Shown in pieces: positions 1-43,751 of a DNA stretch of 43,751 bases. The stretch lies in assembly GCA_947650775.1 (NCBI GenBank), contig CANSWQ010000001.1, forward strand, positions 1-43,751. Direction: 5' to 3'. Positions within the stretch are counted from its first letter, which is position 1. Each line of letters starts with the position of its first letter. The position numbers and the translations under genes were made by a program. Origin of the DNA: an uncultured Mycoplasmatota bacterium (GTDB lineage Bacteria > Bacillota_I > Bacilli_A > RF39 > UBA660). Below the pieces are notes generated by a model. The model saw only the letters and a program-made list of their open reading frames with translations, was not told the DNA's origin and ran no database searches.

Positions 1-46
1 TGGCAGGGGCGGAGAGAATCGAACTCCCATCAAAAGTTTTGGAGTC
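1..46 (-). pseudogene. 3' half of a tRNA-Trp (anticodon loop through CCA) with no adjacent 5' half; left attachment-site repeat of the ICE
   Basis: The reverse complement reads CTCCAAAACTTTTGATGGGAGTTCGATTCTCTCCGCCCCTGCCA. This gives a T-arm (GGGAG/TTCGATT/CTCTC), acceptor strand CGCCCCT, discriminator G and CCA. It is 39/46 identical to 43022-43067. Positions 47-80 cannot supply a D-arm or an AGGGGCG acceptor strand. Confidence 0.85.
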
Positions 47-141
47 TTTAAAATAAAGACCAAAAATACCTCCATCCACCATGAAACAAGACAATTCACT
101 TCAAACAATTTAGTTTATTTTATGGTTTATCTTGCTTCATC

Positions 142-169
142 GTGGCAGAAGTGGCAGAATTAGTGGCAG
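142..169 (+). repeat. Three direct GTGGCAG repeats (142-148, 151-157, 163-169); candidate arm-type integrase binding sites
   Basis: The sequence reads cGTGGCAGAAGTGGCAGAATTAGTGGCAGttt, ~160 bp downstream of the int stop and next to the left att repeat. A TTGGCAGAAT copy lies at 43165-43174. Confidence 0.55.
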
Positions 170-328
170 TTTATTCCCCGTTTGGTAGATATTTAGTTAC
201 CTAACCACAATGCCAACCTTTCTCACTTCTACCTGCCGAAATTACTTCCCCGAACCACTTAAGTATAACATAATAAATGTTTATATGCAATTAAAAAAGA
301 CCACTTTTAAGTAATCTTCTATTTATTA

Positions 329-1867
329 TTAAGCACCTATTGGTCTTATTTTACATATATCCATCTTCGCATTACACACAATATTTAAAAAGGCTTCTTT
401 AATATTATCAGAGGAATCTGAGTTTATAAACATATTAATATTTTCTAAATAACTATATTTTTCTAAAATATAATTTCTACAAGTATTAATTAAATTATGA
501 TAATTTAACTCAGTTACCTCTTTTCCTGTAATATACTTAATAGCATTAAATATTTCTTCTTTAGTTGCTAAATTAATACCAATAATTATAGAAGTAATAA
601 CTTTAAAATCTAATATATTAGAAACAAATTTATTACCATATTTATTTTCCAACTTTTCCACTATCAATTTATCTTGTGCTAAATTACTATGAGTATAAAT
701 TCTTAAAGTTGTAGCAACATCAGAATGACCAAGTCTACGAGATACATCTTGAATAGGAACACCCATACTTAATAAATCGGTTGCATGCGAATGTCTAATA
801 TCATGTATTGTAATATCTTTTAAATTAAACATTAATTTAAAATCACGCCATTCATTTGTCAAGTTATTTGGATTCCATATATCCTTGTATCTAACATTTT
901 GAAAAACAAAATCATTATCTTGAACATTATAGCCACATTTATTTTGGTCTTTTTTATATTCTGTTAATAAATCAAAACAGACAGATGGTACATAGATATC
1001 TCTGCGACTAGAATCATTTTTTAAGCTTTTACAAACTAATCTATGAGGTAAACTTTCTATGATATCTTCTTCTGCAAAATCTTCAGAACCAATAGTTACC
1101 ACAGCTCTCTTAATTGATAGTATACCAGTTTTATATTTTATATCACCCCATTTTAGCCCAAAAAGTTCTTCTCTTCTGAGTCCACTATTAAATAAAATTG
1201 TAATAGCAGTTTTAAATCGAATATTTTGAGAATAGAGTATTTTATCTGACATCCCATTTTTATGAGCTGGCATTTTATCCAAACACTCCAAGGCGAGTTC
1301 AATTTCATCGTGGTCATAATAATCTCTTTCTGCTGAATCAAACTTTGGCTTATTTTCAACAAATTCTGCTGGATTATAAGTAGTCCATTTTCTAAATATT
1401 GCATAATTAAAAATTGTTCCTATTAAAGTATGACAATGCTTAATAGTTGTACCACTTAAACCTTTTTCTTTCATAGCAAAATACAAATCTTCCAAATCTT
1501 TTTTATCTATTTTTCTAATCTTTTTAAAGCCAAACGTTGGAATAATGTGATTATTTAAATAACCTTTGTAACCACTAATAGTTGTACCAACTTTCTTACT
1601 ATAATTCCTATCATTTATAAACTCTTTTGCAACTTCTAAAAAAGTGTACCCACTATTAGAAGTCTTAATTCCTTTATCTTTTTTTTCTTTTAACTCAGCT
1701 TTTATTTCGTCTCTACGAGCAATTGCAGCCTGTTTAGTACCTCTAAAAGTTTCAGTAATTCTATCTCTTTTACCATCTTCCCGATAACCATTACTTATTT
1801 GTATTTCAAATACATTCTCAGCAATTTTAATAATATTTTTCATATCATTGTCTTTTTCTTTAGACAT
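329..1867 (-). CDS. int: Tyrosine recombinase / ICE integrase with an unusual ~100-aa C-terminal extension
   Basis: It carries HDIRHSHATDLL...LGHSDVATTLRIYTHS (the R-H-R-Y catalytic region) and an N-terminal arm-binding-type domain. AAGGGG lies 9 nt upstream of the ATG at 1867, while the ORF-track ATG at 1876 abuts the SD. Confidence 0.93.
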   Translation of the reverse strand: MSKEKDNDMKNIIKIAENVFEIQISNGYREDGKRDRITETFRGTKQAAIARRDEIKAELKEKKDKGIKTSNSGYTFLEVAKEFINDRNYSKKVGTTISGYKGYLNNHIIPTFGFKKIRKIDKKDLEDLYFAMKEKGLSGTTIKHCHTLIGTIFNYAIFRKWTTYNPAEFVENKPKFDSAERDYYDHDEIELALECLDKMPAHKNGMSDKILYSQNIRFKTAITILFNSGLRREELFGLKWGDIKYKTGILSIKRAVVTIGSEDFAEEDIIESLPHRLVCKSLKNDSSRRDIYVPSVCFDLLTEYKKDQNKCGYNVQDNDFVFQNVRYKDIWNPNNLTNEWRDFKLMFNLKDITIHDIRHSHATDLLSMGVPIQDVSRRLGHSDVATTLRIYTHSNLAQDKLIVEKLENKYGNKFVSNILDFKVITSIIIGINLATKEEIFNAIKYITGKEVTELNYHNLINTCRNYILEKYSYLENINMFINSDSSDNIKEAFLNIVCNAKMDICKIRPIGA

Positions 1868-1880
1868 TTTTAACATCCCC

Positions 1881-2183
1881 TTAAATAAATTTAATTTTTT
1901 CGGAAATGCAGTTTGAACCTTTTACTTTTTGACTTTGAATATAGCTTTCAATATCACGGCTATCATAAAAATTGAGTTTACCTCTTTTTACAACTGGTAG
2001 CTTACTTTCTTTAACTGCTTGCTCTAAACCATATTGTGTTAAAATAGGATATTCCTCTAAAACTTGTTTTGTTTTCAATAACCTTCCATTGGAATTATTA
2101 TCTGCTACTGACTGCTCATACTTTTTCAATAAACAGCCTATGTCGAACACTAACTCTGCAAGAGAATAACTTTTTTTATCCAT
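1881..2183 (-). CDS. xis: Excisionase-type (MerR/HTH_17-like) DNA-binding protein
   Basis: It is a small ORF immediately upstream of int. The C-terminal half, LLKTKQVLEEYPILTQYGLEQAVKESKLPVVKRGKLNFYDSRDIESYI, looks like an excisionase winged helix. Confidence 0.7.
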   Translation of the reverse strand: MDKKSYSLAELVFDIGCLLKKYEQSVADNNSNGRLLKTKQVLEEYPILTQYGLEQAVKESKLPVVKRGKLNFYDSRDIESYIQSQKVKGSNCISEKIKFI

Positions 2184-2302
2184 GATTCTTCCTTTCTAAT
2201 ATAAAAAAAATCTGCATTTCACAAAAACATAATACAGATTTCTAAAAAATTTTACCAATGTGCGATTTCCATAAAAAAATATTTTTATAGAATTGACAGA
2301 AA

Positions 2303-2653
2303 TTAGTTTTTAAACTTTATATCTAGTGTATGAATCAAAGCATTATTAACTTCAACAATTTGTTCTTCATTTAAAGTAGTAACAAAACCTTTTAGTCTTG
2401 ATTTATCTATCACGCGAATTTGTTCTAAAAGTATAATAGAATTAGGTCTAATCTTATCAAATTGCTTTATCAATACATGATTAGGTAATTTATCAGTTTT
2501 TTGTGTAGATATAGGAGCAATTATAGTTGTTGGACTAAATCTGTTACCTATGTCATTTTGAACGATTAAAACAGGTCTTATGCCCTTTTCTTCGCTTCCT
2601 ATCGTATCGCCTAAATCAGCATAAAAAATAGCGCCTCTAACTATCTTATTCAT
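2303..2653 (-). CDS. mazF: MazF/PemK/EndoA-family endoribonuclease toxin
   Basis: RGAIFYADLGDTIGSEEKGIRPVLIVQNDIGNRFSPTTIIAPIS...ILLEQIRVIDKSRL is collinear with Bacillus EndoA/MazF. Confidence 0.92.
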   Translation of the reverse strand: MNKIVRGAIFYADLGDTIGSEEKGIRPVLIVQNDIGNRFSPTTIIAPISTQKTDKLPNHVLIKQFDKIRPNSIILLEQIRVIDKSRLKGFVTTLNEEQIVEVNNALIHTLDIKFKN

Positions 2654-2850
2654 TATTTTTTAGCTCCTCTAACTTTCTCTATATCAAAAACATAAGTTGT
2701 GTCATGCCCAACACATTTTAAATTTAAAATTTGAGTATTTAAGATTATTTCCTTCACTATTTCTTTCGCAACAGTCTTATTTCTAGCATTTAATTCAAAC
2801 TCAGTAGTTTTTACTTCATTAACTTTTATTTTATATCTTCTTAATTTCAT
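2653..2850 (-). CDS. Putative cognate antitoxin of MazF; basic, with no recognisable MazE/AbrB or RHH signature
   Basis: Its stop overlaps the mazF ATG (TAATG). GGGAAG lies 6 nt before the ATG at 2850, and the ORF-track start at 2868 is a TTG. The 65-aa product has about 15 K/R against 8 D/E. Confidence 0.6.
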   Translation of the reverse strand: MKLRRYKIKVNEVKTTEFELNARNKTVAKEIVKEIILNTQILNLKCVGHDTTYVFDIEKVRGAKK

Positions 2851-2883
2851 TTTTATCTTCCCTTTCAAAATTCAAAAATGTAT

Positions 2884-2951
2884 GATACTAGTTGTTTAAT
2901 AAAGTTTGACTAATTATTAATTAAATAATCACAATAACCCCAACTAGTATC
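2884..2951. promoter_or_regulatory. 11-bp inverted repeat GATACTAGTTG(N46)CAACTAGTATC upstream of the MazF operon; candidate operator pair or leader hairpin
   Basis: The arms are perfect, at 2884-2894 and 2941-2951, 34 nt upstream of the 2850 start. Confidence 0.45.
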
Positions 2952-3224
2952 AAAAAAATTTTTAGAAAAATTATCAAGTGGTTATTTGCTAAATAACTCC
3001 ATAGGAATTGCACCTCCTTGTGGTTCTCACAAAGTCGCCTTCATTGATTGAGTCTGTGACTAGACGAAAGTATCATTATACCTATTATTTGTTATCGCAT
3101 TATTAGTAGCAAACTAATATTTATAGTCAAGTATTAATCGCAAGCGTACTTACTAAAGTGCTTATAATAATAGGAACGTACTTGATAATTGTATTATTAA
3201 TTTCAAAGAACATGTTCCTAAATT

Positions 3225-3260
3225 GAACAAGTGAAAGGAAATACTTCCTTTCACTTGTTT
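3225..3260 (-). terminator. Hairpin terminator after the sigma-like gene
   Basis: A perfect 14-bp stem ACAAGTGAAAGGAA/TTCCTTTCACTTGT with a 4-nt loop lies 35 nt past the stop at 3294. The U-tract is weak (UUCAAUUU). Confidence 0.6.
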
Positions 3261-3293
3261 AGCACTTTAAATCAAATTTTTAAGGGTATAAAT

Positions 3294-3770
3294 TTAATTT
3301 TTTATAATTTTTCTTAATTTATTAATTCCAGAATCAAGACTTTCTTTAACCGACATAATTGAACAATGCTCAAGTTCTGCTATTTGTTTTAAAGTCATAT
3401 CTTCAAAATAATACATTTTTATTCTGCGTTTTTGAACTAAAGATAAAGTGTTTATAGCATTTTTCAATATTTCAGTCATAACATTATTTTCAACTTCATC
3501 TTCAACAGATATCGGTTTATTAATAGCCCTAGCATTTAAAGTTTCTTCATAAACTTCATTATGTTCAATATGTTTCTGATATTTATGTATTTGTGATACA
3601 TCTTCTAACTCAAACTCATTAAAAGCTTCATATATTTTATCTGAAACCTGAACTCTGTGAATAACTTTCATATTATCCACAAATTCTACTATATATGTTT
3701 TATTACTTTCATCATATCCTAAAGTATAAGGATTATATTTATCTTTATTTCTTACTGGTATCTTAACCAT
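3294..3770 (-). CDS. Sigma-70 region-4-only protein (Tn916 Orf7-like ICE regulator)
   Basis: The C-terminus LSLVQKRRIKMYYFEDMTLKQIAELEHCSIMSVKESLDSGINKLRKII is a region-4 HTH. GGAGAGAG precedes the ATG at 3770, and the ORF-track start at 3788 is a TTG. Confidence 0.7.
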   Translation of the reverse strand: MVKIPVRNKDKYNPYTLGYDESNKTYIVEFVDNMKVIHRVQVSDKIYEAFNEFELEDVSQIHKYQKHIEHNEVYEETLNARAINKPISVEDEVENNVMTEILKNAINTLSLVQKRRIKMYYFEDMTLKQIAELEHCSIMSVKESLDSGINKLRKIIKN

Positions 3771-3849
3771 TTTTCTCTCTCCAATCAATTAAAATTTTTT
3801 AAAAAAACTTAATTGATTAGAGGAGGAGCTCTACAAGAATTTAAGCCAC

Positions 3850-3897
3850 AAAAAAAAGAGGCAACGAACCCTAAAAAGGGAGCATTGTCTCTTTTTT
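3850..3897. terminator. Bidirectional intrinsic terminator
   Basis: An A8 run is followed by the stem AGAGGCAA/TTGTCTCT, which has an inner CCC/GGG helix, and then T6. Confidence 0.6.
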
Positions 3898-4320
3898 GAA
3901 ATACTGCAATATAAAAATAATCATACTGCACTATAACCATAGCCATTCTTCTTTCAATGTGCTATGTTTCATAAAATACTACATTAGATAATAATTTTAA
4001 TTACCACACAACATAATATTTCAATTAACTACAAATACAAACCATTATCTACAAATTATGACAACAGTCGCAACAAAAAATATATTTACCACTACCTTCT
4101 ATAAAAGAATAACATAAAAGAGGGAAAAAAAATAGGGATTATTAATCCCTGATATATAAACACATCTTTCACATATTTTAAAATAAAGCATATTACTCTT
4201 TTCCAAAATCCCTATCCATTTTATCATAATGCTTTAACTATATTATTGATAATAAAACTAAAGCAAAATTCACAACTTCATAATACATGCGCTTTTCATA
4301 AGTAAAAAATAATATAAAAT

Positions 4321-4350
4321 AAAAAAAAGGTAGAGACTATTTCCCCTACC
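4321..4350 (-). terminator. Intrinsic terminator after the 236-aa secreted protein gene
   Basis: The minus-strand RNA reads GGUAGGGGA-AAUAG-UCUCUACC followed by U8. Confidence 0.75.
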
Positions 4351-4418
4351 ATAAACATATCCAAATAACTTAATAAGTAGTATGTTTATTTGTTTTTATA
4401 TAATATAAGCATTAATAT

Positions 4419-5129
4419 TTAAACTGCTATATCTACTCCGCCCATTTGGTCATAGATATTAACAGCAGTACCACTAAACTTAAATACTCTTCCATATCCA
4501 CTTTTAGCTAGTGTATAATTCTTACTATTAGCTAGACTTATAGAACTCTTAGCATGTTGATAGCTAGCATATACATGACCACCTTTGCTTACCCTAAAAG
4601 ATTGACTAGCAACGATATCTACATTACCAGTAGGTAATTTTAACGATACTCCAAATCCATTACTGAACTTTTGCATGTAAGTTTCACTAGAATTTGTGAC
4701 AAAAGTTGCTGGAGAAGATGTAAGGGAAGTGTTTTCTAAATAAACTCCCATAACGTCATAGCTTCGTGTGTTAGGATATCCTTTCCAAGTAAGTACAACA
4801 GATATTAAGCAATCAGAATTACAAACTTTAGCAATTTTGAGAACTTTAGCATTAGTTTCATGATAAGTTCCAAGAGGCATTATCGTTTCATTTACTTTAA
4901 CACTCAATTCGCCATTCATAATATTAGATTTAACAAAACGACTATAATCAGAGGTAGTAAATAAATTTTGACAGCCATCCCAATACAGCCTGGTCAAAAA
5001 ATCATATTCTTCCTTTGAGAATGAAACATTATTATCATTTACAAAATATATATCACTAGCAAATACATTATCTGAACTAATAAAAAATATAAACGACAAT
5101 AATGATATTATTAAAATACTTTTTTTCAT
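4419..5129 (-). CDS. Secreted protein of unknown family, paralog of 7496-8377
   Basis: It has a signal peptide (MKKSILIISLLSFIFFISSDNVFA). It shares blocks with the 293-aa paralog: KFSNGxGxSxxL and YASYQHAKSxxSxANSKxYxL...YDxMGGV. Confidence 0.85.
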   Translation of the reverse strand: MKKSILIISLLSFIFFISSDNVFASDIYFVNDNNVSFSKEEYDFLTRLYWDGCQNLFTTSDYSRFVKSNIMNGELSVKVNETIMPLGTYHETNAKVLKIAKVCNSDCLISVVLTWKGYPNTRSYDVMGVYLENTSLTSSPATFVTNSSETYMQKFSNGFGVSLKLPTGNVDIVASQSFRVSKGGHVYASYQHAKSSISLANSKNYTLAKSGYGRVFKFSGTAVNIYDQMGGVDIAV

Positions 5130-5168
5130 GTATTTCCTCCTTTCAAAAAAAGCATAGCATACAATTTT

Positions 5169-5197
5169 AAAAAAAAGTAGGGACGGTTAGTCCCTAC
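5169..5197 (-). terminator. Intrinsic terminator after the membrane XRE gene
   Basis: The minus-strand RNA reads GUAGGGAC-UAACC-GUCCCUAC followed by U8. Confidence 0.8.
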
Positions 5198-5220
5198 CAT
5201 TATTTAAAGTTATTGATACT

Positions 5221-6297
5221 TTAATTTATTAATTTAATAATTTCATTAAAAGTCTTTTTTTGTTTCAAAATGTTTTTGCAATCGCCTTTTTCACAATTAC
5301 TTTTACTTTTTTCTTGCACATATTTAGTAATTAGTTTATTTTTATTATACTCTTGATAAATTAAATGATTGTTTTTAAAATTATAAATCCATTCAATTTT
5401 AATATCTTCCTCATAAGATATAGTTAAAGTTCTAGCATTTAAAATATAAACCATTTCATAATCACTATTATCATTTATGCAAAAACTATCATTACAAAAG
5501 AAACTATTTTTTATTTTTTCCTCAGCTGATTCTAAATCAATATCATAATCAACATCATCATTTATAGAATTTAACTCTTCTTTAGGAATAAAATAATCAT
5601 TACTAAAATTCTTTTCATAATTTAATTTTATAATCTCTTCACTTTCATTTAAATAAACTTTTAAATATAAATTCTTAATTATATATTCTATATCTTGAAA
5701 ATTAAAATATTCATTATAACCTTTAAAATCATTAAATACAATATTGTTAGAATCAGTTTTTATAATTAAATTATCATTTCCTTTTTTATCTTTATAGAAT
5801 AACTCAATAAATTTAATATCATTTTTTACTAAAACTCCACCTAAATTAAAATATATTTTTTCATTAGTAACAACTAAAACTCCATCAGAAATTTTAATAT
5901 CTTCATTTTCATAATAAATATGATATACATTTAATGAATTATAAGTATTTACAAAATAATAAATTAAAAAACAAAAAATCAACAAAAATAAAACCCAAAT
6001 TAATAGCTTTAACGTTTTTTGTTTCCTATTTCTTTCATCATACAATTTAATAGGTATTTCTTCTATACCATCAATATTGTTTTTTGAAGTCTTTTCACCA
6101 TATAATAATTCATTTATAGAAACATTAAATATTTCACTCAATTTAATTAAACAATCTGGCTCAGGACATCTTTTACCTCGCTCCCATTTACTAACAGCAT
6201 CACGAGAAATATGTATATGCTCAGCTAAATCATATTGACTCATATTTTTTTCTTTTCTTAATTGAGCAATAAATGTCCCCATTTTATCTTGATTCAC
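5221..6297 (-). CDS. Membrane-tethered XRE-family regulator (N-terminal HTH, one TM helix, ~230-aa extracytoplasmic domain)
   Basis: The HTH is FIAQLRKEKNMSQYDLAEHIHISRDAVSKWERGKRCPEPDCLIKLSEIFNVSINELL and the TM helix is LKLLIWVLFLLIFCFLIYYFV. The likely start is the GTG at 6297, 7 nt after AGAGG; the ORF-track start is 6354. Confidence 0.8.
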   Translation of the reverse strand: MNQDKMGTFIAQLRKEKNMSQYDLAEHIHISRDAVSKWERGKRCPEPDCLIKLSEIFNVSINELLYGEKTSKNNIDGIEEIPIKLYDERNRKQKTLKLLIWVLFLLIFCFLIYYFVNTYNSLNVYHIYYENEDIKISDGVLVVTNEKIYFNLGGVLVKNDIKFIELFYKDKKGNDNLIIKTDSNNIVFNDFKGYNEYFNFQDIEYIIKNLYLKVYLNESEEIIKLNYEKNFSNDYFIPKEELNSINDDVDYDIDLESAEEKIKNSFFCNDSFCINDNSDYEMVYILNARTLTISYEEDIKIEWIYNFKNNHLIYQEYNKNKLITKYVQEKSKSNCEKGDCKNILKQKKTFNEIIKLIN

Positions 6298-6377
6298 AAT
6301 ATCGCCTCTTTCAAAACTTATCAATATTATAAGTTTTAACAAAACAATAATCAATATAATATTATAAAATATATTGA

Positions 6378-6623
6378 CTAATCATTAAAAAAGTTATCAA
6401 TATGTATATCTAAAACCAAAGATAATTTATACAAAGTTTTTAAACTTAAACCTTTTGCACCTAAATAAATTTCTACCTTTTTTATATAATCTTCAGATAC
6501 GCCTACCATATTAGCTAAATCCTTCCTAGAAAGTTTTGCTGCTTCTCTATATTTTCTAATATTTTTAGATATATTCCTCATAAAATTAACATCATATCCT
6601 TCAATTCTATAGTCTTTTTGCAT
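6378..6623 (-). CDS. Small XRE-family HTH regulator
   Basis: The 81-aa product contains NIRKYREAAKLSRKDLANMVGVSEDYIKKVE. An extended -10 (TGGTAAAAT) lies ~25 nt upstream. Confidence 0.8.
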   Translation of the reverse strand: MQKDYRIEGYDVNFMRNISKNIRKYREAAKLSRKDLANMVGVSEDYIKKVEIYLGAKGLSLKTLYKLSLVLDIHIDNFFND

Positions 6624-6691
6624 AACAAGGGTCCTTTCTACTTTTATATTTTACCATAGTATCAACGAACAAAGATTAACATATCATATTT

Positions 6692-6718
6692 AAAAAAAAT
6701 AGAGACAATCTGTCCCTA
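6692..6718 (-). terminator. Intrinsic terminator lying upstream of the 81-aa XRE gene
   Basis: The minus-strand RNA reads UAGGGACA-GAU-UGUCUCUA followed by U8. Confidence 0.7.
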
Positions 6719-6884
6719 ACAAAAAATCAAAAAAAATGTAATAATATATTGTGTGAAGAAACCAAAAGAACAAGGGTAACGATTTTTGGTCTCTTCAAAT
6801 AAGAAACATTGGTATGGAAAATACGTTTAACTTTTCACAATATATTAAAGGAAATAATGTATTAAACTACAAAAATAATCCTCA
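6692..6884 (-). ncRNA. Candidate ~190-nt non-coding transcript or terminator-containing leader
   Basis: It is bounded by an extended -10 promoter (6891-6903) and the terminator at 6692-6718. It contains a 13-bp hairpin (6755-6767 / 6784-6796, one mismatch). There is no ORF longer than 8 codons. Confidence 0.35.
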
Positions 6885-6890
6885 ATAAGA

Positions 6891-6905
6891 ATTATATCAC
6901 AAACG
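6891..6905 (-). promoter_or_regulatory. Extended -10 promoter TTTGTGATATAAT (minus strand)
   Basis: It has a perfect TGnTATAAT. It sits in the divergent region between the 6378-6623 and 6978-7433 genes. Confidence 0.5.
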
Positions 6906-6977
6906 TCCCACATATTACACCAAAAACGCATAACTTATTTTTAAAATTGTAAACTAAGTACTAATAAGGAGTTTATT

Positions 6978-7433
6978 ATGACTAAAGTTTACTCTGAAAA
7001 ATTAAGAGACATTAGAACCTATTTTGGCTATTCTCAACGAGAAGTAGCTGAAGCAATAGGCATAAAAAGAAGTTTATACACAGAATGGGAAATATACAGA
7101 GTGATTATACCTTTAAAGCATTTAATCGCACTATCTAATTTCTATAAAACTAATATTGATTACCTATTAGGTTTAACTAAAAATCAAATAACTACTAACA
7201 ATAATATAATTGATATTAATAAAATTAGTATTAGATTAAAAGAAATAAGAATGGAGCTTAAATTATCTATTAGAGATTTTTCTAAAGAATTAAATATTAG
7301 TAAAAGTACACTTAATAGGTATGAAAAAGGTAGCATTTTAGTATCAACCTCAGTATGCTATTTTATAGCTATAAAATATAATATATCTGTCGATTATATT
7401 TTATGTTTAACACAAAAAAAGTATTTAACGTAA
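6978..7433 (+). CDS. Tandem double-HTH XRE-family regulator
   Basis: Two Cro/C1-type HTH units are present (SQREVAEAIGIKRSLYTEWE and SIRDFSKELNISKSTLNRYEKG). AAGGAG lies 7 nt upstream of the ATG. Confidence 0.85.
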   Translation: MTKVYSEKLRDIRTYFGYSQREVAEAIGIKRSLYTEWEIYRVIIPLKHLIALSNFYKTNIDYLLGLTKNQITTNNNIIDINKISIRLKEIRMELKLSIRDFSKELNISKSTLNRYEKGSILVSTSVCYFIAIKYNISVDYILCLTQKKYLT

Positions 7434-7460
7434 AAAACGTAGGGAATTGCCTACGTTTTT
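7433..7460. terminator. Bidirectional intrinsic terminator between convergent genes
   Basis: AAAAACGTAGG-GAATTG-CCTACGTTTTT forms an 11-bp stem. Confidence 0.75.
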
Positions 7461-7495
7461 AATTTACAATAAATAATTCCAAAGTATTATAATTA

Positions 7496-8377
7496 TTACA
7501 CATTAAGTAATGAATAACTTACTCCACCCATAGCATCATATTGACTTCTAGTGGTAGCATTAGTAAAATTAATTACTCCTCCAAGTCCATTAGAACTTAA
7601 ATTATAAACTTTAGAATTGGCAACAGAAACATTTGATTTAGCATGTTGATAGCTTGCATAAATCATCATATTAGCATCTGAATAATAACCATTAAAGAAT
7701 AAATAATTTTTAAAGCTACTACCAGCATCAACAAGATTCATAGAAATGCCAACACCATTACTAAATTTCTTTGAATTAGCATTACTGCTATTATAGTAAT
7801 AATTCTTGTTTACACCAGCTTCTTTATAATACTGATATCCATAGAAATCATTTATAGATACATTTCCAGTATATCTTAGAGCTATAACATCAGCTGATTT
7901 TACATTTGGATTTTGTAACCAAGTATTTGAAACAAATGCAGTGAAATATTTACTGCTAGCATTCTTAGATAAAAGCATAGTTAAACGTTTATAACTAGTT
8001 TGATAACAAGCTTGAGCTTCTGAATCAGTACAATTATTATATAATTGTATCTTTGACTCCCTTTCATATTCTTCTTCAGTTAAGTATGAACTTGTTGTTT
8101 CAATAATATTTCCGTTTTCTACTAAATCACGTTCAGCATAAATTACAGATACTTCCGAATAACCATTATTATATATGAAAGAAAGGTCGTTATACTCCTT
8201 TTGACTCATGATATTAAAATCATTTTTATCTATAATTTTTTCAAATTTATTCACAATTTTATTATCAATATGAACTCCCTTCTCATTAATAAAACTACTT
8301 TCACTAGCATTAACATTTAGTGCAAAAATAGAAAACACTCCTAAAAATAAGGCAGTATTTTTTAAAAATTTTTTCAT
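7496..8377 (-). CDS. Secreted protein of unknown family, paralog of 4419-5129
   Basis: It has a signal peptide (FLGVFSIFALNVNA). It shares C-terminal blocks with the 236-aa paralog (KFSNGVGISMNL, YASYQHAKSNVSVANSKVYNL, YDAMGGV). Confidence 0.85.
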   Translation of the reverse strand: MKKFLKNTALFLGVFSIFALNVNASESSFINEKGVHIDNKIVNKFEKIIDKNDFNIMSQKEYNDLSFIYNNGYSEVSVIYAERDLVENGNIIETTSSYLTEEEYERESKIQLYNNCTDSEAQACYQTSYKRLTMLLSKNASSKYFTAFVSNTWLQNPNVKSADVIALRYTGNVSINDFYGYQYYKEAGVNKNYYYNSSNANSKKFSNGVGISMNLVDAGSSFKNYLFFNGYYSDANMMIYASYQHAKSNVSVANSKVYNLSSNGLGGVINFTNATTRSQYDAMGGVSYSLLNV

Positions 8378-8433
8378 ACATTTCCTCCTAATTTCTAATT
8401 TTTTAAATTAATTCTAGACTTTAACAATATGCA

Positions 8434-8838
8434 CTATTCACTCAAAATAGGTAAAAACCAGCTCTTTTTTGCATTTATTAATAGTGTTTTTAAAGTCTCC
8501 CCTGAATACTCATCTTTAATTCGTTGATATTCAGAAAAATTATAGCTTTCTCCAAAGTGATTTATAAATAAATTATTTTCACTAAAATAATCAAACCAAT
8601 TTAACAAAATATCGTCAAATTCTTCGTCATCAGGTATTTCTTTGCTTGCAATAATACTATACATATCATTCAAAGTATATTTAGTATCAAAATATTTTAA
8701 TGATTTGGCTTCCACTATATTTGGCTTTTCATCATGAAATATTTTTAGTTCTTTATTAGCACTTAATTTCAATATTACTAAACCTAAAGAAAAAACCAAA
8801 AAAGATATAACAACTAAACATATTTTATTTTTCCTCAT
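8434..8838 (-). CDS. Small membrane-anchored protein, unknown function
   Basis: AAGGAGG lies 6 nt before the ATG at 8838, and the ORF-track start at 8856 is a GTG. It has an N-terminal TM helix, ICLVVISFLVFSLGLVIL. Confidence 0.7.
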   Translation of the reverse strand: MRKNKICLVVISFLVFSLGLVILKLSANKELKIFHDEKPNIVEAKSLKYFDTKYTLNDMYSIIASKEIPDDEEFDDILLNWFDYFSENNLFINHFGESYNFSEYQRIKDEYSGETLKTLLINAKKSWFLPILSE

Positions 8839-9085
8839 CAATATCCTCCTTATCACATAATAACGCTCAAGTATTTATGATATTTCCAATTATTAATAAT
8901 GTGTTGCCAGAAAAAACTAAAGCGCATATATTTCTTTTTATTAAATACGAAATTTCTTTATAAATATTTCTAACTTAGCATTATAAAAGACAATTTACAA
9001 TTACGATTTTCCAATAATATAATATCTAGTTCTTGAAAGAAATATAGCAAACATTAATAATGCAAAATATTTTTTATAATTACTA

Positions 9086-9520
9086 TTATCCATTAATCAA
9101 ATCTATTATTTTTTCTATATTATCACTCAATAAGAAATAATCCAATTGCTTTAGTGTTAAGACAAGTCCTGGGTTGAACTCTAATTTTGCAATTTCATCA
9201 TTTTCTTTTCCATACATAAACATTGTGTATTCAGAACCAGTATCAGCAATAGTTCCTTTTACAATTTCAGAATCAATTATTAATTCTAAGTATTGATTAA
9301 TTAGAGCTATATCTTCTATTTCTTTAATAATTTTAGTTTTTGGACACATTCTTTCTGCATATATACTATTACATATTACAATTTTATTTGTCATTGAAAG
9401 AACCTCTTTTATTTCAACAATTGAATAATACTTATATTCATTTTTTTTAGTAATATTAAAATTTGAAACTATAATGAATATAAATAATATCAAAATAATA
9501 ATATATGAAAGCTTTTTCAA
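9086..9520 (-). CDS. Small membrane-anchored protein, unknown function, translationally coupled to the protease gene
   Basis: The start is 2 nt after the protease stop. It has an N-terminal TM helix, LSYIIILILFIFIIV. Confidence 0.7.
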   Translation of the reverse strand: MKKLSYIIILILFIFIIVSNFNITKKNEYKYYSIVEIKEVLSMTNKIVICNSIYAERMCPKTKIIKEIEDIALINQYLELIIDSEIVKGTIADTGSEYTMFMYGKENDEIAKLEFNPGLVLTLKQLDYFLLSDNIEKIIDLING

Positions 9521-9521
9521 C

Positions 9522-10772
9522 TTAATATCTAAATATTCCTAAATCAGCTTTTATATTTTGCATTTTAGTATAATTCATATAATGAGTTTCGCTAGTGCTT
9601 CCTTCAACTATTCCTACAATTGTTGCAGATTTTTCTAGCAAGAACACAGGACCACCACTATCTCCACCATCAGCTTTAACATTTGTCATTGTCTGGTCTA
9701 CTAATTGAACTGGTCTCATTGTAATACTATCTGTAACATACATAGTTTGACTTAACACAGTAATTTTTCCTTGTGTCCCACCAGTTTTCCAACCACTTTT
9801 ACCAATTAATGTTCCAACTGTAGCCTTATTATAATCAGGAACTCTTAAACTAGTTGCTGGCCATACAGAATATTGCAAATCATTAGTTACAGTTCCATCT
9901 GTCTCTATAAATGAAGCATCTGTTCTTTGTCCCATTCCATATACTTGCTTTTTTAAAATCCCATATCCTAAATAGTCTTCACCTATTTTAATTTTTTGAG
10001 TACAATGTCCAGCTGTAACAAATCCTTTTTTACCATTTAATGTAGCTCTAAAGCCAACTGAGCAGCCCTGAGTACTTCCTTGCCACATTTTTTCTCCAGC
10101 ATTAAGAGCAATATAAGTTCTTTGTCCATCTAAAAATTCAATATATTCAGAATCAATAATTTTTTCTTTAAACTTTTCTTGTTCTTCAATTGAATTATTT
10201 TCCAATTCTACAATAACTTTATTTTTAAGTACATCTACATAGTTACTAACTATACTAATATCTGTATCACTATTTTTTGAAAAATACTCGATAATATAAT
10301 CATCAACTTTCTTTAATTCATTAAATGAATTGTCTACATACTCAATTAGTACATTATCATTAGCACTTTTAATAGCATTTAATTCATTAAACTTACTATC
10401 TGTGCTTCTTGAGATTTTGTTCTTTACAACTTGAATAACAAGTTCTTGATTATCATTAATATAATTTCCTCCATAATAGTTAGGATATAGTCCATTATTT
10501 TTTTCGTCCAGTAAATTATCAATTTCATTAGCAATTTTTGTTGCTTTAATGTTAGAATTAACAACATCTTGATAATTCTCTCCATATTTTTCAAATAAAG
10601 ACTGTTTTAATGAATCTTGAAACTCTTTCGTATAAATTTCTGATTCAGCATCATAAAATGATATTTTACTATTATTTTCAACTGGTGACAAATAAAATGT
10701 ACTGCTTAAAATTGGTATAGTAACTGCAGTTACTAATAACATAGCAGAAACTTTTTTAATACTTTTTTTCAT
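9522..10772 (-). CDS. Secreted chymotrypsin-fold serine protease (S1, streptogrisin/alpha-lytic-like) with a long N-terminal pro-region
   Basis: It has a signal peptide. The catalytic motifs are VTAGHC (His), TDASFIE (Asp) and GDSGGPVF (Ser). Confidence 0.88.
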   Translation of the reverse strand: MKKSIKKVSAMLLVTAVTIPILSSTFYLSPVENNSKISFYDAESEIYTKEFQDSLKQSLFEKYGENYQDVVNSNIKATKIANEIDNLLDEKNNGLYPNYYGGNYINDNQELVIQVVKNKISRSTDSKFNELNAIKSANDNVLIEYVDNSFNELKKVDDYIIEYFSKNSDTDISIVSNYVDVLKNKVIVELENNSIEEQEKFKEKIIDSEYIEFLDGQRTYIALNAGEKMWQGSTQGCSVGFRATLNGKKGFVTAGHCTQKIKIGEDYLGYGILKKQVYGMGQRTDASFIETDGTVTNDLQYSVWPATSLRVPDYNKATVGTLIGKSGWKTGGTQGKITVLSQTMYVTDSITMRPVQLVDQTMTNVKADGGDSGGPVFLLEKSATIVGIVEGSTSETHYMNYTKMQNIKADLGIFRY

Positions 10773-10905
10773 AACTCTTTCATCATTCCTTTCCTATATT
10801 ATTAAAAAAGTATATTTTTTATTTCAACAATATCACCTACTTTCAAAAATCAGCTAATTATAACTAACTTTCTAAGTACATAATAACACAATACAAAATA
10901 TATTT

Positions 10906-10926
10906 TTAGGGACTTACTGTCCCTAA
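10906..10926. promoter_or_regulatory. Palindrome TTAGGGAC-TTACT-GTCCCTAA upstream of the protease operon, without a U-tract
   Basis: It is a perfect 8-bp inverted repeat ~135 bp upstream of the 10772 start. It has the same core as the terminator stems at 5177-5197 and 6700-6718. Confidence 0.4.
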
Positions 10927-11128
10927 GAATAATTTAAACAAAATAAACACAATTATTAATAAAATCAATATTAATTAATTATACTATTTATATTTACCAA
11001 CTATCCAAATAAAGCAAGTTAAATCCTGTTTTTTTATATTTTTTTCTATATCTATTCATTAAATATAAATAAACATTTACAAATAAATAAAAATCCATTA
11101 GAATAGTATAAAGAAAGGAGATATGCTA

Positions 11129-11434
11129 ATGACTAAAGAACAAAAGGAAGTACATGACTTTGGAGCAGAACTTGGTACTCTAGTAACAAATAATAAAGGA
11201 TATGCAACAAGCGCAAGCTATTCAGAAGATTTACTTAGATATCAAACAAATAAAAATTATGACAAATGCTATCAACTAATAACTGAGTTAGCACTACATT
11301 ACAATTCTTCTATACCTACATCAATATTAACATTAACATCAGAAACGACAGAACACGAGAAAGTCCTAGTTTTATATGCTTATATGATGGGCTTCCATAA
11401 TGCTTCTCTTGAAGCAAAAAAAAAGAAAAAATAA
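11129..11434 (+). CDS. Hypothetical protein with a lysine-rich C-terminus
   Basis: AAAGGAG lies 8 nt before the second ATG. A terminator follows. It is one of only two plus-strand genes inside the ICE. Confidence 0.6.
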   Translation: MTKEQKEVHDFGAELGTLVTNNKGYATSASYSEDLLRYQTNKNYDKCYQLITELALHYNSSIPTSILTLTSETTEHEKVLVLYAYMMGFHNASLEAKKKKK

Positions 11435-11515
11435 TATATATAAAATTTATATTTAATCTTAGCATATTGAAAAAAATAAATTATATTTTTAAATTTAATC
11501 TTAATACATTGCAAC

Positions 11516-11538
11516 AAAGATGGGATTCCATCTTTTTT
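11516..11538. terminator. Intrinsic terminator shared by convergent genes
   Basis: AAGATGG-GATT-CCATCTT is followed by T-rich sequence on the plus strand and preceded by an A-run. Confidence 0.7.
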
Positions 11539-11550
11539 ATTTATAAAAAA

Positions 11551-13026
11551 TTAATAGTTTACTATACCATACCCAGCAATTACATCACTATCTAAATTAT
11601 ATGAATTGTTTTTACAAACATCATTAGAATTACCTTCTATGGTGTAAACTTTATTATCCTCAATTCTTTCAACTATACCAACATGATTTAATCTACCATC
11701 TAGTTCCCAATCGAAAAAAATTATATCTCCAACATTAGGAACATAATCTTTATCTTTCCATTGCCCTAGTGCTTTAAACCAATTAGCGCCTACACCAACT
11801 ACTGAAAATTTAAGTATGGTATTATTTTCAATATACCCTACTTCATTAGCTACCCACGAAACAAATATAGCGCACCATTCAACTCTTGAATCGAATCCAT
11901 ACCATGACCAATATTTTTCTCCGCCAACATTGCCAATCTCCTGTAAAGCAACTTGCACCATACTGTTAGTCCCAATTTTTACTCCATGAATAGAATTAAG
12001 CCATAGTTCGTCTAAATCTTCATTAGATAACTCTTCTATTATTTTACACTGCTCTACATTAAAGTTATACTGATTTATCATTTCTTCTAAACTCTTACTA
12101 TTAATATAAATATAAAGAATACTTTTATTAGAAGTCACTTCTATATTATCTTCGGTAACATCGGTTACTATTTCATTTTTAACTTCTGATTCAATATTAT
12201 GGACATCCCAAAAAATAGTTTTTATAATAGACGCTTTATCTTCATTTAAAGTAATTACATCCATATCTAAAACATAAACTTTAGCAATATATAGTTTTAA
12301 TATATCTTTCCATTCTGTACGATTAGATACAATTTCAAACTCATCATAAACATTAGTACTCTGTATTTCTTTAATTTTAAAAATAACCTCATTATTAATA
12401 TCTTTAACTACTGAACTTATAGTAAAACCACTATTTTCAACATCTTCTCCATTAAAAAAAACACCATATATTGAAGAACATAAAGATGCTAAAAGACACA
12501 TAATTATTATAATTATAATAGCCACATACCCAAAAGCAAATAAAGCTAAAACTAATAGTTTTAAAGAATTAATAATAGTTTTTAAAATTTTTATAGATAT
12601 CTTAAAAGTAGCTTTTAAACTATAATATGTTCTCTTAGTAGCTTCTTTTGCTAATTTACGGGCATTTTTAATTGCTTTTATATTTTCTTCTGCAATCTTT
12701 TTATCTTTCTGTAATTTATTATAAACTGTTCTAAATTTTTTATTGGTATTCTTTATTTTTTTTTCAGTTAGTAAAGATTTTATTTTATCCTTAGTCTTTA
12801 TAACATTACTTTTTGCCTCTTTTACTATACGGTTTCCTAATTTGGTAAATTCTAAAGTTTTAAAAGGTAAAGATTTATTAAATGAAGAAAGCCTATTAAC
12901 AGCATAAGCATTTTCGTTTACTTCATTACTATTATAGGCATTTTCACTTTTATTTTTAACATTAATCACACTATCTTTTGTTTTAATTGTTTTATTAGCA
13001 ACATTTCTTAGTTTTATATTAGACAT
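11551..13026 (-). CDS. T4SS-associated cell-wall hydrolase (TM helix plus C-terminal CHAP/NlpC-P60 domain)
   Basis: The C-terminus carries EWCAIFVSWVANEVGY (catalytic Cys) and NHVGIVERIED (His). It has a central TM helix and sits directly after VirB4. Confidence 0.85.
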   Translation of the reverse strand: MSNIKLRNVANKTIKTKDSVINVKNKSENAYNSNEVNENAYAVNRLSSFNKSLPFKTLEFTKLGNRIVKEAKSNVIKTKDKIKSLLTEKKIKNTNKKFRTVYNKLQKDKKIAEENIKAIKNARKLAKEATKRTYYSLKATFKISIKILKTIINSLKLLVLALFAFGYVAIIIIIIMCLLASLCSSIYGVFFNGEDVENSGFTISSVVKDINNEVIFKIKEIQSTNVYDEFEIVSNRTEWKDILKLYIAKVYVLDMDVITLNEDKASIIKTIFWDVHNIESEVKNEIVTDVTEDNIEVTSNKSILYIYINSKSLEEMINQYNFNVEQCKIIEELSNEDLDELWLNSIHGVKIGTNSMVQVALQEIGNVGGEKYWSWYGFDSRVEWCAIFVSWVANEVGYIENNTILKFSVVGVGANWFKALGQWKDKDYVPNVGDIIFFDWELDGRLNHVGIVERIEDNKVYTIEGNSNDVCKNNSYNLDSDVIAGYGIVNY

Positions 13027-15340
13027 GACTTTCCCCAGGTTTAGTTGTCATTAGTCGGTAAAGTTTAGTATCTTTCGGAAAATCATTAACAAAAGGTACT
13101 AATAAGTTTTGATATTTTATTAAACCACAACCAGCATCACTATTCGTAATATAAGACATCTGCTCTTCGGATATATTAAGTAAACTTGCTAGTCTTTCCC
13201 TATCATTTGTAGCTTGATTAAACATAACTATAAACTCACTATTTGAAAGCATAGTAGAAGATTCAACAGAAGATAATACATAATCTGCATTTTGAGTAAT
13301 TGCTACAGGACAAGCATTTCTTTTTCTATATTGTCTCCAAGCACTATTTAAAAACATACGTGAATATTCATTTGCATACAAAATGTGAATTTCATCTATA
13401 ATTAAATGAGTTTTCTTCCCTTTTCTAAAATTTTCATTAACTCTATTTAGTATAGCATCAGTTATTACTAAAAGTCCTAGATTTTTTAGCTGTTTTCCTA
13501 GATTATAAATATCATATGATAAGATTCTACTGTTTGTATTTACATTTGTTTTATGAGCAAATACATTTAAAGAACCACTTGTGAATAACTCAAGCGATAA
13601 AGCTAAGTCTTTTGATTCTGCTTCTGGTTGTTCCAGCAACTTTTGTCTTAAATCGACAAGTGTAGGCATTATTTTAGTTCTATTATAATCTTCGTATACT
13701 AAAGAAGTACATCTATCTATAATTGACTTTTCTTTTGCATTTAGTGGCTTTCTATCTAATTGTTCAAATAATGATAAAACAAATTCAGCTTTATCTATAA
13801 CTGGGTTTGTATTTTCTCCATAACCTTCTACCATATCCATAGCATTTATATGATTTTTACTTCCCGCAGATATATCTATTACTTCTCCACCTAAAGCCTT
13901 AACAAGTTGTGTATACTCACCTTCAGGGTCACAAATTATAATGTCATCATCTGTTGATAAAGCCAAAAAAGTTATTAATTCCTTAGCACTAAATGATTTA
14001 CCAGAACCAGGTACACCCAAGATAAAACTTGACTGATTTAAAAGGTTTGAATTATTAACCATAATTAAATTATGACTAATAGCATTCTCTCCATAATAAA
14101 CACCCTTAGAGTCTTGTATCTCTTGAACATTAAATGGGTTTAATACCGCTAAGCTTTCAGTTGTAAGAGTTCTCATTGTTTTAATATTTCTAACACCAAT
14201 AGGTAAAACCGTATTAAAACCGTCTAGTTGCTGATAAGTTAAAGGAGCTATTTGACACAAATGTTTTCTAGCAACCATCAAAATTGAATCAATGTTTGCA
14301 CTTAATTGTTCTTTAGAATCAGCCGTTACAACTAAAGTTAAATTAGCAAACATCATACGTTGGTCTCTTGTAGTTAAATCGTCTAAAAACTCCTTTGTCT
14401 CTTTACGTTGTAGCTCTAAATCATAAGGAATCACAGCACTAAAATTATTATTAGCATTTTGCTTTCTTTGCCAGTTAGCAATATTAGTTTCTACTCCTAA
14501 CAATCTGCTTTCAACTTCTTTTACTGCTTCGTCAGTAGATACAGGAATCACATCAATACTTAACATCATATTTTGGCTTATATCAGTTAACTCAGTTATA
14601 AAATTATCTTTAATATAAGTAGCATAGTCTTTTAAAAATAAAACACACCCAAACTTATTACCAAATTCAAAATAATCTTTATTAAATGAAATACTATTAG
14701 GACATATATAATCTTTAAAATTATGTCCATGCTTTATTAAGAAATCTAAATCTAAATTATAGTTTGTTTCTTCCCCTATTCTATAAAAGTCGTGTAAAAG
14801 TCTTAGTTTACTATCGACATTTAACACTTCACACTTAGAACCTAGTTTTGCCAAATGAGAAATAATATCTATCGATGTTCTGCGAAAATAATTCCTTGCT
14901 TCTTCATAATTCTTTTTAAAAATAGATACTGTTAGATATAACTCTCTTATCATACCATTTCCATTTAGTGCTTTATCAAGCAACATATCATTATATTCTT
15001 TTCTATAAATATCTAAGCCATCATTTTTAAAATTTAAAAGAACATCTTTCTCAAAATCTTTTTTGTTAATCTTTCTTAAATTTATAGTTATTTTAGTAGT
15101 TGCTTCTGAATCAAAAGAATTTAAAAGTTCTGAATAATTTAAAAACATTACTTCTTTATCTTCCCGAGAAGCTACTGCATAGTTTATATCTGTAAATTTA
15201 TATGTTAAAGAATACTTATTCTTGCCAACTAAAAAAATACCACTTTTCCAAATTCTTTTAATAGGTATAGTATCTTGCGCACTTTTAGGAATGTTAAAAT
15301 GCTTTTCTTGCTTATCTAAAGTTGAGATAGTTTTTATCAT
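13019..15340 (-). CDS. virB4: VirB4-family T4SS ATPase
   Basis: It has Walker A GVPGSGKSFSAKE and Walker B HLIIDEIH, at 773 aa. Confidence 0.92.
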   Translation of the reverse strand: MIKTISTLDKQEKHFNIPKSAQDTIPIKRIWKSGIFLVGKNKYSLTYKFTDINYAVASREDKEVMFLNYSELLNSFDSEATTKITINLRKINKKDFEKDVLLNFKNDGLDIYRKEYNDMLLDKALNGNGMIRELYLTVSIFKKNYEEARNYFRRTSIDIISHLAKLGSKCEVLNVDSKLRLLHDFYRIGEETNYNLDLDFLIKHGHNFKDYICPNSISFNKDYFEFGNKFGCVLFLKDYATYIKDNFITELTDISQNMMLSIDVIPVSTDEAVKEVESRLLGVETNIANWQRKQNANNNFSAVIPYDLELQRKETKEFLDDLTTRDQRMMFANLTLVVTADSKEQLSANIDSILMVARKHLCQIAPLTYQQLDGFNTVLPIGVRNIKTMRTLTTESLAVLNPFNVQEIQDSKGVYYGENAISHNLIMVNNSNLLNQSSFILGVPGSGKSFSAKELITFLALSTDDDIIICDPEGEYTQLVKALGGEVIDISAGSKNHINAMDMVEGYGENTNPVIDKAEFVLSLFEQLDRKPLNAKEKSIIDRCTSLVYEDYNRTKIMPTLVDLRQKLLEQPEAESKDLALSLELFTSGSLNVFAHKTNVNTNSRILSYDIYNLGKQLKNLGLLVITDAILNRVNENFRKGKKTHLIIDEIHILYANEYSRMFLNSAWRQYRKRNACPVAITQNADYVLSSVESSTMLSNSEFIVMFNQATNDRERLASLLNISEEQMSYITNSDAGCGLIKYQNLLVPFVNDFPKDTKLYRLMTTKPGESHV

Positions 15341-15698
15341 TTATCTTACTCCTTCCTTTCAAATAATTTTTAAACTCAAAAATCTCAAAATAATAATTGG
15401 TAGAAATAAATTTTAATTTTTTAGGTATTAATAGTTCTGATTTAATCCAAGCAATAATAAATTGTTCAAAAGATAACCCATTATATTTAAAAAATCCTAG
15501 TAATATAAAAGGAACTGCACCTATTATACAAATCCAAGATACTATTTCTTTATTAAACTTATCATTAAAGAAAAAATAAAGTATAATAGCTACAATACAC
15601 GCACACAAAGAAAAAAAGAACTGTCTTAAAGACAGCCCAAAATACATTTTCTCTGTATAGTTTCTTATTTCTTTATTTATTTTTACTTCCATTATCAT
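15312..15698 (-). CDS. PrgI/VirB3-like small T4SS membrane protein
   Basis: It contains FGLSLRQFFFSLCACIVAIILYFFF and a second TM helix, directly upstream of VirB4. Confidence 0.7.
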   Translation of the reverse strand: MIMEVKINKEIRNYTEKMYFGLSLRQFFFSLCACIVAIILYFFFNDKFNKEIVSWICIIGAVPFILLGFFKYNGLSFEQFIIAWIKSELLIPKKLKFISTNYYFEIFEFKNYLKGRSKINDKNYLNFR

Positions 15699-15979
15699 CT
15701 TTCTCTTTCTTTACGATTAAGCATTAAATTAAAATCATGAATAAATTGACACAAATCTTTCGTTTCCATACCAGACAATTCTTTAGCATTTTCCAGTGCT
15801 GTTAATTTAAAATCAACACTTAAAATATTTGAATTTTCATTTTTTAAATCTTCATATAATTTTTGATAAAATGCTTCATTAGTAAGATTATACTTACCAT
15901 AATCAAATAACAATTCTAAAGAAAGCATATTTTGTAATACACTATATTTTGACAGAAGATTATTATATTTCCTTTTCAT
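15695..15979 (-). CDS. Hypothetical cytoplasmic protein
   Basis: It is a coupled ORF (ATGA overlap) with no TM helix and no recognised motif. Confidence 0.6.
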   Translation of the reverse strand: MKRKYNNLLSKYSVLQNMLSLELLFDYGKYNLTNEAFYQKLYEDLKNENSNILSVDFKLTALENAKELSGMETKDLCQFIHDFNLMLNRKERER

Positions 15980-15982
15980 TCA

Positions 15983-16900
15983 TTATCTTACCTCCTTATC
16001 TTTAAATTTTTTTGATAAATTCACACAACTTAAAGCTTTTTTAAAATCTTGTTCTGCCTTACTTTTATCATTTCCATAATAACTACCATATACCCAAAAA
16101 AAATCATTGCTATTATTTTTAGAATAATATGAAATAATATACTCTACATTATCATTTAATTCCTTTTCCATCAAAGTCACTAATTGTCCTCTTCTTGAAC
16201 CACTTTTTAAAACCTTTAGGTTACCAGAATATATTTTATATGCTTCGCTTTTATCCTTATAATTTTTATCAATATATTCTTTTATATTTTGTTTTAATCC
16301 TAAAGTATTTAAAGAAATATTTTCTAAAAAATCTCCATTAAGAGAATCTTCTTTGCTTCCATAAATAGTTACTATATTCTCATTAGGATTATCATAATTA
16401 ACGTCTCCTACTTCAATATAATATCCTTTATATTGCATTGACCCATGAAAAGTTAAATCATCAAAAAAGTCCATTATATCTGGTGTATCAAATCCTGTTT
16501 TATCATCTATATATTCTTTTGTGATTCCATTATCCACACAATATTGTAAATATTTTTGTACACCATCTTTATAATTCAAATTTTCTGGATAAAGTTCCAT
16601 AATAGTACGCCAAATATAATAATGGTCAATATCACTCATATAACCTATATGATAATTCTTATCTAACTCGCCAAATAAATGTTTATCAAAATTATAATCA
16701 TAATAAGGAATATCATAATAATTATTAGTATCTTTATCAAATCCTACTATTGTTTCCATACCATCACTAACTATACATTTAATATCACTATTATTTTGAT
16801 TTACTAAAATAAAATTTATACTTGTACCAAATAGTTTCTCATCTTTCTTTATTATATTATTAATATCATTTTTTATTGCTTCAATCTCTTCACTTCTCAT
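15983..16900 (-). CDS. Hypothetical cytoplasmic protein (305 aa, Y/D/N-rich)
   Basis: It is a long ORF in the operon, coupled to its neighbours, with no recognised motif. Confidence 0.7.
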   Translation of the reverse strand: MRSEEIEAIKNDINNIIKKDEKLFGTSINFILVNQNNSDIKCIVSDGMETIVGFDKDTNNYYDIPYYDYNFDKHLFGELDKNYHIGYMSDIDHYYIWRTIMELYPENLNYKDGVQKYLQYCVDNGITKEYIDDKTGFDTPDIMDFFDDLTFHGSMQYKGYYIEVGDVNYDNPNENIVTIYGSKEDSLNGDFLENISLNTLGLKQNIKEYIDKNYKDKSEAYKIYSGNLKVLKSGSRRGQLVTLMEKELNDNVEYIISYYSKNNSNDFFWVYGSYYGNDKSKAEQDFKKALSCVNLSKKFKDKEVR

Positions 16901-17169
16901 TTTAACATCTCCTTATCTTTATTCTTATTTTTTATTTTATTTGTACCAATCAAATCAAATTGAGCAAAAGAAATAAATTTCTTACTACACATGTTTCTAA
17001 AATAATCTCTATTATATTTTGAATACATATATATCCAATTTTCGGGATTTCTCATTCCTTGTCTAATTGCGTTTTTATAAGCATCATCTTGGTTTTTTCT
17101 ATATTGAAACTTTCCAAAAATTGAATTTTCAGAAGTTTTAAAATATTCAATTTTATCATTATCTTTCAT
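16897..17169 (-). CDS. Hypothetical protein
   Basis: It is a coupled ORF whose start and stop overlap its neighbours. Confidence 0.55.
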   Translation of the reverse strand: MKDNDKIEYFKTSENSIFGKFQYRKNQDDAYKNAIRQGMRNPENWIYMYSKYNRDYFRNMCSKKFISFAQFDLIGTNKIKNKNKDKEMLK

Positions 17170-17659
17170 AATCTTTATTTCTACCTTTTAAATATCTATT
17201 ATCATTAAAACACATTTGAAAGTCTCCCCAAGCAATTATCATATTATCATTATCATTATCAAAAGTTAAAACATCCCCTAAGTTATACTTCTTAACTTCT
17301 TCTTTTAATTTTTTTAAATCTTTATTGCTAAATCTATCAGAAAAATACTCTTTCCATTCAGTATAACTTATATAACACATACAAGAATCTGAGTTACAAA
17401 CTGAATTATATATTTCCTTTAATAAAGGAGAACACTTTGAAAGTTTTGGTAAATTTATATACTTATCAAAATTATCATAAATATACTTCTTAAAAGTATT
17501 CTCCTTATTAGTATCATAGATTATATCGTGAGAAAAACTCTCAATAATATTTGCAATTATTTTATTATTTTGGTATAAAACTGCATTACATCTAATATCT
17601 CCAAAAGAACTTTTCCAAGAATCTAATATTTCTATTTTATGTTGTTTTTTATTATCCAA
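17159..17659 (-). CDS. Hypothetical cytoplasmic protein (Cys-rich centre)
   Basis: It is a 166-aa ORF in the operon with no recognised motif. Confidence 0.6.
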   Translation of the reverse strand: MDNKKQHKIEILDSWKSSFGDIRCNAVLYQNNKIIANIIESFSHDIIYDTNKENTFKKYIYDNFDKYINLPKLSKCSPLLKEIYNSVCNSDSCMCYISYTEWKEYFSDRFSNKDLKKLKEEVKKYNLGDVLTFDNDNDNMIIAWGDFQMCFNDNRYLKGRNKDYER

Positions 17660-17691
17660 TATAATATCCTCCTTAATTTATATATTTAATA

Positions 17692-18534
17692 CTATAACCC
17701 CATCATTTCTCTAACAACTCTATCGCTCATTTTCACAGTACCCACGAGTACAAGCATATTAAATATCAATTCTGCTATATATTTCCAAACCATAGTTGCA
17801 GCAGAAACATTAGAATCTACAACTGGAGGGCTAGATGCAAATAGACTAAATATAATACAAGCGATAACTACAATAGCTCCTTCCAAACACACAGCAGTAA
17901 AACTTTTAAAAAAGCTTTTTGCTACATTTTGAGTTGTTTCACTTGCTATTGTTGATAATGGAATCGGTGCTAAAGCTACATATAAATACATTTTAAAATA
18001 TCTACCATATACTGTTAAAATTAAAATAAAACTCATAATAGAAATAAATAAACTACCAATGAGTGTAATAGACCACAGAGGAATACTGTTAAGAAAGCCA
18101 CAGTTTTTTACAGCATTTATTATTTCTTCGGGTAAAGCGACTTGCGATACAACTCCAATGTTTGTAGTTTGCATAATAGTAGAAATTAAGCCTTGAGTAA
18201 TTTTAAATATTGCTAACATAAAATCTAAGCCATAAGTTATAAAAGCTTTCGATATAGCAAAGCGAAAAAATAATTTAAGGGCGTGTTCTGGCTTCTTAAC
18301 ATCTGTTAAAGAACTACAAGTCTTTACCACTCCCATTACAAAAAACAATACTAACAAAGCTAAAGCGATAGCTTTAACTGCATTATTTATTTGTAGAATA
18401 GCACTCCATATCTGTCCTCCCTTAAAACTTTGTGGAGTTTGAGTAATTAATTGCCAAATCTCTCCCAATTTGTCATTCCAAGTTTGTAACGAATTTTCCA
18501 AATTATCAATTATCCAATTACTGGCAGTAAACAA
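17692..18534 (-). CDS. VirB6/TrbL-like polytopic T4SS membrane protein (CD1112-like)
   Basis: It has about six predicted TM helices and sits between the pilin-like gene and the VirB3/VirB4 block. Confidence 0.7.
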   Translation of the reverse strand: MFTASNWIIDNLENSLQTWNDKLGEIWQLITQTPQSFKGGQIWSAILQINNAVKAIALALLVLFFVMGVVKTCSSLTDVKKPEHALKLFFRFAISKAFITYGLDFMLAIFKITQGLISTIMQTTNIGVVSQVALPEEIINAVKNCGFLNSIPLWSITLIGSLFISIMSFILILTVYGRYFKMYLYVALAPIPLSTIASETTQNVAKSFFKSFTAVCLEGAIVVIACIIFSLFASSPPVVDSNVSAATMVWKYIAELIFNMLVLVGTVKMSDRVVREMMGL

Positions 18535-18566
18535 ATAATCACCTCCTAAAGATATCTATATTAAGT

Positions 18567-18893
18567 TTAACCAGCTATCATATTTACAATTTCTTTAGCA
18601 AACATAATAATAACTCCTCCTGCAAGAAACAAAAAGCCATTAACTCGTTGGGAAGCATCATGACTTGGAAATGCAAGACCTATTTGAACAACAGCATAGC
18701 CAACAATAATCATACCTATTACTCTAGTTATAGAAAAAATAAAATCTGATAGGTTGTTTATAACTGATATTGGGTCATCAGTAGCAAATACAGTAGGCAT
18801 TAATAAAAATGTTATTCCTATTGCAATTAAACATAAATTATATATTCTAAAACCATATTTTAAAAATTTGTAAATTCTTTTTCCTTTATTCAT
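18567..18893 (-). CDS. VirB2/Maff2-like small membrane (pilin-like) protein
   Basis: It has a signal-anchor plus two hydrophobic helices (RVIGMIIVGYAVVQIGLAF...FLFLAGGVIIMFA). Confidence 0.5.
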   Translation of the reverse strand: MNKGKRIYKFLKYGFRIYNLCLIAIGITFLLMPTVFATDDPISVINNLSDFIFSITRVIGMIIVGYAVVQIGLAFPSHDASQRVNGFLFLAGGVIIMFAKEIVNMIAG

Positions 18894-18894
18894 A

Positions 18895-20679
18895 TTAATC
18901 AGTCCTTTCTTTTAAATAAATATCCATTTCATGACTAGAAATAAATTCATAATCATTAATCTCTGTTTTTAAATCTTTGTAATATTTTTGAATATTATCT
19001 ACACTATGAATATTAACTTTTTTATGTTCATAAGCACTTGCTCTACCATCAGTAGTAAGCTTTACATTAGGATGTTTTAAAATATCATATTTCAAATCTT
19101 TTATAGGACGCTCTCCTCTAACAAAAAGAATAGCATAATCATTATCTAACATACGAACTTCATCTGAGGTAAGCAATTCTCTACCATTAATTTGGTAATT
19201 TGTTGAATAATTACCATTTCTACCATGACTTTTTCCAAAACTATTAGTATCGATAGTACTTTTTCCTAACAAGTCACTCACATATTTATGTGTTGATTGT
19301 TCATTACCACCTAGATATAAAAAAGTATCACAATTCCCTACTAGTGATTCCCATTGTTTTTCAAATAAAGATTTAATCTGGGCTAGATTCTGTAAAATAA
19401 TTGATACAGATACTTCCCTAGACCTACATACACTTAAAATCTTATCAAAGTCGTTCGGTAAACTTACATTTGCAAACTCATCCATAATTAATTCTACATG
19501 AATTGGAAGCCTACCATTATAGATATGGTCTGCTATATAAAATAATTGCTGAAATAATTGCGTATATAAAATACTAACTAAAAAATTAAAAGACGTATCA
19601 TTATCAGGGATTAAAGCAAATAAGGCAGTTTTTCTAGTTCCAATTTTATCTAGTTCTAATTCGTCTTTTAAAGTTAAATTAGCTAAACTTTCCAAATTAA
19701 ATTTTTCTAATCTTGAAGCGAGTGTTATTTGAATAGACTTTAATGTCTTAGCAGAACCACTTCTATAATTTTTATAATATTTTAAAGCAATATGATTCGG
19801 CTTGTCTTTCTCTAATTTATCAAATAAAGCATCTAAAGGACTAACATAAAAGTCATCATCTTCTTTAACGTCGCCTGCCCTAAGCATTTCTAATATCATA
19901 GAAAAGTTTTGTTCTTCTTCTGGTGCTTCATACCATAAATAAAACATAAGTGCAAGTAATAACATACTTGCAGCAGTATCCCAAAATGGGTCATTCGATT
20001 GACTACCTTTAGGAGTAGTACTTTTAAATAAATTTGTAACAAGCCTTTGAACATCATTATCAGACTTTATATAAACAAAAGGATTGTAGCAATCACTTTT
20101 ATCCATATTTATTAAATCTAAAACTTTTACTTCATACCCTTTTTCTTTTAATAAATAACCAGTTGAACTAAGTAACTCCCCTTTTGGGTCAAGAATAACA
20201 TAACTGCAATTCGCTTGCATAATATTAGGCTTTGCATAAAATCTTGTCTTTCCAGCTCCAGAACCACCAACGACCAAAGTATTGAGATTCCTTCGATGCT
20301 TCCTTCCATCAAAGCCAATACAAAAATTTTTTGTTAAAATTTTATTATTATTAAAACTTTTATCTCTATACTTTTTACAAACTGATTTAGCAAGCCCCCA
20401 TTTTGCTGAACCATGTTCCTCACGCCAACGATAATTTTTTCTAGTAGAAAAATACAATATAATACTAAATAAATATATTAATAAAAAAAATAAAATAGTC
20501 TTGAAACTATTATTACATATTGCAATATCAAAAGGATTACTAACAACACTATTAAAATTTTTAATAATACCAAGTAATCCTTTATCAATATATGGTGCAA
20601 TTAATAAAGCACACCATATGACAGGAATTATACCAATAAAAGAAATTATTATCTTTTGATTTTTAACATCTTGATTCAT
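18895..20679 (-). CDS. virD4: Type IV coupling protein (VirD4/TraG family)
   Basis: It has two N-terminal TM helices, Walker A VVGGSGAGKTRF and Walker B ELIMDEFAN. Confidence 0.92.
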   Translation of the reverse strand: MNQDVKNQKIIISFIGIIPVIWCALLIAPYIDKGLLGIIKNFNSVVSNPFDIAICNNSFKTILFFLLIYLFSIILYFSTRKNYRWREEHGSAKWGLAKSVCKKYRDKSFNNNKILTKNFCIGFDGRKHRRNLNTLVVGGSGAGKTRFYAKPNIMQANCSYVILDPKGELLSSTGYLLKEKGYEVKVLDLINMDKSDCYNPFVYIKSDNDVQRLVTNLFKSTTPKGSQSNDPFWDTAASMLLLALMFYLWYEAPEEEQNFSMILEMLRAGDVKEDDDFYVSPLDALFDKLEKDKPNHIALKYYKNYRSGSAKTLKSIQITLASRLEKFNLESLANLTLKDELELDKIGTRKTALFALIPDNDTSFNFLVSILYTQLFQQLFYIADHIYNGRLPIHVELIMDEFANVSLPNDFDKILSVCRSREVSVSIILQNLAQIKSLFEKQWESLVGNCDTFLYLGGNEQSTHKYVSDLLGKSTIDTNSFGKSHGRNGNYSTNYQINGRELLTSDEVRMLDNDYAILFVRGERPIKDLKYDILKHPNVKLTTDGRASAYEHKKVNIHSVDNIQKYYKDLKTEINDYEFISSHEMDIYLKERTD

Positions 20680-21001
20680 TACTTATGCTAAAACCTTTTA
20701 TAGTAGTGCTTTTATTATTATCTTTACTAGTATAATTTATTATTTTAAGTAATAAATCATTAACTTCTGAACATGATTCATTAGTACTTTTTAGTTTATA
20801 GCGAAAATTATTTAAAGAATTAATAAGTATTTTGGACTCATAAATGTCAAACTCTATTTTATTATTACTAATTTTAAGTATCATTTCATCTATAACATTT
20901 GTCGCACGTTCTTGCATAGACATATAATTACGAAGTGAATTTAAAGAATTAATAATTAAACTAACTTCTTTACTTGTAAAGTCATATTTAATACTATTCA
21001 T
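20663..21001 (-). CDS. Hypothetical protein with an internal duplicated motif
   Basis: Motifs LIINSLNSLRNYM and ILINSLNNFRYKL both occur, and the ORF is coupled to the T4CP gene. Confidence 0.55.
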   Translation of the reverse strand: MNSIKYDFTSKEVSLIINSLNSLRNYMSMQERATNVIDEMILKISNNKIEFDIYESKILINSLNNFRYKLKSTNESCSEVNDLLLKIINYTSKDNNKSTTIKGFSISNESRC

Positions 21002-21002
21002 A

Positions 21003-21857
21003 TTATCGTTCCTGCTCCTTTGACCTATTATGTTTTAATCGAGCTTCTAAATATTGCTCTACTTCATTATTAATATCTAACAACACTCCCTTTGCAAGAG
21101 TTAAGTCAGAAATAATATCGTTATCACTCATAGTAGAATATTTTTTAAATAGTACATCACATACATCTATTTGAGGTTCTATTTGATATCGCTTACAACA
21201 CATAAAACTTATACAAGTTGCCAAATCATTATCTACAACATTTGTTTTATTATTTAATTTTATTTTAGCAATTTCTGTAATTACTGATTGTATTAATAAG
21301 TTAGCATTATCATGTTTACAAACATTGACAATATTATTATTTATATCCCATTCACATATTTTATTATCTGGTAATGAATCAACTTTTTTAAAAGGCACTG
21401 GACTTTTAGTTAAAAGCGCTTCCAAAACAAATAACTTATCATAGTTTCTAATAGATAGCTTAGAATCTGTTTCAGATATGTCTATTACTTCTTTAGCATA
21501 AACTCGTGTAATTGTTTTACCATTACTATCTTTTATGGGTTCTTTAGGGTCTAAAAGTAAAATCTTTCTAGGATTTTCATTAATAAAACTTACATCAGCT
21601 TCTTCCCACTTCTTTTGTTCTTTTAATTGAGTAGCATTAGGCATTTGACTAGCAATTAAAAGCGCATTACGTACCGTATACATATCAAATCTACTTTGTA
21701 CTGTAATATATTTTTTAAAAAAATCAAAATTAGTTTTTAGCTCATTTAATGAATTTGCTATAATTTTATAGGCTTTATTTCTTTGTACATTTATCTTACT
21801 ATCAAAGTTTTTATTATTTTGATTTTGGCTTATATTATCCATTACAGAATCTAACAT
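21003..21857 (-). CDS. Hypothetical protein; weak resemblance to the ArdC N-terminal ssDNA-binding domain
   Basis: The stretch YTVRNALLIASQMPNATQLKEQKKWEEADVSFINENPRKILLL suggests the resemblance, from memory only. Confidence 0.55.
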   Translation of the reverse strand: MLDSVMDNISQNQNNKNFDSKINVQRNKAYKIIANSLNELKTNFDFFKKYITVQSRFDMYTVRNALLIASQMPNATQLKEQKKWEEADVSFINENPRKILLLDPKEPIKDSNGKTITRVYAKEVIDISETDSKLSIRNYDKLFVLEALLTKSPVPFKKVDSLPDNKICEWDINNNIVNVCKHDNANLLIQSVITEIAKIKLNNKTNVVDNDLATCISFMCCKRYQIEPQIDVCDVLFKKYSTMSDNDIISDLTLAKGVLLDINNEVEQYLEARLKHNRSKEQER

Positions 21858-21858
21858 A

Positions 21859-22680
21859 CTATCTCTCCCTTTTCTTACTAGATAATTTACCTCTTTTAAT
21901 TTTTAAAAATCCTTGCTCATCAACACTAATTTCTTTTATCTTCTTAGTATCAAGATTAATTTCAATATACTTATCGCTTGTTTTTAACGTTTCTTTTTCA
22001 TCCTCAGATAAATTATTTTTTCTCATATCGGATATAATTTTATTTAACAAATAACGTACTGATGGTCTTTTGTCTTTAGAAGATACCCCTGAGTTCTGAT
22101 TGCTCTTTGAGTAAGGCTCGGACAGAGGGCTTTTTTCTGTCTTCGCCATCTTGGGGTTTCCCTCTTCTAATTTATCCTCCGTGTTTGATAATAAATCTTC
22201 TGCCAGACTTTGCTCATAAGTCTTAACTTTTATTCCTCGCTTTTCAGCATCTTCCAGCATTTCGTTCATTTTTTCTTTTTCTACTTCACTTTTAATAGAA
22301 GCAATATCTACTGCTGCTAACTTAAACTTTTCAACAATCCAGTTAACCTTGGTAGCATCTTCTGCTCTTAGCATTATATCTACAAAGCCATCTTTATTTC
22401 CTTTTGGTACTATGGCAGTATATAAAACTCCATACTTTTTGGAAACCTCATGAAACTTCTTTAACTGTTCTTTATCTTGTAAAGAAAATATTTTTAATTC
22501 ACTATTAGATTTTAGCATATTCATTAAGCTAGTTTTACCTTTAGTAGTTTTCTTTTCTTTTAACTTATTATAAATAAGTCCTGCAATATGTGAAGCTCCT
22601 ACTCCTGTAATACGAGCTACAACTTCAAACCCCTGTAATGATATTTTTACAAGTTCTTCTGCTGATTCACTTGAGTTCAT
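21859..22680 (-). CDS. PcfB-family (DUF3801) conjugation protein
   Basis: VKISLQGFEVVARITGVGASHIAGLIY...TKGKTSLMNMLKSNSELKIFSL...KKYGVLYTAIV...DIMLRAEDATKVNWIVEKFKLA matches the family pattern. Confidence 0.8.
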   Translation of the reverse strand: MNSSESAEELVKISLQGFEVVARITGVGASHIAGLIYNKLKEKKTTKGKTSLMNMLKSNSELKIFSLQDKEQLKKFHEVSKKYGVLYTAIVPKGNKDGFVDIMLRAEDATKVNWIVEKFKLAAVDIASIKSEVEKEKMNEMLEDAEKRGIKVKTYEQSLAEDLLSNTEDKLEEGNPKMAKTEKSPLSEPYSKSNQNSGVSSKDKRPSVRYLLNKIISDMRKNNLSEDEKETLKTSDKYIEINLDTKKIKEISVDEQGFLKIKRGKLSSKKRER

Positions 22681-23995
22681 CTTTTAATTTCCCCTTTCCT
22701 ATACTTTTCTCAAATTCTTCAATGTTTTCTTCCACTTCACCACTTCTTTTTATTATTCCATCACATAAAGTTACCTTCTTTCTAAGCGAGTTTAATTCAT
22801 TTTTAATAACAGATATATCATTTTTAATATCTTCATTTTTAGTTCTATTATATTTAATCCACAAATTATGTCGTTTTGCTTCCAATTCACTTATTTGAAT
22901 ATTGATACTATCTTTATAAAATAAAAGTTGCTCTTTCGTCCTTATTTCATTACTAGAAAGCAACTTAGTTTGTTCAGATAATTCTTCCATTCTTTTAATT
23001 TCCTCTTTAAGATAGGAAGAAACCTTTTTATTAGAATGTTGTTTTGGAACACTTTTTAAAATAAAACAATAATATTTATATTTTCCATATAAACTCTTTG
23101 ACTTTTCTTTCCGATATTGTTTTAACTTTTTATAAAAGTCTGGATTATATACCTCTATAAATGGTATTCTTGGAGCTTTAGTATTCTCAATCCTTCTCTC
23201 AATTTCAGATATAGAATAATCTAAACCAAAAGCTCTTTCAATTCTAATATTTTTTTTATGATTGTATCTTCTTATACTTAACTTATTATATCTGTTAGTA
23301 ACTTCATATCCCATTTTAGACATTAAGTTAAGAAAATCTTTATAAGAATAAGCCATACTTATAGCTCTATCTAAATCTTCTTTAGTTATGGTATGGTAAT
23401 TACTTCTGTTAACATAATTACCATAATAATTAGCAAAATTGATTTTACTTTTAGCACAAGTTTTTTCTTCTAGTACAGATAAACCATGTTCTTGACATAA
23501 ACAGTCTGACAAGTGTCTAAACTTTGCTAAGTTTTCCCTGTTGTCATAATACTTCTTACCATCTTTATAAGAAACAGAATTAATAACAAAATGATTATGA
23601 ATATGATTAGTGTTAACATGGGTAGTTACAACAACCTCAAATCTATCTCCCCACATTTCTTCGGCCAGTTTAATACCTATTAGATGAGCTTGGTCTGGAG
23701 TAACTTCTCCTTCCTTAAAAGACTGAAAAGCGTGAAAACCTAAAATTCCACCTTTTTTATTATATTGCTTTTTTGTATCTATCATATCTTCATATGCTCT
23801 ATGAGTTGAACAATTAAGAGATGATATATAACAACTCTCTTCTTCATTAAAACCAATATCTTTATATTCTTCAAGATTATGAAGTTCATGGTAACGTTCG
23901 TTATCATTATCTTTAATAGTTTTCTCTGGATTCATTATATAGTCAATAGTATGGTCTAGTCTTTTAGTAATTTTCCATATAGCAGTTGTAGCTAT
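22667..23995 (-). CDS. MOB relaxase (Relaxase/mobilisation nuclease domain); the true N-terminus probably lies 20 codons upstream of the first ATG, at an ATA codon
   Basis: It has the histidine motif HVNTNHIHNHFVINSV. In frame upstream of the ATG at 23935 the sequence reads ATTAIWKITKRLDHTIDYI, with GAGGAGAGG 6 nt before ATA-GCT-ACA-ACT. Confidence 0.8.
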   Translation of the reverse strand: MATTAIWKITKRLDHTIDYIMNPEKTIKDNDNERYHELHNLEEYKDIGFNEEESCYISSLNCSTHRAYEDMIDTKKQYNKKGGILGFHAFQSFKEGEVTPDQAHLIGIKLAEEMWGDRFEVVVTTHVNTNHIHNHFVINSVSYKDGKKYYDNRENLAKFRHLSDCLCQEHGLSVLEEKTCAKSKINFANYYGNYVNRSNYHTITKEDLDRAISMAYSYKDFLNLMSKMGYEVTNRYNKLSIRRYNHKKNIRIERAFGLDYSISEIERRIENTKAPRIPFIEVYNPDFYKKLKQYRKEKSKSLYGKYKYYCFILKSVPKQHSNKKVSSYLKEEIKRMEELSEQTKLLSSNEIRTKEQLLFYKDSINIQISELEAKRHNLWIKYNRTKNEDIKNDISVIKNELNSLRKKVTLCDGIIKRSGEVEENIEEFEKSIGKGKLKDELK

Positions 23996-24030
23996 AATTA
24001 TCCTCTCCTCTATAATTTACAACAAAAAAA

Positions 24031-24056
24031 GAAGTTAGCCTAAACTAACCTCAAAA
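24031..24056 (-). terminator. Weak hairpin plus U7 immediately upstream of the relaxase RBS (leader terminator or attenuator candidate)
   Basis: The minus-strand RNA reads GGUUAG-UUUAGG-CUAACU followed by UCUUUUUUU. The stem is only 5-6 bp. Confidence 0.35.
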
Positions 24057-24097
24057 TATATATTTCTTTTAATACACTGCCTGCTAATATCCCAAAT

Positions 24098-24110
24098 ATT
24101 ATATCACAAA
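24098..24110 (-). promoter_or_regulatory. Extended -10 promoter TTTGTGATATAAT between the methyltransferase gene and the relaxase
   Basis: It has a perfect TGnTATAAT on the minus strand, ~100 nt upstream of the relaxase RBS. Confidence 0.45.
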
Positions 24111-24141
24111 GATAATAAAAAAATATTTATAAATATCTCTT

Positions 24142-24828
24142 CTATCTTGTAAAAAGAAATGATTTATAATAAATTTGATTTGATAAACCTCTCATAGTAT
24201 TTTCGTTAGTGGGCCCAGTAATTTGGTCAAAAAGCCAATCACTATACCCATATTCATGCTCTTTTATATATTCCATATTTTCTATATCTTCATTATAAAA
24301 TCTATCAATAATATGCAAATCTTTATTTAAAATATCTCCAATTATAAAAGCACTTCTAATAATGTCTTCTGCATATGCACTCTCAAAAGATTCTATACTA
24401 TTTATTTCATATTCTAAACTTAGTAGTTCACTAAACTTATTTTGCATTTCTGTTGAGCTTAATGCCGCTGCGCCACCTGGATTCCAACAAATCACTAAAT
24501 CAATATTGGAATTAATTCTTTCAATTAATTTTCTACAATTCAATTCAGAGATTTGCCATTTAATAAAAACGACATCTTCATAACCATTTCTCGCCAATAA
24601 ATCTTTAGCTGCATTTATACAAAAATCATTAAACTCTATTACAACAACATTATGACCGTCTTGTAACAACTTTAACGTGCTTATTCCAGAACCACACCCT
24701 ATTTCCAATATCGTGTTATAGTTTCTAATATGATTTAACATCCAATCATATGTCCCATTAGAAGCTAAAACTTTAGAGTCACTATCCCATGCTTTAAAAT
24801 ATTTTTCATTATTCTCCATTAAACTCAC
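24142..24828 (-). CDS. Class I SAM-dependent methyltransferase, substrate unknown
   Basis: Motif I is ILEIGCGSGIST and the acidic post-I residue is VVVIEFND. It has no DPPY/NPPY-type DNA MTase motif. Confidence 0.8.
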   Translation of the reverse strand: MSLMENNEKYFKAWDSDSKVLASNGTYDWMLNHIRNYNTILEIGCGSGISTLKLLQDGHNVVVIEFNDFCINAAKDLLARNGYEDVVFIKWQISELNCRKLIERINSNIDLVICWNPGGAAALSSTEMQNKFSELLSLEYEINSIESFESAYAEDIIRSAFIIGDILNKDLHIIDRFYNEDIENMEYIKEHEYGYSDWLFDQITGPTNENTMRGLSNQIYYKSFLFTR

Positions 24829-24850
24829 CTTTGCATACAGATTATAACAC

Positions 24851-25189
24851 TTAATTTATTCTATTACTAGGAATATAGTTCAAATATTTTAATTTTAAGT
24901 CATCAATTAGCTTATCCATCTTATCCACTTCTTCTTTATAAGATAACTCATCTATAAATTTTAAAGAATGAGCCTTTACTGCAATCTGATTTAGATTATT
25001 TGATATAGACCTAAATAATCTAATAGATTTATAAAACTCAATATCTGGTTTAGCTTTTAATTCATATCCTAAAACTAAACATCTTATAAAATCACTTTCA
25101 TTCATGCCTGCTAAAGAAGATTTTTCTTTTAAAGCATTTTCTTCTACATCATTAAACCAAAATTGCTTTTTATGTGTTCTTGTTCTCAT
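24851..25189 (-). CDS. mobC: MobC-family relaxosome accessory protein
   Basis: It has an RHH-like N-terminus (KKQFWFNDVEENALKEKSSLAGMNESDFIRCLV) and the SNNLNQIA motif. Confidence 0.85.
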   Translation of the reverse strand: MRTRTHKKQFWFNDVEENALKEKSSLAGMNESDFIRCLVLGYELKAKPDIEFYKSIRLFRSISNNLNQIAVKAHSLKFIDELSYKEEVDKMDKLIDDLKLKYLNYIPSNRIN

Positions 25190-25239
25190 TATAGCCTCAC
25201 TTTCTATAAAAAAATTAGCAATTTTATGCTAATCTAATT

Positions 25240-25917
25240 TTAAATTAATTTTAATAAATCATTTTTTAGTTCTTCACTACATATTATCTCAATATATTCA
25301 AATTGTTTTTCTTTCAAAATACTATATGAATGTGAAATAAACATATCATATAATTTTTCGTTATGACCATTTATAGCTTCATGACTTGCTATAATCATAT
25401 CAATTTTAGGTACAGAAGTTAAGTCAAAATCAATCCCATTTATTTTCGCCAAAGATTCAATAAATTCCCTTTGACTTCTACCATTGCCCTCTCTAAATGG
25501 ATGTAAAGCATTTATATCCGAAAACAAATCTGCCAACTTATGAAGTTTGACATCATAATCATAAGTAATAAAATATTTTTCTTTTTTTAAATTACTAAAA
25601 ACATCATTTGCATAACTATCAATATATTCAGGTAAACAAAATAAATCTTTTTTAGAAATAGCACAAGTTCTAGGAGTGCCTGCCCATTCATAAACATCTT
25701 GAAATAAAAACTTATGAATAGATTTCAAATAATTAAAATCAAAATTACCTTTCATAGGTTTATCTATCAGCTCATCAACACGAAGTGCAACTAATTTTCT
25801 CTCCATCTCAAACAATACTATATCATCTTTAATATTTAATTTATTAATCAGTATATCAGTATTAGGATAACAATAAGTGCCATCATTAACATAAGAATAC
25901 TTATAGTTATCTTCCAT
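25240..25917 (-). CDS. Fic-domain toxin (FicT/VbhT class I type)
   Basis: It carries the Fic motif HPFREGNGRSQREF. AGGAG lies 5 nt before the ATG at 25917, and the ORF-track start at 25962 is probably too long. Confidence 0.9.
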   Translation of the reverse strand: MEDNYKYSYVNDGTYCYPNTDILINKLNIKDDIVLFEMERKLVALRVDELIDKPMKGNFDFNYLKSIHKFLFQDVYEWAGTPRTCAISKKDLFCLPEYIDSYANDVFSNLKKEKYFITYDYDVKLHKLADLFSDINALHPFREGNGRSQREFIESLAKINGIDFDLTSVPKIDMIIASHEAINGHNEKLYDMFISHSYSILKEKQFEYIEIICSEELKNDLLKLI

Positions 25918-26104
25918 AAAGACTCCTACACTGAGTGAGTATCTTATTACGTTCAATCGCATGAGTTGTTTTACCTATGATACAATTTTTTAAAATTTCT
26001 TTTTCTTCATCAGTAAGTGGCATACCCTCTTGAGCCATAGCACCATTTACTTTTTTTATTCTCTCATTTATTTCTTTTTCAGAAATATTGTTTTTTTTAT
26101 TCAT
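25907..26104 (-). CDS. VbhA-like Fic antitoxin
   Basis: It is a 65-aa ORF overlapping the fic start by 11 nt. The inhibitory-type motif AMAQEG has Ala where S/T is usual. Confidence 0.7.
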   Translation of the reverse strand: MNKKNNISEKEINERIKKVNGAMAQEGMPLTDEEKEILKNCIIGKTTHAIERNKILTQCRSLYGR

Positions 26105-26197
26105 AAGTATTACACCTCATTTTTTAACTATTAATATTATATCATAAATTGCTTTAAAATAACATCAATAATAAGCAATCTGATTATATTAAAATAA

Positions 26198-26288
26198 TAG
26201 AGGGGTTTGGGGTTACTCCCAACAAGCGAAAATGTTAGGAGTACATTTTCAGTGCTTGCTAAGACTAAGTTTTGTCTTTTGACAAAAC
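26198..26288. other. GC-enriched multi-hairpin non-coding block (candidate oriT, single-strand origin or RNA element)
   Basis: It begins with the motif TAGAGGGGTTTGGGGTTACTCCCAAC. It then has an 8-bp hairpin GAAAATGT/ACATTTTC flanked by AAGC/GCTT, and an 8-bp hairpin GTTTTGTC/GACAAAAC. Confidence 0.4.
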
Positions 26289-26309
26289 ACTTTATTTTAA
26301 CAATTAATA

Positions 26310-27269
26310 CTATCTATCATTTAAAACATTACTTTTAATTGATTGTTTAATATAATTACACAAAAAATCATTAACGTCTTTACAGTTTTGAGGTTTACTA
26401 TCAACAATTTCATAACTATCTGACAAAGAATATTGAATAGCTTTAGAGGCAAGTATTCCAGCAACATCATTATCAAAATGAAGATAAATTTTATTAATAT
26501 TAGGACTGTTTTGAAGAAAATTAGACAAAGTTTTTGGAGTCTTACTATTTTTTAAATCTCTAGCAGGTTGATAAATTCCTGCTAAAGACAACAAGTTATA
26601 ATCTTTCCAATCTTCATTTTTAAGCTCAATTAAAGTTGCATACGATAATAAATCAATAGCACTCTCAAACAAATGAATACTATTACTGTTATTATTTAAT
26701 GCTAACTTAAAAGAATAATTTTTGTCACTTCCCTCAGCTTCATACATAAATCTACTAGAGTTTGTTGCTCTCAAGCCTGCATATTTCGGTTTATTTTCAT
26801 TATCATATCCAACGAAAACAACGTTATTTCTTATATCTTGATAAATGAGATTATTATTAATACAATAGTAAATAATTTTTTTACTAATACCTCTGCTTAT
26901 CAAATAATCAATAACTTTATTATTACTCAATGATTTTAATGGCAAAACTAAGTTAGTTACTCTTTCATTCTTAGCTAACGCATTATTAGAACTTCTCTTT
27001 TCTGTTCCTTTCTCATTTAATAAGTGTGCAACAGCATCAGTAAAAGTAAAATTCTCAACGTGAATTAAATAATCCAAAGCCGATTTTCCCCCGATACCGC
27101 GACTAAACCAATACCACATACCATTGTTTATTTTTAAACTATCATGTGTTCTTGTATGATAAGTATCTTTAGAATCATAAACAAGCTCTTCTCTATTATT
27201 ATTTTTAAGATAAGTTAAAAGGTCTAGCTCTCTAGCTCTTGCTATTTGTTTGTCGCTAAAATAAGGCAT
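26310..27269 (-). CDS. DUF3991/Toprim-domain conjugative primase-like protein
   Basis: The N-terminus is DLLTYLKNN...WYWFSRGIGGKSALDYLIHV. The Toprim acidic motifs are LFESAIDLLSY and LHFDNDVAG. Confidence 0.85.
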   Translation of the reverse strand: MPYFSDKQIARARELDLLTYLKNNNREELVYDSKDTYHTRTHDSLKINNGMWYWFSRGIGGKSALDYLIHVENFTFTDAVAHLLNEKGTEKRSSNNALAKNERVTNLVLPLKSLSNNKVIDYLISRGISKKIIYYCINNNLIYQDIRNNVVFVGYDNENKPKYAGLRATNSSRFMYEAEGSDKNYSFKLALNNNSNSIHLFESAIDLLSYATLIELKNEDWKDYNLLSLAGIYQPARDLKNSKTPKTLSNFLQNSPNINKIYLHFDNDVAGILASKAIQYSLSDSYEIVDSKPQNCKDVNDFLCNYIKQSIKSNVLNDR

Positions 27270-27481
27270 TATCTTTCAAAATCCTTTTTTGATTTAGAGA
27301 GATTTTTATTTTTAAATCTTGAATTGTGTATTTTTTCAAGCTCCTTTGACCTTTTTATAATATACTCTACTATTCTATCACTGTACGCACATTCATTAAG
27401 TCGATTAATATAACTTAAATAATCCAAACACTTAGTATTAATATCTTTAATTAAATATTTCACTTTTCTATCATTTTTCAT
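27269..27481 (-). CDS. Hypothetical small protein
   Basis: It is a coupled ORF between conserved ICE genes. Confidence 0.5.
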   Translation of the reverse strand: MKNDRKVKYLIKDINTKCLDYLSYINRLNECAYSDRIVEYIIKRSKELEKIHNSRFKNKNLSKSKKDFER

Positions 27482-27822
27482 CTTGTATTTCTTCCTTTTT
27501 TAATATTATCAAGATAATCATTTTCTAATGAGTCGAGACTATTTGTAACACTTTCTTTTAAGGTATCAAAAAGATAACCATCTGTTTTTATCCATTCTTG
27601 ATACAAATAATCCAAAGCATTTTCTCTATACAATAGTGCTCTTAGCTTGCTCATATCGTTATAATCACAACTATAAAAATCATTAACTATTTCATTTTTT
27701 ATAGTTATCTCATATGCACAATCTATAATGACACTAGGATTTAGTTTTTTAATAGATTCTTTAAATCTTGTATTTTCAGTATCCAATTTTTTATAAACTT
27801 TATTTATTAAATTTTCTTGCAT
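27478..27822 (-). CDS. DUF3848-like ICE protein
   Basis: GGGAG lies 8 nt before the ATG at 27822. The pattern VYKKL...NPSVIIDCAYEITIKNEIV resembles DUF3848, from memory. Confidence 0.6.
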   Translation of the reverse strand: MQENLINKVYKKLDTENTRFKESIKKLNPSVIIDCAYEITIKNEIVNDFYSCDYNDMSKLRALLYRENALDYLYQEWIKTDGYLFDTLKESVTNSLDSLENDYLDNIKKGRNTR

Positions 27823-27866
27823 TATATATTCTCCCTTCATTAAAAAAGCACTTTTTAATAAGTACT

Positions 27867-28088
27867 CTATTTATCAACACGTAATAAAATATCTATGGAA
27901 ACAAATAATATTTTCGCAATCTTTTCTATTGTATCAAGTGTTGGTTCTTTTTTATAAAACCCACCTTCTAACTTTTTAATAAAATCTTTATTTCTACCTA
28001 TCATTAAAGACAACTGCTCTTGACTTATATTTCTTAATTCTCGATAATACTTTATCCTAGAGATTAATATGTTTTTATAATTATTCAC
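27867..28088 (-). CDS. Small XRE-family HTH protein
   Basis: It contains RIKYYRELRNISQEQLSLMIGRNKDFIKKLE. The likely GTG start at 28088 follows GAAGGAG and overlaps the upstream stop (GTGAATAA). Confidence 0.75.
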   Translation of the reverse strand: MNNYKNILISRIKYYRELRNISQEQLSLMIGRNKDFIKKLEGGFYKKEPTLDTIEKIAKILFVSIDILLRVDK

Positions 28089-28362
28089 GTTCTGCTTCTC
28101 CTTCAAAATCACCAAAAATAAGCTTAGTTACAAAATCTTCTTTAACAACTAATTGATTTAATTTAATATCTAATAATTCTGCAATACACATTGCAGTCCA
28201 AGTATCTAACTCCCCCTCATAGTTTAAATGTTCTAAATTATAGATAAAATCTTTATCTTTACCCAGTTTTAAAGATAATTCTTCGCAAGATATATTTCTC
28301 TTAGTTCTATAAAATATAAGATTTATTGCAAAAACTATTTTAAATTCTTCCATGCTCATCAT
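28081..28362 (-). CDS. Small XRE-family HTH protein
   Basis: It contains LIFYRTKRNISCEELSLKLGKDKDFIYNLE and is a tandem paralog of the downstream gene. Confidence 0.75.
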   Translation of the reverse strand: MMSMEEFKIVFAINLIFYRTKRNISCEELSLKLGKDKDFIYNLEHLNYEGELDTWTAMCIAELLDIKLNQLVVKEDFVTKLIFGDFEGEAERE

Positions 28363-28422
28363 AATTTTTCCTCCTTCAACTTACATTTTATATTAAACAT
28401 AAAAAAAATGCTAATGTGCGAA

Positions 28423-31400
28423 TTATCTTTCATAAGCCTTATTGTACTTTTGGCTTTCTACTTCAACATTATCATTAAAGTCAACGACTTCATTATCTTT
28501 CTCATTCATATTAAGTAAGATATTTACATCATCTAATCGTTTGGACTTTTCTTTTAATTCTTGCTCTTGTTTAAATGGCTTTTTACATTCTTCTTTAGCA
28601 TTTTTAAATTGTACTTTGACATTTTCTAGTTCAATTTCTTCTCTTTTTAAAGCAAAAGGCATCATATCTATTTCATTATTGATACGAGTAATATTACCTA
28701 AATTATCTTTACCAAGAATTACAGAATGTGTTAGTTCGTTTTTCAAATATATTTGAAAACCATCATAGTGGTAGTCAAGTTCCATAGTAAAACCTTTATA
28801 ACTTCCTATCTCTTGTTTTTCTGACTTTCTAATATTCTTACAAAGTTCGAGTATTTTGTCTCCTGCTTCTTTCTTATCAGTATATGTGATGCCTTTTATA
28901 ATCATACTTTGAAACTTTTCATTACTATTTGGAGTATTTTTTTCAGCAAGCTCTATATCTTTTTTATAGCCTTCTATTCGTGTTTCTAACCTTTTTATTT
29001 CATTAGGATAATACTTTACCACCTTATTTTCCATCTCATAAATTTGGCTCAAGTGATTCTGTTTTAAGAGTTTTAATTTTGCAACTTGGGTATCCAACTC
29101 TGTCTTTTCCATTATAAGTGGATTACCAGCAGCGAGTGCTTTAATCTGTGCATAATTAAGTGCAGACTCATCTATATCTTCAGCAACTCTAATTGGAGTT
29201 TTAGAAGTCATTATTTGTGAAATAAATCGTTGTTTATTCTCTACTAATTGATAAAGATATGCGTCAAAAGTCCCCTCTGTTACATAATTATAGATATATA
29301 CTTCTTTGTTTTTGTTACCTTGTCTTAATATTCTACCACTTCTTTGCGTAAGGTCAGCAGGTCGCCATGGGCAGTCTAAGTTATGAATTGATATTAATTT
29401 GTCTTGACAGTTTGTTCCTGCGCCCATCTTGCTTGTGCTGCCGAGCAAGATTCTTTTTATACCATATCTTACTTGTGAAAATAAAGTGTTCTTCTGTTTA
29501 TCTGTCTTAGCATTATGAATAAACTCGACTTCATCTTCTGGAACACTTAACTCTTGCAACTTTCTTTTTAACTCATCATATACATTAAATTTATCTTCAT
29601 TTGGTGTAGATAAATCACAAAAAACAAGTTGTGTAAGGTGTTCTTCTTTATGTTCTTGCCATATTCTATAAATATTATTAGCACATAACGACACTTTACT
29701 TTCTGGAGCATCTGGCAACATATCATTTATAAGTCTTTGGTCGAGTGCAAGTTTTCTTCCATCATTTGTTATTTTTAACATATTATCAGTTGATGAGTCA
29801 ACCTGTTTATTTCTAACCCTATCTGCTCTATTAGAAAGTTCTTTTACCATATCCTTTTGTATTTCAGTAGGCTTTGCTACTATTGTTTCATAGTGTGCTT
29901 CTGGTACTGGTAGGTTAAGCATATCAGCAGTTTGAATATCTGCCACTTCTTTAAACATAGCCATCAATTCTGGTAAGTTATAAAATTTAGCAAATCTAGT
30001 CTTGGCTCTGTAACCTGTTCCCTCTGGTGCAAGTTCGATAGCTGTTACTGTTTCACCAAAAGTAGAAGCCCACGAATCGAAGTGTTGCAAATTTCTTTTC
30101 TCCAATTCTGCATATTGTAAATACCTTTGCATAGTATAAAGCTCCGCCATACTATTTGATACTGGAGTTCCAGTTGCAAATACAACTCCTCTACCGCCAG
30201 TTAATTCATCCAAGTATCTACACTTCATAAACAAGTCACTAGATTTTTGTGCTTCTGTTTGTGCTATACCACCAACATTACGCATTTTCGTATAAAGGAA
30301 AAGATTTTTATAGTAGTGTGCTTCATCCACGAATATTTTATCTACTCCAAGTTCTTCAAAGGTAACAATATCATCTTTTCGACTTGCATCATTTAACTTT
30401 GCTAATTTTAACTCAAGACCTTTTTTTAACTTTACTAATTGTTTAATAGTAAAGTTTTCTCCATTGTGCGCTTTTAAGTCTTGTACTCCCATAGTTATAT
30501 CATCAATTTGGTTTTGTAATATTATTCTTTGTCTTTCAACCGATATTGGTATCTTCTCAAATTGACTATGAGAAATAATAACTGCATCATAATCTCCTGT
30601 GCTAATTCTTGAACAGAACTTTTTACGATTCGCCGTTTCAAAGTCTTTCTCAGTAGTAACTAAGATGTTAGCACATGGATAAAGTTGTAAAAATTCCGAA
30701 CTAAATTGCCCTACTATGTTATTCGGTACTACGAACATTGACTTATTACATAGTCCTAGTCGCTTTGATTCCATCGCGGCAGCGACCATTTCAAAAGTCT
30801 TGCCTGCTCCAACTTCGTGTGCTAATAGAGTGTTTGTATTTCCATAAAGGATTCTTGCTATGGCATTAACTTGGTGTGGTCGCAAAGTTATTTCTGGATT
30901 CATACCATGAAAACTAATATGAGACCCATTATATTCACGAGGTCGATTAGTATTAAATTTTTCATTATAGATTTTACTTAGTCTATCTCTACGCTCAATA
31001 TCACTCCATACCCATTCACAAAAAGCAGATTTTATTTGTTCTTGTTTGGCTTGAGCAATAGCAGTTTCTTTTTTATTTAACACTGGTACTTTTTTACCAT
31101 TTTCATCAACATGATAATCATATATCCTAACATCTTTTAAATTAAGCGCTTCTTCTATAATTTTATAAGCATTGATTCTACCTGTTCCATAAGTAGAATA
31201 TGCTTTTACATTTTCCTTATCACAATTCTTCCCCTCTACATTCCATTGGGCTGTGCTCTCCATAAAATGCACTTGTATTTTATCTTTAATATGTGGGGCA
31301 GGAGATAAAAGATAATCAATAAAATTATTTACAACATCTACTGGAAGCCAAGTAGCACCAAGTCTTACTGCTATTTCTTGTGGTTCTAAATCTTTTGGCA

Positions 31401-34400
31401 TCACATCTTCAAGACATTTTACATTGATATCGAACCTAGAATCATATTTTGCAAACTCTTTGGCTATCTTTAACTTCTCACGAATATTACCAGATAAATA
31501 CTCATCAGCTGTTACCCATATATTAGTGTTGCCATATTCTGGAACATTAAATATCACACCCTCTAAATCAGATAACATTCTCTCCATGTCAAGACCACAA
31601 AGCCTTTGCATAAATTCTAAATCAACTCTGGCTTTCTCAGAAATAGAAACAATTAAAGCTTCATTTGCAGTATCTACATTAGTCACTTTCCTATGTGGAA
31701 GTATTGTTCTTTTAGTAAATATATCTGCTTTTTTAAGAAGTTCTTTGTTCTCATCAAGTATTTCTAAAGAACATAGTAAATAAAAACTATTATCATTAGA
31801 AAAAGCAGAGGTATTCGCTCTGCCATTGATAAGTCCATATTTTTTAGTAAAACTATCATATAGTTTATTAAGTTTTACTTGTTCTTGTTTTATATCTTCT
31901 TCTGGGAAGTCCTCTGTTTGTAGTTCTAATAAATTTCTTACACACTCTCTTATTTCTATTAAACCCCTTATACGATTTTCAGTAATAAATGGCAATTCTT
32001 GTGGATACATTCTACTATTCTCACGATAATAGATTTTGTCATCTACTATGGTATATGAGAAGTTTTTAACATTATAATCAGCAGGAATGGACAAATCTTC
32101 TTCATCTTCCCCTATATTATCTATCTCATATTCTTTTATTTCAGCGTGTATATTAGATATAGCATTGTTGAGTTGTTCTTCTAGTGTTTTATCTTCTCTT
32201 GCTTCACAAGTAGAATCCATCCCAAATCTCGTAGATTCCATTTTCATATTACCACATATCATATGGGGGTTATCAATAAAATACCTGTTCATTTTGATAC
32301 CATTTTCATCAGTATCTAAATAAACCCAATCTGGCTCTATATCAGTTATTGAATCTCGCTTTTGCAAGAAGATAATATCAGAAGTAACTTTCGTTCCTGC
32401 ATTGTCTTTAAAAGTATTATTTGGAAGTCTTATTGCTCCTAGTAAATCAGCTCTTTGTGCTATATACTTTCTAACACTTTGGTTTTCTTTATCTAAAGTA
32501 CCTTTACTTGTTATAAAAGCAACAATTCCACCTGGTCTTACTTTGTCGAGAGTTTTTGCAAAGAAATAGTCGTGAATAAGAAAATTATGCTTATCGTATC
32601 TCTTATCTAATAATTTAAGACTATCAAATGGAACATTACCTATTGCCCCATCAAAAAAAGAATCTGGAAGTTCTGTATCTTCAAAGCCCTGTACTGCAAT
32701 AGAACTCGTTTGATATAATTGTCTAGCAATTCTACCGCTTATCGAATCTACTTCAATACCATACAACTTACAGTCTTTTAAAGTATCTGGTATCATACCT
32801 AAAAAGTTCCCAACCCCACAACTAGGCTCAAGTATATTTCCATCTTTCATGCCCATACTTTCCAATGCTTTATACATTGTACGAATAACTACTGGAGGCG
32901 TATAAAAAGAGGTTCTAGTAGAATCTCTTGCAGCTTTATACTCTTCTTCATCAAGAATGTTTTTTAATTGTACAAATTCATTAGCCCATGAATTATTATT
33001 TTCTTCAAATACTTGTGATAAACCACCCCAACCAATATACTGTGATAGTATTTTCTGTTCTCCTGGAGTAGCAAAACGATTTTCTTCTTCGCATTGTTTT
33101 AAGACTTTAATTGCTTCTATATTACGATTAAACTTTTCTCTATCACTGCCAACACCCAACAAGTCATCAGTAATATGGAAGTTATTTCTATCTTGATTTT
33201 TGATTTCTGGGTGTATATCAAAAGTAGTAACTCGTGTTCTTCGTTTTTTAGCAATATTAGGTATAATTGTTTCCTTTATCTGTTCTGCTTCTTTTTCAGC
33301 CAGTAAAGATAATACTTTGCTTAATTCTTCATTACGAAAAATAGGAAAACCTACACCATTTTGGAAAGCAACATCTTTAAGTGATACGACATCATTATTG
33401 ATACTATCAATATTGTACTCTCTATTGCCAATAGTTATATTTTTACCTATTAAATTTTTTTCAAGCTTTTCTTGTTCTATGACTCTTGTTTCATATTTCT
33501 TACGATACTCTTTTAATTTTTCTATATCGTGATTATTAACTTTATCTACTGTGCCTTTTTCGTTATATTCAAAAACTTGATTGAACAAGAAGTCATATAC
33601 TTCTATACCCTCCAAAATTAGGTCATTTTCATAATCATAGGTAACAATATTTTCATTAGAATTAAATGATACCTTAATGTCATCTAATTCATAAATAGAT
33701 AGAATATGCCCCACTAAATCTACTTCATCATCATACTCGCCGTACTCTTTTTGCTCTTCTTTTTCAAAAAAATAATCATTAAAATCATTACCATAATTTT
33801 TTACTCCATACTCAAGATAACCATTATAATTTATACTATCTTTGGTAATTATTACAAGATTATTTTTAGCTAAGTCGTTTTCAAAAACATAATTGCTAAA
33901 ATCTCTAACTGTAACATAGGCTTTTTCAACATCAGTTTTATTTAATGCTTCTTGAAACTTAATAAGGTCTGCTTGTGTAAATACTTCTTGTGTTATCCAA
34001 TATAAATCATCTCCCACAGACGAATAGTCTTTAAAACGCATATTGTTAGGTATTTGCTTTTCAAATTCTATATCGATAAATTCTTTAATTTCATTCTTAG
34101 TAGTAACTTCTACTTTTAAATGGTCGTTGCAAGGATTCTCTTTTACTTTTCTATTAAATTCCTCAAAAGAAAATTCTTGATTAAATAAAGGGTAATTATA
34201 ATCATATAATCTAACAATATTATTATCTATTTCAAGAATCTCAAACTTATCTGCTCCAATATAGACTTTATCTCCTATTTTGTATCTATAATCAAAAATA
34301 ACATCTTCTGTTTTTTCGGTTACAATACAAGGTGCTTGGTCACTATCATCGTAAAATCCTAGTTGTAAATTAGTTCTCTCGTTACTATCTCCTCTGCTAT

Positions 34401-35541
34401 CGCTTTCAAGTTGTTCATTAAGCCTACCCACTTCATCTGGTCTTTGACTTTCAATTCTTCTGTTATATTCTCTTTCTTCGCCATTTCCTCTATCATTTGT
34501 TCCACTCTCGTTTCGGCTATCTCTTGAACTTTCAGCAAGTGTTCTGTTAGAACATCTTCCATCAACATTATTTGATAATCTGTGAATTTGTTCTTTTTCA
34601 AATAATTCAGTCTCATTATTCCATATTTTCCTATTGCTGTCTGCCTTTTCATTTTCACCGCTATATTCGGTAACATTACCCCATTCATTTTTTTGTAAGT
34701 TATCATTTTTACTTCTCCTTTCATCTTCTTTAATATTATAAATGTCTTTGGTATTATTATCAAATGTGCAAACAGATTCTATTTCACCAATTCGTACATC
34801 TTCTAAGATAGCGTTTATTTCATGAAGAATATTTTTAGAAATATCATTAATAGCAGAACCAAGTACTGTTATAGTAGATAAATCTTGAAATAAATTGATA
34901 TTTTTAAAGTTATCAGATATAAAATAAGGTTTCAAATTATCTTTAAAGCGCTTCAATATAATTAAAGTAACACTATTAGTCAATAAACTTTTTAATTCTT
35001 CATCTATAATATCACGAGAAATAAATTGAAGTCTAGTATTTTCTGTATTTTTATACAGATTTGATAAATAATAATGATATTTATCTTCTAATGAAGCTTT
35101 TACTACATATTTTATATTATCAAAAATATTTTCACTAACTGAAAAAGTATACTTTTCAGCTAAAGTTGCAATAACTTGACTTTCAAATGCCTGTGGTATT
35201 TTCCAAACATCAAACTTAACACTATTATGTCTTCTTTTTCCTTGAGTATCAGATATATCAAAAACATATTTTAAATAAGAATAGCCATTGCTTTCTCTTA
35301 AAAGTGCAATTCCTTTAGAGTTAGCCTTAACCCTCCTGTTTAGTTTATTGTTCCAAGTGTCATAATCTGCACATAAAGTTGCACTTGGTTTCTGAGCATA
35401 AATCATTAACTGGTCAATGAAAGCATACTTATAATTCATAGCAGCACATTCCAAAAAAGCTTCAAAATTCAAAGTATTCTCTGTAATACTAATAGCTGCC
35501 TCTTTAAAGATGTCGGTGGCATTCTTCACAGTAGTAGCCAT
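28423..35541 (-). CDS. Polyvalent conjugative-element protein: ArdC-like N-domain, disordered linker, repeated small domains, N6-adenine DNA methyltransferase, SNF2/DEAD-like helicase, C-terminal coiled region
   Basis: The N-domain reads LMIYAQKPSATLCADYDTWNNKLNRRVKANSKGIALL. MTase motif I is LEPSCGVGNF (~32806-32830) and motif IV is GNVPF (~32625-32640). The helicase has AHEVGAGKTF (~30791-30820), DEAH (~30320-30331) and QRSGRILRQGN. Confidence 0.92.
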   Translation of the reverse strand: MATTVKNATDIFKEAAISITENTLNFEAFLECAAMNYKYAFIDQLMIYAQKPSATLCADYDTWNNKLNRRVKANSKGIALLRESNGYSYLKYVFDISDTQGKRRHNSVKFDVWKIPQAFESQVIATLAEKYTFSVSENIFDNIKYVVKASLEDKYHYYLSNLYKNTENTRLQFISRDIIDEELKSLLTNSVTLIILKRFKDNLKPYFISDNFKNINLFQDLSTITVLGSAINDISKNILHEINAILEDVRIGEIESVCTFDNNTKDIYNIKEDERRSKNDNLQKNEWGNVTEYSGENEKADSNRKIWNNETELFEKEQIHRLSNNVDGRCSNRTLAESSRDSRNESGTNDRGNGEEREYNRRIESQRPDEVGRLNEQLESDSRGDSNERTNLQLGFYDDSDQAPCIVTEKTEDVIFDYRYKIGDKVYIGADKFEILEIDNNIVRLYDYNYPLFNQEFSFEEFNRKVKENPCNDHLKVEVTTKNEIKEFIDIEFEKQIPNNMRFKDYSSVGDDLYWITQEVFTQADLIKFQEALNKTDVEKAYVTVRDFSNYVFENDLAKNNLVIITKDSINYNGYLEYGVKNYGNDFNDYFFEKEEQKEYGEYDDEVDLVGHILSIYELDDIKVSFNSNENIVTYDYENDLILEGIEVYDFLFNQVFEYNEKGTVDKVNNHDIEKLKEYRKKYETRVIEQEKLEKNLIGKNITIGNREYNIDSINNDVVSLKDVAFQNGVGFPIFRNEELSKVLSLLAEKEAEQIKETIIPNIAKKRRTRVTTFDIHPEIKNQDRNNFHITDDLLGVGSDREKFNRNIEAIKVLKQCEEENRFATPGEQKILSQYIGWGGLSQVFEENNNSWANEFVQLKNILDEEEYKAARDSTRTSFYTPPVVIRTMYKALESMGMKDGNILEPSCGVGNFLGMIPDTLKDCKLYGIEVDSISGRIARQLYQTSSIAVQGFEDTELPDSFFDGAIGNVPFDSLKLLDKRYDKHNFLIHDYFFAKTLDKVRPGGIVAFITSKGTLDKENQSVRKYIAQRADLLGAIRLPNNTFKDNAGTKVTSDIIFLQKRDSITDIEPDWVYLDTDENGIKMNRYFIDNPHMICGNMKMESTRFGMDSTCEAREDKTLEEQLNNAISNIHAEIKEYEIDNIGEDEEDLSIPADYNVKNFSYTIVDDKIYYRENSRMYPQELPFITENRIRGLIEIRECVRNLLELQTEDFPEEDIKQEQVKLNKLYDSFTKKYGLINGRANTSAFSNDNSFYLLCSLEILDENKELLKKADIFTKRTILPHRKVTNVDTANEALIVSISEKARVDLEFMQRLCGLDMERMLSDLEGVIFNVPEYGNTNIWVTADEYLSGNIREKLKIAKEFAKYDSRFDINVKCLEDVMPKDLEPQEIAVRLGATWLPVDVVNNFIDYLLSPAPHIKDKIQVHFMESTAQWNVEGKNCDKENVKAYSTYGTGRINAYKIIEEALNLKDVRIYDYHVDENGKKVPVLNKKETAIAQAKQEQIKSAFCEWVWSDIERRDRLSKIYNEKFNTNRPREYNGSHISFHGMNPEITLRPHQVNAIARILYGNTNTLLAHEVGAGKTFEMVAAAMESKRLGLCNKSMFVVPNNIVGQFSSEFLQLYPCANILVTTEKDFETANRKKFCSRISTGDYDAVIISHSQFEKIPISVERQRIILQNQIDDITMGVQDLKAHNGENFTIKQLVKLKKGLELKLAKLNDASRKDDIVTFEELGVDKIFVDEAHYYKNLFLYTKMRNVGGIAQTEAQKSSDLFMKCRYLDELTGGRGVVFATGTPVSNSMAELYTMQRYLQYAELEKRNLQHFDSWASTFGETVTAIELAPEGTGYRAKTRFAKFYNLPELMAMFKEVADIQTADMLNLPVPEAHYETIVAKPTEIQKDMVKELSNRADRVRNKQVDSSTDNMLKITNDGRKLALDQRLINDMLPDAPESKVSLCANNIYRIWQEHKEEHLTQLVFCDLSTPNEDKFNVYDELKRKLQELSVPEDEVEFIHNAKTDKQKNTLFSQVRYGIKRILLGSTSKMGAGTNCQDKLISIHNLDCPWRPADLTQRSGRILRQGNKNKEVYIYNYVTEGTFDAYLYQLVENKQRFISQIMTSKTPIRVAEDIDESALNYAQIKALAAGNPLIMEKTELDTQVAKLKLLKQNHLSQIYEMENKVVKYYPNEIKRLETRIEGYKKDIELAEKNTPNSNEKFQSMIIKGITYTDKKEAGDKILELCKNIRKSEKQEIGSYKGFTMELDYHYDGFQIYLKNELTHSVILGKDNLGNITRINNEIDMMPFALKREEIELENVKVQFKNAKEECKKPFKQEQELKEKSKRLDDVNILLNMNEKDNEVVDFNDNVEVESQKYNKAYER
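34359..34706 (-). CDS. tnpV: TnpV-family protein gene nested in an alternative frame of the polyvalent ORF
   Basis: AAAGGAG lies 8 nt upstream of the ATG at 34706. The 115-aa product MITYKKMNGVMLPN...IGKYGIMRLNYLKKN...ITEELKVKDQMKWVGLMNN...EIVTRELIYN matches the TnpV pattern end to end, from memory. Confidence 0.7.
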   Translation of the reverse strand: MITYKKMNGVMLPNIAVKMKRQTAIGKYGIMRLNYLKKNKFTDYQIMLMEDVLTEHLLKVQEIAETRVEQMIEEMAKKENITEELKVKDQMKWVGLMNNLKAIAEEIVTRELIYN

Positions 35542-35565
35542 ATCTCATCTCCTTTTTATTTCTTA

Positions 35566-35886
35566 TTATTCATTTTTTGAATCTTTATTTAATAAAATAG
35601 AATAATAATCTTCATCATTATTCTTTTCAGATAGTAATAACAATTGCCAAATCATATCAGCTGCCTCGCTATGAAAAAATCTTACATCAACAAATTCTAC
35701 ATCATCCGCGCTTAATCTAGGTACAGAATATTTTAATAATTTATCTTTAAGCCTACTTGCTATAACAGATAGATTCTCCTCAGCTACATTTTGATTAATA
35801 TTAAAATCTAAAGCATTTATCAATTGGTTAAATAATGCCTTATCTAGTGTTAATTTAATTCCAGGAGTCCTTTTTTGAAACGACAT
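35566..35886 (-). CDS. Hypothetical protein
   Basis: It is a 106-aa ORF coupled to ssb, with no recognised motif. Confidence 0.6.
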   Translation of the reverse strand: MSFQKRTPGIKLTLDKALFNQLINALDFNINQNVAEENLSVIASRLKDKLLKYSVPRLSADDVEFVDVRFFHSEAADMIWQLLLLSEKNNDEDYYSILLNKDSKNE

Positions 35887-35887
35887 T

Positions 35888-36235
35888 TTATCTCTCCTCT
35901 CTATTATTTTTAGTTTTATCTATGGATGAAATAAAAGTTATTTTTTCGGTTAATACCTCTTGCACATATTTTTTTTCTTTATTTTCATTTTCATAATTGC
36001 GAGTTTGAAGTCTACCTTTAATCCCAACTATATCTCCCTTATGACAGTAATTAAAAGTAGCTTCAGCTGTACCATTCCATAATACACACTTGATAAAATC
36101 TGTTTCATATTCTCCTGAAGCATTTTTATAATTACGTTGAACTGCTATTGTAATATTAGTTCTTTTAGTTCCATCATTTAATTCTTTAATTTCAGGGTCT
36201 GCTGTAATTCTACCTACCAATGTTACACTATTCAT
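35888..36235 (-). CDS. ssb: Single-stranded DNA-binding protein (OB fold) lacking the usual acidic C-terminal tip
   Basis: It reads VTLVGRITADPEIKE...TDFIKCVLWNGTAEA...KGDIVGIKGRLQTRNYE and ends ...KTKNNREER. Confidence 0.88.
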   Translation of the reverse strand: MNSVTLVGRITADPEIKELNDGTKRTNITIAVQRNYKNASGEYETDFIKCVLWNGTAEATFNYCHKGDIVGIKGRLQTRNYENENKEKKYVQEVLTEKITFISSIDKTKNNREER

Positions 36236-36459
36236 TTTTTAATTTCCTCCTTTTCATTATTAGTACATAAAAAATCAACAATCTTTTTTGTTTTAATAGC
36301 TTTCTTTAAATCTAAAATTATAGTTATTTCTAATGAAGTTATATCATTTAATTTAGCTAAATCTTCAAGACTAATCATAAGTATAGCTTTTTCTGTGTTA
36401 AATCCCGCCTTAAATAGTTTTTCTAATAACTTAGTAATATTAGTTAAATTATAATTCAT
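36232..36459 (-). CDS. Hypothetical small protein
   Basis: It is a 75-aa ORF coupled to ssb (ATGA overlap). Confidence 0.55.
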   Translation of the reverse strand: MNYNLTNITKLLEKLFKAGFNTEKAILMISLEDLAKLNDITSLEITIILDLKKAIKTKKIVDFLCTNNEKEEIKK

Positions 36460-36470
36460 TTATATTCCTC

Positions 36471-37097
36471 CTATATTCTTTCTATTAATTCACAAATTAT
36501 AATAATTTGCTTGTTCGTATTATGTCTGCAAGTAATAAGTGTTAAAGTCGTTTTATCTTGATTCCTAACTATATCAGCTGTCCCAGTTTTCTCAATATCA
36601 TAAATTCTTTTAATCTCATATCTATATTCATAACCATTAAAAAGAATAGATACATTATCTCCTACAACTAACTTATCTAAGTTTTTAAAATATGATATAT
36701 ATCTTGTACCAGAGTGACCTGCTAAAATAAAATTGCCATTCTCTATATCTGGATAATCAGACTCTTTTAATATCTGTATATTTTGATTAACATTATTACA
36801 CTTACTATTAATATTACATAACACTTTTTCTAAATTAATTTTTGGTATTTTTATTAGTGCTATATAATTAGAAGAAGTATGAGTAACATTCGTTTCTTCA
36901 TTTACATTAGGAATAGATATTTCTTTATTTATAGTTTTTTGTTCTTTTAAAAAAACTTTTATTTGTCTATCTTCATTTATATCTTGAAGTAATAAATAAC
37001 TATGCTTACACAATATAATAACCACTCCACACATAATTAGAAAAAGGTCAAAAGGTAAAAAATTATTTTTTCTTTTTATCATAAATAAAAGCTCCAA
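36471..37097 (-). CDS. Sortase (the start may be the ATG at 37082)
   Basis: It has a TM anchor, the catalytic His in ILAGHSG and the Cys in TLTLITCRH. Confidence 0.85.
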   Translation of the reverse strand: MELLFMIKRKNNFLPFDLFLIMCGVVIILCKHSYLLLQDINEDRQIKVFLKEQKTINKEISIPNVNEETNVTHTSSNYIALIKIPKINLEKVLCNINSKCNNVNQNIQILKESDYPDIENGNFILAGHSGTRYISYFKNLDKLVVGDNVSILFNGYEYRYEIKRIYDIEKTGTADIVRNQDKTTLTLITCRHNTNKQIIIICELIERI

Positions 37098-39783
37098 TTC
37101 CTAACAATATTAATAAAAATGATATTGTATCTACAATATGATTATCATAAGCACCTGTTTGAGGAACATCTATTTTAATTTTTTCATTAGTCATAGTTAC
37201 TGGAACAATTTCATTTTCTTTACATATTTCAAAATAAATCTTTTCAGTATTTAAAATATAATCTTCAGAAGCAGGCTTTCTTTCTACTACATAGTACTTT
37301 CCGTATTTTAATTCTAATAAAATTTTTCCTTTTTCATCAGTAAAACCAGAAAAAACAAGTTCTTCTGTTTGAGCGTTAAAAACTTCAACTAGAGTATTCG
37401 GTATTGTTTCACCAGTTAAAAAATCTAACTTTGTAAAATCTAAATAACCAATTATAGGTTTGTTAGTCAAAGTTCCTTTTACAATTTCTCCATTGTCTTT
37501 TATTTCAAAATATACTTTTTCTTCAGTGAGTAAATAACCTGTTGCACTTTCACGTTCAATAGCATAATACTTACCTACTTTTAAGTTTTCTAAAATAATC
37601 TTGCCATTATCATTAGTTTTGTTACTATAAATAAGTTCATCATTTTCTGTATAAATCTCTATTAAAGTTCCAGCAACAGGCTCATTGCTAAATAAATCAG
37701 TTTTTAATAATTCAAAAGTCCCTTTTTTTAATAGGTTCAAATGGGAATATGATTCCATAACAATAGGAGTTTCATTATCTTTAGCCTTTAATTCAAAATA
37801 ATGCTTTTTATCATCAAGTACATAAAAGCTCTCTGTTTTTACTTCTTTATAATAGTACTTACCTAAAGGTAGTAACTTACTTAATGCCACTCCAGCTCCG
37901 TTAGTAGTTAAAGTATCAACTAAAGCATCTTTCTTATAGTATAAATGGTTATTATCACTAGATAAAATATCCTCAGCAGCATGAACTTCAAATATAACTC
38001 CTTCAACAGGCTTTGTATCATATATAAAGTTATTCTCTTTAATTATCATATCTTCGCCAATTTTTAATATTTTAAATTGCCCTTTAATTGGAGTATTTTT
38101 ATAAATAACAGAAACAAACACTCCATAGCTAGTGTATTGATAATCAGTACCTTCTCCTATACAAAATGATAATCCTTCTTTATCAAGTAGATAACCATGA
38201 GGGCTAGATACTTCAATCAATTTATAATTACCAGCAGGTAATTTTAAGGGTGTAATCATTTTACCGTTCTTATCTGTTTTAAATTCAGAAATAACTTGAC
38301 CACCGATGAATTGCGACACATATTGTTTTGTATCCTCATTTAAAATTTTAAAAGTAGTGTCTGCTATTGCTATAACTTTATTAGTTTCTTCATCAACCTT
38401 AACAACTTGTAGATATGCTGTCAAACTGTTATTAAGAATATTATAATACTGCTCTTTCTCACTATTTTCACTTACTGTAATATAAAAATCATAAATCTTC
38501 TCATATCCAGCTGCTGTATTTACTTGATGAAACTTCCAAACTCCATAAGGCAAATTGATAGAAGCATAACCATTTTTATCAGTTTTAATGGTATCATACA
38601 AATCTCCATTGGGATACTTTATTTCAAACTCAATATTCGCTTCAGCATTTAAAAAATCAGTATTACCATCAATGTTTCCATACTGCTTTAAAATAGATAT
38701 CCAATTTTCAACTACTTCTTCATAAACCTCAACATAAGCACTATCTTGATTAACCAAAGAAAATTCATAATGAGTTGTATCTAACTTATACCCCTCACTT
38801 GCTTTAAGCTCCTGCATATAATATTCTTTAGCTTCAAGTACACTATCACTTTTAAAGTAACCATCTTTATCTGTAATAACTGTTGTAACTAATTTGTATG
38901 TTTCTTTTTCATATACACCATATTCGGCACCAGATAATTTTGCTTGTCCTTGAGCTACACCTGTTTTCTTATCTTTTTTAACACCTTCCACAAAACCATT
39001 AAAACTATCAATTCTAATTTTTGCAACTACTGGGTCACTTGTTCCTGGAATTATCATATTTTGGTCTGTATCTCCTACAAATAACTTATAGCTTGTTGAA
39101 TATGGCATTCTTTTGCTTAGCGATACATCTATAATTCCAGATACTTTTGGAGTAATAGTTAAATTATTGCCATTAATAGAGTAATCTGCTCCACTAACAC
39201 TAACATCATATTGCGATAAAACATTGTTAGTATCTGTTAAAGTAATACTCTTTCCTTTTTGAACTCTATAATATCCAGCATTAAAACTAGGTCTAACATA
39301 ATGTTGGTCTATTAATCTACTGATTTCTCCTCTTTCTTTAGTTAAATCGAGAACTTGTCCTCTACCCCAGTAATCTTTTGAAAATTTTACAAAGCCATCT
39401 TTCATTACAGCTTCCCAAATCATAGCTTGAGCAGCTGAACGATATTCCAACGTTTCGTGTCCTGGATATGTGTACCCATAATATGCAATAAGAGTTACTA
39501 ACTCTTTAATGTCATTATCAAGATTCATATCATCCCAAGTGCCTTCTACAATTCCATTACCATAGTGAACAGTTGGCTCAATACAATAGGAAACTTGATT
39601 ATCAACATAAAAGAAATGAAACTTATCAGAAGAATGATGTTTATTCTCTCCAGAAAATTGTTGTCTTTCATACATCCAACCTGTCTCTCCAATAGTTACA
39701 TTAACTGCATAAACATTTTCAATACTAACCAATAACCCCATAAAAATTATTAATAAAATTAAATATTTTTTTATTTTATTCAT
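37063..39783 (-). CDS. Sortase-anchored surface adhesin with an N-terminal thioester domain and repeated CnaB/SpaA-type domains
   Basis: It has a signal peptide. The thioester Cys is in VSYCIEP and the Gln is in AAQAMIW. There are multiple GKYYxxExxAxxGY-type repeats. The C-terminal sorting signal is VPQTG plus a hydrophobic helix and KKKK. Confidence 0.88.
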   Translation of the reverse strand: MNKIKKYLILLIIFMGLLVSIENVYAVNVTIGETGWMYERQQFSGENKHHSSDKFHFFYVDNQVSYCIEPTVHYGNGIVEGTWDDMNLDNDIKELVTLIAYYGYTYPGHETLEYRSAAQAMIWEAVMKDGFVKFSKDYWGRGQVLDLTKERGEISRLIDQHYVRPSFNAGYYRVQKGKSITLTDTNNVLSQYDVSVSGADYSINGNNLTITPKVSGIIDVSLSKRMPYSTSYKLFVGDTDQNMIIPGTSDPVVAKIRIDSFNGFVEGVKKDKKTGVAQGQAKLSGAEYGVYEKETYKLVTTVITDKDGYFKSDSVLEAKEYYMQELKASEGYKLDTTHYEFSLVNQDSAYVEVYEEVVENWISILKQYGNIDGNTDFLNAEANIEFEIKYPNGDLYDTIKTDKNGYASINLPYGVWKFHQVNTAAGYEKIYDFYITVSENSEKEQYYNILNNSLTAYLQVVKVDEETNKVIAIADTTFKILNEDTKQYVSQFIGGQVISEFKTDKNGKMITPLKLPAGNYKLIEVSSPHGYLLDKEGLSFCIGEGTDYQYTSYGVFVSVIYKNTPIKGQFKILKIGEDMIIKENNFIYDTKPVEGVIFEVHAAEDILSSDNNHLYYKKDALVDTLTTNGAGVALSKLLPLGKYYYKEVKTESFYVLDDKKHYFELKAKDNETPIVMESYSHLNLLKKGTFELLKTDLFSNEPVAGTLIEIYTENDELIYSNKTNDNGKIILENLKVGKYYAIERESATGYLLTEEKVYFEIKDNGEIVKGTLTNKPIIGYLDFTKLDFLTGETIPNTLVEVFNAQTEELVFSGFTDEKGKILLELKYGKYYVVERKPASEDYILNTEKIYFEICKENEIVPVTMTNEKIKIDVPQTGAYDNHIVDTISFLLILLGIGAFIYDKKKK

Positions 39784-39842
39784 AACATTCCTTTCTAATA
39801 AAACTTAAATATAAGCATTAAAAAAAGACTTATTTACAAGTC

Positions 39843-40583
39843 TTAAAACATTTTCTTTAATTTATCATCATTATTAACACCATTTTCACAAAAGAAATGC
39901 AAATAATACCAAGTTTTACCATCAGCATCAATAACAGACGGATAAACTCGATAATAATTGATGCTAGGTTTTATTTGATTATCTACATGTTCCATATTAT
40001 AGTTCAAAACATAGTCTAACTCTCTGTTTGCTATTTCCAAACCTCTTGCAAGCGCTTGGCTTTCAGAAGAAAACTCTTTTTTGCCATGTGTAATAGATTC
40101 ATAAAACTTTACAACTTCATCTTTCTTTACTTCCTCTTGCTTAAAACTATCTTTATTGATGTCACTAGAATTAGTGCTCTCATTTTTTGGAACATTGTTT
40201 TCATTAGCACTATCTGTTAAAACTTCATTTTGTTTAGAATTAGTGTTTTCTTTTTTTAAATCATTATTTTTATGATTATCATCATTTAACTCATTCAAAT
40301 TAGTATTTTGTTTAGAATCACTATTTTCTAAATTGCTTTTTTTATTTGACTTTTTATTATCAGAATTTTTTATTCCTGTTTCAGTTAAAGATTGATTCAA
40401 CTTTTTATCTAAATTTTCACTACCATTAGGAACTTCTTTAACCTTTTCCTTTACTACTGGTATCTCATTATTATCATTTTTAATTTGTAGCTTATCATCG
40501 TTACCTCTAAAATACATCAGCGAGCAGCTTATTCCAACCAAAATTCCTCCAATAACTATTAATCTAATTTTTTTCATTTTCAT
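39843..40583 (-). CDS. Membrane-anchored protein with an N/K/S/D-rich low-complexity region and a C-terminal globular domain, function unknown
   Basis: It has a TM helix (RLIVIGGILVGISCSLMYF), a ~110-aa low-complexity stretch and the conserved-looking tail FYESITHGKKEF...WYYLHFFCENG. Confidence 0.7.
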   Translation of the reverse strand: MKMKKIRLIVIGGILVGISCSLMYFRGNDDKLQIKNDNNEIPVVKEKVKEVPNGSENLDKKLNQSLTETGIKNSDNKKSNKKSNLENSDSKQNTNLNELNDDNHKNNDLKKENTNSKQNEVLTDSANENNVPKNESTNSSDINKDSFKQEEVKKDEVVKFYESITHGKKEFSSESQALARGLEIANRELDYVLNYNMEHVDNQIKPSINYYRVYPSVIDADGKTWYYLHFFCENGVNNDDKLKKMF

Positions 40584-40598
40584 TTCCTCCGATTTCTT

Positions 40599-40683
40599 GT
40601 TAGTATTTTAATAGATACTAACATTATTTTCAAGTCTGCAAATTATATATTATATTTTTTTCAGTTAGTAATAATAGTTAGTA
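40599..40683. repeat. Four GTTAGTA(T/A) copies: one inverted pair (40599-40606 / 40615-40622) and two direct (40664-40670, 40677-40683); candidate parS/centromere or operator
   Basis: The copies are read directly in the parB-downstream intergenic region. Confidence 0.4.
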
Positions 40684-40689
40684 TTCTTT

Positions 40690-40733
40690 TAGAGGGGTTG
40701 TAGGGGAGACTTTTTGTAAAACATACTCCCAAC
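40690..40733. repeat. Second copy of the TAGAGGGGTT...TACTCCCAAC motif (first copy at 26198-26223)
   Basis: TAGAGGGGTTGTAGGGGAGACTTTTTGTAAAACATACTCCCAAC abuts the parB stop codon. It shares both 10-nt ends with the 26198 copy. Confidence 0.5.
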
Positions 40734-41683
40734 TATCTACTTTGATTTCGTTCTTGCTTTTTTCGTTGATAATTTACATAAAATCTTACTGCCTCAACAA
40801 TAAAATCTTCTCGCTCTTTATCATTTTTTAAACTATTTGGGAGTACAAGTCTTTCCATACTAACTCCTATCCTTGGAATTTGATTAGGCTTTTCTTCACT
40901 CAATAACTCTTCCATATAATCAATAGTTAAAGTACCCTTTTGACTATGATTCTTTAACTTAATAGCTTGCGCATGAGATGGCGTACAATCATAACACTGC
41001 ATAAAATCTAACAAAGATTTTTGCTCGTCTTGTGTTAGAAACGATATTTCAGACGCTGGACTAATTGCCATACTAGGAGATAATTTCAATGCGTCATTAT
41101 CAACCATAGTTAAAAACTCTGGTATTAACCTAGTTAAAGAAATATATCTTTGAATTTGTCTTGCGCTATATTCAGTATTTTCTGCTAGTTTCTCGTCTGC
41201 TCGAAACTTTGTGCCAACTTGGCACGAAGTTAAATCATTTCTCATACCTTGATGTTTAATAGCATCATGTTTCATTTTATATGCAAAAGCCTTTTCACTA
41301 GGGAGTACCTTTTCACGTTGATAATTACAGTCAACCATCAAAATAGTAGCTTCCTCATTCGATAATTCACGAATAACACAAGGAATCGTGTTTTTACCTA
41401 ACAATTCACAAGCCTTTTTTCTTCTATGCCCCGATATAAGTTCATATTTACCATTTTCTTTAGGTCTTACTAAAATCGGAGTTGTTACACCCACTTCTTT
41501 TATACTTTGTAATATTTCGTCCTCCTCAGAAACATCCACTTTAAAAGGGTGATTAGGAAAGTCATCAATATCACATATAGGAAGTTCGGTCATAAGTCCT
41601 AAATGGAACTCTTCTCTACTTTTATGACTTGAAAATAAACTATCTACATTGGGCAGATACACTTCTTTTTCTGTTTGTTTCAT
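40733..41683 (-). CDS. parB: ParB/Spo0J-family (ParB N-terminal nuclease-like domain) protein
   Basis: It contains PILVRPKENGKYELISGHRRKKACELLG and an HTH region (YSARQIQRYISLTRL). Confidence 0.88.
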   Translation of the reverse strand: MKQTEKEVYLPNVDSLFSSHKSREEFHLGLMTELPICDIDDFPNHPFKVDVSEEDEILQSIKEVGVTTPILVRPKENGKYELISGHRRKKACELLGKNTIPCVIRELSNEEATILMVDCNYQREKVLPSEKAFAYKMKHDAIKHQGMRNDLTSCQVGTKFRADEKLAENTEYSARQIQRYISLTRLIPEFLTMVDNDALKLSPSMAISPASEISFLTQDEQKSLLDFMQCYDCTPSHAQAIKLKNHSQKGTLTIDYMEELLSEEKPNQIPRIGVSMERLVLPNSLKNDKEREDFIVEAVRFYVNYQRKKQERNQSR

Positions 41684-42464
41684 TCAGCACAAACTCTTTA
41701 GCAAATTGTAAGTAGGCAGTAGCAACTTTACTATTCTTATCATAATCAAAAATGCTTTTTCCATTTAACGTAGCTCTAGCCACATTTATAGCACAAGGAA
41801 TCTTGGTATTAAATATATTAACATAATTTCCATAACCATTTTTAATAATATCAACAATTCTTTCAGAAAACGTAGTTCTATTATCAACCATTGTAAATAA
41901 TAGTCCTTTAATTTTTAAGCTTGGATTGATATCTTTGTTAATACTTTTAATAGTTTTTATTAGACTGCCTGTGGCTCTTGCAGATAAATACTGAGCTTCA
42001 ACAGGTATTACGACATCATCAGCAAATGCTAAAGCATTTACTGTTATTATATCAAGGCTAGGCATACAATCAATTAAAATATAATCATAATTATCTCTTA
42101 ACTTTTCTAACCCCTGTTTCATAATACATTCTCTATAATTAGACTTCCCTAACAGCAAAGTTAATTCAGCTAGCTCTATACTACCAGGAATTAAATCTAT
42201 GCCTTCACAATGATGCAAAATAACATCGTTAAGGTTAAAAGAATTATGATTTATGACATTCTTCATTATACTTGCTATATTTAAGGCATTATCCATGTCA
42301 TAATATCCCATACTAATGGTTAAATCAGCTTGTGGGTCTGCATCAACTAATAATACTTTTTTGCCTAGTCTTGCTAAAGCAACACTTAAATGCAAAGCAG
42401 TTGTAGTTTTGCCTACCCCACCTTTTTGATTGGCTATTGCGGTAATTTTACAATTGGCCATCAT
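41640..42464 (-). CDS. parA: ParA/Soj-family partition ATPase
   Basis: It has the deviant Walker A, IANQKGGVGKTTT. Confidence 0.92.
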   Translation of the reverse strand: MMANCKITAIANQKGGVGKTTTALHLSVALARLGKKVLLVDADPQADLTISMGYYDMDNALNIASIMKNVINHNSFNLNDVILHHCEGIDLIPGSIELAELTLLLGKSNYRECIMKQGLEKLRDNYDYILIDCMPSLDIITVNALAFADDVVIPVEAQYLSARATGSLIKTIKSINKDINPSLKIKGLLFTMVDNRTTFSERIVDIIKNGYGNYVNIFNTKIPCAINVARATLNGKSIFDYDKNSKVATAYLQFAKEFVLNETNRKRSVSAQCR

Positions 42465-42525
42465 TTCTCCTTTCTAACACACCAAGTAATATAAATTACT
42501 AGGTAATGTACTATGCCTAAAGCAT

Positions 42526-42551
42526 AAAAAAATCACTATATATTAGTGATT
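42526..42551 (-). terminator. Intrinsic terminator after the 121-aa ORF
   Basis: The minus-strand RNA reads AAUCACUA-AUAUA-UAGUGAUU followed by U7. Confidence 0.7.
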
Positions 42552-42561
42552 AATGTTTTCA

Positions 42562-42927
42562 TTATCTAACATTGTCATTATTTTTATCTATCATATTATA
42601 TATTCTTGAAGTAACCTCGGTATTTCTATGTCCGAAAATAGTCATATCATTGTTTATTATTTCTTCTAACTTTAATTTTTTTACTTCACGCCAAGTTAAA
42701 TGATTATCTTCCTTAAATTTTTTATATTTATGATATAAATTAATATTATCTCTAAATTGATTTCTAAAATTTAAAAAGTCGTTAAAGTCTGTATCATAAG
42801 GAAGCTTATACATATCTAAAATTTTTTTTATATTCTCATCTGTAAGCAAAATTTTTCTATGTTTAAATGATATACATTTTCTTGAAGTGTTATTTAAAGG
42901 TTTCTTTTTACAATTCACATCCTTCAT
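42562..42927 (-). CDS. Hypothetical basic protein; its C-terminus resembles the last motif of tyrosine recombinases
   Basis: It is a 121-aa ORF, the first gene at the right end of the ICE. FGHRNTEVTSRIYNMI resembles LGHxxxxTTxxYxH. Confidence 0.55.
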   Translation of the reverse strand: MKDVNCKKKPLNNTSRKCISFKHRKILLTDENIKKILDMYKLPYDTDFNDFLNFRNQFRDNINLYHKYKKFKEDNHLTWREVKKLKLEEIINNDMTIFGHRNTEVTSRIYNMIDKNNDNVR

Positions 42928-43021
42928 ATTAGTGTCCTTTCTTTCATATTTTATTATAAATTAAAAAAGCTATAAAATACAGCTTTATATGTTTAAAACG
43001 AGCCTAAACTCGGTATTATCT

Positions 43022-43095
43022 TGGCAGGGGATGAGAGAATCGAACTCCCATCTGGCGTTTTGGAGACGCTCATTTTTCCATTAAACTAATCCCCT
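43022..43095 (-). tRNA. trnW: tRNA-Trp (anticodon CCA), complete, with CCA encoded
   Basis: The reverse complement is AGGGGATTAGTTTAATGGAAAAATGAGCGTCTCCAAAACGCCAGATGGGAGTTCGATTCTCTCATCCCCTGCCA. The acceptor stem is AGGGGAT/ATCCCCT, the D stem GTTT/AAAT and the anticodon loop CUCCAAA. The T arm is GGGAG-TTCGATT-CTCTC, with G73. Confidence 0.92.
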
Positions 43096-43115
43096 AAATT
43101 TCATTTTGAAATAAC

Positions 43116-43144
43116 TTGATATGTTATGTTTTACTTTGTTTCAA
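43116..43144 (-). promoter_or_regulatory. Possible promoter for the intact tRNA-Trp
   Basis: The minus strand reads TTGAAA-17 nt-TATCAA, ending ~20 nt before the tRNA 5' end. Confidence 0.35.
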
Positions 43145-43164
43145 ATTATTTTTACCATTCCAAA

Positions 43165-43174
43165 TTGGCAGAAT
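43165..43174 (+). repeat. TTGGCAGAAT, matching the GTGGCAGAAT arm-type repeat next to int
   Basis: A 9/10 match to 151-160 occurs within a 150-bp spacer. I estimate the chance expectation at about 1e-3. Confidence 0.4.
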
Positions 43175-43175
43175 A

Positions 43176-43209
43176 AATTCTAATTTCAACAATTTAGAAT
43201 TGTTTTTTT
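43176..43209. terminator. Intrinsic terminator (usable on both strands) between the tRNA-Trp 5' fragment and the intact tRNA-Trp
   Basis: AATTCTAA-10 nt-TTAGAATT is followed by G T7 on the plus strand. On the minus strand an A7 run precedes it and UUUAUUCU follows. Confidence 0.65.
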
Positions 43210-43246
43210 GCCTTAAACACTGGGAGTACAAGGTGGTAAGCATTAG

Positions 43247-43285
43247 GTTTTGGAGACTCCTATGCTACCATTATACCACGCCCCT
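43247..43285 (-). pseudogene. 5' half of a tRNA-Trp (acceptor strand through anticodon loop), followed by non-tRNA sequence
   Basis: The reverse complement is AGGGGCGTGGTATAATGGTAGCATAGGAGTCTCCAAAAC. No T-arm or CGCCCCT strand follows. The acceptor strand is complementary to the 3' fragment at 1-46. Confidence 0.8.
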
Positions 43286-43297
43286 ACGTGTATTTGT

Positions 43298-43326
43298 ATT
43301 ATAGCACATTTAATCCCATATTTCAA
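43298..43326 (-). promoter_or_regulatory. Near-consensus sigma-A promoter driving the tRNA-Trp 5' fragment
   Basis: The minus strand reads TTGAAA-17 nt-TGcTATAAT, with the -10 ending 12 nt before AGGGGCG. Confidence 0.7.
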
Positions 43327-43359
43327 ATATTTTCATATAATAAATTAGGTGATTATCAT

Positions 43360-43751
43360 ATGATCGTAAATTACACTACTAAAGAATTAGATTTACTAGC
43401 AAGGCTTATGCGTGCTGAAGCTCAAACAGAAGGAGATTTAGGAATGCTCATGGTAGGTAATGTTGTAGTCAATAGAGTTTTAGGAGATTGTTATACTTTT
43501 AAAAATATTGATAGTATAACTGATGCTATATTTCAGCCTAATCAATTCGTAGGCGCTGATTCTCCCCTCTTCTATGGTTCTTCTACTACTTCCGAAAAAA
43601 ATCTCGCTAAACGCATTTTAATGGGGGAATATTATTACCCCGCTACTCATTCTTTATGGTTCTATGCCCCGCCATCATCAAACACATCATGTAAAACTAC
43701 GTGGTATAGTCAACCTTTAGCTGGTAAATATAAAAATCATTGTTTTTATAG
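43360..43751 (+). CDS. CwlJ/SleB-type cell-wall (spore cortex) hydrolase, 3'-truncated by the window end; host flank
   Basis: AGGTGA lies 7 nt before the ATG. The sequence LLARLMRAEAQTEGDLGMLMVGNVVVNRV...FQPNQF... is typical of the Hydrolase_2 family. The frame is open to position 43751. Confidence 0.8.
   Translation, partial: MIVNYTTKELDLLARLMRAEAQTEGDLGMLMVGNVVVNRVLGDCYTFKNIDSITDAIFQPNQFVGADSPLFYGSSTTSEKNLAKRILMGEYYYPATHSLWFYAPPSSNTSCKTTWYSQPLAGKYKNHCFY

Follow-up and report, generated by a model that had tools for sequence, protein, structure and literature searches.

The question raised by this locus is whether one stretch of DNA, read on the same strand in two frames, encodes both the linker of a giant multidomain protein and, one nucleotide out of register, a complete small protein of the TnpV family. 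The window, that is the whole stretch of DNA analysed, is the 43,751-nt contig CANSWQ010000001.1 (GCA_947650775.1) of an uncultured Mycoplasmatota bacterium of UBA660. The analysis described here indicates that the locus is very probably an overlapping gene pair, in which two proteins, an inner TnpV and an outer polyvalent protein, are specified by the same 348 nt of the same strand.

The outer (host) gene is an ORF at 28423..35541 of the (-) strand. Its 2372-aa product, which is present as an exact sequence in a public protein collection, begins with an ArdC-N-like head; a disordered linker joins this to a methylase-like region, and a SNF2/ResIII helicase lies farther along. The N-terminal folded domain (aa 1-261; 34759..35541, (-)) was modelled by AF2 with pLDDT mostly >90, and its top Foldseek match in the PDB was ArdC of R388 (6i89; E=9.9e-4, probability 1.0) with a TM score of just 0.25-0.34. 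The Pfam ArdcN model matched relatives weakly (2 of 8, E>=0.019), a profile made from the N-domain alignment found nothing in the PDB, and no NCBIfam model matched the host N-terminus or the nested product. The linker (aa 262-394; 34360..34758, (-)) overlaps tnpV, contains many N, E, R and S residues and is predicted to be disordered; aa 262-420 showed pLDDT of about 30 without secondary structure, and aa 279-394 are high in N, E, R and S and low in I, V, F and Y. A preceding interpretation, made from the letters of the DNA and referred to below as the sequence-only reading, had described a low-complexity linker joined to an ArdC-like N-domain; the composition was confirmed, while the designation 'ArdC-like' rests on the Foldseek match and not on Pfam.

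Farther along the protein, a methylase-like segment (aa 959-1034; 32440..32667, (-)) gave a weak match to Pfam Eco57I (E=2e-4, 21.9 bits, below the cut-off of 25.3), and the motifs EPSCGVGNF and GNVPF are readable in the host translation of the methylase-like region. The SNF2/ResIII helicase core (aa 1551-2075; 29317..30891, (-)) matched the Pfam models SNF2-rel_dom (6.2e-9), ResIII (3.6e-8) and Helicase_C (9.9e-7), all of which pass their cut-offs. The gene content of the element in the window includes an integrase, a relaxase, a type IV coupling protein (T4SS-DNA_transf), a VirB4-like ATPase, SSB, Toprim, ParB, a sortase and an adhesin. The integrase is a tyrosine integrase, not TnpX, and is located far from tnpV. 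A DNA-level plasmid search with the region revealed no close relative of the element.

The nested ORF (34359-34763, (-)) encodes 134 aa from a TTG and 115 aa from the ATG at 34706. The tnpV coding sequence (115 aa and stop; 34359..34706, (-)) is situated wholly within the host ORF, on the same strand and in the host +1 frame (35541-34706 = 835; 835 mod 3 = 1). Its Shine-Dalgarno (SD) sequence, GAAAGGAG at 34715..34722 (-), was read from the sequence; the AAAGGAG at 34721-34715 is followed by an 8-nt spacer and then by the ATG. The ORF, the start, the SD with its spacer and the one-nucleotide frame offset were all found as the sequence-only reading had given them, and the full-length TnpV-family match that it claimed was confirmed in an HMM check, in which residues 3-113 of the product aligned with positions 1-111 of the 111-position Pfam TnpV model PF14198 (E=2.7e-35, 121.2 bits, cut-off 27). 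The AF2 model of TnpV (pLDDT 87.9) consists of a beta hairpin followed by helices, and a search with this predicted fold gave no significant match in the PDB (best E=4) or in BFVD (best E=0.9). The public protein collection has no entry identical to this TnpV, and nested tnpV is hence unannotated in the source records.

The openness of both frames is difficult to attribute to chance. In the host +1 frame the stop-free run at tnpV comprises 139 codons, and the next longest comprises 52. When the TnpV protein was kept and its codons were resampled with local usage, a mean of 10.9 host-frame stops arose, compared with 0 in the actual sequence, and not one of 20,000 resamples was stop-free. When the linker protein was kept, the nested frame acquired 4.4 stops on average in the resamples (P(0)=0.0017), and shuffling of the codon order gave P(0)=0.0015 and 5e-5. 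The length of the run and the resampling and shuffling values (P(0) <=0.0017) bear out the statement that a stop-free nested frame was unlikely to arise by chance. At the codon level, nested tnpV contains 43 codon pairs whose second codon starts with AA, AG or GA, and the first codon ends in T in none of them (22 G, 15 A, 6 C), as had been noticed before; all the G- or C-ending codons then cited as examples are present. Among the other codons of the gene, 13 of 72 end in T. For 63 unique nested homologs 2.8-14.6 host-frame stops were expected per gene and 0 were observed (P(0)<=0.048 per locus), and in this absence of stops the footprint of selection for read-through can be seen directly. The proposed selection for keeping both frames open is therefore supported by the resampling, with the restriction, developed below, that the host frame is selected for openness only and not for its amino acids.

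The genome scan for relatives was seeded with alignment A2, alignment A1 being too divergent to serve as seed. The 80-locus samples comprise the loci most similar to the query and are not a random draw, and in the N-domain-seeded set of species-level genomes (GC 24-61%) TnpV was found in the host +1 frame at 75 of the 76 informative homologous loci. The same arrangement, with both frames open, was present in plasmids of C. perfringens, C. botulinum and Virgibacillus, whose TnpV proteins show 31-37% identity; the nested frame thus stays open in homologous polyvalent genes, three plasmid lineages included. A TnpV-seeded metagenome sample (n=79) contained 59 nested genes, 19 stand-alone genes and one on a contig too short to classify, and the N-domain was located upstream in 55 of 55 nested cases. 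Distances between TnpV sequences and between N-domains were correlated (Mantel r=0.86, 0 of 999 permutations), and TnpV co-diverges with the host gene. On the evidence of these sequences, the nested arrangement is ancient and general and has been kept in hundreds of Firmicute species-level genomes of Bacilli and Clostridia. It is dominant and not universal, because L035 has a different, P/A-rich linker without TnpV, from which it follows that the host can work without TnpV, and because in L071, from Cohnella, three different frames are used for the head, for tnpV and for the remainder of the gene, the host frame remaining open across TnpV.

These exceptions bear on another reading of the locus, according to which the 2372-aa ORF does not correspond to one protein, the head and the enzymatic part being made separately and the tnpV stretch remaining untranslated in the host frame. 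The three frames of L071 agree with it, as do L038 and L056, in which the host is split shortly 3' of the linker, and L106, in which the head ORF ends inside tnpV. An untranslated host frame would, however, carry stops like those of stand-alone tnpV genes, which contain 1-22 in the host-equivalent frame (11-18 in the stand-alone controls), whereas 0 were found in 74 N-domain-seeded and plasmid genes and in 59 metagenome nested genes. The host frame forms a single uninterrupted ORF in 74 of the 75 TnpV-bearing loci, L071 being the exception, and a split in all relatives, named beforehand as an observation that would speak against the overlap, was not encountered. Separate production of head and enzymatic part is accordingly regarded as quite improbable.

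The called TnpV proteins are almost all of 115-130 aa, which shows that TnpV is not a domain of large proteins; when in-frame TnpV domains of large proteins were looked for among called proteins, only sporadic chimeric calls were found. On fragmentary contigs, gene callers sometimes call TnpV and omit the host gene.

With regard to translation of the inner gene, an SD of the GAAAGGAG type followed by an ATG was found in 74 of 75 nested TnpV ORFs with GC contents of 24-61%, at a spacing of 6-10 nt. SD-like sequences can also stimulate frameshifting, as in prfB and dnaX, and programmed +1 ribosomal frameshifting with an SD-like stimulator, not independent initiation, might yield TnpV wholly or partly as a fusion with the ArdC-N-like head. 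Two in-frame head::TnpV fusion proteins of the database (P0276 and P0282) would suit this mechanism; they are rare among the best 150 matches and look like indel artefacts or mutants. Moreover, many AT-rich relatives have a TnpV-frame stop directly or a few codons before the ATG, the ATG, which corresponds to position 1 of the TnpV model, is conserved and the spacing from SD to ATG is classical, all of which argues against frameshifting, and no conserved slippery motif was seen by eye. We consider production of TnpV by frameshifting very unlikely. Ribosomes travelling on the outer frame could occlude the internal SD, and this counts against independent initiation, which nevertheless is the route favoured for the overlapping gene pair.

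A promoter-like element is located within the host ORF at 34735..34763 (-), with TTGATA at 34763-34758, 17 nt, and TATAAT at 34740-34735; the end of the -10 hexamer is 28 nt upstream of the nested ATG. It agrees with 11 of 12 consensus positions and is the best of the scanned region, in which 23 promoter-like matches were found and 14 expected, such matches being common in AT-rich DNA. In 28 unique AT-rich relatives the hexamers are conserved (entropy 0.54 and 0.48 bits), the spacer is variable in sequence (1.29 bits) and always 17 nt long, and the distance from the -10 hexamer to the ATG varies. GC-rich relatives are devoid of the element. TTGATA-17-TATAAT is thus a putative promoter, to which function and activity are ascribed from its sequence. 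The hexamers coincide with host codons (T-F-D and Y-N).

The contribution of each frame to conservation was evaluated from the pattern of substitutions. Nucleotide entropy at codon positions 1, 2 and 3 of TnpV was 1.07, 0.79 and 1.37, respectively. Changes synonymous in TnpV and nonsynonymous in the host were enriched (observed/expected 2.9), and those synonymous in the host and nonsynonymous in TnpV were depleted (observed/expected 0.35). The pattern shows purifying selection on the TnpV amino-acid sequence. The host frame over tnpV is, by the same substitutions, subject to selection for openness only, its amino acids representing a passive read-out of the TnpV frame. The 'conserved motifs' of the linker are translated TnpV motifs together with the GAAAGGAG SD site, which in the host frame reads E-R-S, i.e. 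the 'conserved' ERS of the linker.

Two further explanations can be weighed against these data. The first regards the nested ORF as a silent relic: a fusion of two adjacent genes would have engulfed a tnpV that is no longer expressed and has not yet decayed; that the host frame reads through tnpV, that gene callers miss tnpV in the record and that the host of L035 does without TnpV are all compatible with it. A relic should, however, accumulate stops and lose its TnpV constraint, yet the nested homologs match the TnpV model over its full length with 77-159 bits through about 70% host amino-acid divergence, the variation by codon position and the substitutions follow the TnpV frame, and SD and ATG are retained in nearly all nested ORFs, so that this possibility is largely refuted and can be considered highly improbable. 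According to the second, what is conserved is a DNA- or RNA-level element (a recombination site, an oriT or a structured RNA) that resembles an ORF, and the reported site-specific insertion of integrative mobilisable elements (IMEs) in snf2 genes of related ICEs could be taken in its favour. The variation sits at the third codon positions of TnpV, a curated protein HMM is matched over its full length, ordinary stand-alone tnpV genes exist, Rfam has no match in the region and the 11-bp IME repeat is absent from it; as a sole explanation such an element is refuted, and we attach almost no probability to it.

Two papers (PMC9815147, PMC3158075) had also prompted the idea that snf2 genes are a hot spot for serine-recombinase IMEs because these attach at nested tnpV, the tnpV of the IME providing a replacement copy. 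The 11-bp repeat is not enriched and not in the tnpV region, no second TnpV or recombinase was found beside nested tnpV at any locus examined, and Tn6104 has been placed in traG, not in snf2, by an IME review. The idea is now a weak lead only.

The overlapping gene pair can be pictured as follows. The outer gene would encode the giant polyvalent protein of an integrative conjugative element, in which a tether of about 130 aa connects the ArdC-N-like head with the methylase-like and SNF2 helicase modules, and the inner gene, contained entirely in the stretch coding for the tether, would encode in the +1 frame the folded 115-aa protein of the TnpV family. Translation of TnpV would start independently at its own GAAAGGAG SD and ATG, with the long transcript as a possible template; in the AT-rich clade to which the window belongs, TnpV is probably also translated from a short transcript that begins at TTGATA-17-TATAAT within the outer ORF. 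Over the overlap the outer frame would be a passenger whose residues are spelled by the codons and signals of TnpV, and selection acting on it would remove just those codon pairs that make TAA, TAG or TGA. The outcome would be a hydrophilic, disordered spacer linking the head to the enzymatic modules. From the sequence features of both frames we infer that both products are made.

The closest known parallel in architecture may be sought in bacteriophages and bacilli. In the Rz/Rz1 spanin genes of phage lambda, one complete gene is contained in the +1 frame of the other; both lie on the same strand, have starts of their own and yield functional products. The pair of tnpV and its host resembles them in frame, strand and separate starts. 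The spanins are, however, partners in one machine and both of their frames encode specific sequence, whereas here the outer frame does no more over the overlap than supply a disordered tether, free of stops, to a 2372-aa multidomain protein; in addition, tnpV is also widely stand-alone, and the overlap is about twice as long. In Bacillus subtilis, comS, a gene of 46 codons restricted to close relatives of B. subtilis, overlaps a catalytic domain of srfAB. Like tnpV, it is short, reads out of frame within a giant multidomain Firmicute gene and has translation signals of its own. Nested tnpV differs in comprising 115 codons, in being placed over a linker and in its occurrence across Bacilli and Clostridia with GC contents of 24-61%.

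The outer protein is related to the polyvalent proteins surveyed by Iyer et al. in 2017 (PMC5512222), with which it shares an SNF2 ATPase module, an association with type IV secretion, an occurrence in Firmicutes and perhaps an ArdC-N-type head at the N-terminus and a methylase module; relatives of the host gene also carry MutS-I. TnpV, reading frames and linkers are unmentioned in that survey, and an inter-domain stretch treated as a spacer here houses a second gene. No earlier description of tnpV nested in a polyvalent gene was found in the searchable literature or annotations, in agreement with the sequence-only reading, whose author knew of none for ICE polyvalent proteins. Viral overprinting pairs a frame that is constrained and encodes an ordered protein with one whose product is disordered and of unusual composition (PMC8227390, PMC6195259, bioRxiv 10.1101/229690). 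The usual viral model has a new protein born inside an old gene, whereas here the evidence points to reversed roles, in which the disordered partner, a segment of the large outer protein, would have been superimposed on a folded TnpV family that already existed.

To the same family belong TnpV of Tn4451 and Tn4453 and IME-borne PF14198 proteins, for which no function has been assigned (PMC12084326). Their tnpV genes stand free and have 1-22 stops in the frame equivalent to that of the host, and the element described here differs also in its tyrosine integrase in place of TnpX. The closest called relatives of the nested protein (54-57% identity) are stand-alone, beside serine recombinases and Mob_Pre relaxases. 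An 'Xis-like' role was once suggested for TnpV (PMC3158075); as a candidate function, that of an Xis or recombination directionality factor was set aside, there being no PDB match at E<=0.001 (best E=4), a tyrosine integrase far from tnpV, and a TnpX that works without a directionality factor (PMC5704250). It is only the company kept by TnpV that suggests a service in DNA transfer or establishment, because its neighbours are relaxases in mobilisable elements and, in the present one, SSB, the ArdC-N-like head, a relaxase and a type IV secretion system.

It is tempting to speculate further that the TnpV family resides chiefly, and perhaps arose, at the nested site in polyvalent genes, that the tnpV genes of Tn4451-like elements and IMEs represent repeated escapes, and that TnpV is a transfer or establishment factor that has to be co-produced with the ArdC-N-headed protein. 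The overlap would then persist by hard-wiring co-inheritance and co-expression through an SD of its own and, in AT-rich hosts, through a promoter of its own within the outer gene. We put this forward as a tentative proposal, possible and on balance rather doubtful. In its favour, 59 of the 79 sampled TnpV genes are nested, TnpV diverges in step with its host gene, and a weak NJ tree has a nested root state and distributes the stand-alone genes over about 10 scattered clades. If it were true, the linker motifs ERS, R-E-V-W, SQRPDEVG, SRGDS and NLQL would be translational shadows without meaning at the protein level.

Only a few long same-strand nested genes have been counted as established in bacteria (PMC9927249). 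Such genes demonstrably under selection are very rare, and the tnpV case could serve as a model for the maintenance of dual coding. A large share of the sizeable TnpV family, which includes at least 11,278 clusters among called proteins alone, is invisible to standard gene callers. The conserved 'linker' of polyvalent anti-defence proteins may be reread as the shadow of tnpV and of its expression signals, and it would be mistaken to label it a motif or domain of the protein. The arrangement would also tie TnpV to a leading-region-type module of conjugative elements, represented here by SSB and the ArdC-N-like head, and mutations that inactivate one frame while being synonymous in the other may provide genetic handles on the function of TnpV.

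The outer gene, a 2372-aa polyvalent ORF on the minus strand (28423-35541) whose protein matches the Pfam domains SNF2-rel_dom, ResIII and Helicase_C, encloses a second ORF that lies on the same strand and stays open over 34359-34763. From an ATG at 34706 this inner frame, +1 relative to the outer one, encodes a protein of 115 aa (34359-34706, minus strand), and the Shine-Dalgarno (SD) sequence GAAAGGAG (34722-34715, minus strand) is found 8 nt ahead of the start codon. The sequence-only reading had assigned the product to the TnpV family, and the assignment held: the full length of the Pfam PF14198 model was covered (E=2.7e-35; 121 bits, cut-off 27). A collection of 15 billion proteins contains the host protein and lacks the exact nested one. 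No description of a nested TnpV copy was found among open-access and bioRxiv papers mentioning TnpV or PF14198, and neither TnpV nor reading frames come up in the survey of polyvalent proteins.

The +1 frame of the outer gene contains a single stop-free run of 139 codons, the next longest being 52, and runs in the +2 frame never exceed 38 codons. When the TnpV protein was held fixed and synonymous codons were redrawn according to local usage, a mean of 10.9 outer-frame stops arose and each of 20,000 redraws contained at least one; in the converse resampling, with the protein of the linker (the host stretch over tnpV) held fixed, P(0) was 0.0017. The earlier argument that two open frames are unlikely by chance was thus confirmed, and the codon pattern described alongside it was recovered, no T-ending TnpV codon standing ahead of a codon starting with AA, AG or GA (0/43 vs 13/72 elsewhere in the gene). 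For 63 unique nested genes, resampled with the codon usage of their own loci, 2.8-14.6 outer-frame stops were expected and none was observed in any.

The prediction that the nested frame stays open in homologous polyvalent genes was borne out by several samples. A tblastn search of plasmids with the inner product returned ordinary genes annotated "TnpV protein" together with matches covered by CDSs annotated "helicase-related" or "SNF2-related" on plasmids of C. perfringens, C. botulinum and Virgibacillus; all four regions inspected had the TnpV frame at host +1 with both frames open, and the inner ORFs were TnpV by Pfam (77-86 bits). With the N-terminal domain (N-domain) of the outer protein as seed, a one-genome-per-species scan matched at least 569 stretches, from which the best 80 loci, not a random draw and many of them from metagenome-assembled genomes, were kept. 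Four ended at a contig edge before the region; of the 76 informative loci among these best 80, 75 carried a full-length TnpV, 750-900 nt past the N-domain start and always in the +1 frame, and in 74 of those 75 the outer frame was one uninterrupted ORF across it. The nested loci have a genomic GC of 24 to 61% and come from hosts including Bacilli, Erysipelotrichales, Clostridia, Faecalibacterium, Roseburia, Dehalobacter and Cohnella. Reverse sampling of metagenome contigs seeded with TnpV, again by best hits and not at random, yielded 59 nested and 19 stand-alone genes and one on too short a contig; nested status coincided with an upstream N-domain in 55/55 testable cases and stand-alone status with its absence in 12/13. 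Stand-alone genes contain 1-22 stops in the host-equivalent frame.

Codon alignment of 72 unique nested genes gave a nucleotide entropy of 1.07 at the first, 0.79 at the second and 1.37 at the third TnpV codon position, a pattern typical of coding sequence when taken in the TnpV frame and "anti-coding" when taken in the outer frame. In a comparison of 86 closely related pairs, which are non-independent so that the ratios alone can be interpreted, changes synonymous in TnpV and non-synonymous in the host occurred at 2.9 times expectation, those synonymous in the host and non-synonymous in TnpV at 0.35, and those non-synonymous in both at 0.48. Entropy and substitution ratios together indicate that the outer-frame amino acids are unprotected and that openness alone is kept; the proposed selection on both frames therefore stands for the openness of the host frame and does not extend to its amino-acid sequence. 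Judged from the sequence and an alignment of homologs (A1), the outer linker owes its "conserved" motifs to the translation of TnpV features, E-R-S corresponding to the SD, R-(E/K)-(V/I)-W to G-K-Y-G of TnpV, SQRPDEVG to K-D-Q-M-K-W-V, SRGDS to A-E-E-I-V, and NLQL to I-Y-N-stop.

In the AF2 model, host aa 1-261 are folded with high confidence, and aa 262-420, overlap included, have a pLDDT of about 30 and no secondary structure. ArdC of R388 was the sole significant PDB match of the folded head; the Pfam ArdcN match is marginal, and the methylase assignment lies below the Pfam threshold. One homolog without TnpV, in an Oscillospiraceae MAG (L035:6001-7100), joins the N-domain straight to the methylase region by a linker of about 100 aa that is rich in proline and alanine, so that the tether role can do without the DNA of TnpV.

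Other exceptions concern the arrangement itself. The one interrupted locus, from Cohnella rhizosphaerae (L071:5389-12371), has its parts separated in what amount to three different frames: the head (frame 0) runs to 6906, tnpV (frame 2) occupies 6849-7178 and the remainder (frame 2) starts at 7179, the host-equivalent frame being open over 6833-7303 only; it represents either an unfused or split state or the product of two indels. At L106:8-5892 the end of the N-domain ORF falls within a full-length TnpV whose host-equivalent frame carries one stop, and the response regulator, histidine kinase and ABC-transporter genes that come after tnpV indicate that cargo takes the place of the remaining polyvalent gene immediately behind it. 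Four host homologs (P0014, P0018, P0038 and P0044) gave a further BLASTP match downstream (query start 148-281, end 486-501) that takes in the query linker region and may reflect repetition of the linker or another nested copy. The 207-aa protein P0244 contains a partial TnpV unit (to about residue 90) followed by a complete one, and a few further database proteins are chimeric calls. Gene callers are inconsistent in which of the two overlapping genes is picked: on L092, L093 and L094 (the contigs of P0121 and P0125), GenBank/ENA 'TnpV protein' entries are 95-97% identical to nested copies, and the host frame is open throughout, yet the host gene is uncalled or partly called.

An GAAAGGAG-type SD followed at 6-10 nt by ATG was present in 74 of 75 nested ORFs regardless of GC, and many AT-rich relatives have a TnpV-frame stop just 5' of the nested ATG, a position that argues for independent initiation over frameshift fusion. 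Two representative-library proteins, P0276 and P0282, are in-frame fusions of the ArdC-N-like head and TnpV, the kind of product expected from a +1 frameshift close to the nested start. Inside the host ORF, the best promoter-like match of the region, TTGATA-17-TATAAT (34763-34735, minus strand), has a -10 ending 28 nt 5' of the nested ATG. Among 28 unique AT-rich relatives its hexamers are conserved (entropy 0.54 and 0.48 bits), the spacer is invariant in length (17 nt) and variable in sequence (1.29 bits), and the -10-to-ATG distance varies; the segment is missing from GC-rich relatives. The host frame reads the element as T-F-D...Y-(D/N/H), and host codons could confound the interpretation; the final codon of the last hexamer is always xAT while its residue switches between D, N and H. 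These features are suggestive of a private promoter for the nested tnpV.

Distances between TnpVs and between N-domains, each diverging by up to about 70%, are tightly correlated (Mantel r=0.86, 0/999 permutations), which makes the overlap old and passed on together with the host gene. A neighbour-joining tree of 142 unique TnpVs placed stand-alone genes in about 10 scattered clades with a nested root by parsimony, the tree being weak owing to the short protein and a sampling that favours nested genes. Stand-alone tnpV in GC-rich DNA has as few as 1-2 host-frame stops, and fusion may therefore have been easiest in a GC-rich lineage.

The window is an integrative conjugative element (ICE), encoding a tyrosine integrase, relaxase, coupling protein, VirB4-like ATPase and CHAP hydrolase, as well as a Toprim protein, ParB, a sortase and a SpaA/thioester adhesin, with an SSB gene directly 5' of the polyvalent gene. 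The element has its tyrosine integrase gene (329-1876) at one end and a tRNA gene (43025-43095, minus strand) at the other, the tRNA gene being a possible mark of the attachment site. Near the integrase end an Rfam pemK RNA motif was also observed (2999-3079, minus strand; 59 bits vs a gathering score of 34.8).

TnpV has been regarded in the literature as a protein of transposons or integrative mobilisable elements (IMEs) without known role; an early comparison was with Xis (PMC3158075), participation in IME transfer has been proposed more recently (PMC12084326), and a directionality factor is unnecessary for TnpX (PMC5704250). IMEs with serine recombinases and tnpV insert site-specifically in snf2 of Tn5252-type ICEs, for reasons that the authors call unclear (PMC9815147, PMC5704250). 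The AF2 model of TnpV (pLDDT 87.9) shows an N-terminal beta hairpin followed by helices and had no structural match in PDB or BFVD. Stand-alone copies adjoin Mob_Pre or MobA-type relaxases and serine recombinases, and from these neighbours a role of TnpV in DNA transfer or establishment is favoured with modest confidence.

The GC content of the overlap (34359-34706) is 34.5% vs 30.5% in the rest of the host ORF and about 27% in the window overall, and stand-alone tnpV in comparably AT-rich DNA has 18-26%. Nested tnpV in AT-rich hosts is visibly GC-enriched, and this local rise is the compositional footprint of stop avoidance, which could help in the search for further regions of dual coding.

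Follow-up and report, generated by a model that had tools for sequence, protein, structure and literature searches.

An ICE that splits a host tRNA-Trp gene in its anticodon loop and carries a probable replacement tRNA-Trp

How does a bacterium come to have one tRNA-Trp gene in two distant halves, with a second, complete tRNA-Trp close to one of them? The question is raised by the 43,751-nt stretch of DNA analyzed here (the window), on the minus strand of which we find, in order, a host promoter, a tRNA-Trp 5′ half, a spacer of 151 nt, a complete tRNA-Trp, an ICE, three arm repeats, and a tRNA-Trp 3′ half (Table 1). An earlier note had described the three tRNA-Trp pieces and the near-consensus promoter, and all of them are present on the minus strand where it had placed them. 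We consider it likely that the insert of ∼43.2 kb (window ∼45 to 43246) is a single ICE that splits the host tRNA-Trp and has a replacement tRNA-Trp on board.

Table 1. Coordinates of the split tRNA-Trp, the ICE, and neighboring features in the window
Feature	Position	Strand	Evidence
Host tRNA-Trp 3′ half, anticodon loop to CCA; with P arm, attL	1..46	−	Matches 3′ part of intact genes
Common core CTCCAAAAC at attL, putative crossover region	36..44	−	Common to attL, attR, and attB
P-arm arm-type repeats: two TTCTGCCAC, one ACTGCCAC	142..170	−	(A/T)CTGCCA equivalents in relatives
Tyrosine integrase, 515 aa	329..1876	−	Pfam PF00589 (6.5e-23), PF22022, PF14659
100-aa ORF directly upstream of int	1881..2183	−	No Pfam match
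ICE body	2184..43021	−	Pfam scans; Rfam pemK
VirB4-like protein (T4SS ATPase)	13019-15340		Pfam
TrbL/VirB6-like protein	17692-18534		Pfam
VirD4 coupling protein	18895-20679		Pfam
MobA/VirD2 relaxase	22667-23935		Pfam
Pair of small hairpins, each with a U tract behind it, directly 3′ of ICE tRNA-Trp	42963..43012	−	Fold
Complete ICE tRNA-Trp(CCA), putative replacement gene	43022..43095	−	ARAGORN; Rfam tRNA, 58.8 bits
P′ arm of attP (spacer)	43096..43246	−	Alignment with sister L010; motif statistics
Host tRNA-Trp 5′ half (AGGGGCG...), attR junction	43247..43285	−	Identical to 5′ part of L229 intact gene
Native host tRNA-Trp promoter, TTGAAA-17-TGcTATAAT	43298..43326	−	11/12 matches, upstream TG; best site in region
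Host SleB-like cell-wall hydrolase gene, incomplete at window end	43360..43751	+	Pfam Hydrolase_2

On the minus strand the 5′ half reads AGGGGCGTGGTATAATGGTAGCATAGGAGTCTCCAAAAC, closing with the core CTCCAAAAC at 43247-43255, and the 3′ half reads GACTCCAAAACTTTTGATGGGAGTTCGATTCTCTCCGCCCCTGCCA; window position 1 is exactly the CCA end, and the host flank on that side lies outside the window. When the halves are joined at the core, ARAGORN recognizes the resulting 74-mer as tRNA-Trp(cca), in agreement with the 74-nt cloverleaf that had been proposed. ARAGORN called no tRNA in the 5′ half with its actual downstream sequence or at the int-side junction, and in the window as a whole it called a single tRNA, the complete tRNA-Trp(cca). 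The core takes in anticodon-loop positions 32-38 and the next two bases, which open the 3′ stem, and it is the sole sequence common to attL, attR, and the intact attB. It occurs in three direct copies (36-44, 43057-43065, and 43247-43255), the second of them in the anticodon loop of the complete tRNA. A repeat finder aligned 1-44 with 43022-43065 at 86% identity and 43057-43096 with 43247-43286 at 75% identity.

The host side is recognizable by the hydrolase gene, which is transcribed away from the tRNA-Trp promoter. This gene is likewise the neighbor of an intact tRNA-Trp at many metagenome loci and in L229, the nearest of the relatives found that lack the ICE. This relative is a sister species and not the same species as the window host (hydrolase protein 89% identical, flank DNA 80.5% identical), with the same synteny (NrdD-NrdG-dUTPase-hydrolase). 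Its orthologous locus has one intact AGGGGCG-type tRNA-Trp, behind the same promoter layout, and lacks a spacer, a second or AGGGGAT-type tRNA, and a 5′ scar. Comparison with an ICE-free relative was the check that the earlier note had proposed, and the sister-species locus agrees with its prediction. [quoted passage not shown]

The split tRNA has a weak D stem and two G-U pairs, from which the earlier note had suspected decay. We rejected this suggestion: These features are native and kept in all of the at least 120 intact genes retrieved, and because of this conservation and of compensatory changes in the acceptor stem, the split gene is not decaying.

The DNA between the junctions is a complete ICE, with integrase, relaxase, VirD4, VirB4, a VirB6-like protein, and ParAB, and is bounded by the split tRNA. 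Its body encodes a PemK toxin with a pemK RNA leader, a sigma factor, HTH regulators, and a CHAP hydrolase; the VirB4, VirB6-like, VirD4, and MobA/VirD2 proteins, together with a primase; and an SNF2 helicase, SSB, a sortase with a thioester/SpaA adhesin, and ParB/ParA. At its N terminus the integrase has a SAM-like/arm-binding region, and its C terminus is extended by ∼115 aa. Members of its family are 42%-98% identical, all from uncultured gut or rumen Bacilli. Collections of annotated phages and plasmids held no close relative (best identity, 28.5%), and a profile search of genome contigs from species representatives found only two. The exact window integrase was found on just one contig, of 2.5 kb, and no record matched the exact ParA. 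An ORF of 100-102 aa adjoins int in every relative examined, and from this position the 100-aa ORF of the window may encode an excisionase or directionality factor.

Candidate arm-type sites flank the core on both sides. The motif TTCTGCCA (the reverse complement of TGGCAGAA) has four copies in the window against 0.9 expected, and three of the four, at minus-strand positions 143-150, 152-159, and 43166-43173, lie in the att arms. In three relatives (L139, L245, and L246), (A/T)CTGCCA repeats stand between int and the core.

The junctions recur well beyond the window. We found the attR junction in six further loci (L219, L220, L221, L224, L226, and L228), and junction, spacer, and ICE tRNA-Trp are base-identical in contigs of six independent samples; the element is carried by ERZ14425193, ERZ14499418, ERZ14425215, SRR31301521, SRR35286949, DRR868334, and SRR30902852. 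On the int side, an attL-type junction is found in L002-L009 (98%-identical integrases; L002 is Ga0081461_1001896), followed by two different host flanks. In L139 (DVJF01000036.1), L140, L245, and L246 (Ga0081461_1000019), whose integrases are 42%-64% identical, the order is int, CTGCCA arm repeats, CTCCAAAAC, and a tRNA-Trp 3′ half. The acceptor strands of these 3′ halves vary (ATCCCCT, CGCCCCT, TTCCCCT, and TACCCCT), and since they differ among the four loci, the DNA beyond the core is host DNA.

A sister ICE (L010-L017; L010 is JAUNMG010000002.1) with a 75% identical integrase sits in another host context, DUF3048/GpsA in place of the hydrolase. It has a host-type 5′ half, CTCCAAAAC, a homologous spacer, and its own complete tRNA-Trp (60.9 bits) in the same order as in the window, with int on the other side of the spacer-tRNA unit. 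Its spacer keeps the blocks GCTTACCA, CTGCCAATTTG, and TTGAAAC.

The ICE-borne tRNA-Trp scores 58.8 bits with the Rfam tRNA model (gathering score, 29). It has an AGGGGAT/ATCCCCT acceptor stem, discriminator G, and an encoded CCA, and agrees with the host tRNA-Trp at 58 of 74 positions. When ICE and host tRNA-Trp sequences are aligned the cloverleaf is kept, with 95.8% of cells paired and seven pairs doubly changed; none of 500 shuffles reaches the tRNA-Trp value, and slid controls reach 45%-64%. Compensatory changes hold the cloverleaf relative to the sister ICE tRNA and to host tRNAs. This covariation supports a cloverleaf that is probably functional.

At attR the core is followed by CTAATGCTTACC..., which contains no tRNA 3′ half and in which no tRNA was called. 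Within the P′ arm that begins here are a GCTTACCA block near the core, the arm-type site TTCTGCCAAT (43166-43173 and flank), and a TTGAAAC −35-like box ∼55 nt upstream of the ICE tRNA; all three blocks are conserved in the alignment with L010. Of the spacer features claimed by the earlier note, the arm-type match stands. The terminator that it placed after the broken tRNA does not: A scan found no terminator-like site on the minus strand in 43096-43246, and folding gives an A+T-only hairpin alone, lacking a proper U tract (whole-spacer fold, z = −1.76 vs. shuffles). The scan likewise found no consensus minus-strand promoter for the ICE tRNA in the spacer. A hairpin between the 5′ half and the stretch of the P′ arm next to the core, considered as a terminator or processing signal, folds no better than shuffles (z = −1.25) and was rejected. 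Because no terminator was found in the spacer, the proposal that the ICE tRNA is shielded from read-through is unsupported. Once the ICE is integrated, the host tRNA promoter faces the P′ arm and the ICE tRNA, and transcription by read-through from this promoter is equally possible.

Taken together, the data support an ICE that sits in the anticodon loop of the host tRNA-Trp, leaves its target unrepaired, and has its own complete tRNA-Trp adjoining the junction. This was the earlier note's preferred reading, and the L229 empty site, the matched halves, and a spacer that travels with the element all favor it. In the mechanism we propose, the lambda-like tyrosine integrase would bind TTCTGCCA-type arm sites on both sides of the 9-bp core and recombine the core with the identical anticodon-loop sequence of a stand-alone host tRNA-Trp gene. 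Because attP carries no tRNA 3′ half beyond the core, the host gene would be left split, with the promoter-bearing 5′ half at one end and the 3′ half ∼43 kb off at the other. The replacement tRNA-Trp(CCA), divergent in sequence and separated from the core by 151 nt of the P′ arm, would be co-oriented with the broken gene and lie behind both the host tRNA promoter and its own weak −35/−10-like signals. If expressed and charged, it could supply tRNA-Trp during ICE residence and may be needed for host viability.

If the ICE left by recombination between its outer cores, the host gene would be restored precisely. The excised attP would then read ...TTTATTTTAAAGA-CTCCAAAAC-CTAATGCTTACCACC, and the restored same-species attB TGCTATAATACAAATACACGT-AGGGGCG...GGAGTCTCCAAAACTTTTGATGGGAG. 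The attL, attR, and sister-species attB sequences point to a crossover at these outer cores, a position that we infer, as the searches yielded neither an attP nor a circular junction. The metagenome matches listed for the att sites (at least 120) were all intact genes. In viral contigs the attP/attR junction had no match, and the core with GCTTACCA had only four chance matches in unrelated coding DNA; a pattern for the occupied junction, which did not cover the intact gene, had no matches in genome contigs. Recombination between the second and third cores, the former within the ICE tRNA's own loop, is conceivable, since that loop has the same 9-bp core (followed there by GCCAGATGGGAG).

Three direct core copies are also the pattern of tandem arrays, and a small non-conjugative element made up of spacer and tRNA-Trp, perhaps separately mobile, could lie beside the ICE in the same split tRNA. 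The other recurrent 3′-end inserts at the tRNA-Trp hot spot would be in keeping with such accretion, as would the composite structure of a tRNA-Phe sister locus (L242), a sign that att regions in this ICE family have complex histories. However, the supposed element of 225 bp would hold no gene but the tRNA, and the spacer-tRNA unit has stayed with the integrase family across two host contexts and two arrangements of the genes. The unit is contiguous with ICE genes in six of six independent occupied contigs, and among the contigs retrieved, none has it without the ICE. We therefore judge tandem accretion to be improbable.

We give a small chance to classical integration beside an older scar, in which the ICE would end inside the complete tRNA-Trp and supply a 3′ half only, the 5′ fragment and spacer being an earlier remnant. 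The crossover would then lie in the complete gene's own anticodon loop, with attP reading ...TTTATTTTAAAGA-CTCCAAAAC-GCCAGATGGGAGTTCG, or at its 3′ end, as in the alternative offered by the earlier note. The complete tRNA does contain the core and a 44-nt direct repeat (86% identical) of window 1-44; in the sister L010, int stands right beside the complete tRNA, an arrangement known from classical tRNA islands; and a related tRNA-Phe ICE (L243) has a classical attP with a 3′ half only, upstream of ParA. The sequences of the halves argue otherwise. The int-side fragment is AGGGGCG-type and complements the far-off 5′ half rather than that of the complete gene, so that this reading calls for a hybrid target gene, mismatched at two acceptor positions and also in the anticodon stem; the earlier note had foreseen such a mismatched native tRNA, and the halves do match within each tRNA and not between the two. 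An AGGGGAT-type 3′ fragment would be expected beside the P arm and int, and none is there. The sister-species empty site has neither the scar nor the AGGGGAT tRNA; the spacer has an arm-type site and, where the integrase family occupies another host context, has moved there too; and the loop of the L010 element tRNA, CTCCAAAAG, is unlike the junction core. An assembly or binning artefact, in which tRNA-like pieces of different metagenome strains were mis-joined, might be feared for an uncultured host known from metagenomic sequences, several of whose short contigs end inside the tRNA repeats, but it has a negligible probability, because the junctions are base-identical in assemblies made independently with more than one pipeline (records in ENA, NCBI, and Logan) from at least six samples, L219 is 99.9% identical to the window over 10.75 kb across the junction, and the int-side junction is seen again in eight loci.

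Integration that splits a tRNA gene and replaces it is unusual, yet it has a precedent in the tRNA-dependent lysogeny of the actinobacteriophages Fionnbharth, LeBron, Gaia, and others (Guerrero-Bustamante and Hatfull, mBio 2024, PMC10865867). The earlier note's contrast with the usual restoration of the 3′ end holds for the attR, which has no tRNA 3′ half, but the mode itself is not without parallel. [quoted passage not shown] The common core is 9 bp in this ICE and 8-17 bp in the phages (PMC10865867), and because it is so short, neither junction has a functional tRNA. Functionally, the proposed mechanism would be an ICE counterpart, in gut Bacilli, of the phage strategy. The two differ in element and host (a conjugative ICE in low-G+C gut Bacilli as against temperate phages of Actinobacteria), in target (tRNA-Trp in place of Lys, Ile2, or Leu), and in integrase, that of the ICE being at most 28.5% identical to that of any annotated phage. 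The ICE tRNA lies in the P′ arm, close to the core and behind the promoter of the broken gene, whereas that of Fionnbharth lies elsewhere, overlapping gene 37, and that of Gaia downstream from int (PMC10865867). The need for the tRNA has been proven genetically in actinobacteriophages (PMC10865867), whereas a need for the ICE tRNA is proposed.

With classical anticodon-loop tRNA islands the ICE shares a tyrosine integrase, an anticodon-loop crossover, and a displaced 3′ fragment at the far end; Williams is said to have distinguished, in 2002, sublocation classes of tRNA-gene integration that include an anticodon-loop class. Such islands bring along everything in the tRNA 3′ of the crossover and so regenerate their target, whereas this ICE shares 9 bp and regenerates nothing. 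The rule that an integrating island restores the target tRNA is stated for the Islander database (PMC4383910). The ICEMh1/ICEPmu1 family of Pasteurellaceae is also comparable: At tRNA-Leu UUG its flanking direct repeats of 11-13 bp are the target anticodon loop, and one disrupted and one full-length tRNA-Leu are accompanied by “a third disrupted copy upstream of the full-length” (PMC6861422). As described there, this three-piece layout resembles that of our ICE, although its authors did not read it as gene replacement, and these elements have XerCD-like recombinase pairs, a Gram-negative host, and another T4SS. Prophage Lj965 of Lactobacillus johnsonii, also a Firmicutes element but not an ICE, reportedly rebuilds no tRNA on integration and encodes a cognate tRNA (cited in PMC10865867).

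We suggest tentatively that the whole ICE family of uncultured gut and rumen Bacilli uses obligate split-and-replace integration. To our knowledge, insertion that leaves a tRNA gene unrepaired and brings its own copy has so far been demonstrated by experiment only in some mycobacteriophages. The nearly universal tRNA-Trp anticodon loop would then be the integrase's sole requirement, and with the element tRNA-Trp in the P′ arm, integration would capture the host tRNA promoter. Because only the 9-bp core must match, a wider host range would be possible: The ICE could enter hosts whose tRNA-Trp stems no single restoring 3′ half would fit, and four acceptor types were found adjoining family members. 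Host translation of Trp codons may rely on the ICE gene while the element is resident, and imprecise ICE loss would be lethal. If this holds, tRNA-dependent lysogeny would extend from phages to conjugative elements, with a rationale in host range. The classical 3′-half attP of L243 means that the family is not uniformly of the replacement type.

If our reading of the window is right, tRNA disruption with element-borne compensation is not peculiar to actinobacteriophages and occurs also in ICEs of abundant uncultured gut Firmicutes, which suggests a possible function for some “cargo” tRNAs on ICEs. Islander-type island finders presuppose a regenerated target tRNA and would place the boundary of this ICE at the wrong tRNA copy, or take the intact ICE-borne tRNA-Trp for the host gene. 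The compact int-attP-tRNA cassette defined here could become an integration tool for hard-to-engineer gut Bacilli, by analogy with mycobacterial vectors. Directly 3′ of the ICE tRNA-Trp, the two small hairpins are only suggestive, since they fall under the G+C threshold of the terminator scan; with their U tracts they resemble terminators that could close the tRNA transcription unit.

All tRNA-related pieces of the window lie on its minus strand. Fused at their common CTCCAAAAC, the two halves form a 74-mer that ARAGORN identifies as tRNA-Trp, like the complete gene, whereas the 5' half joined to its actual downstream sequence yields no tRNA with the same program. A repeat finder independently recovered both repeat relationships among the pieces; the earlier note's split gene and complete gene, three tRNA-Trp-derived pieces in all, are thus confirmed by ARAGORN, Rfam, and repeat analysis. 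Since the first base of the window coincides with the CCA end of this 3' half, the int-side host flank lies outside it and is deduced from relatives.

Features of the window, with the spacer blocks kept in the 75% integrase relative
Feature	Position	Strand	Basis
SleB-like hydrolase, host, divergent	43360 onward	+	Pfam Hydrolase_2
Near-consensus promoter TTGAAA-17-TATAAT with TG	43326..43298	-	11/12 matches
tRNA-Trp 5' half AGGGGCG...CTCCAAAAC	43285..43247	-	sequence
Spacer, non-tRNA, 151 nt	43246..43096	-	sequence
Conserved spacer block GCTTACCA	five nt past core		alignment
Conserved spacer block CTGCCAATTTG.A.TGG	arm-type site		alignment
Conserved spacer block TTGAAACA	~55 nt before tRNA		alignment
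Complete tRNA-Trp(cca)	43095..43022	-	ARAGORN; Rfam 58.8 bits
ICE genes, ~41 kb	between complete tRNA-Trp and integrase		
MobA/VirD2 relaxase	22667-23935		Pfam
VirD4 coupling protein	18895-20679		Pfam
VirB4-like ATPase	13019-15340		Pfam
Tyrosine integrase, 515 aa	1876..329	-	Pfam
TTCTGCCA-type repeats (n = 3)	170..142	-	
tRNA-Trp 3' half, CCA end exactly at window edge	46..1	-	

The element is a complete ICE. Pfam further identifies a TrbL/VirB6-like protein, a CHAP hydrolase, a DUF3991/Toprim primase, SSB, an SNF2 helicase of 2372 aa, a sortase with a thioester/SpaA adhesin, ParA/ParB, and a sigma factor; G+C is ~27% across the window. The ICE also carries a PemK toxin, preceded by an Rfam pemK RNA (RF02913, 59 bits, 2999-3079 on the minus strand; also at 8640-8720 of L010, a sister ICE) with a small ORF and the PemK/MazF toxin gene (2303-2653) downstream of it. 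The toxin-antitoxin module and its leader are conserved beside the integration module in all family members. The integrase has a ~115-aa extension past the Pfam catalytic domain (residues ~400-515; 329-680, minus strand), which is conserved family-wide, its invariant residues reaching P512 (alignment A1).

The gene that has been split is a true host gene and a widespread one. Scanning metagenome contigs with a degenerate pattern fitting attB, attP, attL, or attR gave at least 120 loci, and all matches listed are intact genes. Among these, 28 equal the reconstructed molecule over all 74 nt, and the others show compensatory acceptor-stem changes (GCG/CGC, GTG/CAC, GCA/TGC, AGAGG/CCTCT). Every listed gene stands alone, with a TATAAT box ~10 nt upstream and a hairpin downstream, and many adjoin the hydrolase gene (70%-74% DNA identity to the window flank); the Rfam tRNA model gives the intact host-type gene 54.3 bits. 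The weak D stem and two G-U pairs, taken in the earlier note as possible decay, occur in all listed intact genes and are features of the lineage rather than signs of decay. Two recurrent sequences (...ACGAACTTTTACTnCTTTnTnGGTGGGTTTGCT and AATCGTCGAACCTTTTCGACGTTGAGATAAAACTTGA) begin right past the tRNA-Trp CCA despite unrelated upstream flanks, one group at L041, L042, L045, L058, L091, L131, and L139 (11845-11895) and the other at L033, L060, L082, L092, and L140 (5487-5530). These are probably ends of other mobile elements using the tRNA-Trp 3' end; if so, the gene would be a hot spot for integration in this group of bacteria.

The closest hydrolase homolog with context (P0121, 89% amino-acid identity) lies on L229, a 54-kb JGI contig whose gene order NrdD-NrdG-dUTPase-hydrolase is that of the window's species (cf. 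junction contig L219). Because its flank is only 80.5% identical in DNA to that of the window, L229 represents a sister species. Beside its hydrolase gene, behind a homologous promoter (...GCTATAATGTTTTTACACGT), stands a single uninterrupted tRNA-Trp whose sequence equals the reconstructed 74-mer; unrelated DNA follows. This locus carries neither spacer nor AGGGGAT-type gene nor tRNA fragment, and so the refuting check named in the earlier note came out in favor of its reading.

The junction is real and recurrent. A 121-aa protein encoded beside the ICE tRNA is present on 18 contigs, six of which (L219, L220, L221, L224, L226, and L228, from different samples and assemblers) reach the junction and are base-identical to the window over 5' half, core, spacer, and tRNA; L219 matches at 99.9% along 10.75 kb. 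Where the integrase is 98% identical, at eight loci, the order int, arms, core, 3' half is the same, and these loci run into two different flanks past the CCA (L003 1975-11610; L002 and L004 downstream of the 3' half). One holds a radical-SAM gene and a PhdYeFM/ParE pair; the other, with Fic, metallophosphatase, DNA methylase, HTH regulators, reverse transcriptase, and DUF2201, looks like a defense or mobile island abutting the tRNA.

The integrase family is known from metagenomes; the integrase has no close annotated relative (≤28.5% identity to phage or plasmid records). Its 75% relative (L010-L017, one copy in NCBI MAG GCA_030531905.1) shows the order int, convergent complete tRNA-Trp (60.9 bits), spacer, other host-type 5' half (AGGGGATTAG...GGTCTCCAAAAC, differing from the window's), and host promoter, with DUF3048 and GpsA as the host genes beyond. 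A 16S rRNA gene start (L010 16279-16754), 4.5 kb from this junction, could identify that host. Three blocks outside the tRNAs are kept between the two elements. Because the spacer and tRNA accompany the integrase into another chromosomal context and gene order, this unit is element DNA, the P' arm of attP. The spacer match to arm-type repeats near int holds up as well: Three of the four TTCTGCCA copies in the window (0.9 expected per whole window) fall within the two arms, and the arm-type block is kept in the 75% relative. In more distant members (integrase identity 64% in L139, Candidatus Caccenecus avistercoris; 62% in L245; 50% in L246; 42% in L140, a Bacilli MAG), int is followed by (A/T)CTGCCA repeats, CTCCAAAAC, and a tRNA-Trp 3' half in all four. 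The tRNA stems vary by host (acceptor strands ATCCCCT, TTCCCCT, TACCCCT, and CGCCCCT, respectively), and identity to the target ends at the 9-bp core. The split-gene layout characterizes the family as a whole.

In the simplest account, the ICE integrated once, at the anticodon-loop core, which would leave the target unrestored, with the element-borne tRNA-Trp compensating. The empty site, the recurrent junctions, and the sister layout support this reading, first put forward in the earlier note, and we consider it probable. Tandem accretion of two elements at the same split tRNA is conceivable but improbable, and no contig supports it. A crossover within the complete gene, with the 5' fragment as an older scar, is contradicted by the L229 empty site, needs a hybrid, mismatched target, and should have left beside the P arm a 3' fragment of the AGGGGAT type, but none is there. 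Because the complete ICE tRNA contains the same core as the junctions and no attP junction was recovered among the metagenome-contig matches listed or in viral-contig scans, the choice of cores used in excision is an inference.

By its sequence, the replacement tRNA appears to be functional. Of its 74 bases, 58 are the same in the host tRNA, and its halves fit one another (AGGGGAT/ATCCCCT, GCGT/ACGC) but not the host halves. When two ICE tRNAs were aligned with seven host variants, 95.8% of cloverleaf cells were paired, with both-side changes in seven pairs; none of 500 shuffles matched this, and slid controls gave 45%-64%. A1-U72, the discriminator G, and the encoded CCA are retained. Since its acceptor and T arm equal those of the host 3' half at L139, it probably derives from a related Bacilli host.

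Scanning the minus strand of the spacer gave neither a terminator nor a consensus promoter. In the fold, the one hairpin is made of A+T and lacks a U tract, and shuffled sequences pair as well as the 5' half appears to do with what follows it. The proposed terminator right after the broken tRNA, and with it the shielding of the ICE tRNA from read-through, is therefore unsupported. What remains of a suggested own promoter is a conserved TTGAAAC box, 17 nt before a weak -10 (TATCAA), that may serve the ICE tRNA; this and read-through from the strong host promoter appear equally possible. Two small hairpins with U tracts lie downstream of the tRNA (43012-42963).

The mechanism itself is already known, its closest counterpart being the tRNA-dependent lysogeny of mycobacteriophage Fionnbharth, whose tyrosine integrase acts at a 10-bp core within tRNA-Lys without rebuilding the tRNA; viable lysogens require the phage tRNA-Lys (Guerrero-Bustamante and Hatfull 2024, PMC10865867). 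More Mycobacterium and Gordonia phages have 8- to 17-bp cores by sequence, and Lactobacillus johnsonii prophage Lj965 is cited there as possibly another example, beyond Actinobacteria (PMC10865867). Judged on sequence alone, the window shows all sequence-level features of this mode. It differs in being an ICE, in gut Bacilli, with a tRNA-Trp target and, unlike the phage system, a replacement gene built into the P' arm behind a captured host promoter. Among 23 papers using the term tRNA-dependent lysogeny, none of those listed deals with an ICE. ICEMh1, compared by its paper's description, is a possible ICE precedent: Disrupted, full, and third disrupted tRNA-Leu copies, the last upstream of the full one, are mentioned in passing with 11-bp anticodon-loop repeats, and the authors offer no interpretation of the copies (PMC6861422). 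With the present element, a concept established for phages two years ago reaches conjugative elements in the gut microbiome; the case also reveals a blind spot in tRNA-island mapping.

The target is tRNA-Phe in two sister ICEs, whose ParB is 65% identical to that of the window. In L243 (4699-5222), a 479-aa int is followed by TATGGATAA arm repeats, the core GACTGAAAATCT, a 3' half as the sole tRNA-Phe sequence, and then ParA; this junction is attP-like or tandem and belongs to the classical restoring type. In L242 (4749-5222), a host tRNA operon ends in an aberrant 81-nt tRNA-Phe. Next come 147 nt of spacer bearing the arm repeats of L243, another tRNA-Phe, complete but differing in its anticodon stem, and ParA; this could be a tRNA-Phe analog of, or intermediate towards, the split-and-replace layout. 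ParB relatives 72%-77% identical (L230-L239, e.g., L232 4674-5223), with no tRNA nearby, lie directly past a truncated Peptidase_U57 (YabG-like) ORF. They are downstream of MetRS, TatD, and KsgA, and the truncated ORF measures 102-119 aa, which suggests that the ICE family has a third target site, where insertion may disrupt yabG, the gene for a sporulation protease.
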